Assembly (NCBI GenBank): GCA_934438085.1
Contig: CAKSBC010000001.1
Span: 161,997 to 225,996 of the forward strand
DNA length: 64,000 bases
Direction: 5' to 3'
Source of the DNA: an uncultured Lachnospiraceae bacterium
Lineage (GTDB): Bacteria > Bacillota > Clostridia > Lachnospirales > Lachnospiraceae
Numbering within the stretch: position 1 is the first letter of the stretch; each line of letters starts with the position of its first letter. The position numbers and the translations under genes are program-made. The notes under the pieces were generated by a model. It saw nothing but the letters and a program-made list of their open reading frames with translations, had not been told where the DNA came from and ran no database searches. Below, piece by piece: positions 1 to 64,000 of the stretch.

Positions 1-133
1 TCGATAATGAAAAGTTTTATAAATAAGACTCTCCATTACATATATAGGAAGAAAAAGCTTTTTTACAAAACGGCAAATTCTCTTCAAAGAATACTTGATT
101 TTTATAATTGTAATGAAGCAATGTATAAAAAGT

Positions 134-164
134 AGGCCTGTTTACAATTCTACGAATCAGGCCT
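134..164. terminator. Stem-loop AGGCCTG-N17-CAGGCCT, possible bidirectional terminator
   Basis: A 7-bp GC-rich inverted repeat read directly. ACTTTTTAT follows it on the minus strand and TATTAAT on the plus strand. It sits right after a short open frame that enters from the left window edge. Confidence 0.35.
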
Positions 165-301
165 TATTAATGTTGAATATAAGATAAAGAATATTGATAG
201 TTTTTCATACAACTGAAAAATCACTCTTAATAATTGTTTATTTAACTATTTTAGAGTTTGGATGTATTGAATTGTGATGAACAAAATGCTAAGATTGTAA
301 C

Positions 302-416
302 AAGTTAAATAAAAACATTATATAAAGCCTTGCACTATTACCACAGAAGGAGTATTCTGTGGTTTATCTATTGGTATATGCAACCACAGAAGGAGTATTC
401 TGTGGTATTTTTTTTG
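302..416 (+). ncRNA. Candidate small RNA carrying two identical GGA-loop hairpins
   Basis: Sigma-A-like promoter TTGAAT (267-272), a 17-nt spacer ending in TG-N, then TAAGAT (290-295). Two identical hairpins follow, then a T8 run at 408-415. There is no RBS-preceded ORF inside. The ends are inferred, not measured. Confidence 0.3.
340..406 (+). repeat. Two identical 24-nt palindromic units in direct repeat
   Basis: ACCACAGAAGGAGTATTCTGTGGT occurs at 340-363 and 383-406. Each unit is a pair of 9-bp inverted arms around the 6-nt GGAGTA. The units are separated by 19 nt. Confidence 0.9.
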
Positions 417-468
417 CTTCTCTATCTAGTACGTATTAATGTTATTTTTTCTTCTTTACGCTTCTTAT

Positions 469-1323
469 TTAGATTATAAGCTTCATTTTGTTTAATGTCC
501 TTTCGTGTGCCGATGTACTTACCGCAAGATATATCCTTGTGGTTTCGATTCTGCTGTGCCCAAGTACATCTGCAAGATGTGCAATATTTTTTTCTACGCT
601 ATAGAACATTCTCGCGAACAGATGCCTTAGGTTATGCGGAAATACTTTTTTATCGTCAATTCCTGCTATAGGACAAAGCTTTTTCATCGCATGGCAAATG
701 TTAGATCTGTCTATGCTTTTTCCATTTCTTGTAATAAAAACTTCGCCGCTTGTTATTCGTTTTCTTTTGGAATACTCTCATAGTTTGCTGCATAGTTTTT
801 GGGGAAGCAGAACTGACCGTGTTTTTCCTTTCAAATAGATTTCTGCACTACGTCTTTTTATGGCTTCTACTGTTATAAACTTTAATTCGCTCACTCTTAT
901 TCCGGTACTGCAAAGTGTCATTAATATCATATACAGTCTTTCATTACCACTTTCTCTGGCAGCATTTAGGAGTCTTTTATACTCATCTTCATTCAGCTCT
1001 TTGTTTTCGTCAATAAAAGCTCTGTTCTGTACTCTTATAAGCCTTATCCGCATATCAGGTCTGCCCAAAAATTCAAAAAACGCATTAAGTGCCGTAAATA
1101 TCCCATTTACAGTCTGAGCCTTATGCGTTTCCAATAATTTTCTTCTATAAAGTATGAGTTTTTCCCTGTTCAATTCTTCTCCATGGTATTTCTCTTTTAT
1201 TGCTGTTATTGCATTTAAATATTTAGATATGGTTGCATCTGCTCTTTCATTTTCAAATAAATATTTTCGGAATTTCTCAATTTCATAGGACTCAATTATG
1301 ATTCCGGCATTTTTGTTCTTCAT
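469..1323 (-). pseudogene. Tyrosine recombinase/integrase (XerC/D-like) interrupted by one in-frame TGA at 778-780
   Basis: Track ORFs 778..1323 (N-terminal SAM-like domain plus the ...STGIRVSEL catalytic-Arg region) and 469..687 (HNLRH...GHSRIETTRIYL, the H-x-x-R / H / Y motifs) are in the same frame. The 30 codons between them read EYSKRKRITSGEVFITRNGKSIDRSNICHA, which is typical integrase sequence. Reconstructed length is about 284 aa. Confidence 0.85.
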
Positions 1324-1485
1324 CCAAAGTTCCTCCTTTGCTCACATGATATATGATTCATCATTGCAGTGTGCCTGATTTCATGGTATTTATATCAGGT
1401 AACGTTTTATAAAACTTCATTTTATTATTTCTTTTTAAAATGCTTTATAAAATGTTTCAAATCTTTAAAAAATACAGAGGTTACT

Positions 1486-1692
1486 ATGGATATCAGATAC
1501 GATATAGATAAAATTAAAGAGGATCTTCAGGATGAATATATGGCAGCAAGCTTAGTCGGCTTTACCGAGGATACCCCAGATCTTATGGATATTGAATTTT
1601 CAAATGCCAGAGAGCTTTTATCAATGGCAGAGCACTACGGACTTAAGCTTGAGGACTATATCATCCCTGACGAGGATGAAGCTGATAAATAA
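1486..1692 (+). CDS. Small acidic hypothetical protein (68 aa)
   Basis: Internal ATG of track ORF 1369..1692, preceded by AGAGG. The upstream part of the ORF is low-complexity F/Y/K read-through. No family recognised. Confidence 0.5.
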   Translation: MDIRYDIDKIKEDLQDEYMAASLVGFTEDTPDLMDIEFSNARELLSMAEHYGLKLEDYIIPDEDEADK

Positions 1693-1750
1693 AATCAGCT
1701 GTACCGGATGCAAGTATGTAAAGAGTATTTATAAAAAATATTTACATCAG

Positions 1751-2221
1751 ATGAAAAACTTTTATACCATCAAGCAAAATAAAAAAAGTCTTTTCTTCCT
1801 AATAATATATGCAGTATATATTTTACTGATTTTTCGTAATTCAATGGATCCAGCCGATACTTCTTCGGAGAAAAGCGGTGCTGTGTTATTAATGCTGAAT
1901 AATCTATTATTTGGAGGAAAGGCAATCCTTACTGAGCATATAGTAAGAAAGCTGGCTCATTTTGCAGAATACACTATCGCAGGAATGCTCGGAATGCTGT
2001 TTTTCAGAAATCTCGGCTTCCCTGTGCTTTCCTTATTTTCAGGACTTCTGGTTGCTCTTACAGATGAAATTTTTGTTCCCGGCCGCAGCGGTCAGGTAAC
2101 GGATGTGTGGCTGGATTTTGCAGGTGTATTAGCAGGAAGTGCTGTGTATCTTATCCTTTCTGTTGCTGCAGCTTACCTTCATACGAAAAGAAATAAGCAA
2201 GCATCTGAAAATCAGTATTAA
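1751..2221 (+). CDS. VanZ-like family membrane protein
   Basis: RKLAHFAEYTIAGMLG and VTDVWLDFAGVLAG are VanZ-type motifs, and there are four hydrophobic segments. The start was chosen at MKNFYT; the long 1592 start overlaps the preceding gene. Confidence 0.7.
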   Translation: MKNFYTIKQNKKSLFFLIIYAVYILLIFRNSMDPADTSSEKSGAVLLMLNNLLFGGKAILTEHIVRKLAHFAEYTIAGMLGMLFFRNLGFPVLSLFSGLLVALTDEIFVPGRSGQVTDVWLDFAGVLAGSAVYLILSVAAAYLHTKRNKQASENQY

Positions 2222-2330
2222 AGGCAGTATAATAAATATCAGCTTTTAATAAAATAATGAGCCCAGGTAACTAATATAATTATTATTCCCGACTGCTGAT
2301 CCTCAGCAAAAGAGTTGAAAGGTTTAGATT

Positions 2331-2573
2331 ATGAATAACACTAACTCATCTATAGATACCGATACACCAAAAAAGCCTGCCGGTTCAAACGGCAGGCTTA
2401 AGCGCTTCTTTGCGATATTAGGTCTTATTTTTATCGCAGTTTGTATCATCGGTCTTATAGTAAGCATTGCTACAGGCTGTGAGCCTGGCGTTACTCTCAT
2501 GTTCCTTTTCGGGCTCATCGTTGTACCGGTGATATTTTATGCATTTTCAATGACTATAAAGCTTATTCGTTAA
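2331..2573 (+). CDS. Small two-TM membrane protein, hypothetical
   Basis: 80-aa ORF with two hydrophobic helices and a GAAAGG RBS-like sequence upstream. Confidence 0.45.
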   Translation: MNNTNSSIDTDTPKKPAGSNGRLKRFFAILGLIFIAVCIIGLIVSIATGCEPGVTLMFLFGLIVVPVIFYAFSMTIKLIR

Positions 2574-3360
2574 CAGAAACTATCTCTGTTCCGTCGGCTT
2601 TCGTCTCAGCCTGAGCGTCAGTGTCATTATCAGCTTCTTCATCATTATCAGCCTCGACACCGCCTACAGTCACTGTTATACGTCCTGATCTGGCATTTCC
2701 AACCATATCAGAAAAATGAAGCTCGATAACCTTTGCGGCAACCGGCAGCTGCATTGAAACGATTCCAAGATCCTTATCCACCTCAAATGGTGTGATCTTC
2801 TCATCTCCGTCAACTATGCCGTATATAGAATCATAATCAACTCCGGACTGAGTGTCATATATGTTGAATGTAAGTATTCCTTTGGAAATGCTTGCAGAAT
2901 CCTCTTCTACCGAAGGCGCCGTGTCATCAAGAGTGCTGACATCTGCAAACACGGTTTTCTGCATGCCGTTTAGCGATGTGGCCTTTACTGCAAAGGTACC
3001 GTTCTGATTTGCCGTGCAGGTATATGTGCTGCCTGATTTAACATACTCTATCGGTGCGGATTCAAGCTGTACCTCAAGATCCTTTATAGGCATGAAGGAT
3101 TTGACGGTGAATTTGACCTCTGAGGTAACATAATTGTTTGTATCCATGACCTCAATGTTTATACGAGGTGACGCACATACAAATAAAAAAATCAGACCGT
3201 TGATAACAAAATAAGGAAGTACCCAAAATAAGAGTACTCTCACATATTTATTGGTAAGCGGACTGCTCTTTACTCTTGCACCTCTGGCATCATACAAAAT
3301 TCTCTGACCGTGAGGCTTACTTTTATATCTATGATTATTAGTAGGCTTTTTATTGCGCAT
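2563..3360 (-). CDS. N-terminally anchored hypothetical surface protein (beta-rich, acidic tail)
   Basis: 265-aa ORF with a basic N-terminus, one TM segment (VLLFWVLPYFVINGLIFLFV), an Ig-like-looking beta-rich body and a D/E-rich C-terminus. No family recognised. Confidence 0.6.
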   Translation of the reverse strand: MRNKKPTNNHRYKSKPHGQRILYDARGARVKSSPLTNKYVRVLLFWVLPYFVINGLIFLFVCASPRINIEVMDTNNYVTSEVKFTVKSFMPIKDLEVQLESAPIEYVKSGSTYTCTANQNGTFAVKATSLNGMQKTVFADVSTLDDTAPSVEEDSASISKGILTFNIYDTQSGVDYDSIYGIVDGDEKITPFEVDKDLGIVSMQLPVAAKVIELHFSDMVGNARSGRITVTVGGVEADNDEEADNDTDAQAETKADGTEIVSVNE

Positions 3361-3557
3361 GATTCCTCCTGAAAAACAAAGCTATTGTAACAAAAAGATT
3401 TTGGCGTGGCAATAAAGGCTGTCACAAATTAAGATAATTGACAATATTTATGATTGGGTTTAAACTAAGTTTACTTAATCGACAATTCTGAGATATCTAA
3501 ATTACAAAGAGATCTATTTTGATAATCTTAAATTTCCTGAATTATTGAGGTATATAA

Positions 3558-5333
3558 ATGAGAAAGAAATTGGAAACTCTGTCGCTTGCACAGCTTAAGG
3601 AATTTGCCAAGGCACAAAATATTAAAGTTACCGGTATGCGTAAGGCTGAAATTATAGATGTTTTAGCTGAAGCCGCCGAAAAAAAGCCTGAAAATAAGCC
3701 TCAGGAGGTTTTAAGCCGTGCTGCAATACCTTTTGAACAGACAAAGACTGCCAAAAGGATGCAGAATGATAATAGCGACAGACCTAAAAGAAAATATACC
3801 AGAAAAACTGTTGTTTCTTCTGCGACTTTGGATACTCCGGGTGCTTCAAGTACTTCATCATCTTCAGAGGGAGTCATTTCAGGACAAAGTAATTCCAATG
3901 AACAAGGCCAAAATCCACGTCAGCGCCAGACTCATGCCACGGAACATGCTCATCATGCTGATAGCACTGAGCGAAGGAATTACAGCTATAATTCAGAAAA
4001 TGCACAGATTCCCTCTTCTGCCGCTGTTCGTAATGAAAGAACCTACCAGCAGGAAAGACCATATTCTTCCGATGAAACTGTAAATGACAACGCAGCTTCA
4101 AATTATACTGACAGCTCTGTACAGCAGCAAACTCAGTACGATATAAGAAATGCCAGACCTCTATCTGTTGCTGCTGCAAGTATGCCTGCGGCTGATATGA
4201 GTATGCTTGATTCAGGTCTTGAGGCAAACGGTATTCTTGAGGTAATGCCTGAGGGCTTTGGCTTCATCAGATGTGCTAACTTTCTTCCGGGTGAGAATGA
4301 TGTATATGTTGCACCAAGCCAGATCAGACGTTTTAATCTTAAAACCGGAGACATTATCAGAGGGAACCGCAGAGTAAAGTCTCCTACAGAGAAATTTGCA
4401 GCGCTCTTATACATTACCAGTGTGAACGGATATCCGGCGTATGAAGCAGAGCGCAGACCGAACTTTGACAAGCTCACTCCTATATTCCCTAATGAAAAGA
4501 TAAGACTTGAACAGGGAAGCGGCAGTCCTCTTCCGCTCAGAGTCATGGATCTGCTTGCCCCTATCGGAAAGGGACAGAGAGGTATGATTGTGTCACCGCC
4601 TAAGGCCGGAAAGACTACGCTCTTAAAGCAGGTTGCAAAGTCTATAATCCGCGATGAGAACATGCATCTTATCATTCTCCTTATTGACGAGAGACCTGAG
4701 GAGGTTACAGATATTAAAGAAGAGGTAGTAGGCAATAATGTCGAAGTCATTTACTCTACCTTTGATGAGCTTCCTGACAGACATAAGCGTGTTTCGGAAA
4801 TGGTTATCGAACGTGCAAAGAGACTTGTTGAATACGGTAAGGATGTAACGATCCTTCTCGATTCTATCACAAGACTCGCGAGAGCCTATAACCTTGTAGT
4901 TCCGCCTTCAGGCCGTACTCTTTCAGGCGGACTTGATCCTGCGGCGCTGCACATGCCAAAGCGTTTCTTCGGTGCAGCAAGAAATATGCGTGAGGGCGGA
5001 TCACTCACAATACTTGCCACAGCTCTTGTTGATACCGGCAGCCGTATGGATGATGTTATTTATGAGGAATTTAAGGGTACAGGCAATATGGAGCTTGTCC
5101 TTGACAGAAAGCTTTCCGAAAAGCGTATTTTCCCTGCTATAGATATTCTTAAGAGCGGAACCAGAAGAGATGATCTTCTGCTTAATCCTGAAGAAATGAC
5201 AGCAGTCAATAAGCTGAGAAATGCCTTTGGTCAGCTGAAGCCTGAGGAATCTGCAGAAAAGGTGCTTGACCTGTTCTCAAGAACAAAGGACAATGCTGAG
5301 TTCGTAAGAATGGCTGAAAAATTAAGATTTTAA
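3558..5333 (+). CDS. rho: Transcription termination factor Rho with a long N-terminal insertion
   Basis: Rho N-terminal helix bundle ([29 protein letters not shown]), an RNA-binding OB region ([14 protein letters not shown]), Walker A ([10 protein letters not shown]) and the RecA-type core through to the C-terminus. Confidence 0.97.
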
Positions 5334-5336
5334 CAA

Positions 5337-5382
5337 AAAGAAGCTGCATAGGCAAAATTGCTTAAAGCAGCTTCTTTTCTTG
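5337..5382. terminator. Bidirectional rho-independent terminator between rho and the L,D-transpeptidase gene
   Basis: AAAGAAGCTGC-N19-GCAGCTTCTTT followed by TCTTG. An A-run on the left gives a T-run for the minus strand. Confidence 0.75.
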
Positions 5383-5465
5383 TACTACCACACACTATTT
5401 ATACTTTTAAATTTAGATTTCAGGAAAATTTGCCATATTGAATTATGCTTAAACTCAGCAAAAGC

Positions 5466-8030
5466 CTAGTAATAGCATATTACAGGCATTCCTTTATAGA
5501 CGAGCTCATATATCTGTGCCGCTGCATCTCTCGGAAGGTTTATACAGCCGTGAGAGCCTGAGTTTTTATAGATCTCGCCTCCGAAGGTCCTTCGCCAGGA
5601 TGCATCATGAAGACCGATTCCTCTGTTAAACGGCATCCAATATTTTACAGGGCTTCTATAGCTTACAGAGCCGTCCTTGTTGTAGCCCGTAAGAACTCTG
5701 TTTGTCTGTTTAAATCTTATGGCATACATCCCTTCAGGAGTAGCTCTGTCACGAGTCATTCGCCCTGTGACACAAGGTGTTTCATACACACATTGTCCTT
5801 CTGAGAATATATAAACATTCTGCTCACCCATATCTATCTCGACATAGGTATTGCCGTAATCGGTATCACCGTGTACGGCAGCTGATTGCTTCCATACGAG
5901 ATCAACATTAAACTGTGAGGTATCTATATCTGCTGCTTCCGCTCCTTCAGATAAGGTTGCTTCTGCCGCCCTCGTTATAAGGTCGAATATAACATTAAAG
6001 CTTGCTTCTTCATCAAGCAGCCAGCCGTAGCCTGTCTTGATCTGCTTTTCTTCGCCCTTATGAGTAATTACTGTTCTAATGCCGTCAGCATTTACAGTAT
6101 TAAATCTCTCAGCATAATCGGCAATAAGAGCTCTGAGCTTATCTGAATCAGGACGTCCGTCAGCACCCAGGAAGCCAAAAAGCTTCTCTCCGTCAAGAAC
6201 TTCGGTCATGTTTCCGCCAAGATTTAATACAGCTCCTGCTCTATTCAGCTTCTGCATGGTGCCGATATTTTCAGTGAGATAAGTATCATCAGCTCTGACC
6301 GCAGGTTCTATATACACGCCGTTCTGATCAAGATCAACGCTAAGCATTCCGTCTGACAGAGCTTTCTTTACGGCCTCTTCGAGCTTCGCGCGGTCAATTT
6401 CATTACCCTCTGTTTCAGGAATTATCCCGTACTCACCGGTCACAGGATCTGTGCCTGCATGCGCATCTTCGGGATAAGTGATATTGGCAGGATCAAGCAT
6501 AGAAAGCTTATCTATTGCCTTAATAAGGGCTTCCTCATCACATAATACTGAGAAATTGACCTGCTCTTTATCCTTTGAAAGATATGCAGGAAGCCATGCA
6601 GCGTGGTTTTGAGCATTTATAGCATCTTTAAGAGAAGCTTCGGTTATGCCTGCATTCGCTTCGGAAAGATCCAAAAGTTCAGTACTATCACGGCCTATAA
6701 GTGTAATTGATTCAGCGATGCTTGACTTGGCAAGCTTTTCATCTGCTTCCTCTGCTGTGAGTCCGCCGATAGCTACACTTTCTGCATAGGTATTAGGCAA
6801 AAATCTCTGAGAATAATAATAAATTCCACCGCCATAAGCTCCTGCAGCAATCACTGTCACCGCTGCCGCTGCCATAAATGCTTTCTTCTTATAAAATGTG
6901 GCTTTATCTTTTTCTTCTTCTGAAGGCTCGATTGATTCAGCTGGTGGCTGTGACCAATCTGCCTCGGCATCATTTTCATTGCTTACAGCAGTCTCGGATG
7001 CGTTTTCCGACGATTTTTTCGAAGGATCTTCTGATGATTCTTCTGAGGAGCCCTCTGAGGAGTCCTCTGAGAAGTCATCTGAATTACCGTCTGAATCTGA
7101 ATCAACGTCTGTAGTATGATCTGAATTTTCCTCTAAGTTATTATCTGTATCTTTCGGTTCAGAATTCAAATATGAGTTTGCCTCGGAGTTTGAATCGGAG
7201 TTTAACCCGGTATTTGGCTCTGAGTTTAACCCAGGATTCACGTCTGAATCCGAGACAGTCTCTGAATTTGTAGCTGATTCATTATCAGTATCAGCTTTTT
7301 TCTCTGCCTTAATTTTTTCTTTGAGCAGCTTTTCTGTGTCAGCTTTTAATTCCGCCAGGGCTCTTTGCTGTTCAGCTATGAGCTGTTCCTTTTCCTGCCT
7401 GATACGTTCGAGCTCTTCTAATTCTCTGTCTTTTTCTTCTCTGAGTTCTTTAAGTCTGGCAGTCAGTTCTTCTTCACGCTTTAATTTTTCCTTTAAGCGT
7501 TTTTCTTCAAGAAGCTTCTCTCTTGCTGCCTGCTTTTTTAATATTTCCTGCTCTTTAAGTCTGCGTCTTTCCTCAGCTTCCCTGCGTCGTGCTTCTGCCT
7601 CCTGACGCTTTTCCTCTTCTGCGCGTCTTGCAGCAGCCTCTGCGCGAAGTCTTCTTTCATTACGTTCATTAAGACTGAGTCTTTTTGACTCCTTTCTTGC
7701 TCTGAACGGCATGATATCCGAAGCTGCTTCGCGTTCTTCATTTTCGATATCTTCTCTTATTGTTCTGATTACAACGCTGTCATCATTAGAATCGTCAAGC
7801 TTTGGAGGAAGCTCTGAATAGCGCTTTTTCCTTGGCTTTCTCGGCATTATCTCTACAGTTCTAACAGGTGCCTGTACGCTAAGAGAAGCGTCAGTTTCCT
7901 CTTTCTTAGGCTTTCTGGCGCTTTTCCCTGCTCTGTTACGAATATCCGACTGAGTATTGCCTGCATTTTTATCTACAGTAAATTCCTCAAAGATATCTCT
8001 ATTATTTCTGTTTCTTGTCCTGATTCCCAT
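5466..8030 (-). CDS. L,D-transpeptidase (YkuD domain) with a long charged cytoplasmic N-terminal region
   Basis: The C-terminus ...GLHDASWRRTFGGEIYKNSGSHGCINLP is the YkuD catalytic His/Cys motif. There is a single TM segment (AFMAAAAVTVIAAGAYGGGIYYY). The N-terminal ~380 aa are an E/K/R coiled-coil plus S/E/N low complexity. Confidence 0.85.
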   Translation of the reverse strand: MGIRTRNRNNRDIFEEFTVDKNAGNTQSDIRNRAGKSARKPKKEETDASLSVQAPVRTVEIMPRKPRKKRYSELPPKLDDSNDDSVVIRTIREDIENEEREAASDIMPFRARKESKRLSLNERNERRLRAEAAARRAEEEKRQEAEARRREAEERRRLKEQEILKKQAAREKLLEEKRLKEKLKREEELTARLKELREEKDRELEELERIRQEKEQLIAEQQRALAELKADTEKLLKEKIKAEKKADTDNESATNSETVSDSDVNPGLNSEPNTGLNSDSNSEANSYLNSEPKDTDNNLEENSDHTTDVDSDSDGNSDDFSEDSSEGSSEESSEDPSKKSSENASETAVSNENDAEADWSQPPAESIEPSEEEKDKATFYKKKAFMAAAAVTVIAAGAYGGGIYYYSQRFLPNTYAESVAIGGLTAEEADEKLAKSSIAESITLIGRDSTELLDLSEANAGITEASLKDAINAQNHAAWLPAYLSKDKEQVNFSVLCDEEALIKAIDKLSMLDPANITYPEDAHAGTDPVTGEYGIIPETEGNEIDRAKLEEAVKKALSDGMLSVDLDQNGVYIEPAVRADDTYLTENIGTMQKLNRAGAVLNLGGNMTEVLDGEKLFGFLGADGRPDSDKLRALIADYAERFNTVNADGIRTVITHKGEEKQIKTGYGWLLDEEASFNVIFDLITRAAEATLSEGAEAADIDTSQFNVDLVWKQSAAVHGDTDYGNTYVEIDMGEQNVYIFSEGQCVYETPCVTGRMTRDRATPEGMYAIRFKQTNRVLTGYNKDGSVSYRSPVKYWMPFNRGIGLHDASWRRTFGGEIYKNSGSHGCINLPRDAAAQIYELVYKGMPVICYY

Positions 8031-8045
8031 ATAATAATGCTTATA

Positions 8046-8801
8046 TTAAAGATCGATCACGATTCCGACAGGAGCATGATCTGAACCCATTACGTCCGTA
8101 TAAATAACAGCTTCCTTTAATTTATCCTTGATACTGTCTGATATTACAAAGTAATCGATACGCCAGCCTGTATTTCTGGCTCTGGCATTCATTCTGTATG
8201 ACCACCAGCTGTATTCCTCACTGTCAGGATGTAAATATCTGAATGTATCTGTAAATCCGCTTGCTAAAAGCTGTGAAAATTTTGCTCTTTCTTCATCAGT
8301 AAATCCGGCATTGCGATGATTTGTCTTATCATTTTTAAGATCAATAGGCTCATGAGCAACATTAAGATCGCCGCAGTATACCACAGGCTTTTTTGCGCTG
8401 AGCTTTACTAAATATTCTCTGAATGCATCTTCCCACTGCATACGGTAGTCAAGTCGCTGAAGCTCATTCTGTGAGTTAGGAACATATGCAGTAATAAGAT
8501 AATGATCCTCATATTCAAGACAAACTGAGCGTCCCTCATGGTCGTGCTCTTCATCAGGAAGTCCGATGGTAACAGCTAATGGTTCATGCTTGGTAAAAAT
8601 AGCCGTACCTGAATATCCTTTTTTCTCTGCGTAGTCCCAATACTGCTTATATCCTGGCATATCAAGCTCGATCTGTCCTTCCTGCAGTTTGGTTTCCTGA
8701 ACGCAAAAGGCGTCTGCATCGACATCATTGAAAAAGTCCATGAAGCCTTTTGTCATGACGGCTCTGAGTCCGTTTACATTCCATGAGATGTATTTTTTCA
8801 T
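8046..8801 (-). CDS. xth: Exodeoxyribonuclease III
   Basis: MKKYISWNVNGLRA...FCVQETK...GDLNVAH...GSDHAPV are ExoIII/APE1 family motifs. The start was set at the internal ATG (aa 69 of track ORF 8046..9005), because the upstream part is repeat DNA. Confidence 0.93.
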   Translation of the reverse strand: MKKYISWNVNGLRAVMTKGFMDFFNDVDADAFCVQETKLQEGQIELDMPGYKQYWDYAEKKGYSGTAIFTKHEPLAVTIGLPDEEHDHEGRSVCLEYEDHYLITAYVPNSQNELQRLDYRMQWEDAFREYLVKLSAKKPVVYCGDLNVAHEPIDLKNDKTNHRNAGFTDEERAKFSQLLASGFTDTFRYLHPDSEEYSWWSYRMNARARNTGWRIDYFVISDSIKDKLKEAVIYTDVMGSDHAPVGIVIDL

Positions 8802-8837
8802 TCGCAATCCGCCCTTCGTTACTTTTGGTTTGGTGGT

Positions 8838-8941
8838 GTAATAAACGCAGTTTCTTCGCTCTGCGAGCTTTCGAAACTGCTCGTTCATACATATTAATGT
8901 AATAAACGCAGTTTCTCCGTTCTTCGAACTCTCGAAACTGC
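8838..8941. repeat. Two tandem ~42-nt units, each a GCAGTTTC-N18-GAAACTGC hairpin (61-bp period)
   Basis: GTAATAAACGCAGTTTCT... occurs at 8838 and 8899, with hairpin stems at 8847-8880 and 8908-8941. In addition, CATTCGCAAT at the xth start codon (8799-8808) recurs at 8951-8960. Confidence 0.85.
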
Positions 8942-9060
8942 CTAAACAAACATTCGCAATTCGGACTGCGTCCTCTTGCTCATGTTCGTTTACAGTTAAA
9001 TACATTTGTCACCAAAAATAAATACATTTATTTTTGCTTCCAACTGTATTTCCCTATTTA

Positions 9061-9726
9061 TTACGTCATTTTATAAAGATCCTCCGCCAGGCTTTCGTCG
9101 TAATAGAGGACGTCTTTCTGGCTTAAGTAGAGTTCGCCTTTTTCGTTTTTTTCTATTATTTCTGCTTCGCAGTTATAGAGTACTTTCGGTTTGTCGAAGT
9201 ATTTAGGATCGTATGAAAATCTTCTAAGCATGCATCTTATTGCGCAGCCATGGCTCATTACGAGGATGTTTTTGTCCTGATAATCCGGTCTGCTGCTGAT
9301 GTCATCAAGGAAGGATGATGTTCTTTTTATTACATCATCTATGGTTTCTGCACCCTCAGGTATGAACTCAGGTTTTCCTTCTCTGAAGAACTGATGGTAC
9401 TGTGTTCTGTCTATTTCTCCCAATGCAGGATTACTTAATTTCCCTTCCCATACTCCGAAGTTAAGCTCCATAAGTCGGTCATCAAGCTTTGTGATAGCAC
9501 CCTTTTCAATGTAATGCTTATTCCTTGAAAGTATGAGTCCGGCTGTTTCCTGGGCTCTTACAAGCGGACTTGTATAGCACAGATCGATCGGTATGTCTGC
9601 CATTCCGTCTCCTGCCAATGCCGCTATCTTCATTCCATTATAATTAAGATGTATATCGGTATGCCCCTGCACTCGGCCTGCTCTGTTCCAATCGGTCTCT
9701 GAGTGACGCATCAGATAAATTCTCAT
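9061..9726 (-). CDS. Histidine phosphatase family protein (phosphoglycerate-mutase-like)
   Basis: The N-terminal MRIYLMRHSETDWN carries the RHG-type motif, and there is a later SHG motif. Confidence 0.85.
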   Translation of the reverse strand: MRIYLMRHSETDWNRAGRVQGHTDIHLNYNGMKIAALAGDGMADIPIDLCYTSPLVRAQETAGLILSRNKHYIEKGAITKLDDRLMELNFGVWEGKLSNPALGEIDRTQYHQFFREGKPEFIPEGAETIDDVIKRTSSFLDDISSRPDYQDKNILVMSHGCAIRCMLRRFSYDPKYFDKPKVLYNCEAEIIEKNEKGELYLSQKDVLYYDESLAEDLYKMT

Positions 9727-10415
9727 ATATTTTCTCCTGCCAGCTTGCCGAGGAATGCCTTTGTCCTCTCATTGTCAGAATTCATGACTTTATCAGGTGT
9801 TCCCTCATCCACGATAACGCCTCCGGCCATGAAAATGATCCTGTCGGATACATCTCTTGCAAATGCCATTTCATGTGTAACTATAACCATGGCAATGTTA
9901 AGGTCCTTAAGTGACTTTATAACCTTGAGCACCTCCTGAGTAAGCTCAGGATCAAGCGCTGATGTAGGCTCATCGAAAAACAGTATCTTAGGATTCAGGC
10001 AAAGCGCTCTTGCGATAGCGACTCTCTGCTGCTGTCCGCCTGAAAGCTGATATTGGTAAGCATCAGCTCTGTCTGAAAGTCCCATTTTGTTGAGCAGCTC
10101 TCTCGCCTGCTTTTCAACCTCTTTGCTGTCACGCTTCTGCACGTGTATCGGCGCATCCATGATATTTTTAAGCACTGACCAATGCGGGAACAGATTGAAC
10201 TGCTGGAACACCATGCCGAATGTTCCGTCAAAATTGATTTCTCCGCTGTCAGGTGTCTCAAGTCCGCATGCACATCTTAACAGTGTAGTCTTTCCGCTTC
10301 CTGAAGGTCCGATAACAGAAATTATCTCTCCGTCTTCAACACTTAAAGAAATATCGTTAAGTACCTCCATGCCTTCAAAGGATTTAGCTAAATTTTTTAT
10401 TTCAAGTACCTTCAT
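9723..10415 (-). CDS. Polar amino-acid ABC transporter, ATP-binding protein
   Basis: Walker A GPSGSGKTT, signature LSGGQQQRVAIARAL and Walker B ILFFDEPTSALD; GlnQ/ArtP-like. Confidence 0.93.
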   Translation of the reverse strand: MKVLEIKNLAKSFEGMEVLNDISLSVEDGEIISVIGPSGSGKTTLLRCACGLETPDSGEINFDGTFGMVFQQFNLFPHWSVLKNIMDAPIHVQKRDSKEVEKQARELLNKMGLSDRADAYQYQLSGGQQQRVAIARALCLNPKILFFDEPTSALDPELTQEVLKVIKSLKDLNIAMVIVTHEMAFARDVSDRIIFMAGGVIVDEGTPDKVMNSDNERTKAFLGKLAGENI

Positions 10416-10430
10416 ATATCACCGCATCCG

Positions 10431-11084
10431 TCAGAATCTGTAGTAATTAAGTTTTGCTTCAAAAATATCGAATGCCTTTGCAACGATAAAGTTAAATATA
10501 TAGTAGAATACGCCTGCAACAAACAGCGGCATCATAGATGTCTGTGATGCTGCGAGTGCCTTCGCCATCGTAAACATTTCCATAACTGAAAGTGTAAATG
10601 CAAATGAAGTATCCTTTACGAGTGTGATGACCTCATTTGACACAGACGGAAGTATACGCTTAACCACCTGCGGGAGGATAATGCGCATAAATGTCTGTGA
10701 ACGGCTGTAGCCTAATATGTGAGCTGCCTCATACTGTCCCTTTGGCATCGACTGTATGCCGGATCTGAATATTTCTCCGAAATATGCCGCATAGTTGACT
10801 GCGAATGCAATATAGATTGCTAACATTCTGTAGCTCGTTCCGAGACTTACTCTGAACAGATAATATGGTCCGAAATAAACACATATCAGCTGAAGCATGA
10901 GCGGTGTACCTCGCATAATAGATATGTAAATGCTGACGATGCCGCTTAGTATGCGGTTCTTACTCATACGTCCGAGTGCCACCAGAAGTCCAAGCGGCAA
11001 TGAAAGCACTACAGTTATAAAGAAAATTTTAAGTGTTACGGTGAAGCCTGCAGCAAGCTGCATTAAAATGTCGCCGAAAGCCAT
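10431..11084 (-). CDS. Polar amino-acid ABC transporter permease
   Basis: His/Glu/Gln/Arg-type permease with a conserved EAA-like loop (EAAHILGYSRSQTFMRIILPQ). Confidence 0.9.
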   Translation of the reverse strand: MAFGDILMQLAAGFTVTLKIFFITVVLSLPLGLLVALGRMSKNRILSGIVSIYISIMRGTPLMLQLICVYFGPYYLFRVSLGTSYRMLAIYIAFAVNYAAYFGEIFRSGIQSMPKGQYEAAHILGYSRSQTFMRIILPQVVKRILPSVSNEVITLVKDTSFAFTLSVMEMFTMAKALAASQTSMMPLFVAGVFYYIFNFIVAKAFDIFEAKLNYYRF

Positions 11085-11100
11085 AGTATGATCCCTTTAC

Positions 11101-11130
11101 ATAATAAAGCCCGGTGTTTTTCAACCGGGC
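11101..11130 (-). terminator. Intra-operon terminator/attenuator between the binding-protein and permease genes
   Basis: Minus strand reads GCCCGGTTGAAAAACACCGGGC followed by TTTATTAT. Confidence 0.6.
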
Positions 11131-11328
11131 CGGATGATGCCAGTCTAAACCTGTAAATAGTATTTACAAATAAATGTTTCGCGAAAGCCTAAGTCTATTC
11201 TTGCATTTCGCTATATTGCGGTATACCACAATATTTAGAAGCATTTATTTTATTATAGTACAAAATGTACTATGTGTCCAAACTGCCGTGAATGTATTTT
11301 GTATTTCTTTATGAAACCTGATTTACTA

Positions 11329-12198
11329 TTATTTGATAGTAGTAACGTCTTTTGTGAACCACTTTTCTGAGATCTCAGCAAGTGTTCCGTCAGCTGCCAT
11401 CTCCTTAAGAGTATCATTTACCTTATCTCTAAGCTCAGTGTTGCCCTTCTTGAATCCGATGCCGTATGTCTCTGATGAAACAGGCTCATCAAGGATGATC
11501 ATATCAGCATTTCTCTGTGCGATCTGGTAACCGGCAACGATAACGTCCATGCAGATTGCATCTACTGAGCCCTGCTCAAGATCCATGAATGCTGTATTGT
11601 AATCAGGTGTTGTTACAAGCTGTGCAAATGTATCTGTAAGCTCAGGCTCTGCCTCAAGTGCCTTCTGGCCTGATGAATCGATCTGAACCTCGACAACCTT
11701 TCCGGCAAGGTCAGCTGCTGACTCAATTCCTGAACCGTTCTTAACTACGAATACCTGGCTGTTGTCCATGTAAGGATCTGACCATGTGTATGCATCCTCA
11801 CGTCCCTCGATAGTAAAGCCGTTCCAGATACAGTCAATGCTTCCGCTCTCAATCTCCATATCCTTTGCATCCCATGCGATAGGCTGTGGAACAAATTCAA
11901 GTCCGAGTCTGGAAGCAACCTCCTTAGCAAGATCAAGGTCGAAGCCTGTGTACTCGCCGTCATCTCCTAAGAATCCCATAGGTGGGAAATCCTGATCGAA
12001 GCCAACGATAAATGTTCCCTCAGTATTTGCCGCCTCTGCAGCCTCTGTTTCCTCTGATGAAGACTCCTCTGCTGCTTCTGTGCTTGCTGCCTCAGTCTCT
12101 GCAGCTGTTGTCTCCGTTGATGAAGATGATGAACAGCCTGTCATCATAGCTGCTGCAACAGTCATGCCCATTGCTATTGCAATAATTTTCTTTTTCAT
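11329..12198 (-). CDS. Amino-acid ABC transporter substrate-binding lipoprotein (family 3)
   Basis: Signal peptide with lipobox MMTGC, an S/E/T/A linker and an SBP_bac_3-like body. The start ATG at 12198 is preceded by GGGAGAG. Confidence 0.9.
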   Translation of the reverse strand: MKKKIIAIAMGMTVAAAMMTGCSSSSSTETTAAETEAASTEAAEESSSEETEAAEAANTEGTFIVGFDQDFPPMGFLGDDGEYTGFDLDLAKEVASRLGLEFVPQPIAWDAKDMEIESGSIDCIWNGFTIEGREDAYTWSDPYMDNSQVFVVKNGSGIESAADLAGKVVEVQIDSSGQKALEAEPELTDTFAQLVTTPDYNTAFMDLEQGSVDAICMDVIVAGYQIAQRNADMIILDEPVSSETYGIGFKKGNTELRDKVNDTLKEMAADGTLAEISEKWFTKDVTTIK

Positions 12199-12291
12199 AA
12201 CTCTCTCCCTTATTTTCAATTAATCCTAATGTCTGTAAATGCTTATATATTGAATGTTTACTGACATTTGATATTTGCTTGTTGTGATAGT

Positions 12292-12320
12292 ATGTTAGCA
12301 CGCTAAAGTATTTTTGTCAA
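12292..12320 (-). promoter_or_regulatory. Sigma-A-type promoter for the amino-acid ABC operon
   Basis: Minus strand reads TTGACA (12315-12320), 17 nt, then TAACAT (12292-12297). Confidence 0.45.
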
Positions 12321-12347
12321 CATGTATATTTTGTTATACTGTTCCAT

Positions 12348-12376
12348 TTGACTTATATTCTGGCTGAATGTATAAT
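12348..12376 (+). promoter_or_regulatory. Near-consensus sigma-A promoter driving an antisense RNA
   Basis: TTGACT (12348-12353), exactly 17 nt, then TATAAT (12371-12376). Confidence 0.6.
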
Positions 12377-12382
12377 TTTAAG

Positions 12383-12478
12383 TATAAAAATGCTACCGAT
12401 AGACGGTTAGTCAAATTAATTAGTAGCTAAAAGAGCACTAAATCACTTGACGGGGCGATTAGTGCTCTTTAGTTATAT
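12383..12478 (+). ncRNA. Putative antisense (antitoxin-type) RNA overlapping the 3' end of the 28-aa peptide gene
   Basis: It starts about 7 nt after the TATAAT box and would end at the shared hairpin 12431-12469 followed by TAGTTATAT. It is fully complementary to the last codons and 3' UTR of the minus-strand peptide mRNA. The ends are predicted only. Confidence 0.4.
12429..12470. terminator. Shared bidirectional stem-loop (11-bp perfect stem)
   Basis: AAGAGCACTAA-N17-TTAGTGCTCTT, followed on the minus strand by TTAGCTACTAATTAATTT. It overlaps the stop codon of the peptide ORF. Confidence 0.6.
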
Positions 12479-12545
12479 CATATACGATCTTTACGATCGT
12501 TGCGATCATCAGCGTAAAAGCTATCAAATCACTGAACGTAACCAT
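12459..12545 (-). CDS. 28-aa hydrophobic peptide, candidate type I toxin (holin-like toxin type)
   Basis: Not in the ORF track. ATG at 12545 with GGGGAG 9 nt upstream. It translates to MVTFSDLIAFTLMIATIVKIVYDITKEH, which is one TM helix plus a short polar tail. It has its own promoter and terminator. Confidence 0.55.
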   Translation of the reverse strand: MVTFSDLIAFTLMIATIVKIVYDITKEH

Positions 12546-12639
12546 AAAGCAACACTCCCCTTTCATCAAAAGTAACTGTGGAAGCTGCTTATGATTCATC
12601 AGGGACTAACCGCCTACCGTTATTGGTAGCATTATGTTC

Positions 12640-12668
12640 ATTATAATTGAACTTTTTCTTATAATCAA
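12640..12668 (-). promoter_or_regulatory. Promoter for the 28-aa peptide mRNA
   Basis: Minus strand reads TTGATT (12663-12668), 17 nt, then TATAAT (12640-12645). Confidence 0.45.
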
Positions 12669-12679
12669 GTCTTACTATC

Positions 12680-14572
12680 TTATTCTATCCATGCCCCTAC
12701 TGGGATTCCGTTCGACTCATATTCATTTAAATAATAATCTGTTCCGTTGATATTACGGTTTCCTGTAAGCATTGCTCCGTAGATTCCGGACGAAGTGCTT
12801 TCATTAAGATAATACCAATATCCGTTAAGCTGAACCCAGCCTGTACGCATCTTATGATCGTCACCGAAATAATACCATTCTGATTTTATCTTCTTCCAGC
12901 CTGGACCAGCAGCGACACCCTTCGACTCAAAGTAGTACCATGCACCGTCTATGTCCTGCCATCCGGTTATACCTGAGCCGTCCGTATCAAGATAAAGCAT
13001 CTCGCCCTTGTTATTGCTCGTGATAGAGCCGCTGTCTGTAGAGCTCGATACCATTCCCTGCTTTTCTGTAAATGTTACCGCCTCACTGCTGAGATAATAA
13101 GAGCTCTTATTTGATGAAGCAACAGCCGTTATTTCAAACCTGACATTAGAAATCTCATCAACCTCAACATAATCAGCAGCATCAAGCTGGTTCTGATCAA
13201 CATTAATACTTCTGCTCCTTGCTCTTGTGAGGTTTTCAGTCTCATCATCCTCTGTAAACAGAGTCAGATCACTGTTTTCTTCATATTCATACTCTTCGTC
13301 ATAATATATTTTGACATTATAACGTGAAGCATTGCTCACCTTGCTCCAGTGCAGCACATAGCCGTTGTCAAGATATACCTTCTGCGGCTTTGCAAGCTTT
13401 GTCTTTGCAACATATTCAAATTTAGCAGTTCTTGTAAATGCATCACCGGACTGTGATTTATAGCTTGCATTTGAACCTCTGATCCTGCATCCGCTTCCGA
13501 ACTGATAGCCGTTGATTGCTGCAAGAGTTATCGTGACATCAACCTTTGTACCCGGTGACCAGGTCTCCGGCTGCTTAGAATAATGTACGCTTTTAAGCTC
13601 CGTGTTTGACGGAACATTTATATCAATTGAACGAACTGTGCCCGGCGCAGCATTAGTATCTTCTTTAAATGTTACTGACACGCTTGTCAGCTGCTTTGTA
13701 GAAGATGAATACGTCACGCTGCCTACATCGGTTTTACTGAGCGCAGAGGTATTTGTATCTGAAATATTAGTATTTCCCTGCTTATCACCTGAAGCCTTGC
13801 TGTTGCCCGCTCCGCCCTGCCAAAGGTCACCGTCGGCATTAAAATAATAGTATTTTCCGTTTATCTGATGCCAGCCCGTAAGCATAATTCCGTCAGCTCC
13901 GAAATAATACCACTTCTTATTAATATTAAGCCACTGATTCCTTGCATATGAAGTTTTTGAAAGCTTATAGCGCCAGGTTCCGTTAGGATTGACTATCCAG
14001 CCAAGCTTTTCCTCAAGATTCATTGCTTTTCCCGGTGTTACTCCTGTAGAGCCTCCCGACGGCTTCTTATAATTAACCGACTTTCTGATAGCTGAAAGCA
14101 TATCGCTGTCGACCTCTAACGGCTCATCAGAGACTACCTTAAGCGAAGCTCCGCCCTTTTTCGGATAAACCGTGAAATAATAATTGCCTGTGCCGTTTTG
14201 AGCTATTATAAAGCTGAGATCTGTCTGAAATTTTGATGTTGTTATAGAATTCTTTTTAACCTTATTGCTCTCTTTTATCGAACTTTTGTACACGTCAATG
14301 ACAAAGGATGTCTTTTCTGCTGTCTCATCCCATACAGCAATAGCTCTGCCGGTGGAGTCATCATATTCCCAACCGCATGAGCCTATTCCGTAATCGACTG
14401 AGTTTACTGCATATGCAGGAATTGTGAATATCTCTGACGTAAAAGGTATTACTGCCATACTTAATGAAATCACAAAAAAGGCCATAAACGCCATGACCTT
14501 TTTACGTTTACTGCCATAATTTACAGTCACTCTATATAGTTTTCTGATTTTTCTTATATTCTTTTTATCCAT
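12680..14572 (-). CDS. Cell-wall-binding-repeat (CW_binding_1 / choline-binding type) surface protein
   Basis: N-terminal signal/anchor, then two blocks of GW-x-NG-x-WYYF-type repeats (GWHQINGKYYYFNADG, GWQDIDGAWYYFESKG, GWVQLNGYWYYL) flanking an Ig-like middle region. It starts 24 nt after the last pilin-like gene. Confidence 0.85.
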   Translation of the reverse strand: MDKKNIRKIRKLYRVTVNYGSKRKKVMAFMAFFVISLSMAVIPFTSEIFTIPAYAVNSVDYGIGSCGWEYDDSTGRAIAVWDETAEKTSFVIDVYKSSIKESNKVKKNSITTSKFQTDLSFIIAQNGTGNYYFTVYPKKGGASLKVVSDEPLEVDSDMLSAIRKSVNYKKPSGGSTGVTPGKAMNLEEKLGWIVNPNGTWRYKLSKTSYARNQWLNINKKWYYFGADGIMLTGWHQINGKYYYFNADGDLWQGGAGNSKASGDKQGNTNISDTNTSALSKTDVGSVTYSSSTKQLTSVSVTFKEDTNAAPGTVRSIDINVPSNTELKSVHYSKQPETWSPGTKVDVTITLAAINGYQFGSGCRIRGSNASYKSQSGDAFTRTAKFEYVAKTKLAKPQKVYLDNGYVLHWSKVSNASRYNVKIYYDEEYEYEENSDLTLFTEDDETENLTRARSRSINVDQNQLDAADYVEVDEISNVRFEITAVASSNKSSYYLSSEAVTFTEKQGMVSSSTDSGSITSNNKGEMLYLDTDGSGITGWQDIDGAWYYFESKGVAAGPGWKKIKSEWYYFGDDHKMRTGWVQLNGYWYYLNESTSSGIYGAMLTGNRNINGTDYYLNEYESNGIPVGAWIE

Positions 14573-14596
14573 ACCTTTTACCCGCTGACTCTATCA

Positions 14597-15163
14597 TCAA
14601 AAGGATTTTATATCAGAGTTCAATGCTTCCACAGCAAAGCTTTGGCTTGAAAGCTCATTTCCGGCGGCATCCATAACTTTAACCTTGCCCTTAAACACAG
14701 CATTCTTTGAAGGACCGCTTCCTGCAGTTCCTGCAGCTGAAAATGTCAACTCGGTAAGCTCTGCCTTTATCCCTTGAGTATAAGCTGAATCAGGTGCTAA
14801 AGCGATCATCTGCTCATCACTGCCGCTTCCAACGCTGATTACGATTTTGCCGTTTTTGTTTACAAACTTAGCCTTATTAAACCTCTCATCCTTATTTTTA
14901 TCATATGTAAATGTCAGGTTATCCAGATTGGTTCCATCAATATTGTAGGAATATCTGAGCTTATCCTGAATTGCTATAGTCAGTGTACTGCAAAGGATCT
15001 TGGACTCCGACACTGTAGTCTCACGCTTAAGCTCTCTTGAAGAAGCCTGCATGGCAGAGCAAACAAGAGCAAAGGTCATCAGACAAAAAATAAGTGTGAC
15101 CAGTAGCTCCGTAAGACTTATGCCCTTATTGCTTTTCAGTTTTTCAATTATTCTTTTTCTCAT
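14597..15163 (-). CDS. Pilin-like protein with a prepilin-type N-terminal cleavage/methylation signal
   Basis: Leader MRKRIIEKLKSNKG / ISLTELLVTLIF, with Gly at -1, Glu at +5 and a hydrophobic helix. Confidence 0.8.
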   Translation of the reverse strand: MRKRIIEKLKSNKGISLTELLVTLIFCLMTFALVCSAMQASSRELKRETTVSESKILCSTLTIAIQDKLRYSYNIDGTNLDNLTFTYDKNKDERFNKAKFVNKNGKIVISVGSGSDEQMIALAPDSAYTQGIKAELTELTFSAAGTAGSGPSKNAVFKGKVKVMDAAGNELSSQSFAVEALNSDIKSF

Positions 15164-15243
15164 CTTTTAGTTGAGTCCATCTGTGTTCAGTTTGTCCAAG
15201 TTCTATTTGCCTTAGTTCAGCTCGAATTACTACAATATCAAGC

Positions 15244-15663
15244 TTACTTTAATTCGTAATAGCAGAAATTATCCGTAACGTCAGAGGTTCCTCTTTTATG
15301 CTTTTCGATGCTTAAGCTTGCATCAGCACTGAACTTAGTCGCTGAGCTATCGACCTCATAAACACCGTCAGAATCGGAATCATTTTCAGCCCTTTGTATC
15401 GTAACTGAGGTATCTTTTTTTTGTGTGATACCTTCGTCCATATCTATCGCCGTCACCATGTCTTCTGCTTTTTTATTGATCTTTGCAGATGTAACGACAG
15501 AGCCTGAAAACACAACAAATACCAGTGACATTACAAGTACAGCTACCAATGTCTCTGTAATGGATTCACCGCATTTTGAACCAAGCTTCCTTCCTATAAA
15601 GCAAGCCTTATTTTTCCTGTTCATAATGATTATTCTTTTTTTCTCTCTGCTTAAATAATCCAT
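15244..15663 (-). CDS. Pilin-like protein with a prepilin-type signal; start possibly at 15624
   Basis: ...GSKCG / ESITETLVAVLVMSLVFVVF, with Gly at -1, Glu at +5 and a hydrophobic helix. Starting at the internal Met (15624) gives a 19-aa leader. Confidence 0.7.
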   Translation of the reverse strand: MDYLSREKKRIIIMNRKNKACFIGRKLGSKCGESITETLVAVLVMSLVFVVFSGSVVTSAKINKKAEDMVTAIDMDEGITQKKDTSVTIQRAENDSDSDGVYEVDSSATKFSADASLSIEKHKRGTSDVTDNFCYYELK

Positions 15664-15673
15664 TATCTGTCTG

Positions 15674-16456
15674 TTATGAAGCTCCTCTTAATATCTTTGC
15701 GTTTTTTCCGCTTATAAAGCTGCATTCTGTTGTAGTTATGGTTGCGGTATAGGTATCAGTACCCCCGTCAACCGCCTCCTTTGTTCTTTTTTCTGTCGTT
15801 TTTGTAACAGAACAATTACATGTAAAAGGAAGTGTGATGTTCATCTTATAGTTTTCACTTCCGGCACTTTTATTAAGTGACAGATCTACAGTCATATTTA
15901 TCTGAGTTGTTCCTATTTCGCCATCATTCTCACGAATACCCAAAAAGCCTGATCCGTTTGCATTTTCCACACCTGAAAGCCTTACTGTAACAAGGACGTC
16001 ATCAAGGACACCATCCGATGCAGCAGCATCTGCTTTAATAATGTAATTTATGCCCTTTGAGCCGCCGGTGCCGTTTGAGCCTCCGAGCGGAGCCGCTTTA
16101 TTCATATTGTCATGAAACCAGTCTATAAGCTCAGCCTTTAAAGGATTATCTCTGCCTGCTTTGGTATATTTATCCTTAAAATCTAAATTTATGGTTGAAT
16201 CTGACTTATCACTATCATCTATTTCCTTATAGTTAATGCTGATGCCAACCAGACATTCCTCCATTAGCTTTGCCGCTGAGCTCACAGTCAGATAATTCTG
16301 CTCTGCCTGCTGGTTACGCTTTACTCTTCCGATGTTTGACAATGCAGAATTTAGCATTATTACAGAAACTACGGTGACAACAATCAGTGCAAAGAGAGCC
16401 ATCGCAAGTGATGCCCCTCTTTGCTCCGATATTTTGTTTTTGATACATTTAATCAT
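15674..16456 (-). CDS. Pilin-like protein lacking Glu+5 (PilX/GspK-like minor pseudopilin)
   Basis: MIKCIKNKISEQRG / ASLAMALFALIVVTVVSV has a prepilin-like leader with Met instead of Glu at +5. It overlaps the end of the giant gene by 8 nt. Confidence 0.65.
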   Translation of the reverse strand: MIKCIKNKISEQRGASLAMALFALIVVTVVSVIMLNSALSNIGRVKRNQQAEQNYLTVSSAAKLMEECLVGISINYKEIDDSDKSDSTINLDFKDKYTKAGRDNPLKAELIDWFHDNMNKAAPLGGSNGTGGSKGINYIIKADAAASDGVLDDVLVTVRLSGVENANGSGFLGIRENDGEIGTTQINMTVDLSLNKSAGSENYKMNITLPFTCNCSVTKTTEKRTKEAVDGGTDTYTATITTTECSFISGKNAKILRGAS

Positions 16457-19400
16457 TCTCTGTACCGTATGTAATATCCTCGTCTGTAATCACTTCCGGA
16501 TCGATTATAGAACGCACTGAGTTACTGCCTTCATCAGACATTACTTCTATAGCTTCGTCTATAGTCTCTGACATAATGTCATTGTCAGCATTATCTATGC
16601 CTTCATTCATAGTATCAGCTGCATTGCTGTCTGCACCATTAAAGCTCTGTACAGATGGCCCTGAAGTACCGACATTATTATGGTAAATAACTCTTGCTTC
16701 GTTTGAAATGCTTCCGCCCGGGCCTGCCGGTCCTATACCTTCTCCATTCTCGGAGTTTGGCAAAGAACTCTCCGCTGAATTAGTATCTGCATCAATTGTA
16801 CTATCTTCGGCATTTTCTGCTGCAGCTAAGCTATCAGCATCAGCTGTATCTATTATGTCATTTGTCGCAATTGCGACAGCTTCTGCCCTTGCCATGCTGG
16901 CCGCAGACATTAATGCAAATATTTCATCCGCAGAAACATCGTATCTCGCATAAACCTTTGTCGGAACAGTATCACCGCTGTCCGTAATAAAGTGTCCTTC
17001 GGAATCGGTTATAGGCTCACCGCCGTCAGGCTCAGTCCAATATCCGCTGAATGTATCGATACCCACAGGTTCCTTGTGTGCCAGTGCATTTACTGCCGGA
17101 ACAGTTAATGTGTTATCTGTATAAAATGCTCCGTCAAGGTAACAAAGTGTACCTGCTTTTGCATAGCTTCCGTTAGCTCCGATTTTGTCATAAAACGTAA
17201 TTTCAGCACATTTCCATGCAGCAGAAGCCTTAACTGAAGATTTAAGCATTGCATCAGAAGTAAGTAACTCTCCGTTATCTAATACCCAGCCGGCAAAGCT
17301 TCTTCCTCTGTTTATCGAAGCATCATTTTTAACCATGCTTGTCCAATAATCAAGATTGGCCTTTGCTGTACTGTTATCATCTACTGCCTTAGCATAAGAA
17401 ACATTTACATTATGATTTCCTCCTGCATCAAGACGTTCATCATCAGCATAAAGCATTACACTTACGGACTGTGCTGCTCCTTCTGGACGTGTCATAACCT
17501 CAAGCTCAAGCATTTTGTATCGTGCATTGACCGGCTTGGTGTTCTTTAAGCTATCGCTATCCCAGCGAGGATATATATCCTTACTTGAAACAATCACTCT
17601 TGCCTCGCCTTCATTTCGTCCGGTAACCTTTAAAAAAATGCTAAGCTTCTTTCCGGTGCTGTCTGTTTCCTCTGAAAGCTCACATTGTACCTTATTCTTG
17701 GACTCAATATTCTGGTAACCAACAGTCCAGTTAGCTAATGTCGTTGGGATTTCATCACCGTTCTTATTTTTGGCTGTTATTACATATTCAACCGATTCTC
17801 CTCCATAAAGAGTGGCATTCTTAGGATCTCGCGCATTTATCTCCACAGACATTTCGGCTGTTACTGATATCTCAAGCTCTTTTGTATAATCGATTCCTTC
17901 TGAATTATAGCTTATGGTTAATGTCTCATAGCCTTCTGAAAGTCCCTGTACCTTAAGTGTATAATATCTCTTTCCCGGTTCCTTTACATCGGTCATTTGC
18001 ACAAAGCTGCATCTTACAGTATCAAAATTACCGCTTGAGGTTGATACACTTGGAGCAGCTGTCATATCAACAAGATTACCATCCTGATAATACTTAACAG
18101 CAATATCCTGCGTTCCGGTATCTGAAGTAAGCAAATCTATCTCCGCCGACTTGATATCAGTGAACAAGCCGCCGCTAAGTGGCCATGCACCGTAATGAAC
18201 ATAGACATTTTTCGCCTCGCCTGACATAGGGAAGTCTGCATCATAGAATGGATTTTCCTGAGTTACGATAGCCGGGAATGGGTAGTTCTCACCTTTAAGG
18301 AATTTATCAGCACCCGGGAAGCTGTACTTTCCGTCAATCCTTGCTCCGCCGTTTTCTGTAGTGGTTACATTCGCAAAGCCCGGTTCTCCGACCTTAAGGC
18401 TGTTTAACAGGTGACCGTTTTTCATATTATCATAGCTTAATGCCATCACATTCAGCAGATTTCCGTCAGGAATGGTAGTACCGTAGGCATTTAAGTATTG
18501 AATGTCATACTTTCCCTTATTTTCAAACTTAGTTGGTTTAATTACTATTGTTTCATCATTTGCATATTCACGATAATAATAGCAATTCTTAATTAATATC
18601 GTTTCTACATCAGCAGCACTGCTATCATTTAAATCTCCAACTGTAGCTATCGGTCTTACTACTTTGACATCGTCAGCAACCTTAGGCAGACTCATATATG
18701 TGTAGCTATTATATATTTCCGGCTGAGGTTTAATATATGATGAAAGATGTCCAATGCCATTCTCTAATGTTCCAAAATTTGTAAGCTTATCAAGTCCCTG
18801 TGCCTTGAACCATTCGCCTCCTACAATTCCGCCTATATATATATCTACATTTGAAGTTTCATCACTGCTGATACTTCCTCCACAGTAGCTTCCTGATATA
18901 TTTCCGGGGCATATACCAACCATGCCGCCAACGCATATAGCCTGATTCTCTTTTTTCTGATATATGCTTTTTATTACAATATCATTAACTGAGCTACAGT
19001 TAACTATATTCGTACCGCAGAAGCCTGCAAGTCCTCCTATATTGGCATTTCCTGGGCCTGCTTTGGTTCTATTGTTTTCTATAGTATAGCCTGCTGAAGC
19101 GCAGTTTTTCACAACACCCTGAGCTGCAAAGCCAACAAGACTGCCAAGACTGTACCAGTTAGTTCCGTCTGCATTGGCACTTATCTTATTATTAGAATCT
19201 GAATACAAGATAATATTCTGAAGATTTGCGCATACCGCAGTTCCAAAAAGTCCTGCAGTCTGGGACTTACTGTTAATACTTATATTCTGAATCTTATATG
19301 ATCTGCCGTCAAAATAACCGTTAAAATATGCTGTATATGGTTGTGAAAAGGTATCATATATCCAATCCTCAACTGTGTCTTTATTATCATAAAGACTTCC

Positions 19401-22400
19401 TATAGGAGTAAAAATATTACCTGATCCATTTGTATCGTGTGTTTGTGCCCAATAGAAATTATGAACATAATTACTATTATATCTAACTTCTTCATTATAA
19501 CCTGGATGAAAAGCAGCAAACCAAGATAGATATGTGTAGTGGTCTTCAGTTTCTCTTGATTTGTAACAGTTATCAACCCATTGCCATTCCCATTCACTTT
19601 TCCACCAATTCCAAACTTTTTTATATCCACCTATAATCGATTCATTTGTTTCAGAACCAATATCAGCTGACGTCACCTCAGTCGTTGCATTAAGCTTATC
19701 CCATCTCCAGTTTATGTTCTGCAGCTGTGAGGTAGATCTTATCTCAAATGGGAATCCATTTTCCTTTGATGGTTTGCCATCTGCACCATAGCCTGTTCCG
19801 TGTCCGAGCTTCGCCTTTGCTTCATCAGGGGTAGTAATTTCATCCGCACCAAGTAAGACCATGCTCTTTCCGAAGAATGGTGTGAAAATATATTGAATTT
19901 CCTTTGTTCCGTAATTAAGAGTACACGAAGCATAGGCTGAATCTCCGATAAGGAACATTCCGCCGTCATCTGCTTTCTGTCTGCTTGTATTTAGTGTTTC
20001 AGGCGTTACACCGCTTTCAGTAGTTCTGTAAAGCTCGAATTTATAGCTTCCGCCAAACTGCTTTTCAAATGCATTTTTAGCTGCACCTACACAAATGGAA
20101 TCTGTTGTTGCATCCTTAGCATTGACAAAGCGTGACTTATTCCCGAGATTTACATTATCCCAGTATGCTGAAGGACCTGAATCCGATGCATTTTCAGGCT
20201 TATAGTAAAATCCGTAGCCATAAGCAGTTATGACACCTCCGTCATCATGAGACTCACAAAGTGTAGAATACTCATTACCCTCGTCATCTATCATATAAAA
20301 ATGATATCCGTTGTTTGAGCCTTTTTCTTCATGTTCCCAATAGATAAAGCCCATTCTTCCGAAGCTTGAATCATACGCCCATTCTCCGTAATGCACTCTT
20401 GTTCCGTCGTTCTTAGTAACGACAGCAGGATATGGATATTTTACGGAATTATCATTATTGGTGCATGCATGATAAAATGAATCCTCAGCATTTCCAAAAG
20501 CAGTGCTTAAATCATTTTCCAAGGTATAGGTAGTAGTATCACTGACATCAATAAGTTCTATAAGCTGAGCGCTTGTAGCAGACTGTGCCGGAAGGTTTGA
20601 ATCTGTATCATAATTATATGGACGAACACTGTCTACATAGTAGTAGTTTCCTCCGTTAAGATACATGCATCTTTCCATGGTTCCGGTAATACCCTGACTG
20701 AATGCACTTATATTGCCGCTGCTTAAATTGCTGCTGGTATATGCAGCAGCACAGTAAGAGCCCTCTATCTTACCGTTGTTGATGCCGGCAAAGCCTCCGA
20801 GCTTAAATTCTCCGGAGGTATTCGAGGTTCCCGCATCTATATATGCGAGGCCGTAGCAGTCTATGATTTCTCCGCTTCTTGAATTATAAGCAGTAAAGCT
20901 TCCGGTGTAGGCATCGGAGGTTCCGTTTGAGAACACCTCAATAAGCGGAACATCTGCTGAGCATTTGCTTATTGTTCCTTCGTTATAGCCTACAAGTCCT
21001 CCGACATAGACATCTGAATTTCCGTATGCGTAACCGCTTATGCTATAGCTTGCTGCAGCACAGTTTGTCACTGTACTTGCACTGTCAATATATCCTGCAA
21101 GCATACCGAGATATGCTTTTTCACCGTTATTCTGTGCGGCTTTTATGTTAGTAATGCTGAACTTATCAGCACTGCTGTAATCGGCCGCTATGACGATATT
21201 TTCAAGCTTTCCTCCCTTTACAAGTCCGAAAAGTCCTGAATATAAGCTGTTACCAGTACTGTGTATGGAGAATCCGGTGATAATATGGCCTCTGCCGTTA
21301 TATCCGGATCTGAAGCTTTCATCCTCGCTGCTTCCGTCAGCTATAGAACTTTGCACTCTGTTTTTTCCGATATCAGTAAGGCTTGTATATCCCGGACTTG
21401 CGCTCGCCCAATTATAATTTTTATAGTTAATGTCAAGCTCCTGATAGAAGTTCCTTCCCTCTACATCACCGGTCTTATTGTAGGCATCGTAGAACTTACT
21501 GAGCAGATACAGCTGTCTTGCAGATCTTATATAAATTCTTTCGTCCGCCATAGGTATCAGCTGTGCTGCCGAATCATTTTCTGCCTTATTGACAGACTTT
21601 GCAAAGTGCGGATTGAAGAAGTAATAATCTGTAGTACTTCCGTTTACAACTGATATTCTCTTATAGAAATGATCTATTAAATATCCTGTATCTATGTCTC
21701 CGCTGCCGTCAGTCTTAAGTCCGGCATTCGTTATTGCATCAGGAAGCAACAGCAGTACGGTCTTATCGTTCCAGCCGTCAGTTGTTGTAAATGCAAGCTG
21801 GCTGGCCTCAACTGTAACCTTGGTAAGTGCGCTTCTGTCATAGGTATTTCCGTTAAATGTAATACTTAAAGGAGCAGTATCGCTATATGCATCGGCATCA
21901 TAAACAAGTGCATATCCATCCGATATGACACTTATATTGTTGTTTTCATTAACAACTGTATCCTTATACAGCGTATCTGAGCTATTGCCGTAGAATCCCC
22001 ATTTTTCATATTTTCCATCAGAATAGTTCTCGAAATAAACAAGCGCTCCTGATTTGAAGTCCTTGTCTGCCCAGTCTCCGTAATGAACAGTTATTTTTGA
22101 ATTGCTCTTTATATGCGGATATTCGTATACCTTAAGAGCAAGGCCGCTCTTTAAATTGTACGGTCTGCTGTTTTCTGCCTTGGTATCAAATTCAAATATG
22201 CTTTTAGCCTCTGCACAGTCGTTAAGTGCATTATTAAGCTCATTAAGAACTCCGTCTGTACCTGTGCTCTTGAGCTTAGCTGATGCTACAGCTACACCGC
22301 CCATATTTTTTTTGCTGTTATTACAGTAATAAACGTTTGTAAAATTAGGATAACTTGTAGCTACAGTACTGTACTGATGTTGATGTGCGCTTACGTTGTA

Positions 22401-24518
22401 GCTGCTGCCGGTATCAAATACTGTATAAGAGCCTATGATATCTGAAATCGTTGTAGCAGTCTCTCCTGAACCTACGAAGCCTGCAGCCATCTCTGTATCA
22501 TTTTCAAATATTGCAAAGCCGGCACTGTAGGAGCCTATTATCTTGCTTTTTGCGTTATCGCCTCCTGCCGTATATCCGATAAGACCGCCTATTCGTCTTC
22601 CTGAAATGTAGCAGTCTGCATATGAACCGTTAATAATAAATCTTCGTTTTACCCAGCCTATAAGTCCGCCTGCACCTTTACCGTCCGTGCTGGTAGCAAC
22701 GACCGGGTCAATACCGGCCCTTATAACTGTTGATGCAAAGCTGTTAATGATTTCAGTATTAACATTTGCAACCCCGACAAGGCCTCCTGAGCTGTTTTCT
22801 GATTTTATAAAGGCATAGCTTTCATCCTTACCGTCATAATCGGAGGTATTAAGATAGACCTTGCAGTTAGAAATGGTTACAGGCTTACCTTTTCCCTCCC
22901 AGGCATCACTGTCAGAACCCAACTTTGACGCTAATCCGCCGGCATTAAGGTTATTGCTGCCGTTGGCCTTTAGACCTGTAAGCGTTATGTTCTTAAGCTC
23001 GCTTCCGTAGAAAACGCCGAATAAACCTGCATTTACTGAATCATTCGACTTCGGATAGTTTCCTATATCTATACCGTTAATTATATAGTTAGCTCCGTCA
23101 TAGCTTTTTAAGCCCTTGTCAGTGCTTTCTATTGGTGAGAATTTTCTGTTTCCGTATATTTTCTTCCAGCTAAACTTTCCTTCATCGGTAAAATCAATTT
23201 TCTCTGTCTGAACAGCAGAAACAAAGCTGAGCTTTTTAACTCCGCTTTTTGTATTCGGAATAGCTTCACCGATATGTGATGTGGTTGCGTCAAGATTCTG
23301 CAAATGCCTTCCGCAGGAAATCTTTGCAGTTGCGTCCTTATTTGAGGTGTCTGTACCGTCTGCAAACAAGCTGTTGACAACCTTGACATCAGGCATAGGT
23401 GAATTAATATTGTCGGATTCGTTTGTGCCTGTGACCTTGAAGCTTATCTCAAGATCCTCACCCGGAATAAAATTGCCTGTTTTTGATCCCGGTACATAGC
23501 TTATAGTCTGCCCCTTATCCGCAGAGCTTTGCTGTACGCTCGGAGCCTTACCGGAGCAGAAATTAGTATAGAACGAAAGATCATTTTCCGTTCCTATAGT
23601 ATCCTCAGTTACGAGTCTGTCTATGATCAAGCTCTTTGTTCTCTTGGTATTTCCGCCCATTAAGCCAATAAGCTCATAGCTGCAAGAGCTTTCACTGGTC
23701 TTTCCTGTAATGGTTATATAGTAGTTGACCTTTTTATTAATAAGCTTTTGCGGAAGCTCAGTTACAAAGTTGAGCTTTAGCTGTTCAGAGTTCGCTCCGG
23801 ATAAAGCAGAACCGCTGTCCCAGGAGATATAGTTTTTAATATCCTCTGTGCTTGAACCTTCTGTAATGCTGAAATTACCGAAGTAATATCCGACTCTTGC
23901 ATCGGTATTGTTTATACGATTCGCCTTGCTCTGTCTTATGGCATCGGTATCCGTTGTTGAAATGCTGCTGCCGTCCGGTTCATCATAGAACTTGTCAGGT
24001 GTATGATCGTCGTCCTCGCTGTAGAATACACCGTATACATAACCGTTTTCAGGATTAAATTCTATGACCCAGTTGTTGTTATAAATTTCTTCACTGACAG
24101 CATTCTCAGGAAGAATAAGTCTCTTAAGCTCTGTATTGCTGTTTGAATCACTTTCGAAAATGTCAGTTCCGGTCGCTGCCTTTGTCCAATTCTTATCAGA
24201 TCTTACTATGGTAAGAGTCTCTCCGTTCTTCCAGGTACTGCCATTTGTGGTTCCGTCATCCCAGTCTCCCGGGATAGTATTTCTTTTGATGACATCACTA
24301 AAACGAGCTGTATCCCCTGAAGAATACAGCTCTGTCAGTCTGTTTTGAGCCGCAGTATAGATAGTCCGGGCAGTTGTGTCCAGCTTCATCTGTCTAATAC
24401 TCTTTATTTGACTGAATATTCCCCCGATAGAGATTGCTCCTATTATCGCAATGATAGCGATAACAATAAGAAGCTCTGCGAAGGAATAACCCTTGCGGGA
24501 TCTTAGTTTATTGATCAT
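16449..24518 (-). CDS. Giant (2,689 aa) modular type IV pilin-like adhesin
   Basis: The N-terminus MINKLRSRKG / YSFAELLIVIAIIAIIGAISIGG is a class III signal. The body has many G-[GA]-[LMF]-[VIAF]-G GLUG-like repeats (AGGLIGW, VGGLVGY, NIGGLAGF, VGGMVGI, SGLFGLV). Near the C-terminus there are Ig-like segments and F-x-G-W/Y Listeria-Bacteroides-type repeats (SFAGWVLDNG, FSGYWTEPDG). There is no LPXTG. Confidence 0.85.
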   Translation of the reverse strand: MINKLRSRKGYSFAELLIVIAIIAIIGAISIGGIFSQIKSIRQMKLDTTARTIYTAAQNRLTELYSSGDTARFSDVIKRNTIPGDWDDGTTNGSTWKNGETLTIVRSDKNWTKAATGTDIFESDSNSNTELKRLILPENAVSEEIYNNNWVIEFNPENGYVYGVFYSEDDDHTPDKFYDEPDGSSISTTDTDAIRQSKANRINNTDARVGYYFGNFSITEGSSTEDIKNYISWDSGSALSGANSEQLKLNFVTELPQKLINKKVNYYITITGKTSESSCSYELIGLMGGNTKRTKSLIIDRLVTEDTIGTENDLSFYTNFCSGKAPSVQQSSADKGQTISYVPGSKTGNFIPGEDLEISFKVTGTNESDNINSPMPDVKVVNSLFADGTDTSNKDATAKISCGRHLQNLDATTSHIGEAIPNTKSGVKKLSFVSAVQTEKIDFTDEGKFSWKKIYGNRKFSPIESTDKGLKSYDGANYIINGIDIGNYPKSNDSVNAGLFGVFYGSELKNITLTGLKANGSNNLNAGGLASKLGSDSDAWEGKGKPVTISNCKVYLNTSDYDGKDESYAFIKSENSSGGLVGVANVNTEIINSFASTVIRAGIDPVVATSTDGKGAGGLIGWVKRRFIINGSYADCYISGRRIGGLIGYTAGGDNAKSKIIGSYSAGFAIFENDTEMAAGFVGSGETATTISDIIGSYTVFDTGSSYNVSAHQHQYSTVATSYPNFTNVYYCNNSKKNMGGVAVASAKLKSTGTDGVLNELNNALNDCAEAKSIFEFDTKAENSRPYNLKSGLALKVYEYPHIKSNSKITVHYGDWADKDFKSGALVYFENYSDGKYEKWGFYGNSSDTLYKDTVVNENNNISVISDGYALVYDADAYSDTAPLSITFNGNTYDRSALTKVTVEASQLAFTTTDGWNDKTVLLLLPDAITNAGLKTDGSGDIDTGYLIDHFYKRISVVNGSTTDYYFFNPHFAKSVNKAENDSAAQLIPMADERIYIRSARQLYLLSKFYDAYNKTGDVEGRNFYQELDINYKNYNWASASPGYTSLTDIGKNRVQSSIADGSSEDESFRSGYNGRGHIITGFSIHSTGNSLYSGLFGLVKGGKLENIVIAADYSSADKFSITNIKAAQNNGEKAYLGMLAGYIDSASTVTNCAAASYSISGYAYGNSDVYVGGLVGYNEGTISKCSADVPLIEVFSNGTSDAYTGSFTAYNSRSGEIIDCYGLAYIDAGTSNTSGEFKLGGFAGINNGKIEGSYCAAAYTSSNLSSGNISAFSQGITGTMERCMYLNGGNYYYVDSVRPYNYDTDSNLPAQSATSAQLIELIDVSDTTTYTLENDLSTAFGNAEDSFYHACTNNDNSVKYPYPAVVTKNDGTRVHYGEWAYDSSFGRMGFIYWEHEEKGSNNGYHFYMIDDEGNEYSTLCESHDDGGVITAYGYGFYYKPENASDSGPSAYWDNVNLGNKSRFVNAKDATTDSICVGAAKNAFEKQFGGSYKFELYRTTESGVTPETLNTSRQKADDGGMFLIGDSAYASCTLNYGTKEIQYIFTPFFGKSMVLLGADEITTPDEAKAKLGHGTGYGADGKPSKENGFPFEIRSTSQLQNINWRWDKLNATTEVTSADIGSETNESIIGGYKKVWNWWKSEWEWQWVDNCYKSRETEDHYTYLSWFAAFHPGYNEEVRYNSNYVHNFYWAQTHDTNGSGNIFTPIGSLYDNKDTVEDWIYDTFSQPYTAYFNGYFDGRSYKIQNISINSKSQTAGLFGTAVCANLQNIILYSDSNNKISANADGTNWYSLGSLVGFAAQGVVKNCASAGYTIENNRTKAGPGNANIGGLAGFCGTNIVNCSSVNDIVIKSIYQKKENQAICVGGMVGICPGNISGSYCGGSISSDETSNVDIYIGGIVGGEWFKAQGLDKLTNFGTLENGIGHLSSYIKPQPEIYNSYTYMSLPKVADDVKVVRPIATVGDLNDSSAADVETILIKNCYYYREYANDETIVIKPTKFENKGKYDIQYLNAYGTTIPDGNLLNVMALSYDNMKNGHLLNSLKVGEPGFANVTTTENGGARIDGKYSFPGADKFLKGENYPFPAIVTQENPFYDADFPMSGEAKNVYVHYGAWPLSGGLFTDIKSAEIDLLTSDTGTQDIAVKYYQDGNLVDMTAAPSVSTSSGNFDTVRCSFVQMTDVKEPGKRYYTLKVQGLSEGYETLTISYNSEGIDYTKELEISVTAEMSVEINARDPKNATLYGGESVEYVITAKNKNGDEIPTTLANWTVGYQNIESKNKVQCELSEETDSTGKKLSIFLKVTGRNEGEARVIVSSKDIYPRWDSDSLKNTKPVNARYKMLELEVMTRPEGAAQSVSVMLYADDERLDAGGNHNVNVSYAKAVDDNSTAKANLDYWTSMVKNDASINRGRSFAGWVLDNGELLTSDAMLKSSVKASAAWKCAEITFYDKIGANGSYAKAGTLCYLDGAFYTDNTLTVPAVNALAHKEPVGIDTFSGYWTEPDGGEPITDSEGHFITDSGDTVPTKVYARYDVSADEIFALMSAASMARAEAVAIATNDIIDTADADSLAAAENAEDSTIDADTNSAESSLPNSENGEGIGPAGPGGSISNEARVIYHNNVGTSGPSVQSFNGADSNAADTMNEGIDNADNDIMSETIDEAIEVMSDEGSNSVRSIIDPEVITDEDITYGTEND

Positions 24519-24523
24519 CTTGT

Positions 24524-25162
24524 TTATTTACTTACTTCTCCTGCCAGACTCTCTAATACCGAGGTCTGATCATCTGCAGTTTTAGCATTGCTGCTGCCCG
24601 GATTCTTCCTGGCTTTCAGCGCTGCCTCCTGTTTACTTGTTACATACTCATAGTTTACAAGTGAAAGCGTAGAGCTCCACTGAGTATTCTGCTCATCACA
24701 GCTTGTGTTGAAGCCTGTTATGAGATATGTGTTTTTGCTGTCCTCTATGAGCTGTGCAATATATTCCGCAGCTTCTTTGGACTGTGTCTTGTAATTAATG
24801 GTAATTTCTCTGCGCATAACGCTGTCGGTGATAGTCTCGTCTCCGAAGCTTATGTCGAACTCATCTGCCATATCCATATAGACATTAAGTTCCTGAAGCA
24901 ACACCTTATTATTGCTGTATGTGGCAAGTGACTGAGGATCACCGCCTGCTTTTTCGTATATTACATCAAGCTCGCTCTGCATTTTGTTCATCTGCATAGC
25001 CTTAGCTGATGCTACGTCTATCTCGCTCTGCAGATCAGCTCTCTGATTGGCAAGATTTAATGTCTCACTTGCAACCGGTCCCTGAACGACAAAATAATAT
25101 GCCGCAAGTATGATCAGAATTCCAAGCAGTGCCAGCTCTCTTATAGATATTATTCTGTTCAT
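24524..25162 (-). CDS. pilO: Type IV pilus assembly protein PilO-like
   Basis: One N-terminal TM segment, then a coiled coil and a small globular domain. Its position directly after pilM-pilN and the 4-nt overlap with pilN support the call. The call rests on architecture and context. Confidence 0.6.
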   Translation of the reverse strand: MNRIISIRELALLGILIILAAYYFVVQGPVASETLNLANQRADLQSEIDVASAKAMQMNKMQSELDVIYEKAGGDPQSLATYSNNKVLLQELNVYMDMADEFDISFGDETITDSVMRREITINYKTQSKEAAEYIAQLIEDSKNTYLITGFNTSCDEQNTQWSSTLSLVNYEYVTSKQEAALKARKNPGSSNAKTADDQTSVLESLAGEVSK

Positions 25163-26130
25163 TGTCCCGCTCCCTGTAATGCTGCCATGCCTTCCTCAAG
25201 TGTTGCAAAGCCCTGAGGTGCGCTGTCCGGGTTTGATCCTATGATAACTGTATCTCCGCCGATATTCTGTACCTCGACATTGCTGCCGTTTGTTCCTTTG
25301 TTTCCGCCTGACTGCTGCAAAGAGCCGGCATTCTGTGATGCATTAGCATTGCTGCCGCTTCCTACGCTGTTATTGACTGCGCTTAAGGAACCGCCGTACA
25401 CGGCCTCAGCCTTTTTGGTATTGGCATCCTTATCGGCATTATCCTTAGCTTCTCTTGCTGCCTTGACCGCATTGGTATATTCTTCATATCTTGCGGCTCT
25501 TTCCTCTTCGCTAAGGCTGCTTACTGAGCCTGCTGCCAATACATCATCATCGTCTTCTTCCTTGACTGTAAAGATGATATAGCCTTCGACATCGATATTG
25601 TTAGTTCCCTTGGCTGTTGAAACCATGATCTCATCTATGTTGACCATGCTGTTTAATCTGTCCTGAATAGTATCGATATCCTCTAATGAAGACATGTCAA
25701 CTATAACACCGACCTGATTTCCTTCGATGCTGATGCTTGTAATGCTTCCGATGCCGTCCGTGCTTTCATCAAGCATATCAAATATACGCTCTCTGCCTAC
25801 AAGACCTGCCTCATCCTCTGATAAGTAGCTTGTAGTAAATCTCCTGTATTCCTCTAAGACTTCGTCATAATCAGCGATTTTCTCGTCAAGCTGCTCAAGC
25901 TGTGTCTTAAGTGCAGAATTCTGCTGCTGCAGCTGTGCTAACTTTGCAAGTCTGTCAACAACTCCGAGTCTGTATACTGCAAATACCACTATAATAAGAA
26001 ATACTGCAAGCGGAAGCACTACCTGAATGCTGTTTCCGTCCTTTTCTCTGACATAGAGGTTAATGTTTCTCTTTGACGGAAGCTTCTGTATGTTCTCTTC
26101 TTTTCTGAACTTTTCAAAAAATTTATTCAT
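25159..26130 (-). CDS. pilN: Type IV pilus assembly protein PilN-like with a low-complexity C-terminal extension
   Basis: Short cytoplasmic N-terminus with an INLY motif (PilM-binding type), one TM segment, a coiled coil, then an S/G/N/A-rich tail. It overlaps pilM by 8 nt. Confidence 0.6.
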   Translation of the reverse strand: MNKFFEKFRKEENIQKLPSKRNINLYVREKDGNSIQVVLPLAVFLIIVVFAVYRLGVVDRLAKLAQLQQQNSALKTQLEQLDEKIADYDEVLEEYRRFTTSYLSEDEAGLVGRERIFDMLDESTDGIGSITSISIEGNQVGVIVDMSSLEDIDTIQDRLNSMVNIDEIMVSTAKGTNNIDVEGYIIFTVKEEDDDDVLAAGSVSSLSEEERAARYEEYTNAVKAAREAKDNADKDANTKKAEAVYGGSLSAVNNSVGSGSNANASQNAGSLQQSGGNKGTNGSNVEVQNIGGDTVIIGSNPDSAPQGFATLEEGMAALQGAGQ

Positions 26131-27121
26131 CAGCGCTCACCGCCCCTATAGCCAGCACACAGCGTGCCGCAAGCTCATCATCCTCAGGTTTGCCCGGCAT
26201 CCAGTCCTCAATGCTTCTTTGCTTAAAGCCGATATAATCGAGAGACTGATCGATCTTATTTTCTATCCATTTACTGCTTCCGGTCCATGTCAGCTTATTA
26301 AGCTCTGAATCAGGATTCTCATATCTAAAGAAGTTGATAGTTTTTGTTATCTCAAGGCCGAGTCTGTCATATACAGAACGGCATCTGTCATTATCCAGAA
26401 CATTTTCATAGTTTGATGCTCTGTAGCTTGCTGCAAGGAACGGATCTATGCCATATATCTCTGCAATGATGCTGTCTATCTGCTCACAGCCTATATCAAT
26501 GACCTTAAATGCAGAAAGCTCCCCGTCCTTTATAATGCCGAGTATCGTGGAATTCATGCCTATGTTGCAGATGCATTCTTCCTTATCAAGCTTAGCTCCG
26601 TCCTTAACCGCTCTTCTTGCAATATTAAGGAGAGCCATCTCCGTCGGTATCGCTTCCTTAAGCTTAAGGCCTGATTTCTTCAGAACGGCGGCATAGTTAT
26701 CAAGTGTTTCCTTCTGTGCCGCAGCAGCCATAAGCTCCATCGTCACCGGATCACCGTTCTCATCAAGCTCTATATTTCTTACAGCATAGTCAAAATTATA
26801 TCTGAAGCTGTCACTTCCGACATAGTCCTTAAATTCATAAGGAAGATTAAGTCTTAACTGCTGATCAGACATGGCCGGCATTGAAATGATCCTAAAATAT
26901 GCCGTACTTAACGGAAGCACAAGAGCACAGGCGCGGCCTGTAAAATGCCCCCTGCGTTTGATATCCTTTAAAAATGATGAAAATGTCTCCTGTGATACTA
27001 TCTGATCATTCTTTACGAGATTCTCCGGCATGCGCTCTGAATACATGCGAAGTCCCTTTCCGTCAAACTGGGAAAGGCAGATCTCATTACTGTCAAACTG
27101 TATACCTATCAAATTCTTCAT
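26123..27121 (-). CDS. pilM: Type IV pilus assembly ATPase-fold protein PilM
   Basis: Actin/FtsA-like fold signature regions (IGIQFD..., NIGMNSTILGIIKDGE, IDIGCEQID) and the right length and position for PilM. Confidence 0.75.
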   Translation of the reverse strand: MKNLIGIQFDSNEICLSQFDGKGLRMYSERMPENLVKNDQIVSQETFSSFLKDIKRRGHFTGRACALVLPLSTAYFRIISMPAMSDQQLRLNLPYEFKDYVGSDSFRYNFDYAVRNIELDENGDPVTMELMAAAAQKETLDNYAAVLKKSGLKLKEAIPTEMALLNIARRAVKDGAKLDKEECICNIGMNSTILGIIKDGELSAFKVIDIGCEQIDSIIAEIYGIDPFLAASYRASNYENVLDNDRCRSVYDRLGLEITKTINFFRYENPDSELNKLTWTGSSKWIENKIDQSLDYIGFKQRSIEDWMPGKPEDDELAARCVLAIGAVSADE

Positions 27122-27160
27122 CAGTTCACCCGATTTTTGTTTATTAATATCACTGTCAGA

Positions 27161-27955
27161 TTAAATAAACAGTGAAAGATACATATTTATTATCGGCTCT
27201 CCTATAAGTGCCGTGATCCATGCTGCTATGGCAATGGACGGTCCGAACGGAAATGCCTTGTTTGTTTTATTTTTACTGTTATAAAATGCTGCAAATATAA
27301 GTCCCGTAAAGCATGCTATTATCAGTAAAAGCAGTGTCTTAAGCGCTCCGAAGTGAAGCCCCAGCACCGCTATAAGCTTAATGTCTCCGCCTCCCATAGC
27401 TGTGCGTTTAAGTATCACCTCCATAATAAGTACAACTATAAGTAAAGGTACTGAAACAGCTAAAAAGCCTGTCAGCATTTCCTTTAAAACTGCCGTTCCT
27501 TCTAAAAGTCTCAAAAGTGATGCGGCGGCCATACCTATCAGCATACCGTCAGGTATCTCCATTATATCGATATCTACAAGCGATACAGTAAATAAAAGGC
27601 TGCCTACAAGTATAAAGCGCAGTGTATCAATAGTAAAGCCAAATCTTAATACGATACTTAAGTAAAGACACATGCAAATAAGCTCTGTCAGTGGATATCT
27701 TTTTGGTATTGATGCTCCGCAGTAACGGCAGCGCCCCTTTAAAAATAGCCAGCTGAAAAGCGGTACAAGATCTGTAGCCCTTAGAACATGTCCGCATTCC
27801 GGACAATGGCTCCTTCCCTTAGCAATACTCTCATTATTAGCGACTCGCCACGCCCATGCATTTAAGAAGCTTCCCATGCAAAGACCTATGACGCAGGTGA
27901 TAAATATAAGATATAATGCTGCGCCAATGGAAAAATCAAAAATATACAATTTCAT
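27161..27955 (-). CDS. pilD: Prepilin peptidase (A24 family)
   Basis: Zinc-ribbon-like CPECGHVL...RCRYCGASIPKRYPLTEL, plus catalytic Asp regions VDIDIMEIPDG and GGGDIKL. The start is set at MKLYIF, because the longer TTG-initiated frame runs through a terminator. Confidence 0.9.
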   Translation of the reverse strand: MKLYIFDFSIGAALYLIFITCVIGLCMGSFLNAWAWRVANNESIAKGRSHCPECGHVLRATDLVPLFSWLFLKGRCRYCGASIPKRYPLTELICMCLYLSIVLRFGFTIDTLRFILVGSLLFTVSLVDIDIMEIPDGMLIGMAAASLLRLLEGTAVLKEMLTGFLAVSVPLLIVVLIMEVILKRTAMGGGDIKLIAVLGLHFGALKTLLLLIIACFTGLIFAAFYNSKNKTNKAFPFGPSIAIAAWITALIGEPIINMYLSLFI

Positions 27956-27961
27956 TACTTT

Positions 27962-27972
27962 ATTATAACAAA
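27962..27972 (-). promoter_or_regulatory. Extended -10 promoter (TGTTATAAT) immediately upstream of pilD
   Basis: Minus strand reads TTTGTTATAATAAAGTAATG. The TATAAT ends 6 nt before the pilD ATG and there is no Shine-Dalgarno sequence in between. Confidence 0.35.
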
Positions 27973-27992
27973 TAAAAGCCGCAAATGCGGCT
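27966..27992 (-). terminator. Rho-independent terminator of the Na/Pi transporter gene
   Basis: Minus strand reads AGCCGCATTTGCGGCT followed by TTTTATTTGTT. Confidence 0.75.
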
Positions 27993-28033
27993 CTTATCAT
28001 ACACAAATTAAAAAAATTTGCAGCTAAACCTCA

Positions 28034-29785
28034 TCAAAATGCGCTGAGTCTGTACTTTCTTCCGTATTCTCTGAATTTTTCTCTGTAGTTTTCATCATCT
28101 GTGCGCATTTCTCTGAGTGCTTCATGCATATCAAGTTTGTTGTTTTTGCTTTCTATGATGCATACAGCTATATTTGAACAGTGATCTGCCACTCTCTCAA
28201 GATTGGTCAGAATATCATTTAACACAAAGCCTGAATCGACCGAGCAGCCGCCCTTTTGAAGTCTTATGATATGTCTTGATCTTATCTCCTCTTTGAGAAG
28301 GTCAATGTTTTGCTCCAAAGGCTCTACTGAAAATGCAGCTGACATGTCATTATCCTTAAATGCCTTTTCTGCAAGTCCCATTATCTCGATGACAGCATCA
28401 AAAATAACCCTTAAATCCCTGTTTGCCTCAACAGAAAAGCTGAGCTTCTTGTCCGTTATCTCGTCTGCCGAATCAGCCATGTTAAGACCGTGATCGGCTA
28501 TACGCTCAAAATCTCCTATTAGCTTGAGATATTTAGCTGCTGTGGCAGAATCATCCTCATTTATCTGCCTTGAGCTTAGCTTTATAAGATAATTGTTGAG
28601 CAGATCCTCATAATGATCCGTCTTATCCTCAAGCTTCTTTATATTATTTATTTTATCCTCATCGTAGCGTGTAATACAAGATAATCCGTCACGCATTGCT
28701 TCAAGTGAATAAGCGGACATCTTTATGAGCTGATTTCTGCACTGGTCAAGTGCGAGTGCAGGTGCAGAAAGAAGTCTTTCATCAAGCTTTGTGATGGTGT
28801 CAGGCTCTTCATTATCCGGAACGATATGGCATACAAGTCTCTCTAAAGCTCCTGCCATAGGGAACAAAAGAACTACGCAAAGCACGTTGAATATAGAATG
28901 TGCTACAGCTATACCAAACATGTCCGCACTTTGATCAAAAAGTGCCGGGGCAAACAGCAGTTTAACTATGCAGAATACGCTCAGCCATACAAGAGTTCCT
29001 ATTATATTAAAGGAAAGGTGCACAACAGCTGCTCTTTTGGCATTTTTATTTGTTCCGAAGGATGAAAGGATAGCTGTAATACAGGTTCCTATGTTTTGTC
29101 CCATGATTATAGGAACTGCGGCTCCGTAGCTGATGCCTCCGGTAGTTGCAAGAGCCTGAAGTATTCCGACTGAGGCTGAGGATGACTGTATTATTGCGGT
29201 CAGTGTCGCACCGGCAAGGACGCCAAGGATAGGATTTTTAAAGAGCAGGAAAAGCTGTGCAAACTGCGGCACCTCGCTGAGTCCCGATACAGATGAAGAC
29301 ATTGCCTCCATACCGTACATGAGCACCGCAAATCCTAAAAGGATAAGTCCGGTGTCCTTTTTCTTATCTCTTTTTGAGAACATATAGTACACGATACCTA
29401 TAAGAGCAAGCATCGGTGTAAATGAAGTTGGCTTTAAAAGTCTCATGAAAACATTGCTGCTTTCAATGCCTGCAAGACTTAATATCCATGCTGTTACGGT
29501 AGTTCCTATGTTTGCTCCCATTATGACATTGATTGCCTGCTTTAATGTCATTATTCCGGAGTTTACAAAGCCGACTACCATGACTGTCGTAGCTGACGAG
29601 CTCTGTATTATTGCAGTAACTACCAGTCCTGTAATAAGTCCGGTAAACCTGTTCGTAGTCATCTTGGCAACCAGCATCTTAAGTGAGCTTCCTGCACGTC
29701 TTTCAAGTGCCTGTCCCATAAGATTCATACCAAAGAGGAACAGTGAAAGACCACCTATAAGATTTAAAATGTCAAAAATGTCCAT
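28034..29785 (-). CDS. Na/Pi cotransporter family protein with a C-terminal PhoU-like domain
   Basis: Two Na_Pi_cotrans repeats (GANIGTTVTAW, GQNIGTCITA) and a helical PhoU-like C-terminus with ERIADH/ERVADH motifs. Confidence 0.9.
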   Translation of the reverse strand: MDIFDILNLIGGLSLFLFGMNLMGQALERRAGSSLKMLVAKMTTNRFTGLITGLVVTAIIQSSSATTVMVVGFVNSGIMTLKQAINVIMGANIGTTVTAWILSLAGIESSNVFMRLLKPTSFTPMLALIGIVYYMFSKRDKKKDTGLILLGFAVLMYGMEAMSSSVSGLSEVPQFAQLFLLFKNPILGVLAGATLTAIIQSSSASVGILQALATTGGISYGAAVPIIMGQNIGTCITAILSSFGTNKNAKRAAVVHLSFNIIGTLVWLSVFCIVKLLFAPALFDQSADMFGIAVAHSIFNVLCVVLLFPMAGALERLVCHIVPDNEEPDTITKLDERLLSAPALALDQCRNQLIKMSAYSLEAMRDGLSCITRYDEDKINNIKKLEDKTDHYEDLLNNYLIKLSSRQINEDDSATAAKYLKLIGDFERIADHGLNMADSADEITDKKLSFSVEANRDLRVIFDAVIEIMGLAEKAFKDNDMSAAFSVEPLEQNIDLLKEEIRSRHIIRLQKGGCSVDSGFVLNDILTNLERVADHCSNIAVCIIESKNNKLDMHEALREMRTDDENYREKFREYGRKYRLSAF

Positions 29786-29827
29786 ATAATTACCCGTTAG
29801 CCCTCTTTTTTTCTATACTGTTAATTC

Positions 29828-31177
29828 TTAGTTTCCTTCTGGAAAGCTGATCGTAAATGTACTTCCTTTGCCTTCTTTGCTGTCAAGGCTTACATCAGCA
29901 TTCATAATAAGTGCGGCATGCTTAACTATCGAAAGTCCGAGTCCTGTACCGCCGACTTCCTTTGAACGGCTCTTATCAACACGATAGAAGCGTTCAAAAA
30001 TACGGTCAATGCATTCCTTCGGAATACCTATTCCGGTATCGCTTACGGTAAGCACAACTCTGTCCGCATCCTTTGCAAGTTTAATATTCACCTCTCCGTT
30101 TTCATGATTATACTTAATTGCATTATCACAAAGGTTATAAACTATGCTGTGCAATAGCTGAGCTACTCCGTAAAGCTTAGTGCTGCTTCCTTCAAGATTC
30201 AGCTTTACATGCTGGGTCTCAGCTTCGGATTCAAGACTGTCTATAACATTTTCAGCTATTCTGTAAAGATCTGTTTCTTCCCACTGATAGCCGTATCCGC
30301 CGTTATCAAGCTTTGTAAGGTCTATAATGTCCTCTACTAAAGTGCTCAGTCTGTGCGACTCGGAATATATCTTTTCAGCAAACGGCTTAATATCCTCAGG
30401 CTTGACTATTCCTGCTTTTATAAGCTCCGCATAGCCTGAGATTGCCTGCAGCGGAGTCTTAAGCTCATGTGAAACATTTGCTGTAAATTCCTGTCTTATC
30501 TGCTCTGTTTTTTCAAGTGCCGCTCTGTCTGCCTTTAGCTGCTTCTGCTGAACATCTATGCGCTTCATCAAAGGCTCAAGCTCTTCATATATTTCATTTT
30601 TCATCGGCTCATCCAGATCCAGAGTGTTTATAGGCTCAATGATCCTTTTAGAAAGACTCGTTGCCAGACACAGTGACATTACTATCGCAAGCATTGCCAC
30701 TCCGCATATCGGAGCTGCAAATCCCATAAGAAGTGTCCATATCGTACTCTGAGCAAATGAAAGTCTTAAAACGGTTCCGTCCGGAAGGCGTCTTGCTGAA
30801 TACAAAAGCTTTTCCGATAAGGTTGAACTGTATCTTGCACTTTCGCCGTATCCTGTCTCAAATGCCTGCTTGATCTCAGCTCTTTCCAGATGGTTCTCCA
30901 TTTTTTCAGGATCGGCTTCATTATCATAAATAACGCTTCCGTCAGCATTCACCCAGGTAATACGATAGTCCGTTTTCTCGTCCAAACCTTCAAAGTATTC
31001 CTTGCCGTTAAGCATTACTCCCTGCGCTGCGAGATCCGTCTCATTTTTAAGCTGTCTCTTCTGTGAATTTGTAAAATAGCTTGTAAGCGCACCCATTATC
31101 AGGATAAGTGTTGCTATAAATACCGTAAGCGTTGCAAAGCATATCGATTTAAATATTTTTTTGTTCATACAAAACAT
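29828..31177 (-). CDS. Sensor histidine kinase (PhoR-like)
   Basis: Two TM segments, the H-box SHELKTPL, an N-box (LCDNAIKYN) and G-boxes (DTGIGI, GGTGLGLSIV). The start may be the ATG at 31168. Confidence 0.88.
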   Translation of the reverse strand: MFCMNKKIFKSICFATLTVFIATLILIMGALTSYFTNSQKRQLKNETDLAAQGVMLNGKEYFEGLDEKTDYRITWVNADGSVIYDNEADPEKMENHLERAEIKQAFETGYGESARYSSTLSEKLLYSARRLPDGTVLRLSFAQSTIWTLLMGFAAPICGVAMLAIVMSLCLATSLSKRIIEPINTLDLDEPMKNEIYEELEPLMKRIDVQQKQLKADRAALEKTEQIRQEFTANVSHELKTPLQAISGYAELIKAGIVKPEDIKPFAEKIYSESHRLSTLVEDIIDLTKLDNGGYGYQWEETDLYRIAENVIDSLESEAETQHVKLNLEGSSTKLYGVAQLLHSIVYNLCDNAIKYNHENGEVNIKLAKDADRVVLTVSDTGIGIPKECIDRIFERFYRVDKSRSKEVGGTGLGLSIVKHAALIMNADVSLDSKEGKGSTFTISFPEGN

Positions 31178-31266
31178 CTCTTTTCTGTTTGAACTGTTGT
31201 CATTACAGTAATTGACACGGAATGCCAGGATTATTCCATTGAGGCATGTGCGCTGTTCGCCTAAAC

Positions 31267-31950
31267 TCAGCCTTCTGCTGCTTCCTGATCCAATCTGTAG
31301 CCTACGCCTCTTACCGTTTTGATCACACTTCCTGCTTCTCCCAATTTCGTTCTGAGCGTACCGATATGAACATCAACAGTCCTGGTTTCCCCCATGTAGT
31401 CAGTTCCCCAGACTATGGACAAGAGCTGATCTCTGGTAAATACCTGCATTGGATTTTCCAGGAATAATTTAAGAAGATCAAATTCCTTTAACGTAAGTAT
31501 GATCTCGGATCTGCCGACATTTACTATATGTCTGCCTATATCCATGCTTATATCACCGCAGGTTAATATCCTCTCGGTCTGTTTTTTTCCGGTACGGCGA
31601 AGCACGGCTTTAACTCTTGAAACCATCTCCATCATGCCAAAAGGCTTTGCAAGATAATCATCGGCTCCTTTGTCAAGTCCCATGACCTTATCATATTCAG
31701 TACCCCTTGCTGTGGCCAGAATAACAGGAATATCTTCTGTGATCGGTGAGCTTTTAAGTCTGTTCAGTATGCTGAGGCCGTCTTCTCCCGGAAGCATTAT
31801 GTCCAATATGATAAGTTCCGGCTTTTTAAGCTTCATTGCAGCCCAAAACGGCACGCTGTCCGTAAAGCCTTCTGCTTCTATACCGCCTGCCTTAAGAGTG
31901 TATACCATCAGCTCTCTGATACTGTTATCATCTTCAACACAATAAATCAT
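31267..31950 (-). CDS. OmpR/PhoB-family response regulator
   Basis: Receiver domain (VEDD...LIILDIMLPGEDG...KPF) plus a winged-helix output domain (TVDVHIGTLRTKL...RGVGYRL). The ATG at 31950 is preceded by AAGAGGTGA. Confidence 0.92.
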   Translation of the reverse strand: MIYCVEDDNSIRELMVYTLKAGGIEAEGFTDSVPFWAAMKLKKPELIILDIMLPGEDGLSILNRLKSSPITEDIPVILATARGTEYDKVMGLDKGADDYLAKPFGMMEMVSRVKAVLRRTGKKQTERILTCGDISMDIGRHIVNVGRSEIILTLKEFDLLKLFLENPMQVFTRDQLLSIVWGTDYMGETRTVDVHIGTLRTKLGEAGSVIKTVRGVGYRLDQEAAEG

Positions 31951-31986
31951 CTGCCTCACCTCTTTTTAAAATTTATATCTTATTTA

Positions 31987-32026
31987 TGTAAAGCAGTTTA
32001 TCACAGAAATGTAAAATTTATGTAAA
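31987..32026 (-). promoter_or_regulatory. Pho-box-like direct repeats upstream of the response-regulator gene
   Basis: Minus-strand TTTACA hexamers lie at 31987-92, 32010-15 and 32021-26, spaced 11 and 23 nt apart. This matches the Firmicute PhoP consensus TT(A/T/C)ACA with helical phasing. Confidence 0.35.
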
Positions 32027-32187
32027 GTACGGGTTTTATGGCTTAAAATCAGCGTTATAGGGGATTACTGCCGGTTAAAAATCAATTTATAAAGCTTTTG
32101 TAAAATCAGAAAATCCGGAGATTAAAAAAGATCAACACCACATAAAGGTGTCAATCTTCATAATGATATTTACATGAGTAAATAATC

Positions 32188-32225
32188 TAAAGAACCCGCT
32201 ACCGGCTTTATAACCGATAACGGGT
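32188..32225 (-). terminator. Terminator downstream of the rubredoxin gene
   Basis: Minus strand reads ACCCGTTATCGG-N8-CCGGTAGCGGGT (two mismatches) followed by TCTTTAGATTATTT. Confidence 0.5.
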
Positions 32226-32238
32226 AATGTGATTATAA

Positions 32239-32394
32239 TTATTCAGCTTCAAACTGATCCTTTCCTACTCCGCAGAGAGGACATTCGAAATCAGCAGGAA
32301 GGTCTGTCCAAAGAGTTCCCGGAGCTATGTCCTTTTCAGGATATCCCTTTGCTTCATCATATTCCCATCCGCATACTGTACATACATATTTCAT
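32239..32394 (-). CDS. Rubredoxin (51 aa)
   Basis: Not in the ORF track. It translates to [51 protein letters not shown], with the two CxxCG knuckles. GGGAGA RBS upstream. Confidence 0.93.
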
Positions 32395-32626
32395 TGTTAA
32401 TTCTCCCTTCTTTTAATAATATATTTATAAAAATAAAACGCCAAAAACTATTTTGTATACAGCCATGTCTGTTAATAATATTTTATCCGAATATCCTTAA
32501 GATTTAAACTGTATATACTTTATTTTTGATATCTTTATTATATCATTAAAATTAGAATAAATCCATTATTATATATTATTAATATGCATTATTTTTAGAA
32601 CATTTCTAAAAACGAATATTTACCGC

Positions 32627-33976
32627 TCAGGCATTACTTTTCCTCATAAAGTGAATTATAAGACCAATCAGATACCCAATCAAAGCCGGACAGAGCCAGC
32701 CAAGACCTATTCCTGAAAACGGTAAAATTCCGCCTATCATCTTAATGCTGCCGTCAAGGTTAAGCAGTGCTGTAACCTCTTCCGGCAAATTGCGGATAAG
32801 CTCATAAATCGCAGCTGCCAATGTAAAGCCTATTGCACTGTTTGTAACAAGTCTGTCGTGGCTGTATAGCTTAGCAGAAAGTGCCAGAACAATTATAACT
32901 ATCGCCAAAGGATAAAGGAACATAAGTACAGGGATTGAGAACTTAATAATGCTGTTAAGTCCAAGGTTTGAGAATAATAATGATATTCCGCTGAATAAAA
33001 CCACCCATTTCTTATAGGCTTTACCGCCTGTGAAAAGTGTAGAAAATGTCTCCGAACAGCTTGTAATAAGACCGACTGCTGTCTTAAGACATGCCAATGT
33101 TACGGTTGCCGCAAGCACGAATGCACCCAAACCTCCGAGATAATACTGTGCGATCTGATAGAGCGCAATACCTCCGTTTTCCGAAGTTTCCAATACGCCT
33201 CGGCTCTGTGTACCCATTACAGTTACAGCGATGTATATGATTGCCATAAATAAGCAGCTGAATACTCCGGCTTTTACAGTATTAACAGCTACCTCTCCGG
33301 GTTCTTCAATGCCAAGCCCCTTTATAACATTAACAACAACAATTCCGAAAGCAAGTCCGGCAAGTGCATCCATTGTGTTATAGCCCTCAAGAAATCCCGT
33401 AAAGAATGCCTTATCCACATATGCCCCTGAAGGAGCCACCTCCATAATATGTGCTGTAGGTGAAAGCAGTGAAACTATTAAAAGAACTCCGAGGAATGCA
33501 AGGAAGCAAGGGTTAAGTACCTTTCCTATCCATACAAGTATTTTTCCCGGACGAAGCGAGAAATAGAGTGCAAAGCCGAAGAAAACAACAGTGAAAAGGA
33601 AAAGATACAATCTTCCGTTTGCCTCCGGCAGAAGACGCTCAACGCCTACTGTGTAGGATGTTGTGGCACATCTCGGAATTGCGAAAAAAGGTCCTATTGT
33701 AAGATAAAGCACGACTGTAAAAAACATTCCGAACGGTTTATTGATCTTTGATGTAAGGTCGAACAGTCCGTTGCTGCGGCTTATGCCCAAAGCCGCAACA
33801 CCTAAGAGCGGAAGTCCTACTCCTGTAATCAGAAAGCCGTCTATTGCGCCCCATACATTGCTTCCGGCAAGCTGTCCCATGAATACAGGGAATATAAGAT
33901 TACCTGCACCGAAAAACATTCCGAACAGCATACTTGCCACATAAACATACTCTTTAAAACTCAGATTATGCTTCAT
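32627..33976 (-). CDS. brnQ: Branched-chain amino acid transport system II carrier (LIVCS family)
   Basis: The N-terminal FGMFFGAGNLIFPVFMGQLAG signature and about 12 TM segments. Confidence 0.92.
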   Translation of the reverse strand: MKHNLSFKEYVYVASMLFGMFFGAGNLIFPVFMGQLAGSNVWGAIDGFLITGVGLPLLGVAALGISRSNGLFDLTSKINKPFGMFFTVVLYLTIGPFFAIPRCATTSYTVGVERLLPEANGRLYLFLFTVVFFGFALYFSLRPGKILVWIGKVLNPCFLAFLGVLLIVSLLSPTAHIMEVAPSGAYVDKAFFTGFLEGYNTMDALAGLAFGIVVVNVIKGLGIEEPGEVAVNTVKAGVFSCLFMAIIYIAVTVMGTQSRGVLETSENGGIALYQIAQYYLGGLGAFVLAATVTLACLKTAVGLITSCSETFSTLFTGGKAYKKWVVLFSGISLLFSNLGLNSIIKFSIPVLMFLYPLAIVIIVLALSAKLYSHDRLVTNSAIGFTLAAAIYELIRNLPEEVTALLNLDGSIKMIGGILPFSGIGLGWLCPALIGYLIGLIIHFMRKSNA

Positions 33977-34154
33977 AATGTCCTCTCATAACTAATAAAA
34001 ATATATTTAACTTTAAGTATATACTAAAATTTGAGATGCGAGTATCTTTAAAGCAAATTATTATAACCACTTATTATGTGATAATCATATATGCAGTTAT
34101 AGTTATTATCAATATATAAGCCTGCATTTGAAATAATTCTATAAAAAACAAAAA

Positions 34155-34177
34155 GACACGACCTTTAAAGTCATGTC
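34155..34177 (-). terminator. Terminator after the DUF739-like gene
   Basis: Minus strand reads GACATGAC-TTTAAAG-GTCGTGTC followed by TTTTTGTTTTTTAT. Confidence 0.6.
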
Positions 34178-34278
34178 CAATTATAATAATTAACACTGTT
34201 CAATATTAATTAATTTTTAGTTTATACTCATTCGATTTATATTATTACATTTATTTTAGATGTAACAGTCTATATCAA

Positions 34279-34494
34279 TCAGGCTAAATGTCTGAAAAAA
34301 TAATCCTGTATGGCATCATGCTCGATATTAAGCAGTTCAACCGCCTTCGTTATCTCCGGTTGCTTCCAGAATACCTTATTGCTGAGCTTTAAGCTGCAGG
34401 TGCGTTCAGACCAATCCATTGCTTCTGCAAATACCTTCTGATTGCCGTAAACCTCAACTATCCTGCCCTTCAGTTTTCCGTAGTCATACCTCAT
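34279..34494 (-). CDS. DUF739-type phage-associated small regulator (Cro-like position)
   Basis: MRYDYGKLKGRIVEVYGNQKVFAEAMDWSERTCSLKLSNK matches the DUF739 pattern. The internal start is preceded by AGGGG. It is divergent from an XRE repressor gene. Confidence 0.65.
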   Translation of the reverse strand: MRYDYGKLKGRIVEVYGNQKVFAEAMDWSERTCSLKLSNKVFWKQPEITKAVELLNIEHDAIQDYFFRHLA

Positions 34495-34774
34495 ATAAGC
34501 GTTACCCCTGCTCTCAATGATGATCGTTTGTTCAATATCATTGAACATTTTTATAGTATCACTTCATTTTTTAAGTGTCAACACCACCAGGCTTGTTTAA
34601 ACTTATTCTTCATTACTTATTCAACATCTCTAAAATTTTCGCCCTTTTCATATTTAATCAAAGATACATATCCAACGATTCCAAAAACTTTGAATTTGTT
34701 CAATTTTAATGAATAATTTCTTGAATTTATACTTGAGTCATATTAATATGATTTAAGGAAAAGAGGGATTCTCA

Positions 34775-35245
34775 ATGAAGATCTTAAGCAAAAAAGCAAC
34801 AACAGCGGACAGACTTGCCGAATTAATGGATGAAATGAATATTCTTCAGGCTGATATTATCAGGATGGCAGCTCCGATATGTGCAAAATATAATATGAAG
34901 CTGTCCAGAAGTGACCTTTCACAATACATTTCCGGAAAGACTGAGCCCGGACAGGCAAAGCTTACCATTATTGCAGAGGCTTTAGGTGTTTCCGAAGCCT
35001 GGCTCATGGGATTCGATGTGCAAAAACATCCTTCCGGCATAAGCCTTGCCGAACCTTCATCTGTAAACAACAGCAAAACTGTTTATCAAACTGATCAGAA
35101 CAACCAGCAGCTTGTCGCTGACAGTGTTCCTCCTGACAGCTATTACGCAATGTCTCTGTTTTCACAGCTTTCCGCTGCTGATAAAAAGAAAATTACAAAC
35201 CTGATGAGAAAGCTATTATCCGGGAAAGCTTTATTTGAAGAGTAA
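34775..35245 (+). CDS. XRE-family HTH transcriptional regulator (cI-like)
   Basis: HTH_3-like segment LQADIIRMAA...LSRSDLSQYISGKTEPGQAKLTIIAEALGVSEAWLMG. RBS is AAGAGGGA. Confidence 0.8.
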   Translation: MKILSKKATTADRLAELMDEMNILQADIIRMAAPICAKYNMKLSRSDLSQYISGKTEPGQAKLTIIAEALGVSEAWLMGFDVQKHPSGISLAEPSSVNNSKTVYQTDQNNQQLVADSVPPDSYYAMSLFSQLSAADKKKITNLMRKLLSGKALFEE

Positions 35246-35368
35246 ATAATATCTTTGTTTATACTTGATCCTATAAACAGAGTCGAACTGTTGAATACGT
35301 TCAAAGTAAGAGTTCAAATCCGGCATAATTCGGAGAACAACTTATAAATGAATTGAGGTAATAAATCT

Positions 35369-36010
35369 ATGCTTATGAAAAAGGAGCGAGAGCTCATTGT
35401 AGAATTCGGAAAGAAAATGAGTAATGCCGGTCTTTGTCCCGGCACAAGCGGAAACCTGAGCATTCTTGACAGACAAAGCGGTTATATGGCTATAAGTCCT
35501 TCAGGAATCGATTATTTTGAAACTACTCCTAATGATATAGTCATACTTGATTTAGATGAAAATGTTATTGACGGATGCAGAAAGCCTTCAAGCGAAGCTT
35601 CTCTCCATGCAGAATTTTATAAGAAAAAACCGAATATTTCAGCTGTAGTTCACACTCATTCCATATACTGCACAGCTTTTGCAGTCCTTAACATGCCGTT
35701 AAAGGCTGTACATTTTGCAATAGGCTCTGCAGGTGCTCCTGAGGTTCCTTGTGCGCCGTACTGTCTCTTTGGTTCAAAGAAGCTTGCCCTTACGGCTCCC
35801 GAATACTGCAAGGACAGCAATGCTGTCCTCCTTGCAAATCACGGTATCGTCTGCTGCGGAACAGATATATCCTCGGCCTTCAGCCTTGCAGAAAATATGG
35901 AATATGTTGCAAAGCTTCAGTATCTTGCTATGTCCGTAGGTACACCGCAGCTTATCTCCGACTCCGAAATTGTTAAAGTATTAGAGCGCTTCAAAAGCTA
36001 CGGTCAGTAA
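35369..36010 (+). CDS. Class II aldolase/adducin family protein (fuculose-phosphate-aldolase-like)
   Basis: GTSGNLS, the metal-binding His pattern VVHTHS and LLANHG. Confidence 0.85.
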   Translation: MLMKKERELIVEFGKKMSNAGLCPGTSGNLSILDRQSGYMAISPSGIDYFETTPNDIVILDLDENVIDGCRKPSSEASLHAEFYKKKPNISAVVHTHSIYCTAFAVLNMPLKAVHFAIGSAGAPEVPCAPYCLFGSKKLALTAPEYCKDSNAVLLANHGIVCCGTDISSAFSLAENMEYVAKLQYLAMSVGTPQLISDSEIVKVLERFKSYGQ

Positions 36011-36085
36011 CCAAAAGCCGCGTTGCAGCTATAACTACTCAATAAATCAATAAGTTAGGTCAGCAATATAGTTTTGATTATAGCT

Positions 36086-36121
36086 AAAAGCCCCGGAATG
36101 TTACGGCATTCCGGGGCTTTT
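36086..36121. terminator. Bidirectional terminator between convergent genes
   Basis: AAAAGCCCCGGAATG-N6-CATTCCGGGGCTTTT. Confidence 0.85.
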
Positions 36122-36168
36122 GTATGTTACGGATATTTCTATCCTATGTAAGGGCTTATATTATGAAG

Positions 36169-36930
36169 TTACTTTACATAAAGTACGGCATCCAGCAACA
36201 GCTTGGTATAGTCGTGCTGAGGATGATCCATGATCTGCTCAGGTGTACCGATCTCAACGATCTCTCCATCCTTCATGATAGCCATTCTGTCACAGAAGGT
36301 TGAGCAGAGAGCCATATCGTGAGATACGAATATCATGGTAAGGCCGCGTTTTGCTCTAAGCTGCTGAAGATACTGAAGTATCATAGCCTGAGCTGAAACG
36401 TCAAGCGCAGATGTGATCTCATCGCAAAGGATCAGATTTGGCTCTGTTACAAGTGATCTTGCGATAGCCATACGCTGTACCTGTCCTCCGGAAAGCTGTC
36501 TCGGATAACGATCAGCAAGCTCCGGTGCAAGTCCCATGATCTGAATCATTGCCTCTATTCTTTTATCTGCATCATCCTGATTCTCAGCAAGAAGCTTGAG
36601 ATTCTCATGCATTGACTGTCTTATAGTCATCTTAGGATCAAAAGCAGCCTCTGAATCCTGGAAAATTATCTGGAACCAACGGCATACATCCTTTGGCTTT
36701 TTGCCTGTATATTCCTCTCCCTTAAAGAAGAGCTGTCCCTTTGTCAAAGGCTCGAGGCAGGCAATCAGGTTAAGCAGTACAGATTTACCGCAGCCTGACT
36801 CTCCTATGATACCAAGAACTTCGCCTTCTCTTAAGGAAATGCTGAGATCTGTAAGGACCTTATGTTCCTTCTTTCCTCTTCCATAGGATTTTGCAACATT
36901 TTTAACTTCCAAAATAGGTGTATCCATCAT
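36169..36930 (-). CDS. Peptide/nickel-type ABC transporter ATP-binding protein (OppF/DppF-like)
   Basis: Walker A GESGCGKS, signature LSGGQVQRMAIARSL and Walker B LILCDEITSALD. Confidence 0.9.
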   Translation of the reverse strand: MMDTPILEVKNVAKSYGRGKKEHKVLTDLSISLREGEVLGIIGESGCGKSVLLNLIACLEPLTKGQLFFKGEEYTGKKPKDVCRWFQIIFQDSEAAFDPKMTIRQSMHENLKLLAENQDDADKRIEAMIQIMGLAPELADRYPRQLSGGQVQRMAIARSLVTEPNLILCDEITSALDVSAQAMILQYLQQLRAKRGLTMIFVSHDMALCSTFCDRMAIMKDGEIVEIGTPEQIMDHPQHDYTKLLLDAVLYVK

Positions 36931-37877
36931 AAGCCTTCACCCATCCCTTCCGAACAGCTTGCAAAATGATCAGGTTCAACTTCCACAAGATTATATTTTC
37001 TTGTCTTGCATTCCTTGCATGCATACTTGCAGCGCGGCATGAAATTGCAGCCTTCCCATTCTGCACCGTCAAGCGGCGGTCTGCCTTCAAGTCCTACCGG
37101 CATCTTCCTGTCCTTGCCAGGAATAGCTGCAAGCAATGCTCTTGTATACGGATGTATAGGATTGTTGATTATCTTCTTAATAGATCCGTACTCAACCATG
37201 CGTCCCGCATACATAACACCTAATTTATCAGCGATATGAGAAGCAACACCCAGGTTATGTGTAATGAAAAGGATCGACCATCCTAATTCATCTCTAAGCT
37301 GTGCAAGCTCCTCGATAACCTCCTTCTGAGAAGTAACGTCAAGAACTGATGTTGCCTCGTCCGCAAGCATAAGCTTCGGCTTCTGTAAAACCGCAAGACC
37401 TATAGCCATTCTCTGGTTCATGCCTCCTGACATTTCCCATGGCTGATAGCTTAAGATATCCTCTGCATCAGGGAAATTAAGTCTCTTAAACACGTCTACA
37501 GCGTCTGCCTTAACAAATGGAAGTCCGTGACAGTTCATAGTTTCCTTGTACTGGATCTCGTAGCTTCTGATATTGTTAAAGGAGCCTCTTGTATTCTGAG
37601 GAACATAGCCTATCTGAGTACCGAGTATCTGACGTCTTTCCTCAACACCGAGTCTTGTAATGTCACGTCCGTCAAGGATAATATTTCCTTCCTGAACCTG
37701 TGCTCCAAGCTGCTTAAGTCCCAAAACTGCCTTTATAAGTGTAGACTTTCCACATCCTGACTCACCGGCGATACAAACGATCTCGCCCGGCTTAACCTTA
37801 AAGGAAACCTCTGTAATTATCTTAAATTGTCCGTATGTAACCGTGAGGTTGTTTATTTCAAGAATATTTTCAGCCAT
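36927..37877 (-). CDS. Peptide/nickel-type ABC transporter ATP-binding protein (OppD/DppD-like)
   Basis: Walker A GESGCGKST, signature MSGGMNQRMAIGLAV and a C-terminal oligopeptide-type extension with a Cys cluster. The likely start is MAENIL. Confidence 0.9.
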   Translation of the reverse strand: MAENILEINNLTVTYGQFKIITEVSFKVKPGEIVCIAGESGCGKSTLIKAVLGLKQLGAQVQEGNIILDGRDITRLGVEERRQILGTQIGYVPQNTRGSFNNIRSYEIQYKETMNCHGLPFVKADAVDVFKRLNFPDAEDILSYQPWEMSGGMNQRMAIGLAVLQKPKLMLADEATSVLDVTSQKEVIEELAQLRDELGWSILFITHNLGVASHIADKLGVMYAGRMVEYGSIKKIINNPIHPYTRALLAAIPGKDRKMPVGLEGRPPLDGAEWEGCNFMPRCKYACKECKTRKYNLVEVEPDHFASCSEGMGEGL

Positions 37878-37878
37878 A

Positions 37879-38742
37879 TTACACCTCATTCATGTTTGCC
37901 AGATCGCATACGCACTCACCGAAGTAGTTGAACAGCATAACTGCTACAAGTATTGATGCTGCAGGAGCAAATACTGTCCATGGTGCAAGCTGGAGATATG
38001 CTCTTCCCTCTGAAACCATTGAACCCCACTCTGCTGCAGGCGGTGCAACACCGAGTCCGAGGAATGAAAGTCCGGCAATACTAAGCATTGTAGTACCGAT
38101 CTCAAGTGTAGCATTTACAAGCATTGAACCGATAAGGTTCGGGAACACATGCTTTAAAAGTATATGAATGTCTCCGCATCCTGTCATTCTGACAGAGTCG
38201 ATGTACGGAAGCTGTTTGATACGCATGGTATGGCTTCGTGCAAGTCTGGCATATGATGTCCAGCTTGTGATTCCGATAGCTATAAGAGCATTTACAAGTG
38301 ATCCTCCGAGGATACCGGCAATAGCAATAGCAAGTACCAGCTGCGGAAGTGAAAGCAGGATATCTGTAATACGCATAAGTACGTTATCAACGATACCGCC
38401 GTAGTATCCGCAAATAATTCCTATTGTCGAACCGATTATAAACGATATTATTACCAGGAGAAGAGTTGCAAAAACTGAAGTTCTTGCTCCTACCAATACT
38501 CTTGAGAATACATCTCGTCCAAGGTAATCGGTACCGAAAATATGTGCTGCCGAAGGCGCTGACTTCATGTTAAGCGGATCTGTTGCATAAGGATCACACG
38601 GTGTGAAATACGGAGCAACAATACTGAGCAACATAAGCAGTCCGACTATAAAAGCCAATATTATCGTTTTTCTCTGAAGCTTATATTTTTTAAGCTGTTT
38701 TTTAGTAAGCTTTGATTTGTCAATTTTATTTTTTGCTGCCAT
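37879..38742 (-). CDS. ABC transporter permease (OppC/DppC-like)
   Basis: BPD_transp_1 core with an EAA-like loop (SYARLARSHTMRIKQLPYIDSVRMTG). The ATG is preceded by GGAGGTG. Confidence 0.9.
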   Translation of the reverse strand: MAAKNKIDKSKLTKKQLKKYKLQRKTIILAFIVGLLMLLSIVAPYFTPCDPYATDPLNMKSAPSAAHIFGTDYLGRDVFSRVLVGARTSVFATLLLVIISFIIGSTIGIICGYYGGIVDNVLMRITDILLSLPQLVLAIAIAGILGGSLVNALIAIGITSWTSYARLARSHTMRIKQLPYIDSVRMTGCGDIHILLKHVFPNLIGSMLVNATLEIGTTMLSIAGLSFLGLGVAPPAAEWGSMVSEGRAYLQLAPWTVFAPAASILVAVMLFNYFGECVCDLANMNEV

Positions 38743-38754
38743 CACTGCACCTCC

Positions 38755-39684
38755 TTACTCAAGCTCGATTCGCTTATCGATTATGCAGTAGCTAAGGTCT
38801 GTAACAAGGTTAACTAAAACCTGCAGCGTAGCAAGTATGAGAACCGCTCCCTGTACGACCGGATAGTCTCTCTTTGAGATAGAATCCATAATAAGCGATC
38901 CGATTCCAGGCCAACGGAAGATAGTCTCTATAACGATACTTCCTCCGATAAGAACTCTTATCTGAAGTGAGATAATTGTGATGATAGCACCAAGTGCATT
39001 GTGAAGTACATTTCTGTACAGAATAACTCTTTCTTTAACGCCTCTTGCATGCATACCGATAACATATTCTTCATCAAGCTGGCTGAGAACGTCTGCTCTC
39101 GTCTGTCTTGTGAACTTTGATGCCATAGGTATTGCCAAGGCCATAGTCGGCAGGAACAAGCCCTGTACTGAGCCCTTTGCGATAACCGGGAACATTCTTA
39201 CCTTTATGCAGAAGAAATACATAAGAAGCAGTGAAATAAGGAAGTTCGGCATCGCATTACCGGTAAATGTAACTAATCTTGCGATATTATCAATGATGGT
39301 ATCCTTTTTAATAGCTGTAAGGATACCTAAAGGTATAGCAACAACAACTGATACAACTGTGCTGGCTGTTGCAAGTACAAGAGTGTACTTAAGAGCTTTT
39401 AAAAGCTTTGGAAGGATCGGCATACCGTCACTGTATGTTGTTCCGAAATCACCACGAAGTATGTTAAGGACCCATTTCACATATCTTTCAAAGAATGGAT
39501 CATTAAGTCCCATCTTTTCTCTTTCAATTGCAAGAAGCTCATCTGTAACTGCCGTTCCTTGAGAGGTAAGCTTCATCAGTGCAGGGTCACCCGGTGTCAG
39601 ATAAAGAAGACCAAATACACCGAACGTCAATACCAGCAGGACCGGTATAAGATTTATCAGTCTTCTGATAGTAAATTTTAACAC
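38755..39684 (-). CDS. ABC transporter permease (OppB/DppB-like)
   Basis: MLKFTIRRLINLIPVLLVLTFGVFGLLYLTPGDP is the characteristic OppB/DppB N-terminus. Confidence 0.9.
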   Translation of the reverse strand: MLKFTIRRLINLIPVLLVLTFGVFGLLYLTPGDPALMKLTSQGTAVTDELLAIEREKMGLNDPFFERYVKWVLNILRGDFGTTYSDGMPILPKLLKALKYTLVLATASTVVSVVVAIPLGILTAIKKDTIIDNIARLVTFTGNAMPNFLISLLLMYFFCIKVRMFPVIAKGSVQGLFLPTMALAIPMASKFTRQTRADVLSQLDEEYVIGMHARGVKERVILYRNVLHNALGAIITIISLQIRVLIGGSIVIETIFRWPGIGSLIMDSISKRDYPVVQGAVLILATLQVLVNLVTDLSYCIIDKRIELE

Positions 39685-39776
39685 GTTTTCACACTCCGAT
39701 CTGTCTTAAGTGTACCGGCAGCAGATATAGGCTGTCTGCTGCCGTATTTTTAAATAACTGCTTTTTTATAAAACTA

Positions 39777-41345
39777 TCAATCAATGTTTGTATTAGCGTC
39801 AATTCCGTAGAACTGAAGAGGGTTTGTCTCTCCGAGTCCTGTAGCGCCTGCTCTGAGAACAGATGACTTATTGTACTGACCTATCATGAGGTAGTCATTT
39901 GATGCATAGAAGTTTGTCATGATCTGATCCGCAATCTCCTTCTGCTTTGTTTCGTCTGTCTCAAATCTAAGCTCTTCGATAAGTGCGTCAGTCTCTTCAT
40001 TACCAAATCCGCAAATATCCAGGTACCTTCCTTTTTCAATCATGTTAAGGAAGGTGAATGGCTCGCCGGCCTTATCTGTAATTGATACGTAGAAGCCGAT
40101 CTGGAAATCCTTTGTGCTCATGTATGTTCCGTCAGGATCCTCTTCAAGACCGATCTGAGCATCAATACCGATTGCCTTTAACTGCTCCTGCATGAGGATA
40201 GCTATTGTATCGATAGAACGCTTTGCATAGCAGCTTAAAACTATTGTAAGAGGCTTTCCGTCCTTCTCGTAGATGCCGTTTGCATTAAGCTTATATCCGT
40301 CTGCCTCTAAAAGCTCCTTTGCCTTAGCAACATCTGTCTTTGGTGCCTGAACTCCGCCATAGTATGTATCAGGTGAGAATGCGCCTTCTGTAGATGAAAG
40401 GAGTCCGTTCATGTATGCAGCAAGTGTATCCTTATCAAGTGCAAGCACGATAGCTGCTCTTACATTATCAGAAAGCTTATTGGCATTAAGCATAGCGTAA
40501 GCTCTTCTCTGTGTCGGAACTGTTGTAACATTGTAAAGATCAGGATCTGCCTCATAAATTTCTCTTGAAGCAGCTGAGATATCTACATATCCGTCGATCT
40601 CGCCGTTCTGCATAGCAAGTAGCTTAGATTCCTCGTCTCCCATGTAGTAGAATGTAGCTCCGTCAAGCTGAACGTCTCCGTCCCAATAGTTTTCATTGTA
40701 CTTAACTGAGATGTCTCCCTCAGGAATAAACTTATCAACTACGAAAGGTCCTGTACAGATAGGGTTATTATCAAAGTCCTCTGTTGCATCAAGATCCACG
40801 ATTCCGAACTCTGCTGTTGCAAGGTCGTTTGCAAGTGTAGGATAAATATTAGCTGTTGTTATAACTAATGTCTTGTCATCCTTAGCCTCGATCTGCCAGT
40901 CCTTTACGAAAGCAAATCTTGAGTTAACCTCTGCGATACGCTCAAGGTTTCTCTTTACCATATCTGCAGTAAGTGCATTGCCGTTTGAGAAGCAAACACC
41001 ATCCTTAAGTGTGATAGTAGAAACATTTTCCTCTGTCTCGATGCTATCTGCAAGCCATGGCTGAATCTGCATTTCATCGTCTATACGGAACAATGTCTCT
41101 GAAATTCCGTAGAACTGTGTGTGCCATGAATAGTACTCTTTATGAACATCGAGTGATGCATATGGGAATGTCTCAACACTCTTGAAGATCTTAGATCCGT
41201 CATGAACCGGTGTTCCTGCCTCTGTAGTGCCGCTCTCTGTGCCCCCCTGTGGCTTGGTCTCTCCGGTAGTGCCCGATCCTCCGCCGCATGCTGCAAGCGT
41301 AGCCGTCATAGATGCTGCAAGTAATACTGCAAGTAGTTTTTTCAT
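39777..41345 (-). CDS. ABC transporter substrate-binding lipoprotein, family 5 (peptide/nickel)
   Basis: Lipobox LAACGG and the length and sequence of an SBP_bac_5 protein. It is the first gene of a five-gene operon. Confidence 0.88.
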   Translation of the reverse strand: MKKLLAVLLAASMTATLAACGGGSGTTGETKPQGGTESGTTEAGTPVHDGSKIFKSVETFPYASLDVHKEYYSWHTQFYGISETLFRIDDEMQIQPWLADSIETEENVSTITLKDGVCFSNGNALTADMVKRNLERIAEVNSRFAFVKDWQIEAKDDKTLVITTANIYPTLANDLATAEFGIVDLDATEDFDNNPICTGPFVVDKFIPEGDISVKYNENYWDGDVQLDGATFYYMGDEESKLLAMQNGEIDGYVDISAASREIYEADPDLYNVTTVPTQRRAYAMLNANKLSDNVRAAIVLALDKDTLAAYMNGLLSSTEGAFSPDTYYGGVQAPKTDVAKAKELLEADGYKLNANGIYEKDGKPLTIVLSCYAKRSIDTIAILMQEQLKAIGIDAQIGLEEDPDGTYMSTKDFQIGFYVSITDKAGEPFTFLNMIEKGRYLDICGFGNEETDALIEELRFETDETKQKEIADQIMTNFYASNDYLMIGQYNKSSVLRAGATGLGETNPLQFYGIDANTNID

Positions 41346-41878
41346 AACCTCTCTCCTATTCTTCTTTGTGGATAGCTTTTCCGTTTAAATACATTTTTCT
41401 ATGCATTCTCCGCTTTAAACTCGCAGACCGGAAAAAAGTGTATATTAATACAACCGAAGCAGCTCTTCCTTTCCGAAATATGCACTCCCGAAATATTAAT
41501 GTCATTAGGTTGTTAAAAATGAGCCTTGCTAAAAGTAACTGAAACTCTTACTGAAGTCTTTAAATGTTTCGTTTGTCTACGAATACTCATAGATAAAACT
41601 TCTGCTCTGTGTTGTTAAGTATGCCGCAGGGCATGTATTACATATTGTGACGTGTTGCGTTAAGATCAAGTACCGTTCATTTGTGATGCTGAACAGTGAA
41701 ATGTAACATTGTTTCTTAATGTTCCGAACAACTAATTTGTTCTGTTGTGCATATTTTATATCTCATAAATCACTCTGTCAACGAAATATGGACACTTTGA
41801 ACAGTTTTTATAAATATTCGTTCATTTTTACCAATATTAAAATGTCATGACTGTATATTTACTTTAGGACAACATCGT

Positions 41879-41960
41879 TGTTAGCTATGCACAACTTTTA
41901 TGTTAGTTTTTGCTACATATTGTTAGCCTTGAGTTACATTTGTTAGTCATATGTTACTCA
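41879..41960. repeat. Phased TGTTAG / GYTACA repeat array (about 3.5 tandem ~20-bp units)
   Basis: TGTTAG at 41879, 41901, 41921 and 41941, and TGTTAC at 41952. Each is followed 5-6 nt later by GCTACA/GTTACA/GTTACT. GTTA cores recur at roughly 10-11 or 20-22 nt spacing. Confidence 0.8.
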
Positions 41961-41980
41961 GCCTGCTTATAGACAGACAA

Positions 41981-42026
41981 TGAGGCAGCCGGGCCACCGA
42001 CATTTTTGTGGGAATCCGGCTGCCTC
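41981..42026. terminator. Strong 11-bp GC-rich hairpin after the ATPase / acidic-ORF unit
   Basis: GAGGCAGCCGG-N22-CCGGCTGCCTC. The T-run (TTTTGTTT) is on the plus-strand side, while the minus-strand side is only ATTGTCTG, so the orientation is ambiguous. Confidence 0.5.
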
Positions 42027-42061
42027 TTTTGTTTAGACAGATCTGTTAATTTTATATTTTT

Positions 42062-42157
42062 TTATTCCTCGTCCTCATCCTCGTCCTCGTCGCCGTCTCC
42101 GAAAAGATCGTCGAGATCCTCAAGTCCGTCTAAAATTCCGTGTTTTCCCTCATGCAT
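42062..42157 (-). CDS. 31-aa poly-acidic small protein
   Basis: Not in the ORF track. ATG at 42157 with a perfect AGGAGG 9 nt upstream. It translates to MHEGKHGILDGLEDLDDLFGDGDEDEDEDEE and lies 117 nt downstream of the P-type ATPase stop. Confidence 0.5.
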   Translation of the reverse strand: MHEGKHGILDGLEDLDDLFGDGDEDEDEDEE

Positions 42158-42274
42158 AACAATTTACCTCCTGTTATTTTTTTTAATGCTTTATCCGTTA
42201 TAAACGGTTGCTTATTAATTGAATTGTATACCAAACTCTGAACGTTTTGTATATAGATATTTATTTATAATTTA

Positions 42275-44203
42275 TCAGCCCTTATATTTCCAGGTCAGCA
42301 TTCTTGATGAATTAAGTACTACGAATATCGATGAGCAGTTATGTACAAGCGCTGCAGCTATAGGATTTAAGAATCCAAGGCCTGAAAGGAATACGCCTAT
42401 TACATTTACGCAAACCGCAAATACTATAATATTCTGCTTTATCATGAAGTATGCTCTCTTACAGAGTGCAAATGCCGACGGAAGCATTGTTATATTATCT
42501 GACATAAGCGTGAGCTTTGATGACTCTATGGCAACGTCTGTGCCTGCTCCGCCCATTGCAATTCCAAGATCCGCAAGTACAAGTGCCGGTGCGTCATTTA
42601 CTCCGTCTCCTACCATTGCTACCTTATAGCCCTTTGCCTGAAGCTCCTTTATTGCATCAAGCTTTTGTTCCGGAAGAAGATTTGCCTTAAATTCACTGAT
42701 TCCCGCTTCATCGCATATAGCCTTTGCCGTATATTCATTATCTCCTGTAAGCATTATAACATGCTCTATGCCAAGTTTCTTGAAGCGTTCCATAGTTTCT
42801 TTGATTCCGTCACGTATCTCATCAGCTACAGATATTCCTCCGAGAATATTGCCGTTTTTCACAACAAGCATCGTTGTACGGCCCTTACTCTCGTTTCTCT
42901 TGATAAACTCATTGATTTCTGATGGGATATCACCCTTTATATCAGCAAGGCACTTCTTATTTGATACCTCATAGACATTGGCTCCGTCTAAAGTTCTTAC
43001 GCCTCGGCCGAAGAGCATTTCATATTCGGCATTCGGTATTGCCGAAACATCTATGAAGCCGCCACCGTTAATGTGCTTCATTATAGATTTTGCTATAGGA
43101 TGGCTGGAATTTTTCTCAACCATAGCTATTGCTTTGTAGTAATCCTGTTCAGTGATGCCGGGCACCATATATGTCTCGATTACCGCAGGTGTACCCTTTG
43201 TAATAGTTCCTGTCTTATCAAAGCAGATCGCGTTGATCTTCGCTGCTGATTCGATAGCATCGCCGCCCTTAACAAGGATTCCCTTCTTAGCTGCATTTCC
43301 GACTGCTGCAATAACAACTGTAGGTGTAGCAAGCATCAGAGCACACGGGCAGGCTATAACAAGCACTGACATAACTCTTATAGGGTTCTTTGTAAGGATT
43401 CCGACAATTACGCAGACCGTAAGTACCAAAGGAAGGAATATCTCAGAGAACTTATCTGCTATCTTCTGAGCATTACCCTTTTGATCCTGGGCACTTTTAA
43501 CTGTGTTAATGATCTTACCTAAAACCGTATCTCCGCCCAACTTTTCGGTCTTAACTTCAATAACACCGCTTTCATTAAGTGTTCCTACAAATACCTCATC
43601 TCCGGCCTTTTTATCTACCGGCATTGATTCTCCGGTTATTGAGGCTTCATTGATCGCTGCGTTGCCCTTTGTGATAACGCCGTCAACTGCAATCTTCTCT
43701 CCGGTCTGAACCTGGATAATGTCTCCCTTTCTGACCTTTTTTATAGATACCTCTACAAACTGTCCGTCTACAAGCTTACGGCATTTGTGCGGTACAAGCT
43801 TCACAAGCTCAGCTACTGCATTCTGTGTCTTCATCATGGTGATATCTTCAAGTACTTCACCAATTATCATCATGAATGAAACTAAAGCTCCTGATAAGAA
43901 TTCCTTACAGAAGATACAGCCGATAAGTGAAAGTACAACGAGCATTCCTGCCGTGACCTTCTTTTTAGCTATAGTTGCCTCTACTGCATCCTTTGTACAT
44001 CTGTAGCCGCCGAAGACAAGCGGTATGATGAGAAAGGTTCCAACTTCCTGTCCTTCATAGTTTACAAGCCTCGGCATGAATGAGGGTTTAATAATGTAGT
44101 CGATAATGATACCTGCTATGATGAGTATTACCAGAACTAACGGATACCATATAACGCTAAGCTCCAATCCGAAAATCTTTTTTGATGATTTTTTCTCTGC
44201 CAT
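42275..44203 (-). CDS. Heavy-metal-translocating P1B-type ATPase without an N-terminal metal-binding domain
   Basis: TGES, CPC in TM6 (ACPCALMLATP), DKTGTIT, GDGVNDAP. The N-terminus goes directly into TM helices with no CxxC HMA domain. Confidence 0.92.
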   Translation of the reverse strand: MAEKKSSKKIFGLELSVIWYPLVLVILIIAGIIIDYIIKPSFMPRLVNYEGQEVGTFLIIPLVFGGYRCTKDAVEATIAKKKVTAGMLVVLSLIGCIFCKEFLSGALVSFMMIIGEVLEDITMMKTQNAVAELVKLVPHKCRKLVDGQFVEVSIKKVRKGDIIQVQTGEKIAVDGVITKGNAAINEASITGESMPVDKKAGDEVFVGTLNESGVIEVKTEKLGGDTVLGKIINTVKSAQDQKGNAQKIADKFSEIFLPLVLTVCVIVGILTKNPIRVMSVLVIACPCALMLATPTVVIAAVGNAAKKGILVKGGDAIESAAKINAICFDKTGTITKGTPAVIETYMVPGITEQDYYKAIAMVEKNSSHPIAKSIMKHINGGGFIDVSAIPNAEYEMLFGRGVRTLDGANVYEVSNKKCLADIKGDIPSEINEFIKRNESKGRTTMLVVKNGNILGGISVADEIRDGIKETMERFKKLGIEHVIMLTGDNEYTAKAICDEAGISEFKANLLPEQKLDAIKELQAKGYKVAMVGDGVNDAPALVLADLGIAMGGAGTDVAIESSKLTLMSDNITMLPSAFALCKRAYFMIKQNIIVFAVCVNVIGVFLSGLGFLNPIAAALVHNCSSIFVVLNSSRMLTWKYKG

Positions 44204-44319
44204 AACACTTTTCCTTTCTGACTTTGTTCACCATAGCGGTGTTTCTTATGTTTTTATTATAAGACACTGTCAGAATTGCACAATTATCGAAGCGAAGGCT
44301 GAAATCCATAACAAAACGG

Positions 44320-44440
44320 CATGGGTGATAAAATCCTCTCAAAAAATACCACAGGTGATAATATCCCCACAAAAAAATGACATAGATGGTAAAAAGCCAT
44401 CAAAATAAATGACATAGGTGTAAAATCGCATGAAAAAGAC
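44320..44440. repeat. Four degenerate tandem ~30-nt repeats upstream of the ATPase promoter
   Basis: The units are CATGGGTGATAAAATCCTCTCAAAAAATAC / CACAGGTGATAATATCCCCACAAAAAAATGA / CATAGATGGTAAAAAGCCATCAAAATAAATGA / CATAGGTGTAAAATCGCATGAAAAAGAC. Each combines a short palindromic core with an A-tract. Confidence 0.8.
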
Positions 44441-44463
44441 ACAGCCAATTAAATGACTGTGCC
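44432..44463 (-). terminator. Terminator after the dehydratase-OCD operon
   Basis: Minus strand reads GGCACAGTC-N8-GGCTGTGTC (with G-U pairs) followed by TTTTTCATG. Confidence 0.5.
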
Positions 44464-44490
44464 TCGTTTAATAAATTCAGAATTCAAGCC

Positions 44491-45486
44491 TTATGCATTA
44501 AAATCAAAGTATGAGCCTATACCGGCTTTGAGTGCATTTTCATAAATAGCCTTTGCCATGGCAAGATCCTGTACACCCATTCCGACAGTATCGTAAACAG
44601 TGATTTCCTCATCATTCTCGCGGCCCTTCTTTGTGCCCATGATGATTTCTCCGATTTCTGCATAAATGTCGTCCTTTGTAATGACTCCGTCTTTAATTGC
44701 ATTGTAAGTATCTCCGCAGCTTGATGCCGCCTCAATGCTGTCATTTACGATCTTTGTGCCATCAAAGCAGTTGGTGTAAAGCTCCTGCTTGCCGACAGTA
44801 TCTGTGCCTATCTCGGTTATGTGAGTGCCCGGCTTAAGCCATTCCTTATTGATAGCAGCTCCCTTTCTGGCAAGCGTAACGCAAACAATAATGTCTGCCT
44901 TTCTTGCACCTTCCTCAGGAGTCTCACAGCCGTGGAAAATAAGCTCAGGGAATTCCTTGGACATCTCAGCTATAAATGCATCATTCTCACCATCAAGCCA
45001 TCCGAAGCAGTAAACCTCCTTCAGCTTTCTTACACGCATTGTAGCTCTTAAAGCAGCTTTACCGATACGTCCGGTACCGAATGCAAAATAAACCTCTGCA
45101 TCCTTTCTTGCAAGATAATTATTGGCTATAGCGGCACCTGCTGCTGTACGAAGGTTTCTTATATAGTTAGCCTCCATGACACATGATAAAAGTCCGGTTT
45201 CTGCATCATACAGATATACCATGTTAAGATTGGTCGGAAGTCCTTTTGCGGCATTGCCGTCAAATCCGCCGCCTGACGACTTCATGGAGAATAAGCCCGC
45301 ACTTTCATCAAGACAGGTCTTAAAATCATAGCCTGTATGTGTTCCCGGCTTTATAAGGTTTTGTATAGGCGGCTGTACTACATTTCCGCTGTTAAACGAA
45401 ACATATCCCTGCTTTACAGACTCATATATTTCATCAAGATCTATAAGTTTTCCAACATCTGAGTTATTTAAAAGTAATGTCTGCAT
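44491..45486 (-). CDS. Ornithine cyclodeaminase/mu-crystallin family protein (copy 1)
   Basis: OCD_Mu_crystall pattern with a Rossmann motif (FGTGRIGKA). The start at MQTLLL is preceded by AAGAGGAAA. Confidence 0.88.
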   Translation of the reverse strand: MQTLLLNNSDVGKLIDLDEIYESVKQGYVSFNSGNVVQPPIQNLIKPGTHTGYDFKTCLDESAGLFSMKSSGGGFDGNAAKGLPTNLNMVYLYDAETGLLSCVMEANYIRNLRTAAGAAIANNYLARKDAEVYFAFGTGRIGKAALRATMRVRKLKEVYCFGWLDGENDAFIAEMSKEFPELIFHGCETPEEGARKADIIVCVTLARKGAAINKEWLKPGTHITEIGTDTVGKQELYTNCFDGTKIVNDSIEAASSCGDTYNAIKDGVITKDDIYAEIGEIIMGTKKGRENDEEITVYDTVGMGVQDLAMAKAIYENALKAGIGSYFDFNA

Positions 45487-45503
45487 TTTTATTTCCTCTT
45501 TTA

Positions 45504-46505
45504 TCAATCTTCAGGTTCAACCTCTTCATCCTTATAGAATTTTCCTATAAGGTCAATGTCATAGTTGCCGGATGTAAGCACACAGGCAACATTTTCATCA
45601 GCCTCTGTCTTGATTTTTCCCTCAAGAAGTGCCGCAACAACTACTGCCGAGGTTGGCTCTGCAACAAGATGTGCATACTTTCCTATAATCTTCACAGCCT
45701 CTGCAATATGATTTTCTGAAACTATAACGATCTCATCTACATATTTATCAATGATCGGATAAGGATTTTCTGTAGGATATGAGCATCCTATTCCGTCAGC
45801 AAGTGAAGGCTGCGATGTCATTCTCGTAGGACGTCCGTTAAGTCTGCTGAGATAATAACCGCAGGAAGCTGCGACCTGAACGCCTATTACTCTTACCTTA
45901 GGATTGCTTTCCTTTATTGCAGTTGCAATTCCTGACATCAGTCCGCCGCCTCCGATAGGCACTATAACCGTATTGATCTCAGGCATATCCTCAAGTATCT
46001 CAAGTCCTATCGTTCCCTGACCTGCCATAACAGAATAATCATCAAAGCCGTGAACAAGTGTATATCCATGCTCCTTTATCTCATCGGCAACCTTTTTAAC
46101 TCTGGACTGATAGTCTCTGTCCCACAATATGCAGGTTCCGCCACGTCTCTCACAGTTTTCGATTTTACCCTTTGGTGTATCTCTCGGCATAACTGCATAG
46201 GCATTAATACCGAACATCTTTCCTACATATGCACAGGCTGCCGCATGATTGCCGGAAGAGCTGAAAATGATTCCTTTTTTTCTCTCCTCTTCGCTCAGCA
46301 TAAGGACCTTATTAAAAGCGCCTCTCGCTTTAAATGCACCTGTCACCTGCAGCATTTCAGGCTTAAGATAAACCTTGCAGCCAAGCAGCTCGTCCATATC
46401 TGCTTCTCTTAAAAGCGGTGTTCTGGTTACATATGGTTTGATCCTTGCTGCTGCATCCTTTATGTCCTGTAAAGTGAGCGGATTTTTTTTAACGTTCTCT
46501 GACAT
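45504..46505 (-). CDS. PLP-dependent threonine/serine dehydratase family protein (fold type II)
   Basis: PLP-lysine motif VTGAFKARGAFNK, SSGNHA and a GGGGL glycine loop. Confidence 0.88.
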   Translation of the reverse strand: MSENVKKNPLTLQDIKDAAARIKPYVTRTPLLREADMDELLGCKVYLKPEMLQVTGAFKARGAFNKVLMLSEEERKKGIIFSSSGNHAAACAYVGKMFGINAYAVMPRDTPKGKIENCERRGGTCILWDRDYQSRVKKVADEIKEHGYTLVHGFDDYSVMAGQGTIGLEILEDMPEINTVIVPIGGGGLMSGIATAIKESNPKVRVIGVQVAASCGYYLSRLNGRPTRMTSQPSLADGIGCSYPTENPYPIIDKYVDEIVIVSENHIAEAVKIIGKYAHLVAEPTSAVVVAALLEGKIKTEADENVACVLTSGNYDIDLIGKFYKDEEVEPED

Positions 46506-46623
46506 AACAAAGCTCCCCCATAATTAAAATGTTAATGTTACATTATTCAGACCTTAACGCCTTGTCTTTAACTGTCATTAGTATAATTCACTTATAAATC
46601 AGGTGCTACAGACAAAGATTTAT

Positions 46624-46656
46624 GGTTAAGATATAACAGATCGTTATATCTTAACC
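46624..46656. repeat. Perfect 14-bp inverted repeat in the dehydratase 5' region
   Basis: GGTTAAGATATAAC-AGATC-GTTATATCTTAACC. No T-run follows on either strand. Confidence 0.85.
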
Positions 46657-46665
46657 GTCTGATGT

Positions 46666-46702
46666 AAAAATGCCTCTGACTGCAAGCAATCCGAGGCATT
46701 TT
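46666..46702 (-). terminator. Terminator after OCD copy 2
   Basis: Minus strand reads AAAATGCCTC-N16-GAGGCATTTTT. Confidence 0.75.
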
Positions 46703-46724
46703 CATATCATCCGCTTTTATTCTA

Positions 46725-47717
46725 TCATATGAACTCAAATTCAGTACCAAGTCCGGCTTTGAGTGCTTTTTTGTATATGCATACTCCCATTGCAAGGTCT
46801 TGTATTCCCATTCCTACTGTGTCATATACTGTGATTTCTTCGTCGTTTTCTCTTCCTGCTTTTTGTCCGGTGATTATTTCTCCGATTTCTCCGTAGATAT
46901 CATCCTTTGTAATAACTCCGGCTTCGATTGCATTGTGTGTATCTCCGAACTGTGATGCCGCTTCTATGCTGTCATTTACTATTTTTGTGCCGTCAAAGCA
47001 GTTTGGATCAAGCTCCTGCTTACCCACAGCATCTGTTCCAATCTCTGTGATGTGTGTGCCAGGCTTAAGCCATTCTTTCTTAATAATAGGGCCTTTTCTT
47101 GCAAGTGTTACTGATACTATGATATCAGCCTTTCTTGCTCCTTCCTCAGGTGTCTCGCAGCCATAGAATTTAACATCCGGATATTCCTTTGACATTTCTG
47201 ATATAAATGCTTCATTATCCCCATCGAGCCATCCGAAGCAATAAACTTCCTTGATGTCTCTGATGCGCATTGTTGCTCTTAATGATGCCTTTCCGATACG
47301 TCCTGTACCGTATGCAAAGTATACAGATGCATCCTTTCTCGCAAGGTAATTATTTGCAATTGCCGCACTTGCCGCCGTGCGAAGATTTCTAATATAATTA
47401 GCTTCCATGATGCATGAGCATGCACTTGTCTCTGCATCAAAAAGATAAACTAAATTAAATCCAGGCAGCTGACCGATCTTAACATTGTCATCAAATCCGC
47501 CGGAGGATGATTTCATTGAGAAAAATCCCGAGCCCATATCAAGACAGGTTTTAAAATCAAATGTTGCATGTGAGTCAGGCTTATTAAGATGCTGAATGCC
47601 CGGCTGAATAACCAGTCCGTTGTTATATGAAGCATATCCGTCCTTGACAGCGTCGTATATTTCATCAAGGTCAACCAGCTGTCCTACTTCTGCATTGTTT
47701 AAAAGCAGCGTTTTCAT
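46725..47717 (-). CDS. Ornithine cyclodeaminase/mu-crystallin family protein (copy 2, paralog of 44491..45486)
   Basis: It aligns end to end with copy 1 with roughly seven in ten residues identical by eye. The start at MKTLLL is preceded by AGGGGG. Confidence 0.88.
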   Translation of the reverse strand: MKTLLLNNAEVGQLVDLDEIYDAVKDGYASYNNGLVIQPGIQHLNKPDSHATFDFKTCLDMGSGFFSMKSSSGGFDDNVKIGQLPGFNLVYLFDAETSACSCIMEANYIRNLRTAASAAIANNYLARKDASVYFAYGTGRIGKASLRATMRIRDIKEVYCFGWLDGDNEAFISEMSKEYPDVKFYGCETPEEGARKADIIVSVTLARKGPIIKKEWLKPGTHITEIGTDAVGKQELDPNCFDGTKIVNDSIEAASQFGDTHNAIEAGVITKDDIYGEIGEIITGQKAGRENDEEITVYDTVGMGIQDLAMGVCIYKKALKAGLGTEFEFI

Positions 47718-47954
47718 TCTTATCCCCCTTTTTTTCATCAGCCGTGTCCGCCAAGGGCACAGCAGTTTTATCCGGATCCATCATTGTTAATATCCCTATT
47801 TTTTATTATCCGTATAAAACGTTTAGCAGTTAAACACATAATACAATACATTTCTTATTTTTCATAGTCCAAAAATAATAAGTTCAAGTATTTTCCCCAA
47901 ACAATATTTGCGTCATTATGCTATATTAGTTTTAATACTGAGTTTTTGAGGTAA

Positions 47955-48884
47955 ATGATGATAGAACTTAAACAGCTACAATTTTTTACGGCATGTGTGG
48001 AGGAAGGCAGCTTCAGCAGAGCTGCCGAGATGCTCTATACCTCTCAGCCGAATGTAAGCAAGGTTATCAATGAGCTTGAAAAAGAAATAGGTATTAAGCT
48101 GTTTGAACGAGGCGGCCGCGGTGTTGAGCCTACCGAGGATGGCCGAAATCTCTATCAGTATGCTTATGAGATGATAAAAAAAGAACGAAGCATATCCAAC
48201 CTCATCAAGAGTAAAAATAAGGATATGCTCCGTGTATGCTTTAACCACAGCCGTTCACTCGCTCAGGTTCTGGCAGATTATTATGATTATAAATGCGGCA
48301 ACGTTTATATTAACATGCGTGAAGGCGACACAGATTTTGTTATGAATGATGTCCAGCATTTCAAAAGTGATATCGGCATGACCTTTATAATCGAAAAGCA
48401 GCTTCCTGCGTTTCAATATGCTTTGAGCCGTTCCGGTCTTGAAATGGAGATCATCAGAGAGGATCTGGCTCAGATAAGTATCGGTGAAAAGAATCATCTG
48501 AGCCGCATAAGAAGTATACGACTTGATAAATTGATTGATGAAAGCTTCGTAAGACATAGTGATGATTACTTTTCTCTTGAAAACGGCATCTGTATGCTTG
48601 AGCCAAGACTTAAGCCTGCCATTGATAACGCAATCGTGTCCAACAGCGTCCAGTTTGTCATAAATATGCTTACCGATGCCGGAAAATGCAATATCAGTGT
48701 TCCTACATTTTATAAAACCAAGCTTGCCTCCGGTGTCAGCCAGGTCAAGATCGATCCCCCTGTTAAGGTGTATCTTGTATGCATTTACAGATATAAGCCT
48801 GCCGACTTTGCTCTGGATTTTTTGAATTTTATAAAATCCCAGAGTCAGGCTCCGACCTATATGGATCCTGCTGAAAATATCTAA
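47955..48884 (+). CDS. LysR-family transcriptional regulator
   Basis: N-terminal HTH LKQLQFFTACVEEGSFSRAAEMLYTSQPNVSKVINELEKEIG. It is divergent from OCD copy 2. Confidence 0.9.
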   Translation: MMIELKQLQFFTACVEEGSFSRAAEMLYTSQPNVSKVINELEKEIGIKLFERGGRGVEPTEDGRNLYQYAYEMIKKERSISNLIKSKNKDMLRVCFNHSRSLAQVLADYYDYKCGNVYINMREGDTDFVMNDVQHFKSDIGMTFIIEKQLPAFQYALSRSGLEMEIIREDLAQISIGEKNHLSRIRSIRLDKLIDESFVRHSDDYFSLENGICMLEPRLKPAIDNAIVSNSVQFVINMLTDAGKCNISVPTFYKTKLASGVSQVKIDPPVKVYLVCIYRYKPADFALDFLNFIKSQSQAPTYMDPAENI

Positions 48885-48893
48885 GCACACACA

Positions 48894-48919
48894 AAAGCGG
48901 CTCCCTTAGGAACCGCTTT
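48894..48919. terminator. Hairpin terminating the tRNA cluster (minus) and the LysR gene (plus)
   Basis: Minus strand reads AAAGCGGTTCCTAAGGGAGCCGCTTTTGTGTG. Confidence 0.6.
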
Positions 48920-48934
48920 AAAAACAAATATGGA

Positions 48935-49020
48935 TGCCGGAGACCGGGGTCGAACCGGCACGAGTATCACTACTCACGGGATTTTAAGTCCCGGGCGTCT
49001 GCCAATTCCGCCACTCCGGC
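48935..49020 (-). tRNA. tRNA-Leu (anticodon TAA)
   Basis: Reverse complement is GCCGGAGTGGCGGAATTGGCAGACGCCCGGGACTTAAAATCCCGTGAGTAGTGATACTCGTGCCGGTTCGACCCCGGTCTCCGGCA. It folds as a cloverleaf with a long variable arm and anticodon loop CT-TAA-AA. Confidence 0.93.
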
Positions 49021-49035
49021 ATATAAATAAAAAAA

Positions 49036-49109
49036 TGGTTCCTCGGGGACTCGAACCCAGGACCGACCGGTTATGAGCCGGTTGCTCTAACCAACTGAGC
49101 TAAGGAACC
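49036..49109 (-). tRNA. tRNA with anticodon CAT (elongator Met or lysidine-modified Ile2; Ile2-like body)
   Basis: Reverse complement is GGTTCCTTAGCTCAGTTGGTTAGAGCAACCGGCTCATAACCGG...TTCGAGTCCCC..GGAACCA. The D-arm TAGCTCAGTTGGTTAGAGC resembles Ile-type tRNAs. Confidence 0.85.
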
Positions 49110-49143
49110 GTATAGTGTAAATGCAATCTTTATATTAGAAAAA

Positions 49144-49216
49144 AGCCGATAGGGGGACTCGAACCCTCAACCTGCTGATTACAAATCAGCTGCTCTGCCA
49201 ATTGAGCCATATCGGC
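49144..49216 (-). tRNA. tRNA-Thr (anticodon TGT)
   Basis: Reverse complement is GCCGATATGGCTCAATTGGCAGAGCAGCTGATTTGTAATCAGCAGGTTGAGGGTTCGAGTCCCCCTATCGGCT, with anticodon loop TT-TGT-AA. Confidence 0.92.
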
Positions 49217-49250
49217 TTAAGTGTTTGCTGTGCTTCCTGACAGCTTCTAA

Positions 49251-49279
49251 AGTATACTAAACCACAACCGGATTGTCAA
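49251..49279 (-). promoter_or_regulatory. Promoter of the three-tRNA operon
   Basis: Minus strand reads TTGACA (49274-49279), 17 nt, then TATACT (49251-49256). Confidence 0.6.
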
Positions 49280-49356
49280 CATTTTATTTCAACTTTTTTT
49301 AATTTTTTTGAGGAACTTTTTGAGGAGTTTTTTTGACTGTTTTTTTCTAAAAAGTA

Positions 49357-49398
49357 TTGACACCGATGTATCGGTGTGATAAATTGGTACTACCAATT
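49357..49398 (+). promoter_or_regulatory. GntR-gene promoter with an overlapping GntR-type operator palindrome
   Basis: TTGACA (49357-62), 17 nt ending TG-N, then TAAATT (49380-85). The palindrome AATTGGTACTACCAATT (49382-98) fits the FadR/GntR t-GT-N-AC-a operator pattern. A second palindrome, CACCGAT-GT-ATCGGTG, lies in the spacer. Confidence 0.5.
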
Positions 49399-49502
49399 GA
49401 AAATACCGTAACCCCTCTTACGGAAGGGAATGCCGCATACATGGTTTGTTCTGCTTAACCGTTATGCGGCATTTCTTTATACAAATCAGACAGGGAATAT
49501 AT

Positions 49503-50198
49503 ATGGACGAGAACATACGTGAATATCAAAAGGCTGTCCGCTTCCTCTGCGATGAGATACGCGGCGGAAGCATTAATGTAGGTGACAGGATCCCTACAGA
49601 AAGGTCTATTGCGCAGGAACTCAATATCAGCCGCAACTCCACAAGAGAGGCTATCCGCAGTCTTGAAAATATGGGTATCATAGAAAGTCACCGCGGCTCC
49701 GGTAATTATTATACCGGTAATGTATCAAAGCATCTTACCGAGATGATAAATACCCTGCTTTCGATCAAGCACATATCATATATCGATATAAGTAATTTTA
49801 GACGAATTATGGATAAGTCGGTATGCATGACAATAATTAACAGTGACAGCTTTGATCTTTCAACAGCCTACGAAATACTTGACCGTGTTCCTTCTTCTCT
49901 TGATGATGAAATTAAAAATGATACTGATTTTCATTTTCAGCTCAATCTGGCGTGCGGAAACAAGCTATGGTCAGAGCTTATGTCTGCAATAGTCTATGTT
50001 TACGAAAATCTTATCAGACTTATTCTTGAGAATTCTGACACAGAAAACCGAGCTGAATTTCAGGATATTCACAGATGCATTCTTGATTCGATTTCAAAAA
50101 AGGATTGGGAAGCATGTGAAAAAGCAATTGACAGACACTACGATGCCGTAAAAAAGGAATTGCTTACTCTTTCCTCTCAGAATGAAAATATTCAATAG
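49503..50198 (+). CDS. GntR-family (FadR/FCD-type) transcriptional regulator
   Basis: Winged HTH GDRIPTERSIAQELNISRNSTREAIRSLENMGIIESHRGSGNY plus a helical FCD-like C-terminus. The ATG at 49503 is preceded by AGGGAA. Confidence 0.88.
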   Translation: MDENIREYQKAVRFLCDEIRGGSINVGDRIPTERSIAQELNISRNSTREAIRSLENMGIIESHRGSGNYYTGNVSKHLTEMINTLLSIKHISYIDISNFRRIMDKSVCMTIINSDSFDLSTAYEILDRVPSSLDDEIKNDTDFHFQLNLACGNKLWSELMSAIVYVYENLIRLILENSDTENRAEFQDIHRCILDSISKKDWEACEKAIDRHYDAVKKELLTLSSQNENIQ

Positions 50199-50210
50199 CA
50201 TATATTTAAA

Positions 50211-50250
50211 GCCGAGCTGTTTTTTATCACAGCCCGGCCTTTTTCTTTTT
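50211..50250. terminator. Bidirectional terminator between the GntR and DMT genes
   Basis: GCCGAGCTG-N10-CAGCCCGGC followed by CTTTTTCTTTTT. Confidence 0.65.
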
Positions 50251-50275
50251 CCTTATCCGATCACTCAGTTTCTGA

Positions 50276-51205
50276 TCATTCAGTTTTCTTTCCGAAATTA
50301 ATATTGAGAATAAATACTATGCTTAATATCATTGCTGAACCTATGATATCCACAACAGTAACCTCTGTTTTTAACCAAAAATATGAAAATACTGTTGCTG
50401 CCACAGGCTCTATAGTTCCTATCATGCTTGCCTTTATCGGTCCGCACATAGTTACTCCCATGATATACATGGTATAAGCAAAGGTAGTGCCGAGTATAAC
50501 GACACCAAATATCGGAAGTATCATACTGCTGTCAATAACAACAGCCTGTCTGAAATTACCGCTTAACAGTCCGAACACTATTCCGCCTATAAGGAGTGCA
50601 TAGCCAACCACAGGTATATTTCCGTATTTTACGGTAAGATCTCCGGCAGTCATGGAATAAAGCACGATTCCGACTGCTGACATAAGTCCCCAGAACAGTC
50701 CCTTAGGCGATAATGCCAACGAACCCGGGTCTCCTTTTGTCGCAACAAGGAATGTGCCTCCTAAGGCCAATGCAACGCATAAAAGCTGTTTTTTTGTCGG
50801 AAGCTTTTTTGTCTGTATACATACTACAAATACGATAATCGCCGGGCTAACCTCCTGCAATACCGTTGCAGTTCCGGCACTAGAATAATAAATCGCTGTA
50901 AGATATGAATACTGGCTTACTAAAAATCCGCAGAATGTAAATATTATCAGCCTTAAGGCATCCTTTTTATTCTTCCATATCTCTGTAAGGCTCTTATTTT
51001 TCGTCAATATACAATAAGCTAACAGTATTATTCCGGAAACTGTCATTCTCACCATGACCATCCAACCGGACTGTATTCCTTTTTCACTGAATAAAAACTG
51101 TCCGCAGGTTCCCGAAAGTCCCCATAATGTACAACCGATTATCAGTATTATCGATCCAAGCTTATCCTTTTTTGCATTCTCTGTTTTATTCATTCCGGAC
51201 ATCAC
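50276..51205 (-). CDS. DMT-superfamily (EamA) transporter
   Basis: Ten predicted TM segments in two EamA-like halves. Confidence 0.8.
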   Translation of the reverse strand: MMSGMNKTENAKKDKLGSIILIIGCTLWGLSGTCGQFLFSEKGIQSGWMVMVRMTVSGIILLAYCILTKNKSLTEIWKNKKDALRLIIFTFCGFLVSQYSYLTAIYYSSAGTATVLQEVSPAIIVFVVCIQTKKLPTKKQLLCVALALGGTFLVATKGDPGSLALSPKGLFWGLMSAVGIVLYSMTAGDLTVKYGNIPVVGYALLIGGIVFGLLSGNFRQAVVIDSSMILPIFGVVILGTTFAYTMYIMGVTMCGPIKASMIGTIEPVAATVFSYFWLKTEVTVVDIIGSAMILSIVFILNINFGKKTE

Positions 51206-51293
51206 TGTTCTCCTCTTCTGAAAGTCAGCATGTCGATGATATCACACCTTAAGGGGCATTTACAAGCCAATAAACTGTTTAGAGTTTTTTCTA

Positions 51294-51322
51294 TACAAAA
51301 AGCGGCAGGTGCATTCTGCCGC
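51294..51322 (-). terminator. Terminator after the cytidylate-kinase-like gene
   Basis: Minus strand reads GCGGCAGAATGCACCTGCCGC followed by TTTTTGTAT. Confidence 0.75.
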
Positions 51323-51363
51323 TCATAATAACTTTTCTTATATAAACTTATCCTTCTATAAAA

Positions 51364-51954
51364 TTATCCTTCGTTAAAGATATTTTTAAGTATCTCTACG
51401 CAATTATCCTCTCCTACTGTTCCCGAATCAAGGCATACATGATAATTGAGAGCATCTCCGAAGGTCATATCTGTATAGATCTGATAGTAAGCCGCTCTGT
51501 GCTTATCCTTGTCCTTAAGACGTTTCTCAGGATCAATATCACTCTCTCCGTACATCTTAACTATACGCTCTGCACGATATTTATTATCAGCATGGACAAA
51601 CACCTTAAGAACATCATCTCTGTCTCCGAGCAGATAGTCTGCACAGCGTCCTACTATAACGCAGCTTTCCTTGTCTGCAAGCTCCTTGATATAGTTACTC
51701 TGTATCTGCCAGATCCTTTCTTCATTAGTAGGTCCGCTATATGACCAACGATTCATCATAGTGCCAAATATTCCGTTCGGTACATATTCGCTCTTCTCTG
51801 AGATATACTTTTTGTCAAAGCCGCTTTCCTCGGCGATCTGGTCTATGATCTCACGGTCATAGCATTTGATCCCGAGCTCATCCGCAAGCTTTTTTCCGAT
51901 TGTACGTCCGCCGCTTCCGAACTGTCTGCTTATGGTAATGATTCTGTAGCTCAT
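51364..51954 (-). CDS. Cytidylate kinase-like family protein
   Basis: The N-terminal ITISRQFGSGGRTIGKKLADELG P-loop variant is typical of this family. Confidence 0.8.
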   Translation of the reverse strand: MSYRIITISRQFGSGGRTIGKKLADELGIKCYDREIIDQIAEESGFDKKYISEKSEYVPNGIFGTMMNRWSYSGPTNEERIWQIQSNYIKELADKESCVIVGRCADYLLGDRDDVLKVFVHADNKYRAERIVKMYGESDIDPEKRLKDKDKHRAAYYQIYTDMTFGDALNYHVCLDSGTVGEDNCVEILKNIFNEG

Positions 51955-52107
51955 ATAAATGCCTCACTATATCATTTATTTCATCAAAGCATAAAACCAA
52001 AATGCTTTAATGATTAATTATATTGTACACTTTTTTGGCGAAAAATGCATTCTTTTTCCGCAATTTGCATAAATTCCTTGATAAAGCACTTTTCACATTA
52101 TCAGTGT

Positions 52108-53376
52108 TCAATAATCCACAAATGAAATATCCAGGTCAACGTCGCCCTCTATACCGTCAATACTTCCGCTGTCTGAATACTGTCTTAATGTATACTGATA
52201 AGGGTAATAGAATTCCGAATTATAGGCAGCGAGCCATTTATCATAGTCCTCAAGCTGTGTAAGATCCAGCATTAGAAGTGCACTTTCGATATTAAAATAT
52301 ATCATCGGCTTATAGCCTGCATCTTTAAGCTTTTCACAGTAATATTTAATAAGGCTGGTTCTTTCCTCAATACCAAGAGTATCCATACGACCTTCTCCGG
52401 CATTGGCCTCTTCTACATCTACAACGACAGGATAATCCACCTTATTCTCACCGACAAGTTCTTTAAGCATCGCTATCTCTTCATCTACCTCTGTCTCATT
52501 TACAGCCTGTGTAAATATATATACGCCTGCCTTTATCCCGTTCGCATCAGCTCCTACTATATTATTTTTAAATTTTTCATCCTCTACAAGCTTGCCTGAT
52601 GAATAGCCTCTGTACAATGCTCTTATCATAGCAAACTCAACTCCGCTTCCTTTGACCTTAGCCCAATCTATATCTCCCTGATGTGATGAAACGTCTATTC
52701 CCTTATGTGAGATTACCTTGTCTCCGTCTGTATATTGCCATTCTCCGTTTTCTGACTGCTTGAGATCCTCGGTCTTATAGTTGTGCTTCTTCAGACTGTC
52801 ATTTACAGGTGTGAATACATATCTTTTGTTCTTATATAAAATGAGATCATTCGGATAATATTTCCTGAGAGTTTCCATGACTGAATTTCCGCTTTCAAGC
52901 GAGCTTTTTATACCAAGCACAATTTTCTGATCGGCAGAAAGCGTATTGTCAGCAGCTATATCAGCTTCACTTCTTATAAAATTGCCGTACTCATCTGTTA
53001 CAGCCTCTGCCGAAGCATTTCCGGATGAAGCTGTATCTCCCGATGCCGCACTACCCTTACCTGTTTCCTGCGTTAAAGCTCCGTATATTAGTACTCCTGC
53101 AATAATCAGCATCAGCAGGATGAGAACTATCTTCAGAAAAATAAAGTTTTTATTTTTTTTAGGCTTTTGGGACGCATAACGAGCATTCTGACCGTTTGAC
53201 CTTACCGTCCTGCTGCCTGTGGAAGTTCGTACTCTGTTTCTGTCATTATTTCTGCCCTGCTCCGCATAGCGCACATTATCATCCTGCGAATAAGCGTTTG
53301 AACGCTGTGCATGGCTTCTTGATCTTATTCCCTGATATTCGTTGGGCTGATTTCCTCTGCCTCGCTGATCTGCCAT
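52108..53376 (-). CDS. GH25 family lysozyme (muramidase) with a disordered N-terminus and TM anchor
   Basis: GIDVSSHQGDIDWAKVKGSGVEFAMIRA is the GH25 catalytic signature. There is a basic N-terminus and one TM segment. Confidence 0.88.
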   Translation of the reverse strand: MADQRGRGNQPNEYQGIRSRSHAQRSNAYSQDDNVRYAEQGRNNDRNRVRTSTGSRTVRSNGQNARYASQKPKKNKNFIFLKIVLILLMLIIAGVLIYGALTQETGKGSAASGDTASSGNASAEAVTDEYGNFIRSEADIAADNTLSADQKIVLGIKSSLESGNSVMETLRKYYPNDLILYKNKRYVFTPVNDSLKKHNYKTEDLKQSENGEWQYTDGDKVISHKGIDVSSHQGDIDWAKVKGSGVEFAMIRALYRGYSSGKLVEDEKFKNNIVGADANGIKAGVYIFTQAVNETEVDEEIAMLKELVGENKVDYPVVVDVEEANAGEGRMDTLGIEERTSLIKYYCEKLKDAGYKPMIYFNIESALLMLDLTQLEDYDKWLAAYNSEFYYPYQYTLRQYSDSGSIDGIEGDVDLDISFVDY

Positions 53377-53467
53377 ATCTATCTCCGTATATCGTCAACT
53401 TTCATTTAACTGCAACATATATTTAAAGTATAACACAGCATGCAGTGTTGTTTATTTACAATTTACA

Positions 53468-53510
53468 TAAAAACTGCCGTATTAAGGTCATATGGCCTCA
53501 GTACGGCAGT
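53468..53510 (-). terminator. Terminator after lon
   Basis: Minus strand reads ACTGCCGTA-N20-TACGGCAGT followed by TTTTATGT. Confidence 0.7.
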
Positions 53511-53530
53511 AATTATCTGCGATATATGAT

Positions 53531-55804
53531 TTATTTAAGCTTCAGCTCCTTAAGCACATCCTCGACTTCATCTACAGGTATTATTTCAAGTGATTCCTTT
53601 ACCTCTTCGGCAACATCTCTCAGATCATCAATGTTGTCTTTTGGTATAAATACCTTCTTAACGCCTGCTCTGTGTGCAGCCATGAGCTTTTCCGGAAGAC
53701 CGCCTATAGGCTTGACTCTGCCCTGAAGTGATACCTCACCGGTCATTGCAGCCCTCGGAGTTACAGGTATGCCTGTAACAAGCGATGAAAGTGCTGTGGT
53801 AAGTGTAATTCCGGCAGACGGACCATCCTTAGGTGTAGCTCCGTCAGGCACATGTATATGAAGATCGTGGTCTTTGAACATTTCTGCCTTGTCCGGATAC
53901 ATGTTCTTTACAAGACTTACCGCAATGCGTGCGGACTCCTTCATAACATCTCCGAGCCTTCCGGTTATTATGATCTCTCCGCTGCCCTCCGTAAGCATGG
54001 TTTCTATAAACAGAACCGTTCCGCCTACACTTGTCCATGCAAGTCCGGTAACAACTCCCGGCTTTGCAGTATCTCCTACGGATTTAAGATGAATAGGATT
54101 AGTATCCATTATCTCCTTAAGATTGTTTTTTGTAACGCTGACGCTTTCTGCCTCACCGCTTACTATCTTGACCGCAGTCGCTCTGCATATCTGATCTATG
54201 CCCTTCTTAAGGCCTCTTACTCCGGATTCCATAGTATATTCACTTATGATCATATCTATAGCCTTATCACTGATTTTCAGCTTTCCGCGGCTTATTCCGG
54301 CAGTTTCCATAGACTTAGGAATAAGATGTCTTTTGGCTATCTCCAGCTTTTCTGTAGGTGTATATCCGTTAAAGCTTATGACCTCCATACGGTTTAAAAG
54401 CGGCTCCGGTATGGTATCTGTACTGTTGGCCGTGCACACAAACAGAACATCAGAAAGGTCATACGGCACATTGAGATAATGATCCGTAAAGTTAGCATTC
54501 TGCTCCGGATCAAGAACCTCTAAAAGAGCGCTTGCAGGATCTCCGTTATATGACTGTGAAAGCTTATCCACCTCATCAAGCACCATAACAGGATCGCTTG
54601 TACTGCATTTTCTGAGGCTGTCAATGATTCGTCCCGGCATAGCGCCGATATATGTTCGTCTATGGCCTCTTATATCTGACTCATCCTTGACTCCGCCGAG
54701 ACTTACTCTCACATACTCTCGTCCAAGCGCTCTCGCTATAGACTGACCTATGCTGGTCTTGCCTGTTCCCGGAGGGCCTACAAACAAAAGTATTGAGCCT
54801 GTCTGTACGCCTTTTAATTTCATTACGGCAAGCTGCTCAATGATTCTTTTCTTGACTTTTTTAAGCCCATAATGATTTTCATCCAATATTTCTGCGGCTT
54901 TTTTAAGATCTATGTCAGATGTTTCTTCCTTCTTCCACGGAAGTGCCACCAGGGTCTCCAGATAATCCGTAAGCATTCCTGTTTCAGCAGTGTTCATGGT
55001 CTCTGCCTTAAGGCGCTTAAGTATCCTTCTTCCTTCATTCTTGGCTGTTTCATTAATCTCCGATTCTTCGAGCTTGATCTCTATGCGTCTTAAATCGGAC
55101 ATGCTCTCAGGATGCATTTCATCCAGCTCCTTCTGCAAAAATTCCATCTGCTTTCTTATGGCATTTTCCTTATAGGTGCGCTGATACTCTGCCTCCTGAG
55201 CATTTTGAGCCTTAAGCTTGACCTTGATTATCTCAAGGTTCTCAAAGATTATTTTCTCGAGCATATCAAAACGCCTGCTCTGGCTGTCCTCTGCCAGTAT
55301 CTTATAGCGTTCCTCATTGGAAAGATCCAGCCACGGGGATATCGTTACTGCTACCTCTCCAATATTGCTCCAAGCATCTGAATAAGGTCTGAGAGAATGT
55401 TTCCACTCCATTTCCTCAGAAAACTTATTTATAGCCTCTTTTACTGCTGCAAATCTCGGCTTAGCCGACTCTTCATCAAGATCCTCAACATCCGGATGTC
55501 TGCGCACTTCTATGTCAATGCTTCTGTCCGGAAGCACCATGAGACTTTCTATATCCACTCGATTCATAAGATTTATCATCATAAATCCTGATTCGTTGAT
55601 ATCAGCGATCTCTCCGTTTATTCCGATCGGATAAAAGCTGTCGGCAGTGAGCTGTGTCTTGGTCACATCATTTTTTGCAACTGCAACCGTGACCTTATCT
55701 CCTATATGCGGTTCCCTGTTCACCATTGCCTTATAGGTATCTGTCTTGATGCAGAGTGCTGCATTCGGTGCAAGCAATATATTATAAACCGGTAATACTG
55801 CCAT
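53531..55804 (-). CDS. lon: Endopeptidase La (Lon protease)
   Basis: LON N-domain, AAA+ Walker A GPPGTGKTS, and a protease domain with PKDGPSAGITL (catalytic Ser) and ...TGEVSLQGRV. Confidence 0.96.
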   Translation of the reverse strand: MAVLPVYNILLAPNAALCIKTDTYKAMVNREPHIGDKVTVAVAKNDVTKTQLTADSFYPIGINGEIADINESGFMMINLMNRVDIESLMVLPDRSIDIEVRRHPDVEDLDEESAKPRFAAVKEAINKFSEEMEWKHSLRPYSDAWSNIGEVAVTISPWLDLSNEERYKILAEDSQSRRFDMLEKIIFENLEIIKVKLKAQNAQEAEYQRTYKENAIRKQMEFLQKELDEMHPESMSDLRRIEIKLEESEINETAKNEGRRILKRLKAETMNTAETGMLTDYLETLVALPWKKEETSDIDLKKAAEILDENHYGLKKVKKRIIEQLAVMKLKGVQTGSILLFVGPPGTGKTSIGQSIARALGREYVRVSLGGVKDESDIRGHRRTYIGAMPGRIIDSLRKCSTSDPVMVLDEVDKLSQSYNGDPASALLEVLDPEQNANFTDHYLNVPYDLSDVLFVCTANSTDTIPEPLLNRMEVISFNGYTPTEKLEIAKRHLIPKSMETAGISRGKLKISDKAIDMIISEYTMESGVRGLKKGIDQICRATAVKIVSGEAESVSVTKNNLKEIMDTNPIHLKSVGDTAKPGVVTGLAWTSVGGTVLFIETMLTEGSGEIIITGRLGDVMKESARIAVSLVKNMYPDKAEMFKDHDLHIHVPDGATPKDGPSAGITLTTALSSLVTGIPVTPRAAMTGEVSLQGRVKPIGGLPEKLMAAHRAGVKKVFIPKDNIDDLRDVAEEVKESLEIIPVDEVEDVLKELKLK

Positions 55805-55825
55805 CTATATCATCTCCTTTATCTG

Positions 55826-55852
55826 TCAGCACTCGTTTGCTACGAGTGACAG
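55826..55852. promoter_or_regulatory. Degenerate CIRCE-like inverted repeat in the lon leader
   Basis: TCAGCACTC-N9-GAGTGACAG compared with the CIRCE consensus TTAGCACTC-N9-GAGTGCTAA. The left arm matches 8/9 and the right arm 6/9. Confidence 0.3.
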
Positions 55853-56071
55853 ACGCTTTGTATAAATATGGGTTCCATGTCCTTGCACTATACAATGTCT
55901 ATGGAACCCGGATCATGTCTTTATATGTTATGTTGTCTAAGGCTGTCCTATGCTACCCAAAGCTCTAAAGCCTTAAAAATCATATATCCAAAGCCGCTTT
56001 ATAAGCATACTATTTCACTCGGGTTTTGTCAACTCTGTGGAATGGCTGCTTTAATTATCACATTGCCAGAA

Positions 56072-57253
56072 TCAGCTTTTCACCGACTCATTACCTTCTG
56101 CAGCGACTTGCTCTGATGTATTCAGAAGAGCTGCGGTTTTTTCTTCCTCTTTTCTTACTATATATCCGTGAAGCACGAACTGAATTATAGCTACGACCGG
56201 AACAGAAAGAAGCACTCCGGTAATTCCAAAGAGCTTGGCTCCGACTATGATTCCAAGAGTGATCCATACACCGGAAACGCCCAATGCTCCGCCAAAAAGC
56301 TTCGGTTTTATAACATATCCGTCTATAGTCTGAAGTATCAGCGTAAAAATAAGGAACAGAACAACTGACTGAGGACTTGAACACAGCAGTATCAGTCCCG
56401 CAATAAATGCACCTATAAAAGGACCGAAGGTTGGTATCAGATTGGTAACACCTACTACCAGGGATATAAGCACAAGGTAAGGCATTCCTGTGATCATCAT
56501 AAATATAGCATTAATTATCGCTACTATGATTCCATCCAGAATATCACTGACTACATATGTAGTCATTATCATATTGCACTCAGACAAAAATGAAGTAGTA
56601 GACTTATATTTCTTTTCTGGCAAAATTGCATGAAGTATTCTGTGATAAGAGCTTATTACAGTATTCTTATATACAATAAAATAAACCGCAAGTATAAGTC
56701 CGAGTCCAAGGTTAAGCGCACTGCTTGTTGCACTGAGTGAGCCTTCTGCAATCTTTCCTGTATTTTCTGTTATGATAGATACAGCATCATTTAAAAGTCC
56801 TGTCGTGGATTTATCCAGGATGCTCATATCCAGATTATGACTTTCACCCATTTCAACGATATACTCAAGCATATCCTGAAGTGTTTCGGCATATGCATTA
56901 ATGTTGCTTATAAACATTCTTATGCTGTCTATAAGCTGAGGAATAAGACCACTCATAAGAAGGATAAACAAGATACATACGGTTATCATTGCCGTAACAT
57001 TTGAAAGCTGTTGTCTGACACCCTCCTTTTTTATGCCTCTATAAAGTGTCCTGTTAAGAAAATTAACAAGCGGTGATATCAGATAAGCTATAACAACTCC
57101 AAACACGACAGGTCGTATGAGTGTCATGAATTTCCCGATCTGCGCAAATATAGTATCAAGCTCGGTAAGCACCACAAAAAACAGTACGGCCGAGCATGCT
57201 GCAATGGTATACTGCAGCCATTTTTTTTCTTCAAAATAGTTCTTAAATTTCAT
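56072..57253 (-). CDS. AI-2E family transporter (PerM/YhhT-like)
   Basis: Eight TM segments and the conserved C-terminal region ...TNLIPTFGPFIGA...LILQTIDGYVIKPKLFG. The start is set at MKFKNY. Confidence 0.88.
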   Translation of the reverse strand: MKFKNYFEEKKWLQYTIAACSAVLFFVVLTELDTIFAQIGKFMTLIRPVVFGVVIAYLISPLVNFLNRTLYRGIKKEGVRQQLSNVTAMITVCILFILLMSGLIPQLIDSIRMFISNINAYAETLQDMLEYIVEMGESHNLDMSILDKSTTGLLNDAVSIITENTGKIAEGSLSATSSALNLGLGLILAVYFIVYKNTVISSYHRILHAILPEKKYKSTTSFLSECNMIMTTYVVSDILDGIIVAIINAIFMMITGMPYLVLISLVVGVTNLIPTFGPFIGAFIAGLILLCSSPQSVVLFLIFTLILQTIDGYVIKPKLFGGALGVSGVWITLGIIVGAKLFGITGVLLSVPVVAIIQFVLHGYIVRKEEEKTAALLNTSEQVAAEGNESVKS

Positions 57254-57272
57254 TCGTTCAGTGTTTCTCCGT

Positions 57273-58826
57273 TTAAAGAACTGAAAGCATCGACACAAAT
57301 CCGTGCCAAAGATTCTTAATAAGCGGCATACGGTTCTGAATACTTTCTATATCCTCAGCTCTGATCAGGCGCTCAATTGTGTTAAAGAGCTCACCAAGTT
57401 CATCATTACCGAGTTCAGTGACTTCTCTTCTTATATCACTAATTTGTGACAAAAGAAAGTCCCACATATCATCTCCGTCAGAAATTGATTCGATAAGTCT
57501 GTCAATTTTATCTTCTCGCATGGCAGAACTGTCTCTGAAACATTTTAAAAGAACTATATAAAGGTCTTCATCATCATTTTCATTGGTCAGTCCCATCTTG
57601 ACCTTTAAGCCGCTGTGTTCCAGATATCTGAGTTTTTCTGTAGTACTGCTGTCTTTTGTGACAGGTTTTCTGTTGACTATAATATCATATACTGCTCTTC
57701 TTAATTCACAGGCATCTATAGGCTTGTATAAAACATCCGTAAATCCGCAGTTAATATATTTTTCCCTTGCATACTTATTCTCTGATGTCAGTGCTATTCC
57801 CGGAGTAAATCCGTTTGCACCCTGCTCATCTCTGTGTATCATATTAAATGCAGAAATTCCGTCAAAATCTTTGAGTCTGTGAGCCAATATAAGAATATCA
57901 CAAGGTAACTCTCTGCAGGTCTGTATTGCCTCTGCACCCTCTTCAACCGTAATTATGTCGGCAGCGGTCCATCTAAATATTTCTTTTATCTTCTCAATGT
58001 CTTCATTACTGCGATCTGCCAAGAGCACTCTTTTACCGAGCATACTCTCCGGTGTACTGAAGAAATCATGAATAACCCTGTCCTCTTCACTCAGATTTCC
58101 CTCGTCTTCTAAAGACATGTCTGCCTCTTCCGGTTCATCCTCAGTATGATCTGAATTATTATTCTCGATTACTGCATCAAAAACTTCTGCCGGCTCTGTT
58201 ACTTCAGCTTCGTTATCGCTTTCAGATTCATTTCCGTTTTTTTCCTCTTCTCTTTCGGTTTCAGACTCATTGCCGGTTTCAGACTCATACTCAGTTTCAA
58301 TTTCATTTCCGGCTTTGAGCTTGTTTTCTACTTCAGTATCACTCTCGGTTTTAGTCTCTTTTCCAACTTCAGCCGCATCTTCAGTCTCAGTTTCATTTAC
58401 TGATTCGGCAGAGTTCACGCCATTATTTACCTTATTACCGTTCTTTCCTGAAAATGTATTCTTAAGCTTGTCGATACCTGCATTAATTCCACTTAAAGCA
58501 GTCCCTGAGCCTGCAGTGCCTTCATCATAAAGTCGTTCTTTAACCTTAAAATGCCCGTAAAGGAATATTCCGAGGCTTATAAGCAGCATAAGCTGAGCTA
58601 CAAAATGAAGCAAGAACCCAAAGGCTGCAAATATTCCGATGCCGCTAAGTATAAGCAGCATACCTATAATATATCCTATTACTGCCCAGACCATTCTTCT
58701 GCTTAACGCTTTAAGCTCACTGCTCTCAGATTTCTCTGCAAATATGCATATCACAAAGCAGAGCATTATAAAGATAAGTGACCACAAAAAACCGCATACA
58801 TTGTAGATATTCGTTAAAACATACAT
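57273..58826 (-). CDS. Membrane protein with a degenerate receiver (REC) domain and an Hpt-like C-terminus
   Basis: Three to four N-terminal TM segments, an E/T/N-rich linker and a REC-like fold (KRVLLADRS...DILILAHRLKDFDG...ALTSE...YKPI). Ala replaces the expected phospho-acceptor Asp. The helical C-terminus lacks the HxxKG His. Confidence 0.65.
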   Translation of the reverse strand: MYVLTNIYNVCGFLWSLIFIMLCFVICIFAEKSESSELKALSRRMVWAVIGYIIGMLLILSGIGIFAAFGFLLHFVAQLMLLISLGIFLYGHFKVKERLYDEGTAGSGTALSGINAGIDKLKNTFSGKNGNKVNNGVNSAESVNETETEDAAEVGKETKTESDTEVENKLKAGNEIETEYESETGNESETEREEEKNGNESESDNEAEVTEPAEVFDAVIENNNSDHTEDEPEEADMSLEDEGNLSEEDRVIHDFFSTPESMLGKRVLLADRSNEDIEKIKEIFRWTAADIITVEEGAEAIQTCRELPCDILILAHRLKDFDGISAFNMIHRDEQGANGFTPGIALTSENKYAREKYINCGFTDVLYKPIDACELRRAVYDIIVNRKPVTKDSSTTEKLRYLEHSGLKVKMGLTNENDDEDLYIVLLKCFRDSSAMREDKIDRLIESISDGDDMWDFLLSQISDIRREVTELGNDELGELFNTIERLIRAEDIESIQNRMPLIKNLWHGFVSMLSVL

Positions 58827-58827
58827 T

Positions 58828-59829
58828 TCAGGCCTCCGGGCGATACTGTTTTATAAGTCTTGAAATTTCCTGATTCATAGCATTAAGAACTGACGGCGGG
58901 CCGATTATCTTTGCCCCGTCTCCAAGTGCTGTTATCCAGCCCAAAAACTGAGGGCTGACCGCAACCTTAACATTTACTCTGAAATGCTCATCATCTGAGC
59001 GTATCATCATAATATCCTTGCCGAATCTGTCAATGATGACACCTGCCATATCATTTCGGCATTCTATAGTAACATTTTCATCCTTGCCTCCGTACATTCC
59101 GAATACTCGGCTTGTATAAAGAGCCATATCGAAATCCTTGTACTCTTCTCCTCCCATATCTCTTTTCTTATCAAGAAGCGATATTCGCTTCATCTTATCT
59201 ACTCTGTAATGCTTAAGTTTACTGCTGTCACTGTCATATGCTATGAGGTAATAGTTTTCATCATTCCAGCACAGAGCCCACGGACTTGCATAATACAGCT
59301 TTCCGTCATTTTTAGGTATCTGCTTCTTATCTGCACTCCATTTAAAATATATAAAGCTTATTCGCTTATTGTCGGCTATGGCTTCATTAATAAGGTCAAC
59401 ATTATTGTAAATGCTTTCGTTCATAGTTTTTACACGCTGCGAAACATATACCTGTCTGTGAAGCTTAGATGCCTCATAAATGCTCGCCATGCCTTCTATC
59501 TTTTTAATTAGTTCATCCGACTTTTTCTTAGTTATAAACTTTGCCGACTGTACAGTGTCCACAAGAAGCTTTAGCTCAGCAAGCTCAAAAGGTCTGCTTG
59601 CAACATGATAATAATAGCTGCGATTTTCCTGACAGCCTACTATATCCATACCATAGGCCTTAAGACATTCAATGTCATCATATATACTTTTTCTCTCAGC
59701 CTTCACTCCGCAGCTTTCAAGCTCTCTTATGATCTCAGGCATAGTGATAGCATGTTCATCATCTGTTTTTTCTAAAAGGATCTTCTTTAGATAAAGCATC
59801 TTAAGCTTCTGATTTGCCGATTTTGCCAT
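58828..59829 (-). CDS. HTH-WYL domain transcriptional regulator
   Basis: N-terminal winged HTH and a central WYL-type region (YYASPWALCWNDENYYLIAYDSDSSKLKHYRVDKM). Its stop is 1 nt from the next gene's start. Confidence 0.8.
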   Translation of the reverse strand: MAKSANQKLKMLYLKKILLEKTDDEHAITMPEIIRELESCGVKAERKSIYDDIECLKAYGMDIVGCQENRSYYYHVASRPFELAELKLLVDTVQSAKFITKKKSDELIKKIEGMASIYEASKLHRQVYVSQRVKTMNESIYNNVDLINEAIADNKRISFIYFKWSADKKQIPKNDGKLYYASPWALCWNDENYYLIAYDSDSSKLKHYRVDKMKRISLLDKKRDMGGEEYKDFDMALYTSRVFGMYGGKDENVTIECRNDMAGVIIDRFGKDIMMIRSDDEHFRVNVKVAVSPQFLGWITALGDGAKIIGPPSVLNAMNQEISRLIKQYRPEA

Positions 59830-60180
59830 GAGGCTTTCCTTTCCGACTGTACAAAACCATACTTAGATGTGTAAAAGCATAAATCGCGGCATGTCATAGT
59901 TTTGCAAAAAGCAATAAGTTTGCAGGCCAATGCACACATAGTAATAGTTTATAAAAAATAACAGGCTTATTCAAGTTTTTTATCACATCCCGACAACAGT
60001 TCAACTTAAACATCGTTTCACAAATACTTCACATATGAAACACAAGGACTTAACAATTGACCTTTATATTATAGCCATAAGATAAATAAAGGAGATGAAC
60101 AAAACACACAACTCACACACGGAATATCCTTATAAAGGATTTTCTATAAAATTACTCATAACTCCCCCTAACAAAGAAGA

Positions 60181-60243
60181 AAAGACCGTATGAAGCGGTC
60201 TTTTTCTTTTATATAAAGCGCCGGTACCTTTTACGGCACCGGC
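60181..60243 (-). terminator. Tandem terminators after the hydrogenase-family gene
   Basis: Minus strand reads GCCGGTGCC-N6-GGTACCGGC followed by GCTTTAT, then AAAGACCG-N7-CGGTCTTT followed by TCTTCTTTG. Confidence 0.7.
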
Positions 60244-60272
60244 ACTATATAGAGATTATTATTCAGTAATTA

Positions 60273-61805
60273 TCAATAGTCTTCAGAAAGCTCGAACTTC
60301 TCAAGATTTGCAAGACGCTCCTTGTAAGAGGTATCATATGCTTCCTCAAATCTTGCTTCCTTCTGCATAGCCTTAAGTGCTGCTGTAGAATTCTTAAGCG
60401 CTGCAATTGTTCCTGCACCTGAAAGGCATCCGCCAGGACAAGCCATTCCCTCAAGGAGGTATCCGTTATACTTTCCGGCCTTTGCAAGCTGAAGCATCTG
60501 ACGGCAGTTCTGAAGTCCGTCAGCACTCATGGTCTTGATCTCGATATTAGGATCAATACGCTTAGCTGCCTTAACAACAGCTGCTGCAACTCCGCCTGCA
60601 GCTGCAAATCCACGACCATCAGCAGAAGCCTTCTCAAGAGTATCAATATCATCCGGAAGGAAGTCAAAGCTTACACCTTTTGCCTCGAACATGCCGGCAA
60701 CTTCCTCGAAGGTAAGAACGAAGTCAACATAGCTTCTGATAGTACGACGGCTTGCCTCAAGCTTCTTAGCTGAGCATGGTCCTACGAATACGATCTTGCA
60801 GTTAGGCTCCTTTTCTTTAAGCAGACGAGCTGTAAGTACCATAGGTGTAAGTGCCATTGAAATGCACTTTGCCTGCTCAGGGAACATCTTCTTTGCCATC
60901 ATTGACCAAGCAGGACAGCATGATGTAGCCATGAACGGAAGCTTCTCAGGAACTTCCTTTATGAAGTCCTGTGCCTCTTCAACGGTGCAGAGATCGGCTC
61001 CGATAGCAACCTCTCTCATATCTGTAAATCCAAGCTCCTTGAATGCTGCTGCAAGCTTCTCATTCTGAAGTCCCTTGAACTGACCTGCGATTGCAGGAGC
61101 AACTATAGCATAAACAGGAGTATTAGCATCCTTAATAGCTGTTATTGTCTGATAGATCTGTCCCTTATCGACGATTGCTCCGAAAGGACAGTTTACAAGA
61201 CACTGACCGCAGGAAACGCACTTCATGTAATCAATATCAGCTCTTCCCTTATCATCTGAATGGATAGCTCCCATTCCGCATGCCTTCATACATGGTCTTT
61301 CCATCTTGATGATTGCATGATACTGACAAGCGTCAACGCACTTTCCGCACTTTACGCACTTCTCCTGATCGATATGTGATCTGCCGTGCACCATGCTAAT
61401 AGCATGCATAGGACAGACTTCCTTACATGGATGCTCAATACATCCCTGACATCCGTCAGATACACGAACCTGTTTCTCAGGACAAGCATTGCAGGCAAAC
61501 TTAATTACATTGATGAGAGGTGCCTCATAATACTTCTCTGCAATAGCACTGGCCTCAATGTTATCTGTAATCTTTCCAAACTCATCAGCATTTCTTACTG
61601 AAAGTCCCATAGCTGCACGTATACGCTCACCAACGATAGCTCTCTCAATGAATACATTAGCTCTGTACTCCGCATCTTCACCCGGGATGATCTTGTACGG
61701 AAGCTCATCGATCTTGTCAAGGTCAGTTCCCTCATAAGCCATTCTTGCAACTTCTACGAATACCTCATGACGGAGTCTTGTTTTTGAAGAATCAATTCCT
61801 CTCAT
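60273..61805 (-). CDS. [FeFe]-hydrogenase family protein with N-terminal 4Fe-4S ferredoxin domains
   Basis: Several CxxCxxCxxxC clusters. H-cluster motifs are L1 TSCCPAW, L2 variant GPCSAKKLE and L3 EGMACPGGCLSGAG. Confidence 0.85.
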   Translation of the reverse strand: MRGIDSSKTRLRHEVFVEVARMAYEGTDLDKIDELPYKIIPGEDAEYRANVFIERAIVGERIRAAMGLSVRNADEFGKITDNIEASAIAEKYYEAPLINVIKFACNACPEKQVRVSDGCQGCIEHPCKEVCPMHAISMVHGRSHIDQEKCVKCGKCVDACQYHAIIKMERPCMKACGMGAIHSDDKGRADIDYMKCVSCGQCLVNCPFGAIVDKGQIYQTITAIKDANTPVYAIVAPAIAGQFKGLQNEKLAAAFKELGFTDMREVAIGADLCTVEEAQDFIKEVPEKLPFMATSCCPAWSMMAKKMFPEQAKCISMALTPMVLTARLLKEKEPNCKIVFVGPCSAKKLEASRRTIRSYVDFVLTFEEVAGMFEAKGVSFDFLPDDIDTLEKASADGRGFAAAGGVAAAVVKAAKRIDPNIEIKTMSADGLQNCRQMLQLAKAGKYNGYLLEGMACPGGCLSGAGTIAALKNSTAALKAMQKEARFEEAYDTSYKERLANLEKFELSEDY

Positions 61806-61883
61806 AGTTTCCTCCTGATTTATATGTATTATTCCACAATAATTCCATATTAAAAATGTATATTTAAACTCTATTTATAATAA

Positions 61884-61937
61884 AGAAAAACCGCGGTTAT
61901 TTCAAGCTGTATAGAGCCTGTTGCCGCGGTTTATTTT
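61884..61937. terminator. Hairpin terminator after the AGCS symporter gene
   Basis: AAACCGCGG-N27-CCGCGGTTT, followed by TTTTCTTTATT on the minus strand and ATTTTAAAATTTT on the plus strand. Confidence 0.7.
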
Positions 61938-61980
61938 AAAATTTTGAAAATTTCAGAAGTATGAAGTTTCTCTTTTGTTA

Positions 61981-63516
61981 TTACTTTCCTGCTTTTTTAT
62001 CCCATACCTCAAGCTCCATGCCGGCAACCTCAGATGTATAGAGTGTTCCGTCATTCTTTTCAAAATGCTTTGTGGCATTTAATACATGCTTAAAGCCGAT
62101 ATAAAGAAGCGGTATGTTGCAGTATGCGATAAGAATATTCGCAAAATCAGAAAGATCCCAAAGTGATCCGAGATCCATACCTGCTATACTTGTCATGCAG
62201 CCGAATGCGATAACTACAAGGCAAAGGATCCTGATAACTGCGATGAAGCTCTTGCTCTCTGAAATACGGTTTGCGCATATCTCTGTGAATGACATAAATC
62301 CAAGCAATGTTGAGAATGCAAAAAGTCCGAAGCATACAGATACAAGCAGTGAAACAGCTGCATTAAATGCTGTTCCCGGTGTAAGCTCAGCAACCGAAGC
62401 TACGAATTTAGGAAGCTTTCCGAGCTCAAACCATGCTTCTGCATTATCTGTAAGCCAAACATGTCCCATAATAACAACAAAGGCTGTAAGTGTACAAATA
62501 ACGATAGTATCAAGGAATACACCTATAGACTGAACACAGCCCTGATCACAAGGATGCTTTGCATCTGATGCTGCAGCTGCCATTGTGATGGTACCCTGTC
62601 CTGCCTCATTACTCATAAGGCCTCTCTTAACACCCTGAACAAGTGCTATACCGAAGGCTCCGCCGAATACAGCCTCAGGCTTAAATGCCTGTGTAAATAC
62701 TGCATAGAAGAACCAAGGAATACGGTTAAAGTTGACAATTACAAGAACTATAACAGTAAGGATATAAATAACTGCCATAACAGGAACTACAACATCTGTA
62801 ACTCTTGTGACCTGCTTGATTCCACCGAAGGAAATAATTGCTACTGTAATAAGAAGTATTACGAAGCTTACCCAGTAGAGCATTGAGTTTGTATCGATCG
62901 CATGACCGCTTACAGTCTCTCCTATCTGGCCTACGGCAGAAATCGTATTGAAGCCCTGTGCCGGGAAGCATAAAAGCGCATAAACAATATAAAGCACTGA
63001 AAGGAATATACCTACGCCTACAGAACCTCCCAAAAGCTTTCTTCCGTAGAATGAAAGACCTCCGACATACTCATCGTCCTTCTTTTCCTTGAATATCTGT
63101 GCAAGTGTTGCTTCGGTATATGATGTAGCCATTCCGAAGAATGCTGATATCCACATCCATAAAAGTGCTCCCGGTCCTCCGACAGATATGGCACCTGTAA
63201 CGCCGAGAATATTACCCGGACCGACTCTCATAGCTGTAGAAAGGAAGAAGGCTGCAAGAGGTGATATACCCATCTGTGTCTTCTTGCTGTTCTTTAAGAC
63301 TTCAATTCCGTATTTAAATTTACGAATCTGGATAAAACGAAGTCTGCATGTGAAATATATGCCCGATCCTATAAGAAGGATTATAGCCAATGAGAAATTT
63401 CCTAAAATAGGTATATTGGCATACCAATCGAAATTCGTCGGAAAGTCCCAGAACAGATCTGAAACCACCTGAATCTTTCCGCAAACAGCGTTAATAATGT
63501 CAAAAATTGCCTGCAT
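61981..63516 (-). CDS. Alanine/glycine:cation symporter (AGCS) family transporter
   Basis: AGCS signatures (GPGALLWMW, FFGMATSYTEATLAQ). The start at MQAIFD is preceded by GGAGGGAG. The longer TTG-initiated frame is not supported. Confidence 0.9.
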   Translation of the reverse strand: MQAIFDIINAVCGKIQVVSDLFWDFPTNFDWYANIPILGNFSLAIILLIGSGIYFTCRLRFIQIRKFKYGIEVLKNSKKTQMGISPLAAFFLSTAMRVGPGNILGVTGAISVGGPGALLWMWISAFFGMATSYTEATLAQIFKEKKDDEYVGGLSFYGRKLLGGSVGVGIFLSVLYIVYALLCFPAQGFNTISAVGQIGETVSGHAIDTNSMLYWVSFVILLITVAIISFGGIKQVTRVTDVVVPVMAVIYILTVIVLVIVNFNRIPWFFYAVFTQAFKPEAVFGGAFGIALVQGVKRGLMSNEAGQGTITMAAAASDAKHPCDQGCVQSIGVFLDTIVICTLTAFVVIMGHVWLTDNAEAWFELGKLPKFVASVAELTPGTAFNAAVSLLVSVCFGLFAFSTLLGFMSFTEICANRISESKSFIAVIRILCLVVIAFGCMTSIAGMDLGSLWDLSDFANILIAYCNIPLLYIGFKHVLNATKHFEKNDGTLYTSEVAGMELEVWDKKAGK

Positions 63517-63674
63517 TAATAAACTCCCTCCAAATAAATAATCTTGCCTATAAAAGGTCAATTCGTGCCGCATTTTAGGCACTATAAGTCTTTCCGTTCG
63601 TGCATAATCAAAAAATATTATACATAAACGAGCCGGTCTTACAAGCAATTTAAAAGAATATTTAATTTTTCATA

Positions 63675-63705
63675 AGAAAAGAGCAGATACTTTAAATATC
63701 TGCTC
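63675..63705 (-). terminator. Terminator after the KdgT-like gene
   Basis: Minus strand reads GAGCAGATA-N7-TATCTGCTC followed by TTTTCTTAT. Confidence 0.75.
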
Positions 63706-63738
63706 TCACACACCATAAAATGTGGTTATGTCTGATAA

Positions 63739-64000
63739 TTATGCCTTTGCGGCACGCTTCTTCTCCTCTATCTTGTGAAGATAAGATACAAGGATAGGGC
63801 AAAGGATAGCTGTAACGATGATTGCAGCTGTGATCTGTGCTGTAGCAGCCTCTGATACTGCAAGAAGGCTTGCGTCTGCTGCTGCAACTGCTGCAGGTGT
63901 AGCTGCTGCGTTACCTGCTGTTGTACCGATAGCACCACCGACTTCCGGATAATCCATCTTGAGAAGCTTGTAAACAAGGTATCCTAAAAGACCTGTAATA
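63739..64000 (-). CDS. 2-keto-3-deoxygluconate permease (KdgT)-like transporter, C-terminal part; the gene continues beyond the window
   Basis: The frame is open to the window edge. The C-terminal sequence ...GGAIGTTAGNAAATPAAVAAADASL... is typical of KdgT-family proteins. Confidence 0.6.
   Translation of the reverse strand, partial: ITGLLGYLVYKLLKMDYPEVGGAIGTTAGNAAATPAAVAAADASLLAVSEAATAQITAAIIVTAILCPILVSYLHKIEEKKRAAKA

Follow-up and report, generated by a model that had tools for sequence, protein, structure and literature searches.

Gene content of the locus

The window, i.e., the whole 64,000-nucleotide stretch of an uncultured Lachnospiraceae bacterium analyzed here, carries eight closely packed minus-strand genes, pilD-pilM-pilN-pilO-G-K-x-y, at positions 14597-27955 (Table 1). 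This set agrees in gene identity and position with that listed in an earlier note on the sequence. The pilD-pilM gap is 39 nt; elsewhere, neighboring genes overlap by as much as 8 nt, as pilM and pilN do, or are separated by up to 80 nt. The eight genes probably constitute one operon. All eight open reading frames (ORFs) are intact, including one of 8 kb, and all are under purifying selection, with dN/dS values (unsaturated dS) between 0.05 and 0.31: 0.23 for pilD (versus related locus L004), 0.07 for pilM, 0.06 to 0.08 for the pilN-like gene, 0.08 to 0.15 for the pilO-like gene, 0.14 to 0.23 for G, 0.19 for K, 0.31 for x, and 0.09 for y. The G+C content of the cassette is that of its surroundings, and no mobility genes or repeats border it. 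An integrase fragment is found ~13 kb from the cassette.

Table 1. Features of the pilus gene cassette and its flanks, in window positions
Feature	Position	Strand	Basis or remark
pilD, prepilin peptidase	27161..27955	-	264 aa from ATG at 27955; longest ORF extends to 28006
pilM, cytoplasmic actin-like alignment protein	26123..27121	-	PilM_2, TIGR01175
pilN-like bitopic membrane protein, 323 aa	25159..26130	-	Position, architecture, family profile
pilO-like (GspM/PilO family) bitopic membrane protein, 212 aa	24524..25162	-	T2SSM matches in family
G, giant modular pilin, 2,689 aa	16449..24518	-	Class III signal peptide, N_methyl, GLUG
K, 260-aa pilin-like protein without Glu5	15674..16456	-	QRG/ASLAMALFALIVV; homology
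x, small minor pilin, 139 aa (126 aa from internal Met at 15624)	15244..15663	-	KCG/ESITE
y, minor pilin, 188 aa	14597..15163	-	NKG/ISLTE
Choline-binding-repeat (cell-wall-binding) protein, 630 aa	12680..14572	-	Choline_bind_3, Choline_bind_1
Terminator-like hairpin between Na/Pi-cotransporter gene and pilD	27971..27998	-	12-bp stem, GC core, U-rich tail

PilD combines the Pfam domains A24_N_bact (5.2e-31) and Peptidase_A24 (2.2e-13) and contains the pair of motifs with the catalytic Asp residues, DIDIMEIP and GGGDIKL; its start at 27955 agrees with the length of homologues ahead of the GSFLN motif. PilM, for which 121 homologues were found, matched PilM_2 (2.8e-14) and TIGR01175 (9.2e-22). 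The PilN and PilO of the window itself score below family thresholds, their identity being given by family-level profiles and gene position. The PilN-like protein has no Pfam match of its own; it consists of an N-terminal KRNINLY motif, a transmembrane segment, a coiled coil, and a long low-complexity C-terminal tail. Its family profile has Myxococcus PilN (3jc8; E=0.066) as the top PDB match, and 2 of 27 family members match Pfam PilN weakly. In the PilO-like family, Pfam T2SSM is matched by 17 of 26 members (best E=4.6e-9), and the profile aligns over nearly its full length with Myxococcus PilO (3jc8; E=5.1e-5).

Pfam scans of every window ORF of ≥110 aa yielded no T2SSE or T2SSF domain, family HMMs for motor, platform, and major pilin had no match among window ORFs of ≥50 aa, and a six-frame scan of the window for class III signal peptides returned no further pilin candidate. 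The three approaches confirm the claimed lack of PilB/PilT, PilC, and a short major pilin. Nor do pilB, pilC, and pilA lie just outside the window, a placement at odds with the idea of a motor encoded elsewhere: contigs sharing the end genes of the window contain no pil genes in ~8 kb past each end. Altogether, the ~80 kb surrounding the cassette are free of PilB/PilT/PilC and of a short pilin.

A conserved three-block cluster that has been split

Comparison with about 100 related loci, 81 of which were scored for pilB/pilC beside pilD-pilM-pilN-pilO, unveiled a conserved 12-gene pilus cluster made up of three blocks: G-K-x-y, pilB-pilT-pilC-pilA, and pilD-pilM-pilN-pilO. pilB and/or pilC adjoin pilD-pilM-pilN-pilO in 51 of the 81 loci, and additional unsplit cases were found alongside. 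G-K-x-y is more variable in its placement, with four or more different locations or orientations. Since the usual order in the family is ...pilA-pilD-pilM-pilN-pilO, the proximity of pilD to pilM is ancestral and not the anomaly that it was initially taken for; the derived trait is loss of the pilB(-pilT)-pilC-pilA block upstream of pilD. The order that the earlier note gives for clostridial loci, taken here as those of Clostridium perfringens and Clostridioides difficile, with pilB/pilC/pilA between pilD and pilM, differs from that of this family in a comparison by gene order alone.

The unsplit 12-gene clusters of Clostridia and Coriobacteriia, represented by Anaerotignum propionicum DFI.7.94 (L055), Clostridium sp. 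MCC353 (L065), and an Oscillospiraceae MAG (L014), share with this locus the protein families, the order within each block, pilD directly before pilM, and giant pilins (1,760 to 2,820 aa). Their three blocks are contiguous, whereas here the motor block is elsewhere and without pilT, which most unsplit relatives keep, and the cassette has flanks of its own. The split form (DMNO-GK(xy), no BTCA) is retained in the clade of the window (L004 to L008; PilM identity, 98 to 57%) and also in the relative L100, with other flanking genes. This arrangement is conserved in at least five species-level lineages, and the genes flanking the cassette vary between related species.

The motor and major pilin are encoded at a second locus

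The missing motor is accounted for by a second locus, found in the same gut Lachnospiraceae species, that carries pilB-pilC-pilA. In MAG SUG126, Ddl-pilB-pilC-pilA resides on a separate contig from the cassette. The PilC of this genome (MCI5792531.1) belongs to PilC cluster P0276, to which it is 97.5% identical, and is encoded on the same 47-kb contig as Ddl (MCI5792529.1). In that assembly, contig 20 carries the cassette (MCI5792562-569), the accessions of the motor genes being ~30 below those of the cassette genes. The wider context of the second locus is SecDF-Tgt-YajC-Ddl-pilB-pilC-pilA, followed by unrelated genes, in a sequence from a sample that also contains a contig of the window species. 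A sister species (PilC 82.6% identical) likewise has an orphan pilC-pilA. The prediction that motor and major pilin are encoded elsewhere was thereby borne out.

The second-locus PilB matches TIGR02538 (1.8e-167) and exceeds the cutoff of a c-di-GMP-binding motif model; it is an extension ATPase with an MshEN-type c-di-GMP-binding N terminus. PilA (154 aa; REG/FTLAELLIVVAIIAVL) matches the family major-pilin HMM at 3e-38. Both PilC, the platform protein, and PilA, the major pilin, are in the same family as their counterparts of the unsplit 12-gene clusters, indicating one system that was split rather than a borrowed foreign motor. The proposal of a self-contained cassette that borrows its motor therefore stands as to the distant motor locus but not as to its foreign origin. 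PilC (44 to 47% identity) and the cassette PilM (42 to 45%) are similarly diverged from the nearest unsplit relatives, which fits co-inheritance. The two loci may be co-expressed, but a riboswitch or any further known RNA element common to both was not detected. A further T2SSE/T2SSF system elsewhere in the genome may also interact with the cassette.

On these grounds, the region quite probably encodes the peptidase, the PilM-PilN-PilO alignment subcomplex, and the putative tip pilins of an otherwise ordinary Gram-positive (monoderm) type IVa pilus, one system divided between two chromosomal loci. Gram-negative bacteria, too, usually spread the genes for their type IVa pili over several loci (PMC10191384). 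The local absence of the motor block and the disruption of G into two ORFs in a related MAG (L007) could alternatively portray the cassette as a decaying, non-functional remnant left by deletion of the motor genes. However, eight intact ORFs, one of them very long, the low dN/dS values, persistence in several species-level lineages, and the complementary pilB-pilC-pilA locus bring this reading close to refuted. It is also highly improbable that the cassette is a plug-in tip-and-alignment unit, moving horizontally and using any host T4P motor. Differing flanks between related species, the several positions of the G-K-x-y block in different genomes, and the integrase fragment are what such a unit would leave, but G+C content matches the surroundings, mobility genes and repeats are missing at the borders, the second-locus PilC/PilA are of the same pilus family, PilC and PilM have diverged to a similar extent, and the orphan motor locus is conserved in the sister species.

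The pilins G, K, x, and y as a putative tip complex

Strong prepilin N termini are confined to G and y in the window, with K and x being recognized via homology. The AlphaFold model of K (pLDDT 78.5) has a 64-residue N-terminal helix and a beta sheet in a pilin-like lollipop shape, and no significant structural neighbor was found in the PDB. The N terminus of K resembles NCBIfam GspK weakly (E=0.0026; 17 bits versus a cutoff of 130). By sequence, K belongs to neither the GspK nor the PilX family, and its fold is not that of GspK either. The x family alignment features a near-invariant G/E-T-L-x-E motif, and its profile matched pilin N termini in the PDB (E=3e-4). In the y family, G-1 and E+5 are invariant in the alignment, and the profile matched type IV pilins in the PDB (E=5.5e-6).

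The case made from four pilin-like genes, one of them lacking Glu5, held across the family: this residue is absent from all 40 K homologues scored and kept in 15/17 G, 31/33 x, and 29/34 y homologues. G-K-x-y relocates as one block across genomes, nearly always with G as its first gene, although G is missing beside K-x-y in a few relatives such as L017, L018, and L027. The consistent lack of Glu5 in K and the movement of the block as a unit make a role of G-K-x-y as priming/tip complex plausible from sequence, with K as the candidate cap. In the established model, a complex of minor pilins at the tip, with a subunit lacking Glu5 as its cap, initiates filament assembly (PMC10191384).

The giant pilin G

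The 2,689-residue G, with a mass of about 290 kDa, is the sole unusual component of this pilus system. It begins with a class III signal peptide, RKG/YSFAELLIVIAIIAIIGAI (RKG/YSFAE), matches N_methyl (8.6e-4) and GLUG in Pfam, and scores 16.4 bits against TIGR02532 (cutoff, 16.3). Three GLUG-motif regions (about aa 500 to 700, 1100 to 1260, and 1780 to 1920) are each followed by a YPxP...HYGxW motif (at 812, 1376, and 2108), and the C-terminal end is an acidic tail. G is colinear with orthologues of 2,619 to 2,823 aa, has an allelic mosaic region, and is strongly conserved only in its first 100 or so residues. Its N-terminal 450 aa retrieved 478 cluster representatives at E≤1e-10, and among the best 150 of these, 103 are of ≥1,500 aa. 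The largest modular pilin of an InterPro survey from 2021 has 860 aa (PMC8179133), a size that G far exceeds. Modular pilins are probably shown at the pilus tip (PMC8179133, PMC9934059), and G would probably be an adhesin at that position.

This size, together with the restriction of strong conservation to the N terminus and the relatives with K-x-y alone, would also suit a surface adhesin that PilD processes and that stays anchored in the membrane, never entering a filament. Its pilin-like N terminus would then be a sorting/anchoring signal only, and K, x, and y the true priming complex. This is unlikely: Glu5, which serves filament docking and not membrane anchoring (PMC10191384), is retained in most G homologues, G nearly always comes first in the G-K-x-y block and travels along with it, and the modular pilins studied so far enter filaments via their pilin module (PMC8179133).

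In the preferred model of a split type IVa pilus, PilD would cut the leader peptides off all five pilins, and a priming complex of G, K, x, and y would form in the membrane on a PilC/PilMNO base, with the Glu5-less K topmost. PilB would then insert PilA subunits below this complex, and their addition would drive it outward across the cell wall, bringing the GLUG-repeat portion of G to the pilus tip; G would probably be the adhesin there. A 2,689-aa subunit is not known to be carried through the cell wall at a pilus tip in any system.

Relationship to known pili and secretion systems

Pseudomonas type IVa genes are arranged as a minor-pilin operon, pilMNOPQ, and pilA/pilBCD. The Gram-negative models (Pseudomonas aeruginosa and Neisseria meningitidis) likewise encode one machine at several loci, keep minor-pilin and alignment genes apart from those for ATPase, platform, and major pilin, and have four core minor pilins, one of them without Glu5 (PMC10191384). 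In contrast to these models, pilD here goes with pilMNO instead of pilBC, PilY1 is missing, and the giant pilin replaces the large tip protein; secretin, PilP, and PilW are lacking because only one membrane is present. Streptococcus sanguinis, too, has a type IVa pilus and only one membrane; for its PilA-PilB-PilC tip complex, the proposal is that bulky modules grafted on pilin N termini are exposed at the tip for adhesion along with a small partner pilin (PMC8179133, PMC9934059). All S. sanguinis pilus genes lie in one cluster, not in two loci, and its modular pilins are of ~50 kDa with vWA or lectin modules, whereas G carries GLUG-type repeats. No sequence similarity of the pilins described here to the S. 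sanguinis minor pilins was detected. The C. perfringens and C. difficile loci also bring together pilD, pilB, pilC, pilM, pilN, and several genes for pilin-like products (PMC3244431); the pilus genes of C. perfringens form more than one set.

GspH-I-J-K of type II secretion are four contiguous pilin-like genes as well, with the Glu5-less one as the proposed fiber cap. The K model, however, lacks the alpha-helical insertion domain of GspK, and PilM/N/O without secretin stand here in place of GspL/M/C. Downstream of y, after 24 nt and no terminator, begins the choline-binding-repeat gene (Choline_bind_3, 2e-24; Choline_bind_1, 2.5e-20), which follows y in a second strain (L105) too and may be co-transcribed with it in this species. 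L100 has VanZ and RmuC after y instead, and the choline-binding-repeat gene is outside the conserved cassette. The retention of this cell-wall-binding gene in both strains, the four minor pilins with a Glu5-less member, and the absence of pilT from either locus would be compatible with a Gram-positive type II secretion-like pseudopilus, a short non-retractile piston, in place of a long adhesive pilus, working with PilB/PilC/PilA to push folded proteins across the cell wall, of which the downstream product could be one cargo. Pilus gene-dependent secretion has been proposed in C. perfringens (bioRxiv 10.1101/2024.11.04.621531). We regard this alternative as improbable, given that L100 lacks the downstream gene, that the GLUG-repeat G with its mosaic region resembles a surface-exposed adhesin rather than a piston component, that both PilM/N/O and PilB of the MshEN type point to a type IVa pilus, and that most close relatives retain pilT. 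For the split type IVa pilus itself, retraction is uncertain, since neither locus has the pilT that most unsplit relatives possess.

Upstream of pilD, a 78-nt spacer has a folding energy of -21.2 kcal/mol (z=-2.8). The terminator-like hairpin is followed by an extended -10-like element, TGTTATAAT, at 27962-27970, where we infer a putative promoter for the cassette before pilD.

Genes and boundaries of the cassette

The pilus cassette comprises eight tightly packed genes (pilD, pilM, pilN-like, pilO-like and four pilin genes, G, K, x and y), separated by very short spacers or overlapping. The inventory, the coordinates and the statement on Glu5 (the glutamate at +5 after the prepilin cleavage site) made in the earlier note were all correct. 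PilD clearly belongs to the A24 prepilin peptidases, with A24_N_bact (5.2e-31) and Peptidase_A24 (2.2e-13) matches above the Pfam cutoffs and both catalytic Asp motifs (DIDIMEIP and GGGDIKL), and PilM is a clear PilM_2 protein (53 bits versus a cutoff of 27). The PilN-like and PilO-like proteins have no significant family match of their own in Pfam or NCBIfam, nor do K, x and y; the identities of these five rest on family-level profiles from related loci, built for the first two from ~26 orthologues each. The PilO-like profile has PilO (3jc8) as its top PDB match (E=5e-5), and 17 of the 26 family members match Pfam T2SSM, which identifies the protein as a probable PilO at the level of the family. 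PilN is the tentative assignment for the 323-aa protein, based on an INL motif, membrane topology, gene position and a weak top PDB match of the profile to PilN (3jc8; E=0.066).

Properties of the cassette genes, in order from pilD to y (slash, prepilin cleavage site)
Gene	Product (aa)	Junction with next gene	N-terminus	dN/dS
pilD		39-nt gap		0.23
pilM		8-nt overlap		0.07
pilN-like	323	4-nt overlap		0.06-0.08
pilO-like	212	5-nt gap		0.08-0.15
G	2,689	8-nt overlap	RKG/YSFAE	0.14-0.23
K	260	10-nt gap	QRG/ASLAM	0.19
x		80-nt gap	KCG/ESITE	0.31
y			NKG/ISLTE	0.09

The species behind the window is an uncultured gut member of the Lachnospiraceae: the PilM of the window shares 98% identity with that of SUG126, a metagenome-assembled genome (MAG) of that species (JALELZ010000020.1), and its exact proteins recur on an NCBI contig as well as in several metagenomes from ENA and Logan. 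Substitution rates between the window and two other strains (L004 and L105; dS 0.05-0.28) demonstrate that the cassette is kept by selection and is no remnant. The idea of a pseudogenised remnant was dropped on the dN/dS values of all eight genes; decay conflicts both with that selection and with the complementary locus described below, and is scarcely credible.

On its upstream side the cassette is flanked by genes for a phosphate-type two-component system and an Na/Pi cotransporter; the downstream neighbours encode a choline-binding-repeat protein and an ABC transporter for amino acids. The choline-binding-repeat (cell-wall-binding) gene follows y without an intervening terminator and may be co-transcribed with the cassette; it is kept after y in a second strain and not in a related species. 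The spacer ahead of pilD contains a strong terminator-like hairpin, recognised by reading and folding the sequence, and directly after it TGTTATAAT, an extended -10-like motif. If this motif were used as a promoter, the leader of the pilD mRNA would, speculatively, be nearly nil. A consensus promoter/terminator scan returned counts at chance level and missed the hairpin.

Coordinates of features in the window and, where stated, in related loci
Feature	Position	Strand	Remark
Pilus cassette	14597 to ~28000	minus	eight genes
Spacer ahead of pilD	27956-28033	minus	
Terminator-like hairpin	27971-27998	minus	within the spacer
TGTTATAAT		minus	ends 6 nt before the pilD ATG
Variable stretch of G	18200-19700	minus	residues ~1600-2100
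Choline-binding-repeat gene	12680-14572	minus	630 aa; starts 24 nt past y
Clostridiales-1 RNA	8900-9063	minus	Rfam, 70 bits, E=3e-13
Phage-type integrase fragments	778-1323 and just past the window start	minus	181 aa and 72 aa, adjacent
PLP-dependent enzyme and flanking paralogues	44491-47738	minus	
Three tRNA genes	48935-49216		
PilB, locus L107	8239-9954		571 aa
Split giant pilin gene, locus L007	3146-10863		ORFs of 1,983 and 560 aa

A second locus encodes the motor, platform and major pilin

Pfam searches of all ORFs of 110 aa or longer found neither T2SSE (PilB/PilT) nor T2SSF (PilC) in the 64-kb window, and when ORFs down to 50 aa were searched with family HMMs built from related loci, no additional gene for a pilin or motor came up. 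A six-frame scan of the window for class III signal peptides returned only G and y, and no short major pilin with such a peptide. The local absence of a PilB/PilT ATPase, PilC and a major pilin, noticed at first reading, was thereby confirmed. Location of pilB/pilC just past the window on the same transcript was also dropped: contigs that carry the outermost genes of the window reach ~8 kb further on each side, into a capsule locus at one end and housekeeping genes at the other.

We queried a large protein collection with PilC of the nearest relative with an unsplit cluster (L038) and screened the matching clusters for proteins of SUG126, where the cassette spans MCI5792562 (PilD) to MCI5792569 (y). 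The cluster of representative P0276 includes SUG126 MCI5792531.1 (97.5% identical to P0276), which is annotated as a "type II secretion system F family protein" and lies on a 47-kb contig. The contig of P0276 comes from sample ERZ28614876, where the window species also has a contig, and reads SecDF-Tgt-YajC-Ddl-pilB-pilC(403 aa)-pilA(154 aa), after which come unrelated genes; pilT, pilD, pilMNO and minor pilins are absent from the locus. Since the Ddl of SUG126 (MCI5792529.1) shares the 47-kb contig with its PilC, the order Ddl(529)-PilB(530, inferred)-PilC(531) holds in SUG126. In a sister species (PilC identity 82.6%), pilC-pilA precedes HipA and other unrelated genes. The PilC groups P0225, P0208 and P0290, which lacked a partner among the retrieved loci and were considered as orphan motors, all turned out on context look-up to belong to ordinary unsplit clusters.

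PilB of the second locus matches the type IV-A model TIGR02538 (1.8e-167) and Pfam MshEN and T2SSE. Its N-terminal MshE-type c-di-GMP-binding motif exceeds the NCBIfam cutoff (51 bits versus 38), which suggests that pilus extension may be under c-di-GMP control. PilC carries T2SSF_N and T2SSF. PilA reads REG/FTLAELLIVVAIIAVL, with a canonical signal (REG/FTLAE), and matches N_methyl, TIGR02532 (26.3 bits versus a cutoff of 16.3) and the major-pilin HMM of the family (3e-38). Rfam searches of the window and both motor loci found no c-di-GMP or other riboswitch near any pil gene, and hence no shared RNA regulator that links the loci. PilT is absent from both the window and the pilB-pilC-pilA locus.

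The cassette and the second locus are separated by more than ~44 kb in one direction and ~22 kb in the other, and they complement each other exactly, as anticipated by the earlier proposal that motor and major pilin are encoded elsewhere. With peptidase, PilM, PilO, PilB, PilC and major pilin all identified, and PilN weakly so, the whole system is a type IVa pilus of the single-membrane kind. Because its genes are split over two loci, the motor-less appearance of the cassette is ordinary and does not indicate a new kind of machine. The puzzle of the missing motor is thus solved in a largely ordinary way, and what remains of interest is the family of giant pilins, together with the portable block of four pilins.

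Three-block architecture of the pilus family

Searching species-representative genomes with a PilM profile gave 80 loci, each taken with 10-kb flanks; their ORFs were called and then classified by iterated HMMs. The family consists of twelve genes in three blocks: G-K-x-y (GKxy), pilB-pilT-pilC-pilA (BTCA) and pilD-pilM-pilN-pilO (DMNO). This three-block map describes a pilus system that occurs widely among Clostridia and Coriobacteriia of guts and digesters, mostly uncultured. The unsplit order is GKxy-BTCA-DMNO in L014, L015, L019, L051, L055, L062, L066, L067 and L076, BTCA-DMNO-GKxy in L022, L038, L064 and L065, and BTCA-DMNO followed by an inverted yxKG in L011, L016, L020 and L052, while the tip block is inverted and upstream in L054 and, with G only, in L042, L045 and L072. 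Later look-ups added further unsplit clusters, with G genes of 1,462 to 2,703 aa. In most unsplit relatives pilT lies between pilB and pilC, and pilD directly ahead of pilM is the rule, which makes the comparison initially drawn with clostridial loci that carry pilB/pilC/pilA between pilD and pilM inapplicable here.

The split itself recurs. The whole clade of the window (L004, L005, L006 and L008; PilM identity 98, 70, 64 and 57%) shows DMNO-GK(xy) without motor genes in the visible 5-9 kb upstream; an Eisenbergiella MAG (L061) is also split, independently, and several Coriobacteriia have DMNO with no motor nearby. In L100 (K 46% identical), VanZ, RmuC and RuvA genes follow y, so that the neighbours of the cassette differ and its content stays the same. 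Described Gram-positive model loci are clustered. Type IVa pilus genes of Gram-negatives are, as standard, spread over several loci (PMC10191384). Given that practice and the recurrence of the split in this family, the arrangement of the window is a minor organisational variant.

G-K-x-y has been re-placed repeatedly relative to the motor and is fully unlinked from it in several lineages, including that of the window. As the four genes stay together while their placement varies, they behave as a unit. The alternative that the cassette is a mobile plug-in is very unlikely: base composition speaks against it, mobility genes are lacking, and PilC and PilM are similarly diverged from their unsplit relatives.

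Three loci (L017, L021 and L023) lack pilT and have pilC directly after pilB, and the visible downstream part of L017 holds K-x-y and no giant pilin; pilT and G are thus both dispensable in parts of the family. In one related MAG (L007) the giant pilin gene is split, which reflects either a frameshift/pseudogene or an assembly error.

The giant pilin G

The cleavage motif of G is followed by a 21-residue hydrophobic tract; the protein scores 16.4 bits with TIGR02532 (cutoff 16.3) and slightly below the cutoff with N_methyl. Past the pilin module it extends for ~2,500 residues. These comprise three GLUG-motif regions, with a YPxP...HYGxW motif after each of them, and an acidic tail. A BLAST self-comparison of G detected no repeats, so that the three regions are recognisable by short motifs only. 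AlphaFold modelling of residues 1-300 from the single sequence gave a mean pLDDT of 35 and was confident only in the N-terminal helix. From its sequence, G is predicted to be a modular type IV pilin, combining a class III signal peptide, a pilin module and extra modules.

G is colinear with its orthologues across the clade, the first 100 residues being best conserved. Its N-terminal 450 aa matched 478 cluster representatives at E<=1e-10; among the best 150 of these (P0427-P0576), 103 reach 1,500 aa or more and 13 reach 3,000 aa or more (maximum 3,447 aa), and the prepilin motif is recognisable in 87 of the 103. The most extreme case in a 2021 survey of modular pilins had 860 aa (PMC8179133), and the longest members of the G family are several times that size. 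Phrase searches of the searchable literature returned no description of giant or very large pilins.

Between strains of the species, G is 90-98% identical except for a stretch of ~500 residues at 60-73% (dS up to 1.3), which covers the third GLUG region and looks like a recombined mosaic allele.

A four-pilin block with one Glu5-less member

The four pilin genes are contiguous, and K alone lacks Glu5. This distinction, already drawn in the earlier note for the window, extends to the family: none of 40 K homologues has Glu at +5, where Leu, Met, Phe or Ile is usual, and the residue is kept at 85-94% in the other three (G, 15/17; x, 31/33; y, 29/34) and in 54 of 58 major pilins. An alternative in which G is processed by PilD and serves as an anchor that is not polymerised is improbable, as its conserved Glu5 favours docking into a filament.

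An alpha-helical insertion is typical of GspK. The AlphaFold model of K (19-sequence alignment, pLDDT 78.5) starts with an N-terminal helix of 64 residues that leads into a beta sheet, and would thus have the general pilin shape without that insertion. The N-terminus of K matches NCBIfam GspK weakly (E=0.0026; 17.3 bits versus a cutoff of 130). Its profile matched nothing in the PDB, and Foldseek comparison of its model with the PDB gave no match below E=0.1, the best (0.15) being meaningless; the x and y profiles match just the generic N-terminal helices of solved pilins. Neither sequence nor fold identified the subunits as homologues of GspK/PilX, GspI, GspJ or GspH. The G-K-x-y block would work like the GspHIJK and PilHIJK core minor-pilin sets but is not a member of them by sequence or fold. 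It behaves as an evolutionary unit that includes a Glu5-less member, and fits the priming/tip-complex model beyond the usual model organisms. K varies unusually strongly between strains (85-90% identity), where PilM is 97-99% identical.

Proposed assembly and tip display

In the general model, a Glu5-less subunit caps the tip complex that starts assembly (PMC10191384), and tip display has been proposed for the modular pilins of Streptococcus sanguinis (PMC8179133; PMC9934059). By analogy, PilD would process the five pilins, and G, K, x and y would form a priming complex on a PilC/PilMNO base, with K topmost. PilB, possibly under c-di-GMP control, would polymerise PilA beneath this complex, which would thereby reach the tip and expose the bulk of G as an adhesin. 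Constant linkage of the four genes, which also change place jointly, lends indirect support to such a complex. A secretion-type pseudopilus would instead accommodate the lack of a visible pilT and the cell-wall-binding protein encoded 24 nt past y; L100, however, does not keep that gene, and G resembles an exposed, variable adhesin, so that we consider this unlikely.

The sizes of the G family, the repeated repositioning and unlinking of the block and the mosaic segment of G together point, tentatively, to G-K-x-y as a tip module of type IV pili in Gram-positives that is portable and has a mega-adhesin as its first subunit, a reading that we hold possible and short of probable. If pilins of 1,500-3,400 residues ride pilus tips, the modular-pilin idea would extend to very large adhesins, and the giant pilins would become candidate factors in the attachment of gut Lachnospiraceae to host or substrate. 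Were the mega-adhesin reading true, pilus tips of gut Clostridia would show very large, fast-evolving and exchangeable adhesins, whose expression could be controlled apart from the filament.

Other features of the window

An Rfam Clostridiales-1 RNA match lies between a histidine phosphatase gene and a gene of the endonuclease/exonuclease/phosphatase family. The two phage-type integrase fragments adjoin a VanZ-like gene, on the margin of a locus for capsule synthesis, and look like a degraded integrase. Elsewhere, a PLP-dependent enzyme gene sits between two paralogous ornithine cyclodeaminase/mu-crystallin genes, beside a divergent LysR regulator and three tRNA genes.

Follow-up and report, generated by a model that had tools for sequence, protein, structure and literature searches.

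S. sanguinis has well-established modular pilins, onto which adhesive domains are grafted (PMC8179133). In the survey of Raynaud et al. (2021), the most extreme multi-domain pilin had 860 residues, and an architecture joining N_methyl to GLUG (IPR012902-IPR011493, 6 proteins) was already present in the dataset, without closer study (PMC8179133). Minor pilins form a complex located at the pilus tip, with which assembly begins, and this complex is capped by a subunit lacking Glu5; the four-minor-pilin, HIJK-like set also occurs in type II secretion systems (T2SS) (PMC10191384).

Here, we analyze a 64-kb stretch of DNA (the window) from a gut Lachnospiraceae bacterium. It contains the long open frame reported by a first-pass annotation, which had not given its strand (Table 1). 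We consider its product, hereafter the giant, to be probably a modular type IV minor pilin of a tip-located priming complex and a pilus adhesin, where we infer its processing, its tip location and its binding of a ligand.

Table 1. Features of the giant pilin gene and its neighbors, in window coordinates
Feature	Position	Strand	Evidence or remarks
pilD, prepilin peptidase	27161..28006	minus	Pfam A24_N_bact 107 bits, Peptidase_A24 51 bits
pilM, actin-like assembly protein	26123..27121	minus	Pfam PilM_2 53.3 bits; TIGR01175 E = 9e-22
PilN-like bitopic protein	25159..26130	minus	position and similarity to PilN-position ORFs of related loci
PilO-like protein	24524..25162	minus	position and similarity to PilO-position ORFs
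Giant pilin ORF	16449..24518	minus	ATG start, 2,689 aa, no interruption
Leader peptide MINKLRSRKG (aa 1-10)	24489..24518	minus	predicted PilD cleavage after Gly10; conserved in 120/120 homologues
Pilin module (aa 11-218)	23865..24488	minus	AlphaFold2, profile matches to solved pilins, hhalign, dN/dS
Ig-like beta-sandwich (aa 225-394)	23337..23846	minus	directly after pilin module; AlphaFold2
GLUG module M1 (aa 395-822)	22053..23336	minus	begins with invariant GRHLQNLD, ends ...VHYGDW; 5 GLUG-like turns
Inter-module region I1 (aa 823-989)	21552..22052	minus	conserved by conservation profile
GLUG module M2 (aa 990-1384)	20367..21551	minus	begins RSARQLYLL, ends ...VHYGEW
Inter-module region I2 (aa 1385-1584)	19767..20366	minus	fastest-evolving part of conserved core
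GLUG module M3 (aa 1585-2116)	18171..19766	minus	begins RSTSQLQNI, ends ...VHYGAWP; 5 GLUG-like turns
Ig-like domains (aa 2117-2360)	17439..18170	minus	family-profile PDB matches; residue mapping approximate
Variable C-terminal region (aa 2361-2540)	16899..17438	minus	FAGW and FSGY motifs
Low-complexity Ala/Asp/Ser/Glu-rich tail (aa 2541-2689) and stop codon	16449..16898	minus	composition
'K' minor pilin, 260 aa	15674..16456	minus	signal ...QRG/ASLAM, without Glu5
'I' small minor pilin, 139 aa as called	15244..15663	minus	signal ...CG/ESITE, Glu at +1 and +5
'J' classical minor pilin, 188 aa	14597..15163	minus	signal ...NKG/ISLTE

Prepilin signal and pilin module

The giant begins MINKLRSRKG/YSFAELLIVIAIIAIIGAISIGG, a class III (prepilin) signal in which Gly10 ends the leader and Y-S-F-A-Glu15 is followed by a hydrophobic stretch. 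Residues 8-41 are the sole hydrophobic window of the whole protein, and no LPXTG-type sortase motif was found in it, leaving the N-terminal helix as the only visible anchor, as proposed at first pass. Prepilin HMMs are divided on the giant itself: NCBIfam TIGR02532 barely passes (16.4 bits, cut-off 16.3), whereas Pfam N_methyl (19.2 bits, E = 8.6e-4) falls slightly under its 21.2 cut-off and rises above it on homologues (22.9-30.9 bits). A survey of the N-terminus in homologues, which the first-pass annotation had named as a way to refute itself, found a prepilin-type signal within the first ~25 residues of all 120 closest homologues (2,049-3,251 aa; identity down to 29%). With tolerance for variant motifs and for genes called from an internal Met, nearly all of another 141 representatives have it as well. 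Glu5 (Glu15 of the precursor) is invariant in a 26-sequence alignment. The claim of a genuine prepilin signal, with Gly at -1, Glu at +5 and a single hydrophobic segment, is thus upheld.

The pilin module has Tyr at +1 and Glu at +5, with a long alpha1 helix spanning aa 13-67 and a small beta-sheet head with invariant residues W150, E153, Y162, G210 and Y211; its presence was correctly recognized at first pass, but it extends for ~215 residues and not 180. When compared with the PDB, a family profile of residues 1-218 matches almost exclusively type IV pilins (best E = 4e-9). The module also aligns by hhalign with the downstream 'J' pilin family over 142 columns (probability 97.5%), and therefore its homology with the J pilins extends past the helix. 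AlphaFold2 predicts a 55-residue alpha1 helix and then beta strands, with the head at only 55-70 pLDDT. A Foldseek search with the predicted module found no significant solved pilin (best E 0.8; E. coli GspH ninth, E = 3). The module's dN/dS is 0.06, and its globular part is the most constrained region.

Operon context and the four-pilin cassette

The gene order in the window is pilD-pilM-pilN-pilO-GIANT followed by three small pilin genes, in agreement with the first-pass annotation, where pilD and pilM are assigned by HMM and the PilN-like and PilO-like genes by position and similarity. PilD carries an N-terminal Cys-rich A24_N_bact domain (CPECGH...CRYCG), and 2.64 kb separate the end of its gene, upstream, from the start of the giant. 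The PilN-like frame overlaps pilM by 8 nt and has only weak coiled-coil matches in Pfam, while the PilO-like stop codon lies 5 nt ahead of the giant's ATG; neither frame has a significant Pfam or NCBIfam match, and the PilO-position counterpart in one related locus (L001) has a weak T2SSM match. Downstream, the ATG of K overlaps the giant's stop codon (ATGATTAA), and all three small proteins have pilin-type N-termini, as first described. Of 31 members of the K family, 24 weakly match the N-terminus of GspK and 6 match ComGG, and K is predicted to cap the tip complex. Pfam N_methyl matches 20 of 29 members of the I family and 24 of 32 of the J family, and the J profile matches S. sanguinis PilE1 (8pfb) with E = 1.8e-5 over profile positions 13-136.

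The 64-kb window encodes no PilB, PilC, PilT or major pilin, and any pilus production by this bacterium would depend on genes outside it. This absence is one counterpoint to the giant being a tip-located minor pilin; the thick peptidoglycan layer that a ~290-kDa tip must cross is another.

Counting the family as protein clusters at 50% identity that share the giant's N-terminal pilin module, we found at least 335 clusters, most of them 1,700-5,147 aa long, and the family is present in at least 142 species-representative genomes, labeled mainly Lachnospiraceae and Oscillospiraceae. These giant pilins of Clostridia from gut and rumen make up a large family that has apparently not been described before. 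Both the operon context and the four-pilin cassette are conserved. In most of 80 related loci from different species-representative genomes, the giant holds the same place, with pilMNO immediately before it and three more pilin genes behind it. The cassette GIANT-K-I-J, in which a giant pilin and a GspK/ComGG-like pilin without Glu5 are followed by one tiny and one classical pilin, recurs in most complete loci examined, usually preceded by pilB-(pilT)-pilC-pilA-pilD-pilMNO. Most related loci have a PilT-type retraction ATPase and a major pilin of 110-200 aa beside the cassette.

According to our preferred reading, the giant prepilin would enter the membrane through its N-terminal hydrophobic helix, the co-encoded PilD would cut it after Gly10, and PilD would probably N-methylate Tyr11. 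The pilin module may then assemble with the Glu5-less cap, the very small pilin and the classical pilin into a four-minor-pilin complex that would prime pilus assembly on the PilMNO platform. Because pili grow from tip to base, this complex would remain at the distal tip, and consequently the remaining ~2,470 residues would be exposed at the fiber end as a putative pilus adhesin, displaying an Ig-like domain, three GLUG modules and a C-terminus that varies by lineage and contains Ig-like and Listeria-Bacteroides-type repeats. For the family's giant pilins, the pilus tip is the most likely location.

The giant could instead be a membrane-tethered surface adhesin whose pilin-like N-terminus is a signal-anchor only, never polymerized, and whose body spans the wall. 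We regard this as unlikely. The solitary N-terminal anchor and the lack of pilB, pilC and major-pilin genes in the window are consistent with it, and an extended body of ~2,470 residues might traverse the wall without a fiber, but a mere anchor has no need of a globular pilin part under such strong constraint, Glu5 is invariant family-wide, and three further pilins, including the Glu5-less cap, come after the gene in most loci examined, where it is usually joined to a full pilB-pilT-pilC-pilA-pilD-pilMNO cluster. Alternatively, the giant could be carried by, or form the tip of, a short pseudopilus resembling that of a T2SS, a piston that pushes it through the wall and perhaps releases it, in place of a long pilus for adhesion or motility. 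The retraction ATPase and major pilin of most related loci, typical of retractile type IVa pili, argue against a piston, and T2SS substrates are separate proteins whereas the giant bears its own pilin module; these differences leave the pseudopilus a low probability, despite the HIJK-like composition of the minor-pilin set, the resemblance of K to GspK and the force that a ~290-kDa protein would presumably require to cross peptidoglycan. A pseudopilus and a tip-located minor pilin differ mostly in fiber length.

Architecture of the giant's body

The body has a three-module architecture, in which the pilin module and an Ig-like domain precede three paralogous GLUG modules and a variable C-terminus. 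AlphaFold2 models the Ig-like region (aa 225-394) as all-beta; starting near residue 240, its block-mean pLDDT values are mostly 75-96. Foldseek returned weak Ig-type matches only. The GLUG modules are related to one another by hhalign (M1 and M2, probability 99.6%, E = 7e-24; M2 and M3, 99.8%, E = 1e-29; M1 and M3, 99.0%, E = 6.5e-18) and form a conserved core of ~1,700 residues, their order being retained in 232 of 245 large family members. M3 contains the 50-residue blocks that are best conserved in the family alignment. Between the modules, I1 has no recognized domain and I2 (dN/dS = 0.34) no domain match, each by Pfam and PDB searches.

The first-pass annotation overcounted the G-[GA]-[LMF]-[VIAF]-G repeats at more than a dozen: the exact motif occurs 7 times (shuffles, mean 0.12, maximum 2), and only a relaxed pattern gives 13 occurrences, grouped in three blocks. 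Pfam Glug remains below threshold on the giant (18 bits against 20.5), though its best stretch could be located at aa 1171-1189, inside M2. Toward the C-terminus, the family profile matches 4uid (E = 2e-6) and 4uj7, PDB chains that both bear the title 'surface layer protein' and which we take to be Ig-like domains. Listeria-Bacteroides-type repeats had also been proposed; the Flg_new HMM has no match in the giant itself but is significant in homologues at the position equivalent to aa 2361-2540 (39.7 to 141.5 bits). The tail is poorly conserved (alignment occupancy 0.24-0.36, dN/dS 0.50). The searches detected in the giant no domain known to bind a specific ligand.

Streptococcal IgA1 proteases carry the GLUG motif, and lyases or hydrolases of polysaccharides are frequent among proteins with a beta-helix, a fold that the GLUG modules may share. 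Together with the interpretation of IPR012902-IPR011493 as a predicted M26 peptidase by Raynaud et al. (PMC8179133), this would allow the giant to be a pilus-displayed enzyme, either an IgA protease of the M26 type or a beta-helix enzyme that degrades glycans, and no adhesin. Such a function is very improbable: HExxH and HxxEH motifs are both absent throughout the protein, Pfam and NCBIfam contain no peptidase or glycosidase match to it, and a 2,299-position family profile finds, among solved structures at E < 0.1, only pilins and the two surface-layer-protein chains. The likeness to streptococcal proteases noted at first pass holds for the GLUG motif and not for a peptidase.

Purifying selection acts over the entire giant gene. 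That the frame is an artefact of assembly or annotation, either two or more fused genes or a decaying pseudogene, has a negligible probability, since, although the window is apparently metagenome-assembled and very long repetitive frames can be mis-assembled, the same protein (100% identical) occurs on 3 contigs, full-length relatives exist at 88% identity, clusters of 2,288 and 2,358 aa are each intact on >10 contigs, family members are collinear across ~2,300 residues, self-BLAST at E <= 1e-3 detects no internal repeats able to cause mis-assembly, and dN/dS is 0.14 overall against the nearest species, which disposes of the fusion doubt raised at first pass.

Relation to known modular pilins and pilus tips

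As first claimed, the size of the giant is far beyond that of characterized modular pilins, at 2,689 aa against the 860-residue extreme of Raynaud et al. (2021) (PMC8179133). Its proposed tip location fits the minor-pilin tip-complex model (PMC10191384), with the Glu5-less subunit encoded by the next gene downstream. In diderm bacteria, PilY1/PilC is a non-pilin, whereas the giant is a pilin that would fill the equivalent role.

Prepilin signal and pilin module of the giant ORF

The giant open reading frame proposed by the first-pass annotation is real, with 2,689 codons, an ATG start and zero internal stops. Its product begins MINKLRSRKG↓YSFAELLIVIAIIAIIGAISIGG (the arrow marks the predicted cleavage site), a basic leader of 10 residues with Gly at its end and then Glu at +5, just as had been claimed. 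It therefore carries a class III signal (MINKLRSRKG↓YSFAE-LLIVIAIIAIIGAISIGG), and residues 8-41 are the sole hydrophobic stretch of the protein. The profile searches divided on this signal: the NCBIfam model TIGR02532 accepted it (16.4 bits versus a cut-off of 16.3), whereas the Pfam N_methyl model scored it slightly below its cut-off (19.2 versus 21.2 bits, E = 8.6e-4), which the giant's homologues exceed (22.9-30.9 bits). Using the giant as query, a search of a 5.8-billion-protein collection returned 378 matches. The best 120 of these relatives are all 2,049-3,251 aa long, with identities down to 29%, and each of the 120 has a class III signal of the form G↓F/Y-T/S-x-x-E (A↓FTLAE in one) with an invariant Glu.

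We then consider whether a pilin module follows the signal. An AlphaFold2 model of residues 1-218, computed from a 24-sequence alignment (pTM 0.75), contains an alpha1 helix at residues 13-67, followed by a small beta-sheet head that extends to about residue 215, with predicted strands at 102-105, 149-155, 160-167 and 210-213. An Ig-like, all-beta domain is predicted next, at residues 225-394, and from about residue 240 the block-mean pLDDT is mostly 75-96. Foldseek comparison of residues 1-218 with the PDB returned no significant pilin match (best E 0.8, with GspH ninth at E = 3), a result probably limited by the long isolated helices and the low-confidence head; residues 1-460 yielded weak Ig-like matches, none at E <= 0.001. 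The family profile matches solved structures that are almost exclusively type IV pilins (E = 4e-9 to 1e-5), and the giant's pilin module aligns in hhalign with the family of J, a small pilin encoded downstream, over 142 columns and well past the helix (probability 97.5%, E = 6e-12). Together, these two matches support the presence of a pilin module. The observation made from the sequence is confirmed, and its interpretation as a giant modular type IV pilin and adhesin is supported with minor corrections.

We quantified selection on the gene by calculating dN/dS against the giant of the nearest species (locus L006, 91% protein identity). The ratio is 0.14 for the whole gene, 0.06 for the pilin module (residues 1-220), 0.26 for the Ig-like region at residues 2117-2360, 0.34 for the region between the second and third GLUG modules (1385-1584) and 0.50 for the tail (2541-2689). 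The gene is functional, with a carrier part under constraint and a periphery that is more plastic. A pilin-like N-terminus could serve as a mere membrane anchor; the invariance of Glu5 and the strong constraint on the pilin head favour incorporation into a filament.

Repeat modules and the variable C-terminal end

The body had been described as carrying more than a dozen GLUG-like repeats. The exact pattern occurs only 7 times, against an average of 0.12 in the shuffled sequence, and the claimed number is reached with a relaxed pattern, which matches 13 times in three blocks. By profile-profile comparison, the giant contains three paralogous modules, M1 (residues 395-822), M2 (990-1384) and M3 (1585-2116), with probabilities of 99.0-99.8% and E-values from 6.5e-18 to 1e-29. 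Self-BLAST of the giant found no internal repeats; the threefold repetition became visible only at the profile level. All three modules share an opening motif, R-x-x-x-Q-L-x-x-L/I (GRHLQNLD, RSARQLYLL and RSTSQLQNI), GLUG-like turns and a closing motif, Y-P-x-P...V-H-Y-G-x-W. Of 245 large members of the family, 232 have precisely these three modules in this order. The family aligns collinearly across ~2,300 residues, with over 150 positions invariant, Glu5 among them, and its variation in length is located C-terminal of M3.

The Listeria-Bacteroides-type repeats that had been reported are undetectable in the giant itself with the Pfam Flg_new model, but they are present in homologues (39.7-141.5 bits), among them a 4,743-aa member with strong Flg_new repeats C-terminal of M3 (141 bits). 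Pfam Glug is likewise sub-threshold in the giant and above threshold in the two homologues tested. The region after M3 is similar to two chains that the PDB lists as 'surface layer protein' (4uid, E = 2e-6), and the protein ends in a poorly conserved tail rich in Ala, Asp, Ser and Glu. Residues ~220-2100 gave no PDB match with E < 0.1, either as a single sequence or with the full-length family profile, and the GLUG core is without a detectable solved relative. Based on Glug and Flg_new in the homologues and on the surface-layer-protein-type C-terminal matches, we assign the giant to the modular pilins, in which a pilin module is joined to domains foreign to type IV pilus biology.

Three other readings of the giant were rejected. 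The domain pair IPR012902-IPR011493 has been read as a predicted M26 peptidase (PMC8179133). The overlap of the giant with the M26 IgA1-specific metallopeptidases is limited to the GLUG motif; HExxH and HxxEH are absent, and there is no peptidase HMM or PDB match. Because the published prediction derives from that motif by itself, and both HExxH and a peptidase domain are absent, it is probably wrong for the giant family. More broadly, Pfam, NCBIfam, the PDB family profile and a motif scan found no enzyme signature in the giant. The RefSeq name of one homologue, 'GLUG motif-containing protein', captures the pilin nature of the family no better than the peptidase reading does. A sortase-anchored adhesin is rejected, since a motif scan found no LPXTG-like motif, as had been noted from the sequence, and the protein ends in an acidic, low-complexity tail with no C-terminal hydrophobic segment. 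An assembly artefact is dismissed by the many independent intact copies and the low whole-gene dN/dS.

The four-pilin cassette, its gene neighbourhood and its family

The gene string runs on one strand in the order first annotated, with pilD, pilM and the PilN- and PilO-like genes followed by the giant and three small pilin genes, K, I and J.

Genes of the pilus string in the window, with the evidence for each assignment
Gene	Position	Strand	Evidence
pilD	27161-28006	minus	A24_N_bact + Peptidase_A24
pilM	26123-27121	minus	PilM_2
PilN-like	25159-26130	minus	position and similarity to equivalent ORFs
PilO-like	24524-25162	minus	position and similarity to equivalent ORFs
giant	16449-24518	minus	prepilin signal
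K (260 aa)	15674-16456	minus	...QRG↓ASLAM, without Glu5
I (139 aa)	15244-15663	minus	...CG↓ESITE
J (188 aa)	14597-15163	minus	...NKG↓ISLTE

The genes are tightly packed, with 5 nt between the pilO stop and the giant's ATG and with the giant's stop overlapping the start of K (ATGATTAA). A Na/Pi cotransporter gene lies upstream of pilD. The string contains cognate machinery, namely the A24 prepilin peptidase and PilM. PilB, PilC, PilT and a major pilin are not encoded in the 64-kb window, and the ATPase, platform protein and major pilin of the source organism are consequently predicted to lie elsewhere. Promoter and terminator scans of the window gave counts at chance level.

The giant, K, I and J form a core minor-pilin set of four consecutive pilin genes, in which I and J have Glu5 and K does not. 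Within the K family, 24 of 31 members weakly match the GspK N-terminus and 6 of 31 match ComGG, with scores far below the curated cut-offs (17 versus 130 bits) and over the N-terminal ~58 residues only; the K family profile found no match to solved GspK in the PDB. GspK and ComGG are the Glu5-less minor pilins of their own systems. K resembles them in its pilin-type signal lacking Glu5 and, by analogy, would be expected to cap the tip complex as they do. Pfam N_methyl matches 20 of 29 members of the I family, whose profile has a marginal PDB match (E = 0.034) that does not assign it to GspI, and 24 of 32 members of the J family. The J profile matches a major pilin, PilE1 of S. sanguinis (8pfb, E = 1.8e-5, profile positions 13-136), and not GspH or GspJ. 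With weak K and marginal I matches, one-to-one orthology of the cassette genes with GspH/I/J/K or PilH/I/J/K is not established.

Several further features of the window were recorded. Directly downstream of J, a gene at 12680-14572 (minus strand) encodes a 630-aa protein with choline-binding (cell-wall-binding) repeats, and a 603-aa counterpart bearing these repeats occupies the equivalent position in loci L002/L003, where the giant is 37% identical; the protein might be a wall-associated accessory of the pilus system or a mere neighbour. An 854-aa protein (5466-8030, minus strand) has a YkuD L,D-transpeptidase domain at its C-terminus (78 bits), one transmembrane segment, a very long Lys/Glu-rich coiled-coil and an N-terminal half that is acidic and of low complexity; for an enzyme that cross-links peptidoglycan, this architecture is unusual. 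At 44491-47738 (minus strand), a PLP-dependent enzyme gene is located between two paralogous ornithine cyclodeaminase/mu-crystallin genes. Across positions 1-64000, the cumulative GC skew declines monotonically and nearly all genes of at least 100 aa are on the minus strand, consistent with a single replichore read against the direction of replication.

Outside the window, the family is large. A profile of the pilin module (residues 1-218), scored against 1.84 billion cluster representatives, matched at least 335 clusters at E <= 1e-30. Among 141 new top matches, 100 are at least 1,700 aa long, the longest being 5,147 aa, and the shorter matches may be fragments cut off at contig ends. Scanning one genome per species gave at least 142 encoding loci, and the nearest relative there, the MAG 'Lachnospiraceae bacterium SUG126', is 96% identical over the first 460 residues. 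The carrier genomes are mostly labelled Lachnospiraceae and Oscillospiraceae, with some Acutalibacteraceae and digester 'Clostridiaceae', and the family is represented in assemblies from human gut, rabbit, rumen and anaerobic digesters. Cultured carriers include Hominenteromicrobium mulieris CLA-AA-H250, Vescimonas sanitatis MH37-1, Neopoerus faecalis and Oscillibacter sp. MSJ-31. Three small pilin genes equivalent to K, I and J come after the giant at most of the 80 retrieved loci and at 4 more from an exact protein look-up, and in most of those loci the giant is preceded by pilB-(pilT)-pilC-pilA-pilD-pilM-pilN-pilO; the window's lineage and its nearest relatives retain only pilD-pilMNO beside the cassette.

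Individual loci add separate observations. Five loci (L018, L020, L038, L040 and L072) come from bins whose label is Moraxellaceae, Flexilinea, Bacteroides stercoris, Bacteroidaceae or Coriobacteriaceae; the genes they contain look like those of Clostridia, which makes mis-binning likelier than horizontal transfer. One bin (MAG CANRGZ01, Lapin-033__bin20) holds two giant-pilin loci, L046 and L064, whose giants are called at 3,245 and 819 aa and have near-identical N-termini; these may be paralogous or alternative tip pilins within one genome, much as the Myxococcus Kil pilus has alternative minor-pilin tip complexes. In the Hominenteromicrobium locus (L001, 19150-21896), a hybrid histidine kinase precedes, and a response-regulator/HD/GGDEF protein and an Hpt protein follow the cassette, which hints at pilus control by cyclic-di-GMP or a phosphorelay.

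Proposed role at the pilus tip and comparison with known systems

It is established that minor pilins make up a complex at the pilus tip whose cap is a subunit without Glu5. As filaments are built from the tip towards the base, assembly starts with this complex (PMC10191384). The giant-K-I-J cassette fits this scheme. The giant would then count among the four minor pilins that prime assembly and end at the fibre tip, where ~2,470 of its residues would project outward, and it could act as the pilus adhesin, functionally replacing PilY1. In this mechanism we infer the giant's cleavage, its tip location, its ligand and its passage through the wall. For the family as a whole, we put roughly even weight for and against the proposal that gut and rumen Clostridia have a distinct type IV pilus tip, in which a single member of the priming set of four minor pilins has grown into a fibre of 200-550 kDa with a conserved ~1,700-residue, three-module GLUG shaft and a swappable C-terminal end.

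If the proposal is true, the giants would be the largest known pilins by a wide margin and covalent, pilin-borne functional replacements for PilY1, and they would have to be pushed through the Gram-positive wall by pilus extension. They would also be a major factor, so far unrecognised, in the attachment of abundant commensals to plant fibre, mucus or other cells. Lachnospiraceae and Oscillospiraceae are among the most abundant organisms in human and animal guts and, to our knowledge, their type IV pili are almost unstudied. A conserved, pilin-borne giant adhesin candidate would supply a testable attachment mechanism, and the cultured carriers make experiments possible, so that the system is directly testable.

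Modular pilins as a kind are already known, and the N_methyl + GLUG pair has already been listed (PMC8179133). Raynaud et al. (2021; PMC8179133) showed that adhesive domains can be grafted onto pilins, as in S. sanguinis PilB (a vWA module) and PilC (a lectin module; see also Shahin et al. 2023, PMC9934059), and argued that such pilins are likely tip-exposed; PilB and PilC either substitute for the HIJK-type minor-pilin complex or become part of it (PMC10191384). Both PilB/PilC and the giant come from monoderm type IV pilus systems and have a class III signal, a small pilin module and grafted domains. However, PilB is ~50 kDa with one grafted domain, whereas the giant has at least eight structural regions and a mass of ~290 kDa; its grafted part consists of a conserved GLUG core of three modules and a variable end instead of a single recognisable binding domain; its set comprises four pilins including a Glu5-less cap instead of the three of S. 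sanguinis (PilA, PilB and PilC); and sequence similarity to PilB/PilC is not detected past the N-terminal helix. Dataset S1 of the same survey (PMC8179133) lists six proteins with IPR012902-IPR011493 and nine with IPR012902-IPR013378 x2, which are very probably members or fragments of the giant-pilin family. The dataset only catalogued these architectures, leaving the size, three-module core, cassette and Clostridia spread undescribed. The most extreme multi-domain case named in the survey has 860 residues (PMC8179133); at 3-6 times that length, the giants test the limits of the machinery and the Gram-positive wall, and they show that modular pilins can keep their 'carrier plus effector' design up to megaprotein size.

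Caldicellulosiruptor has, encoded beside its pilus locus, the tapirins, cellulose adhesins with a beta-helix, and their conserved N-terminal part is thought to mediate cell-surface association (bioRxiv 10.1101/359786). Like the giant's carriers, the hosts of tapirins are Clostridia, but tapirins are far smaller (C-terminal domain 38.4 kDa), with no prepilin signal reported, and the Calkro_0844 beta-helix domain is not among the PDB matches of the family profile. They appear to be a functional analogy only, with no detectable homology. Searches on pilins of giant or large size, on GLUG combined with pilin and on minor pilins of Lachnospiraceae gave no description of the family in the searchable literature, including its size, three-module core, fixed position in a four-pilin cassette and breadth in gut and rumen Clostridia; in the C. 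perfringens 'large pilin' literature, it is the locus that is large rather than the protein.

The remaining comparison is with PilY1/PilC of diderm type IVa pili, a tip adhesin of ~1,000-1,200 aa that sits on the PilHIJK (FimU-PilVWX) priming complex and is encoded in one operon with the four minor pilins. PilY1 is not a pilin and docks non-covalently via its C-terminal beta-propeller (IPR008707), a domain (IPR008707/Neisseria_PilC) that Pfam, NCBIfam and PDB profile searches did not find in the giant. Like PilY1, the giant is a large putative adhesin co-encoded with minor pilins; unlike PilY1, it is covalently part of one of them.
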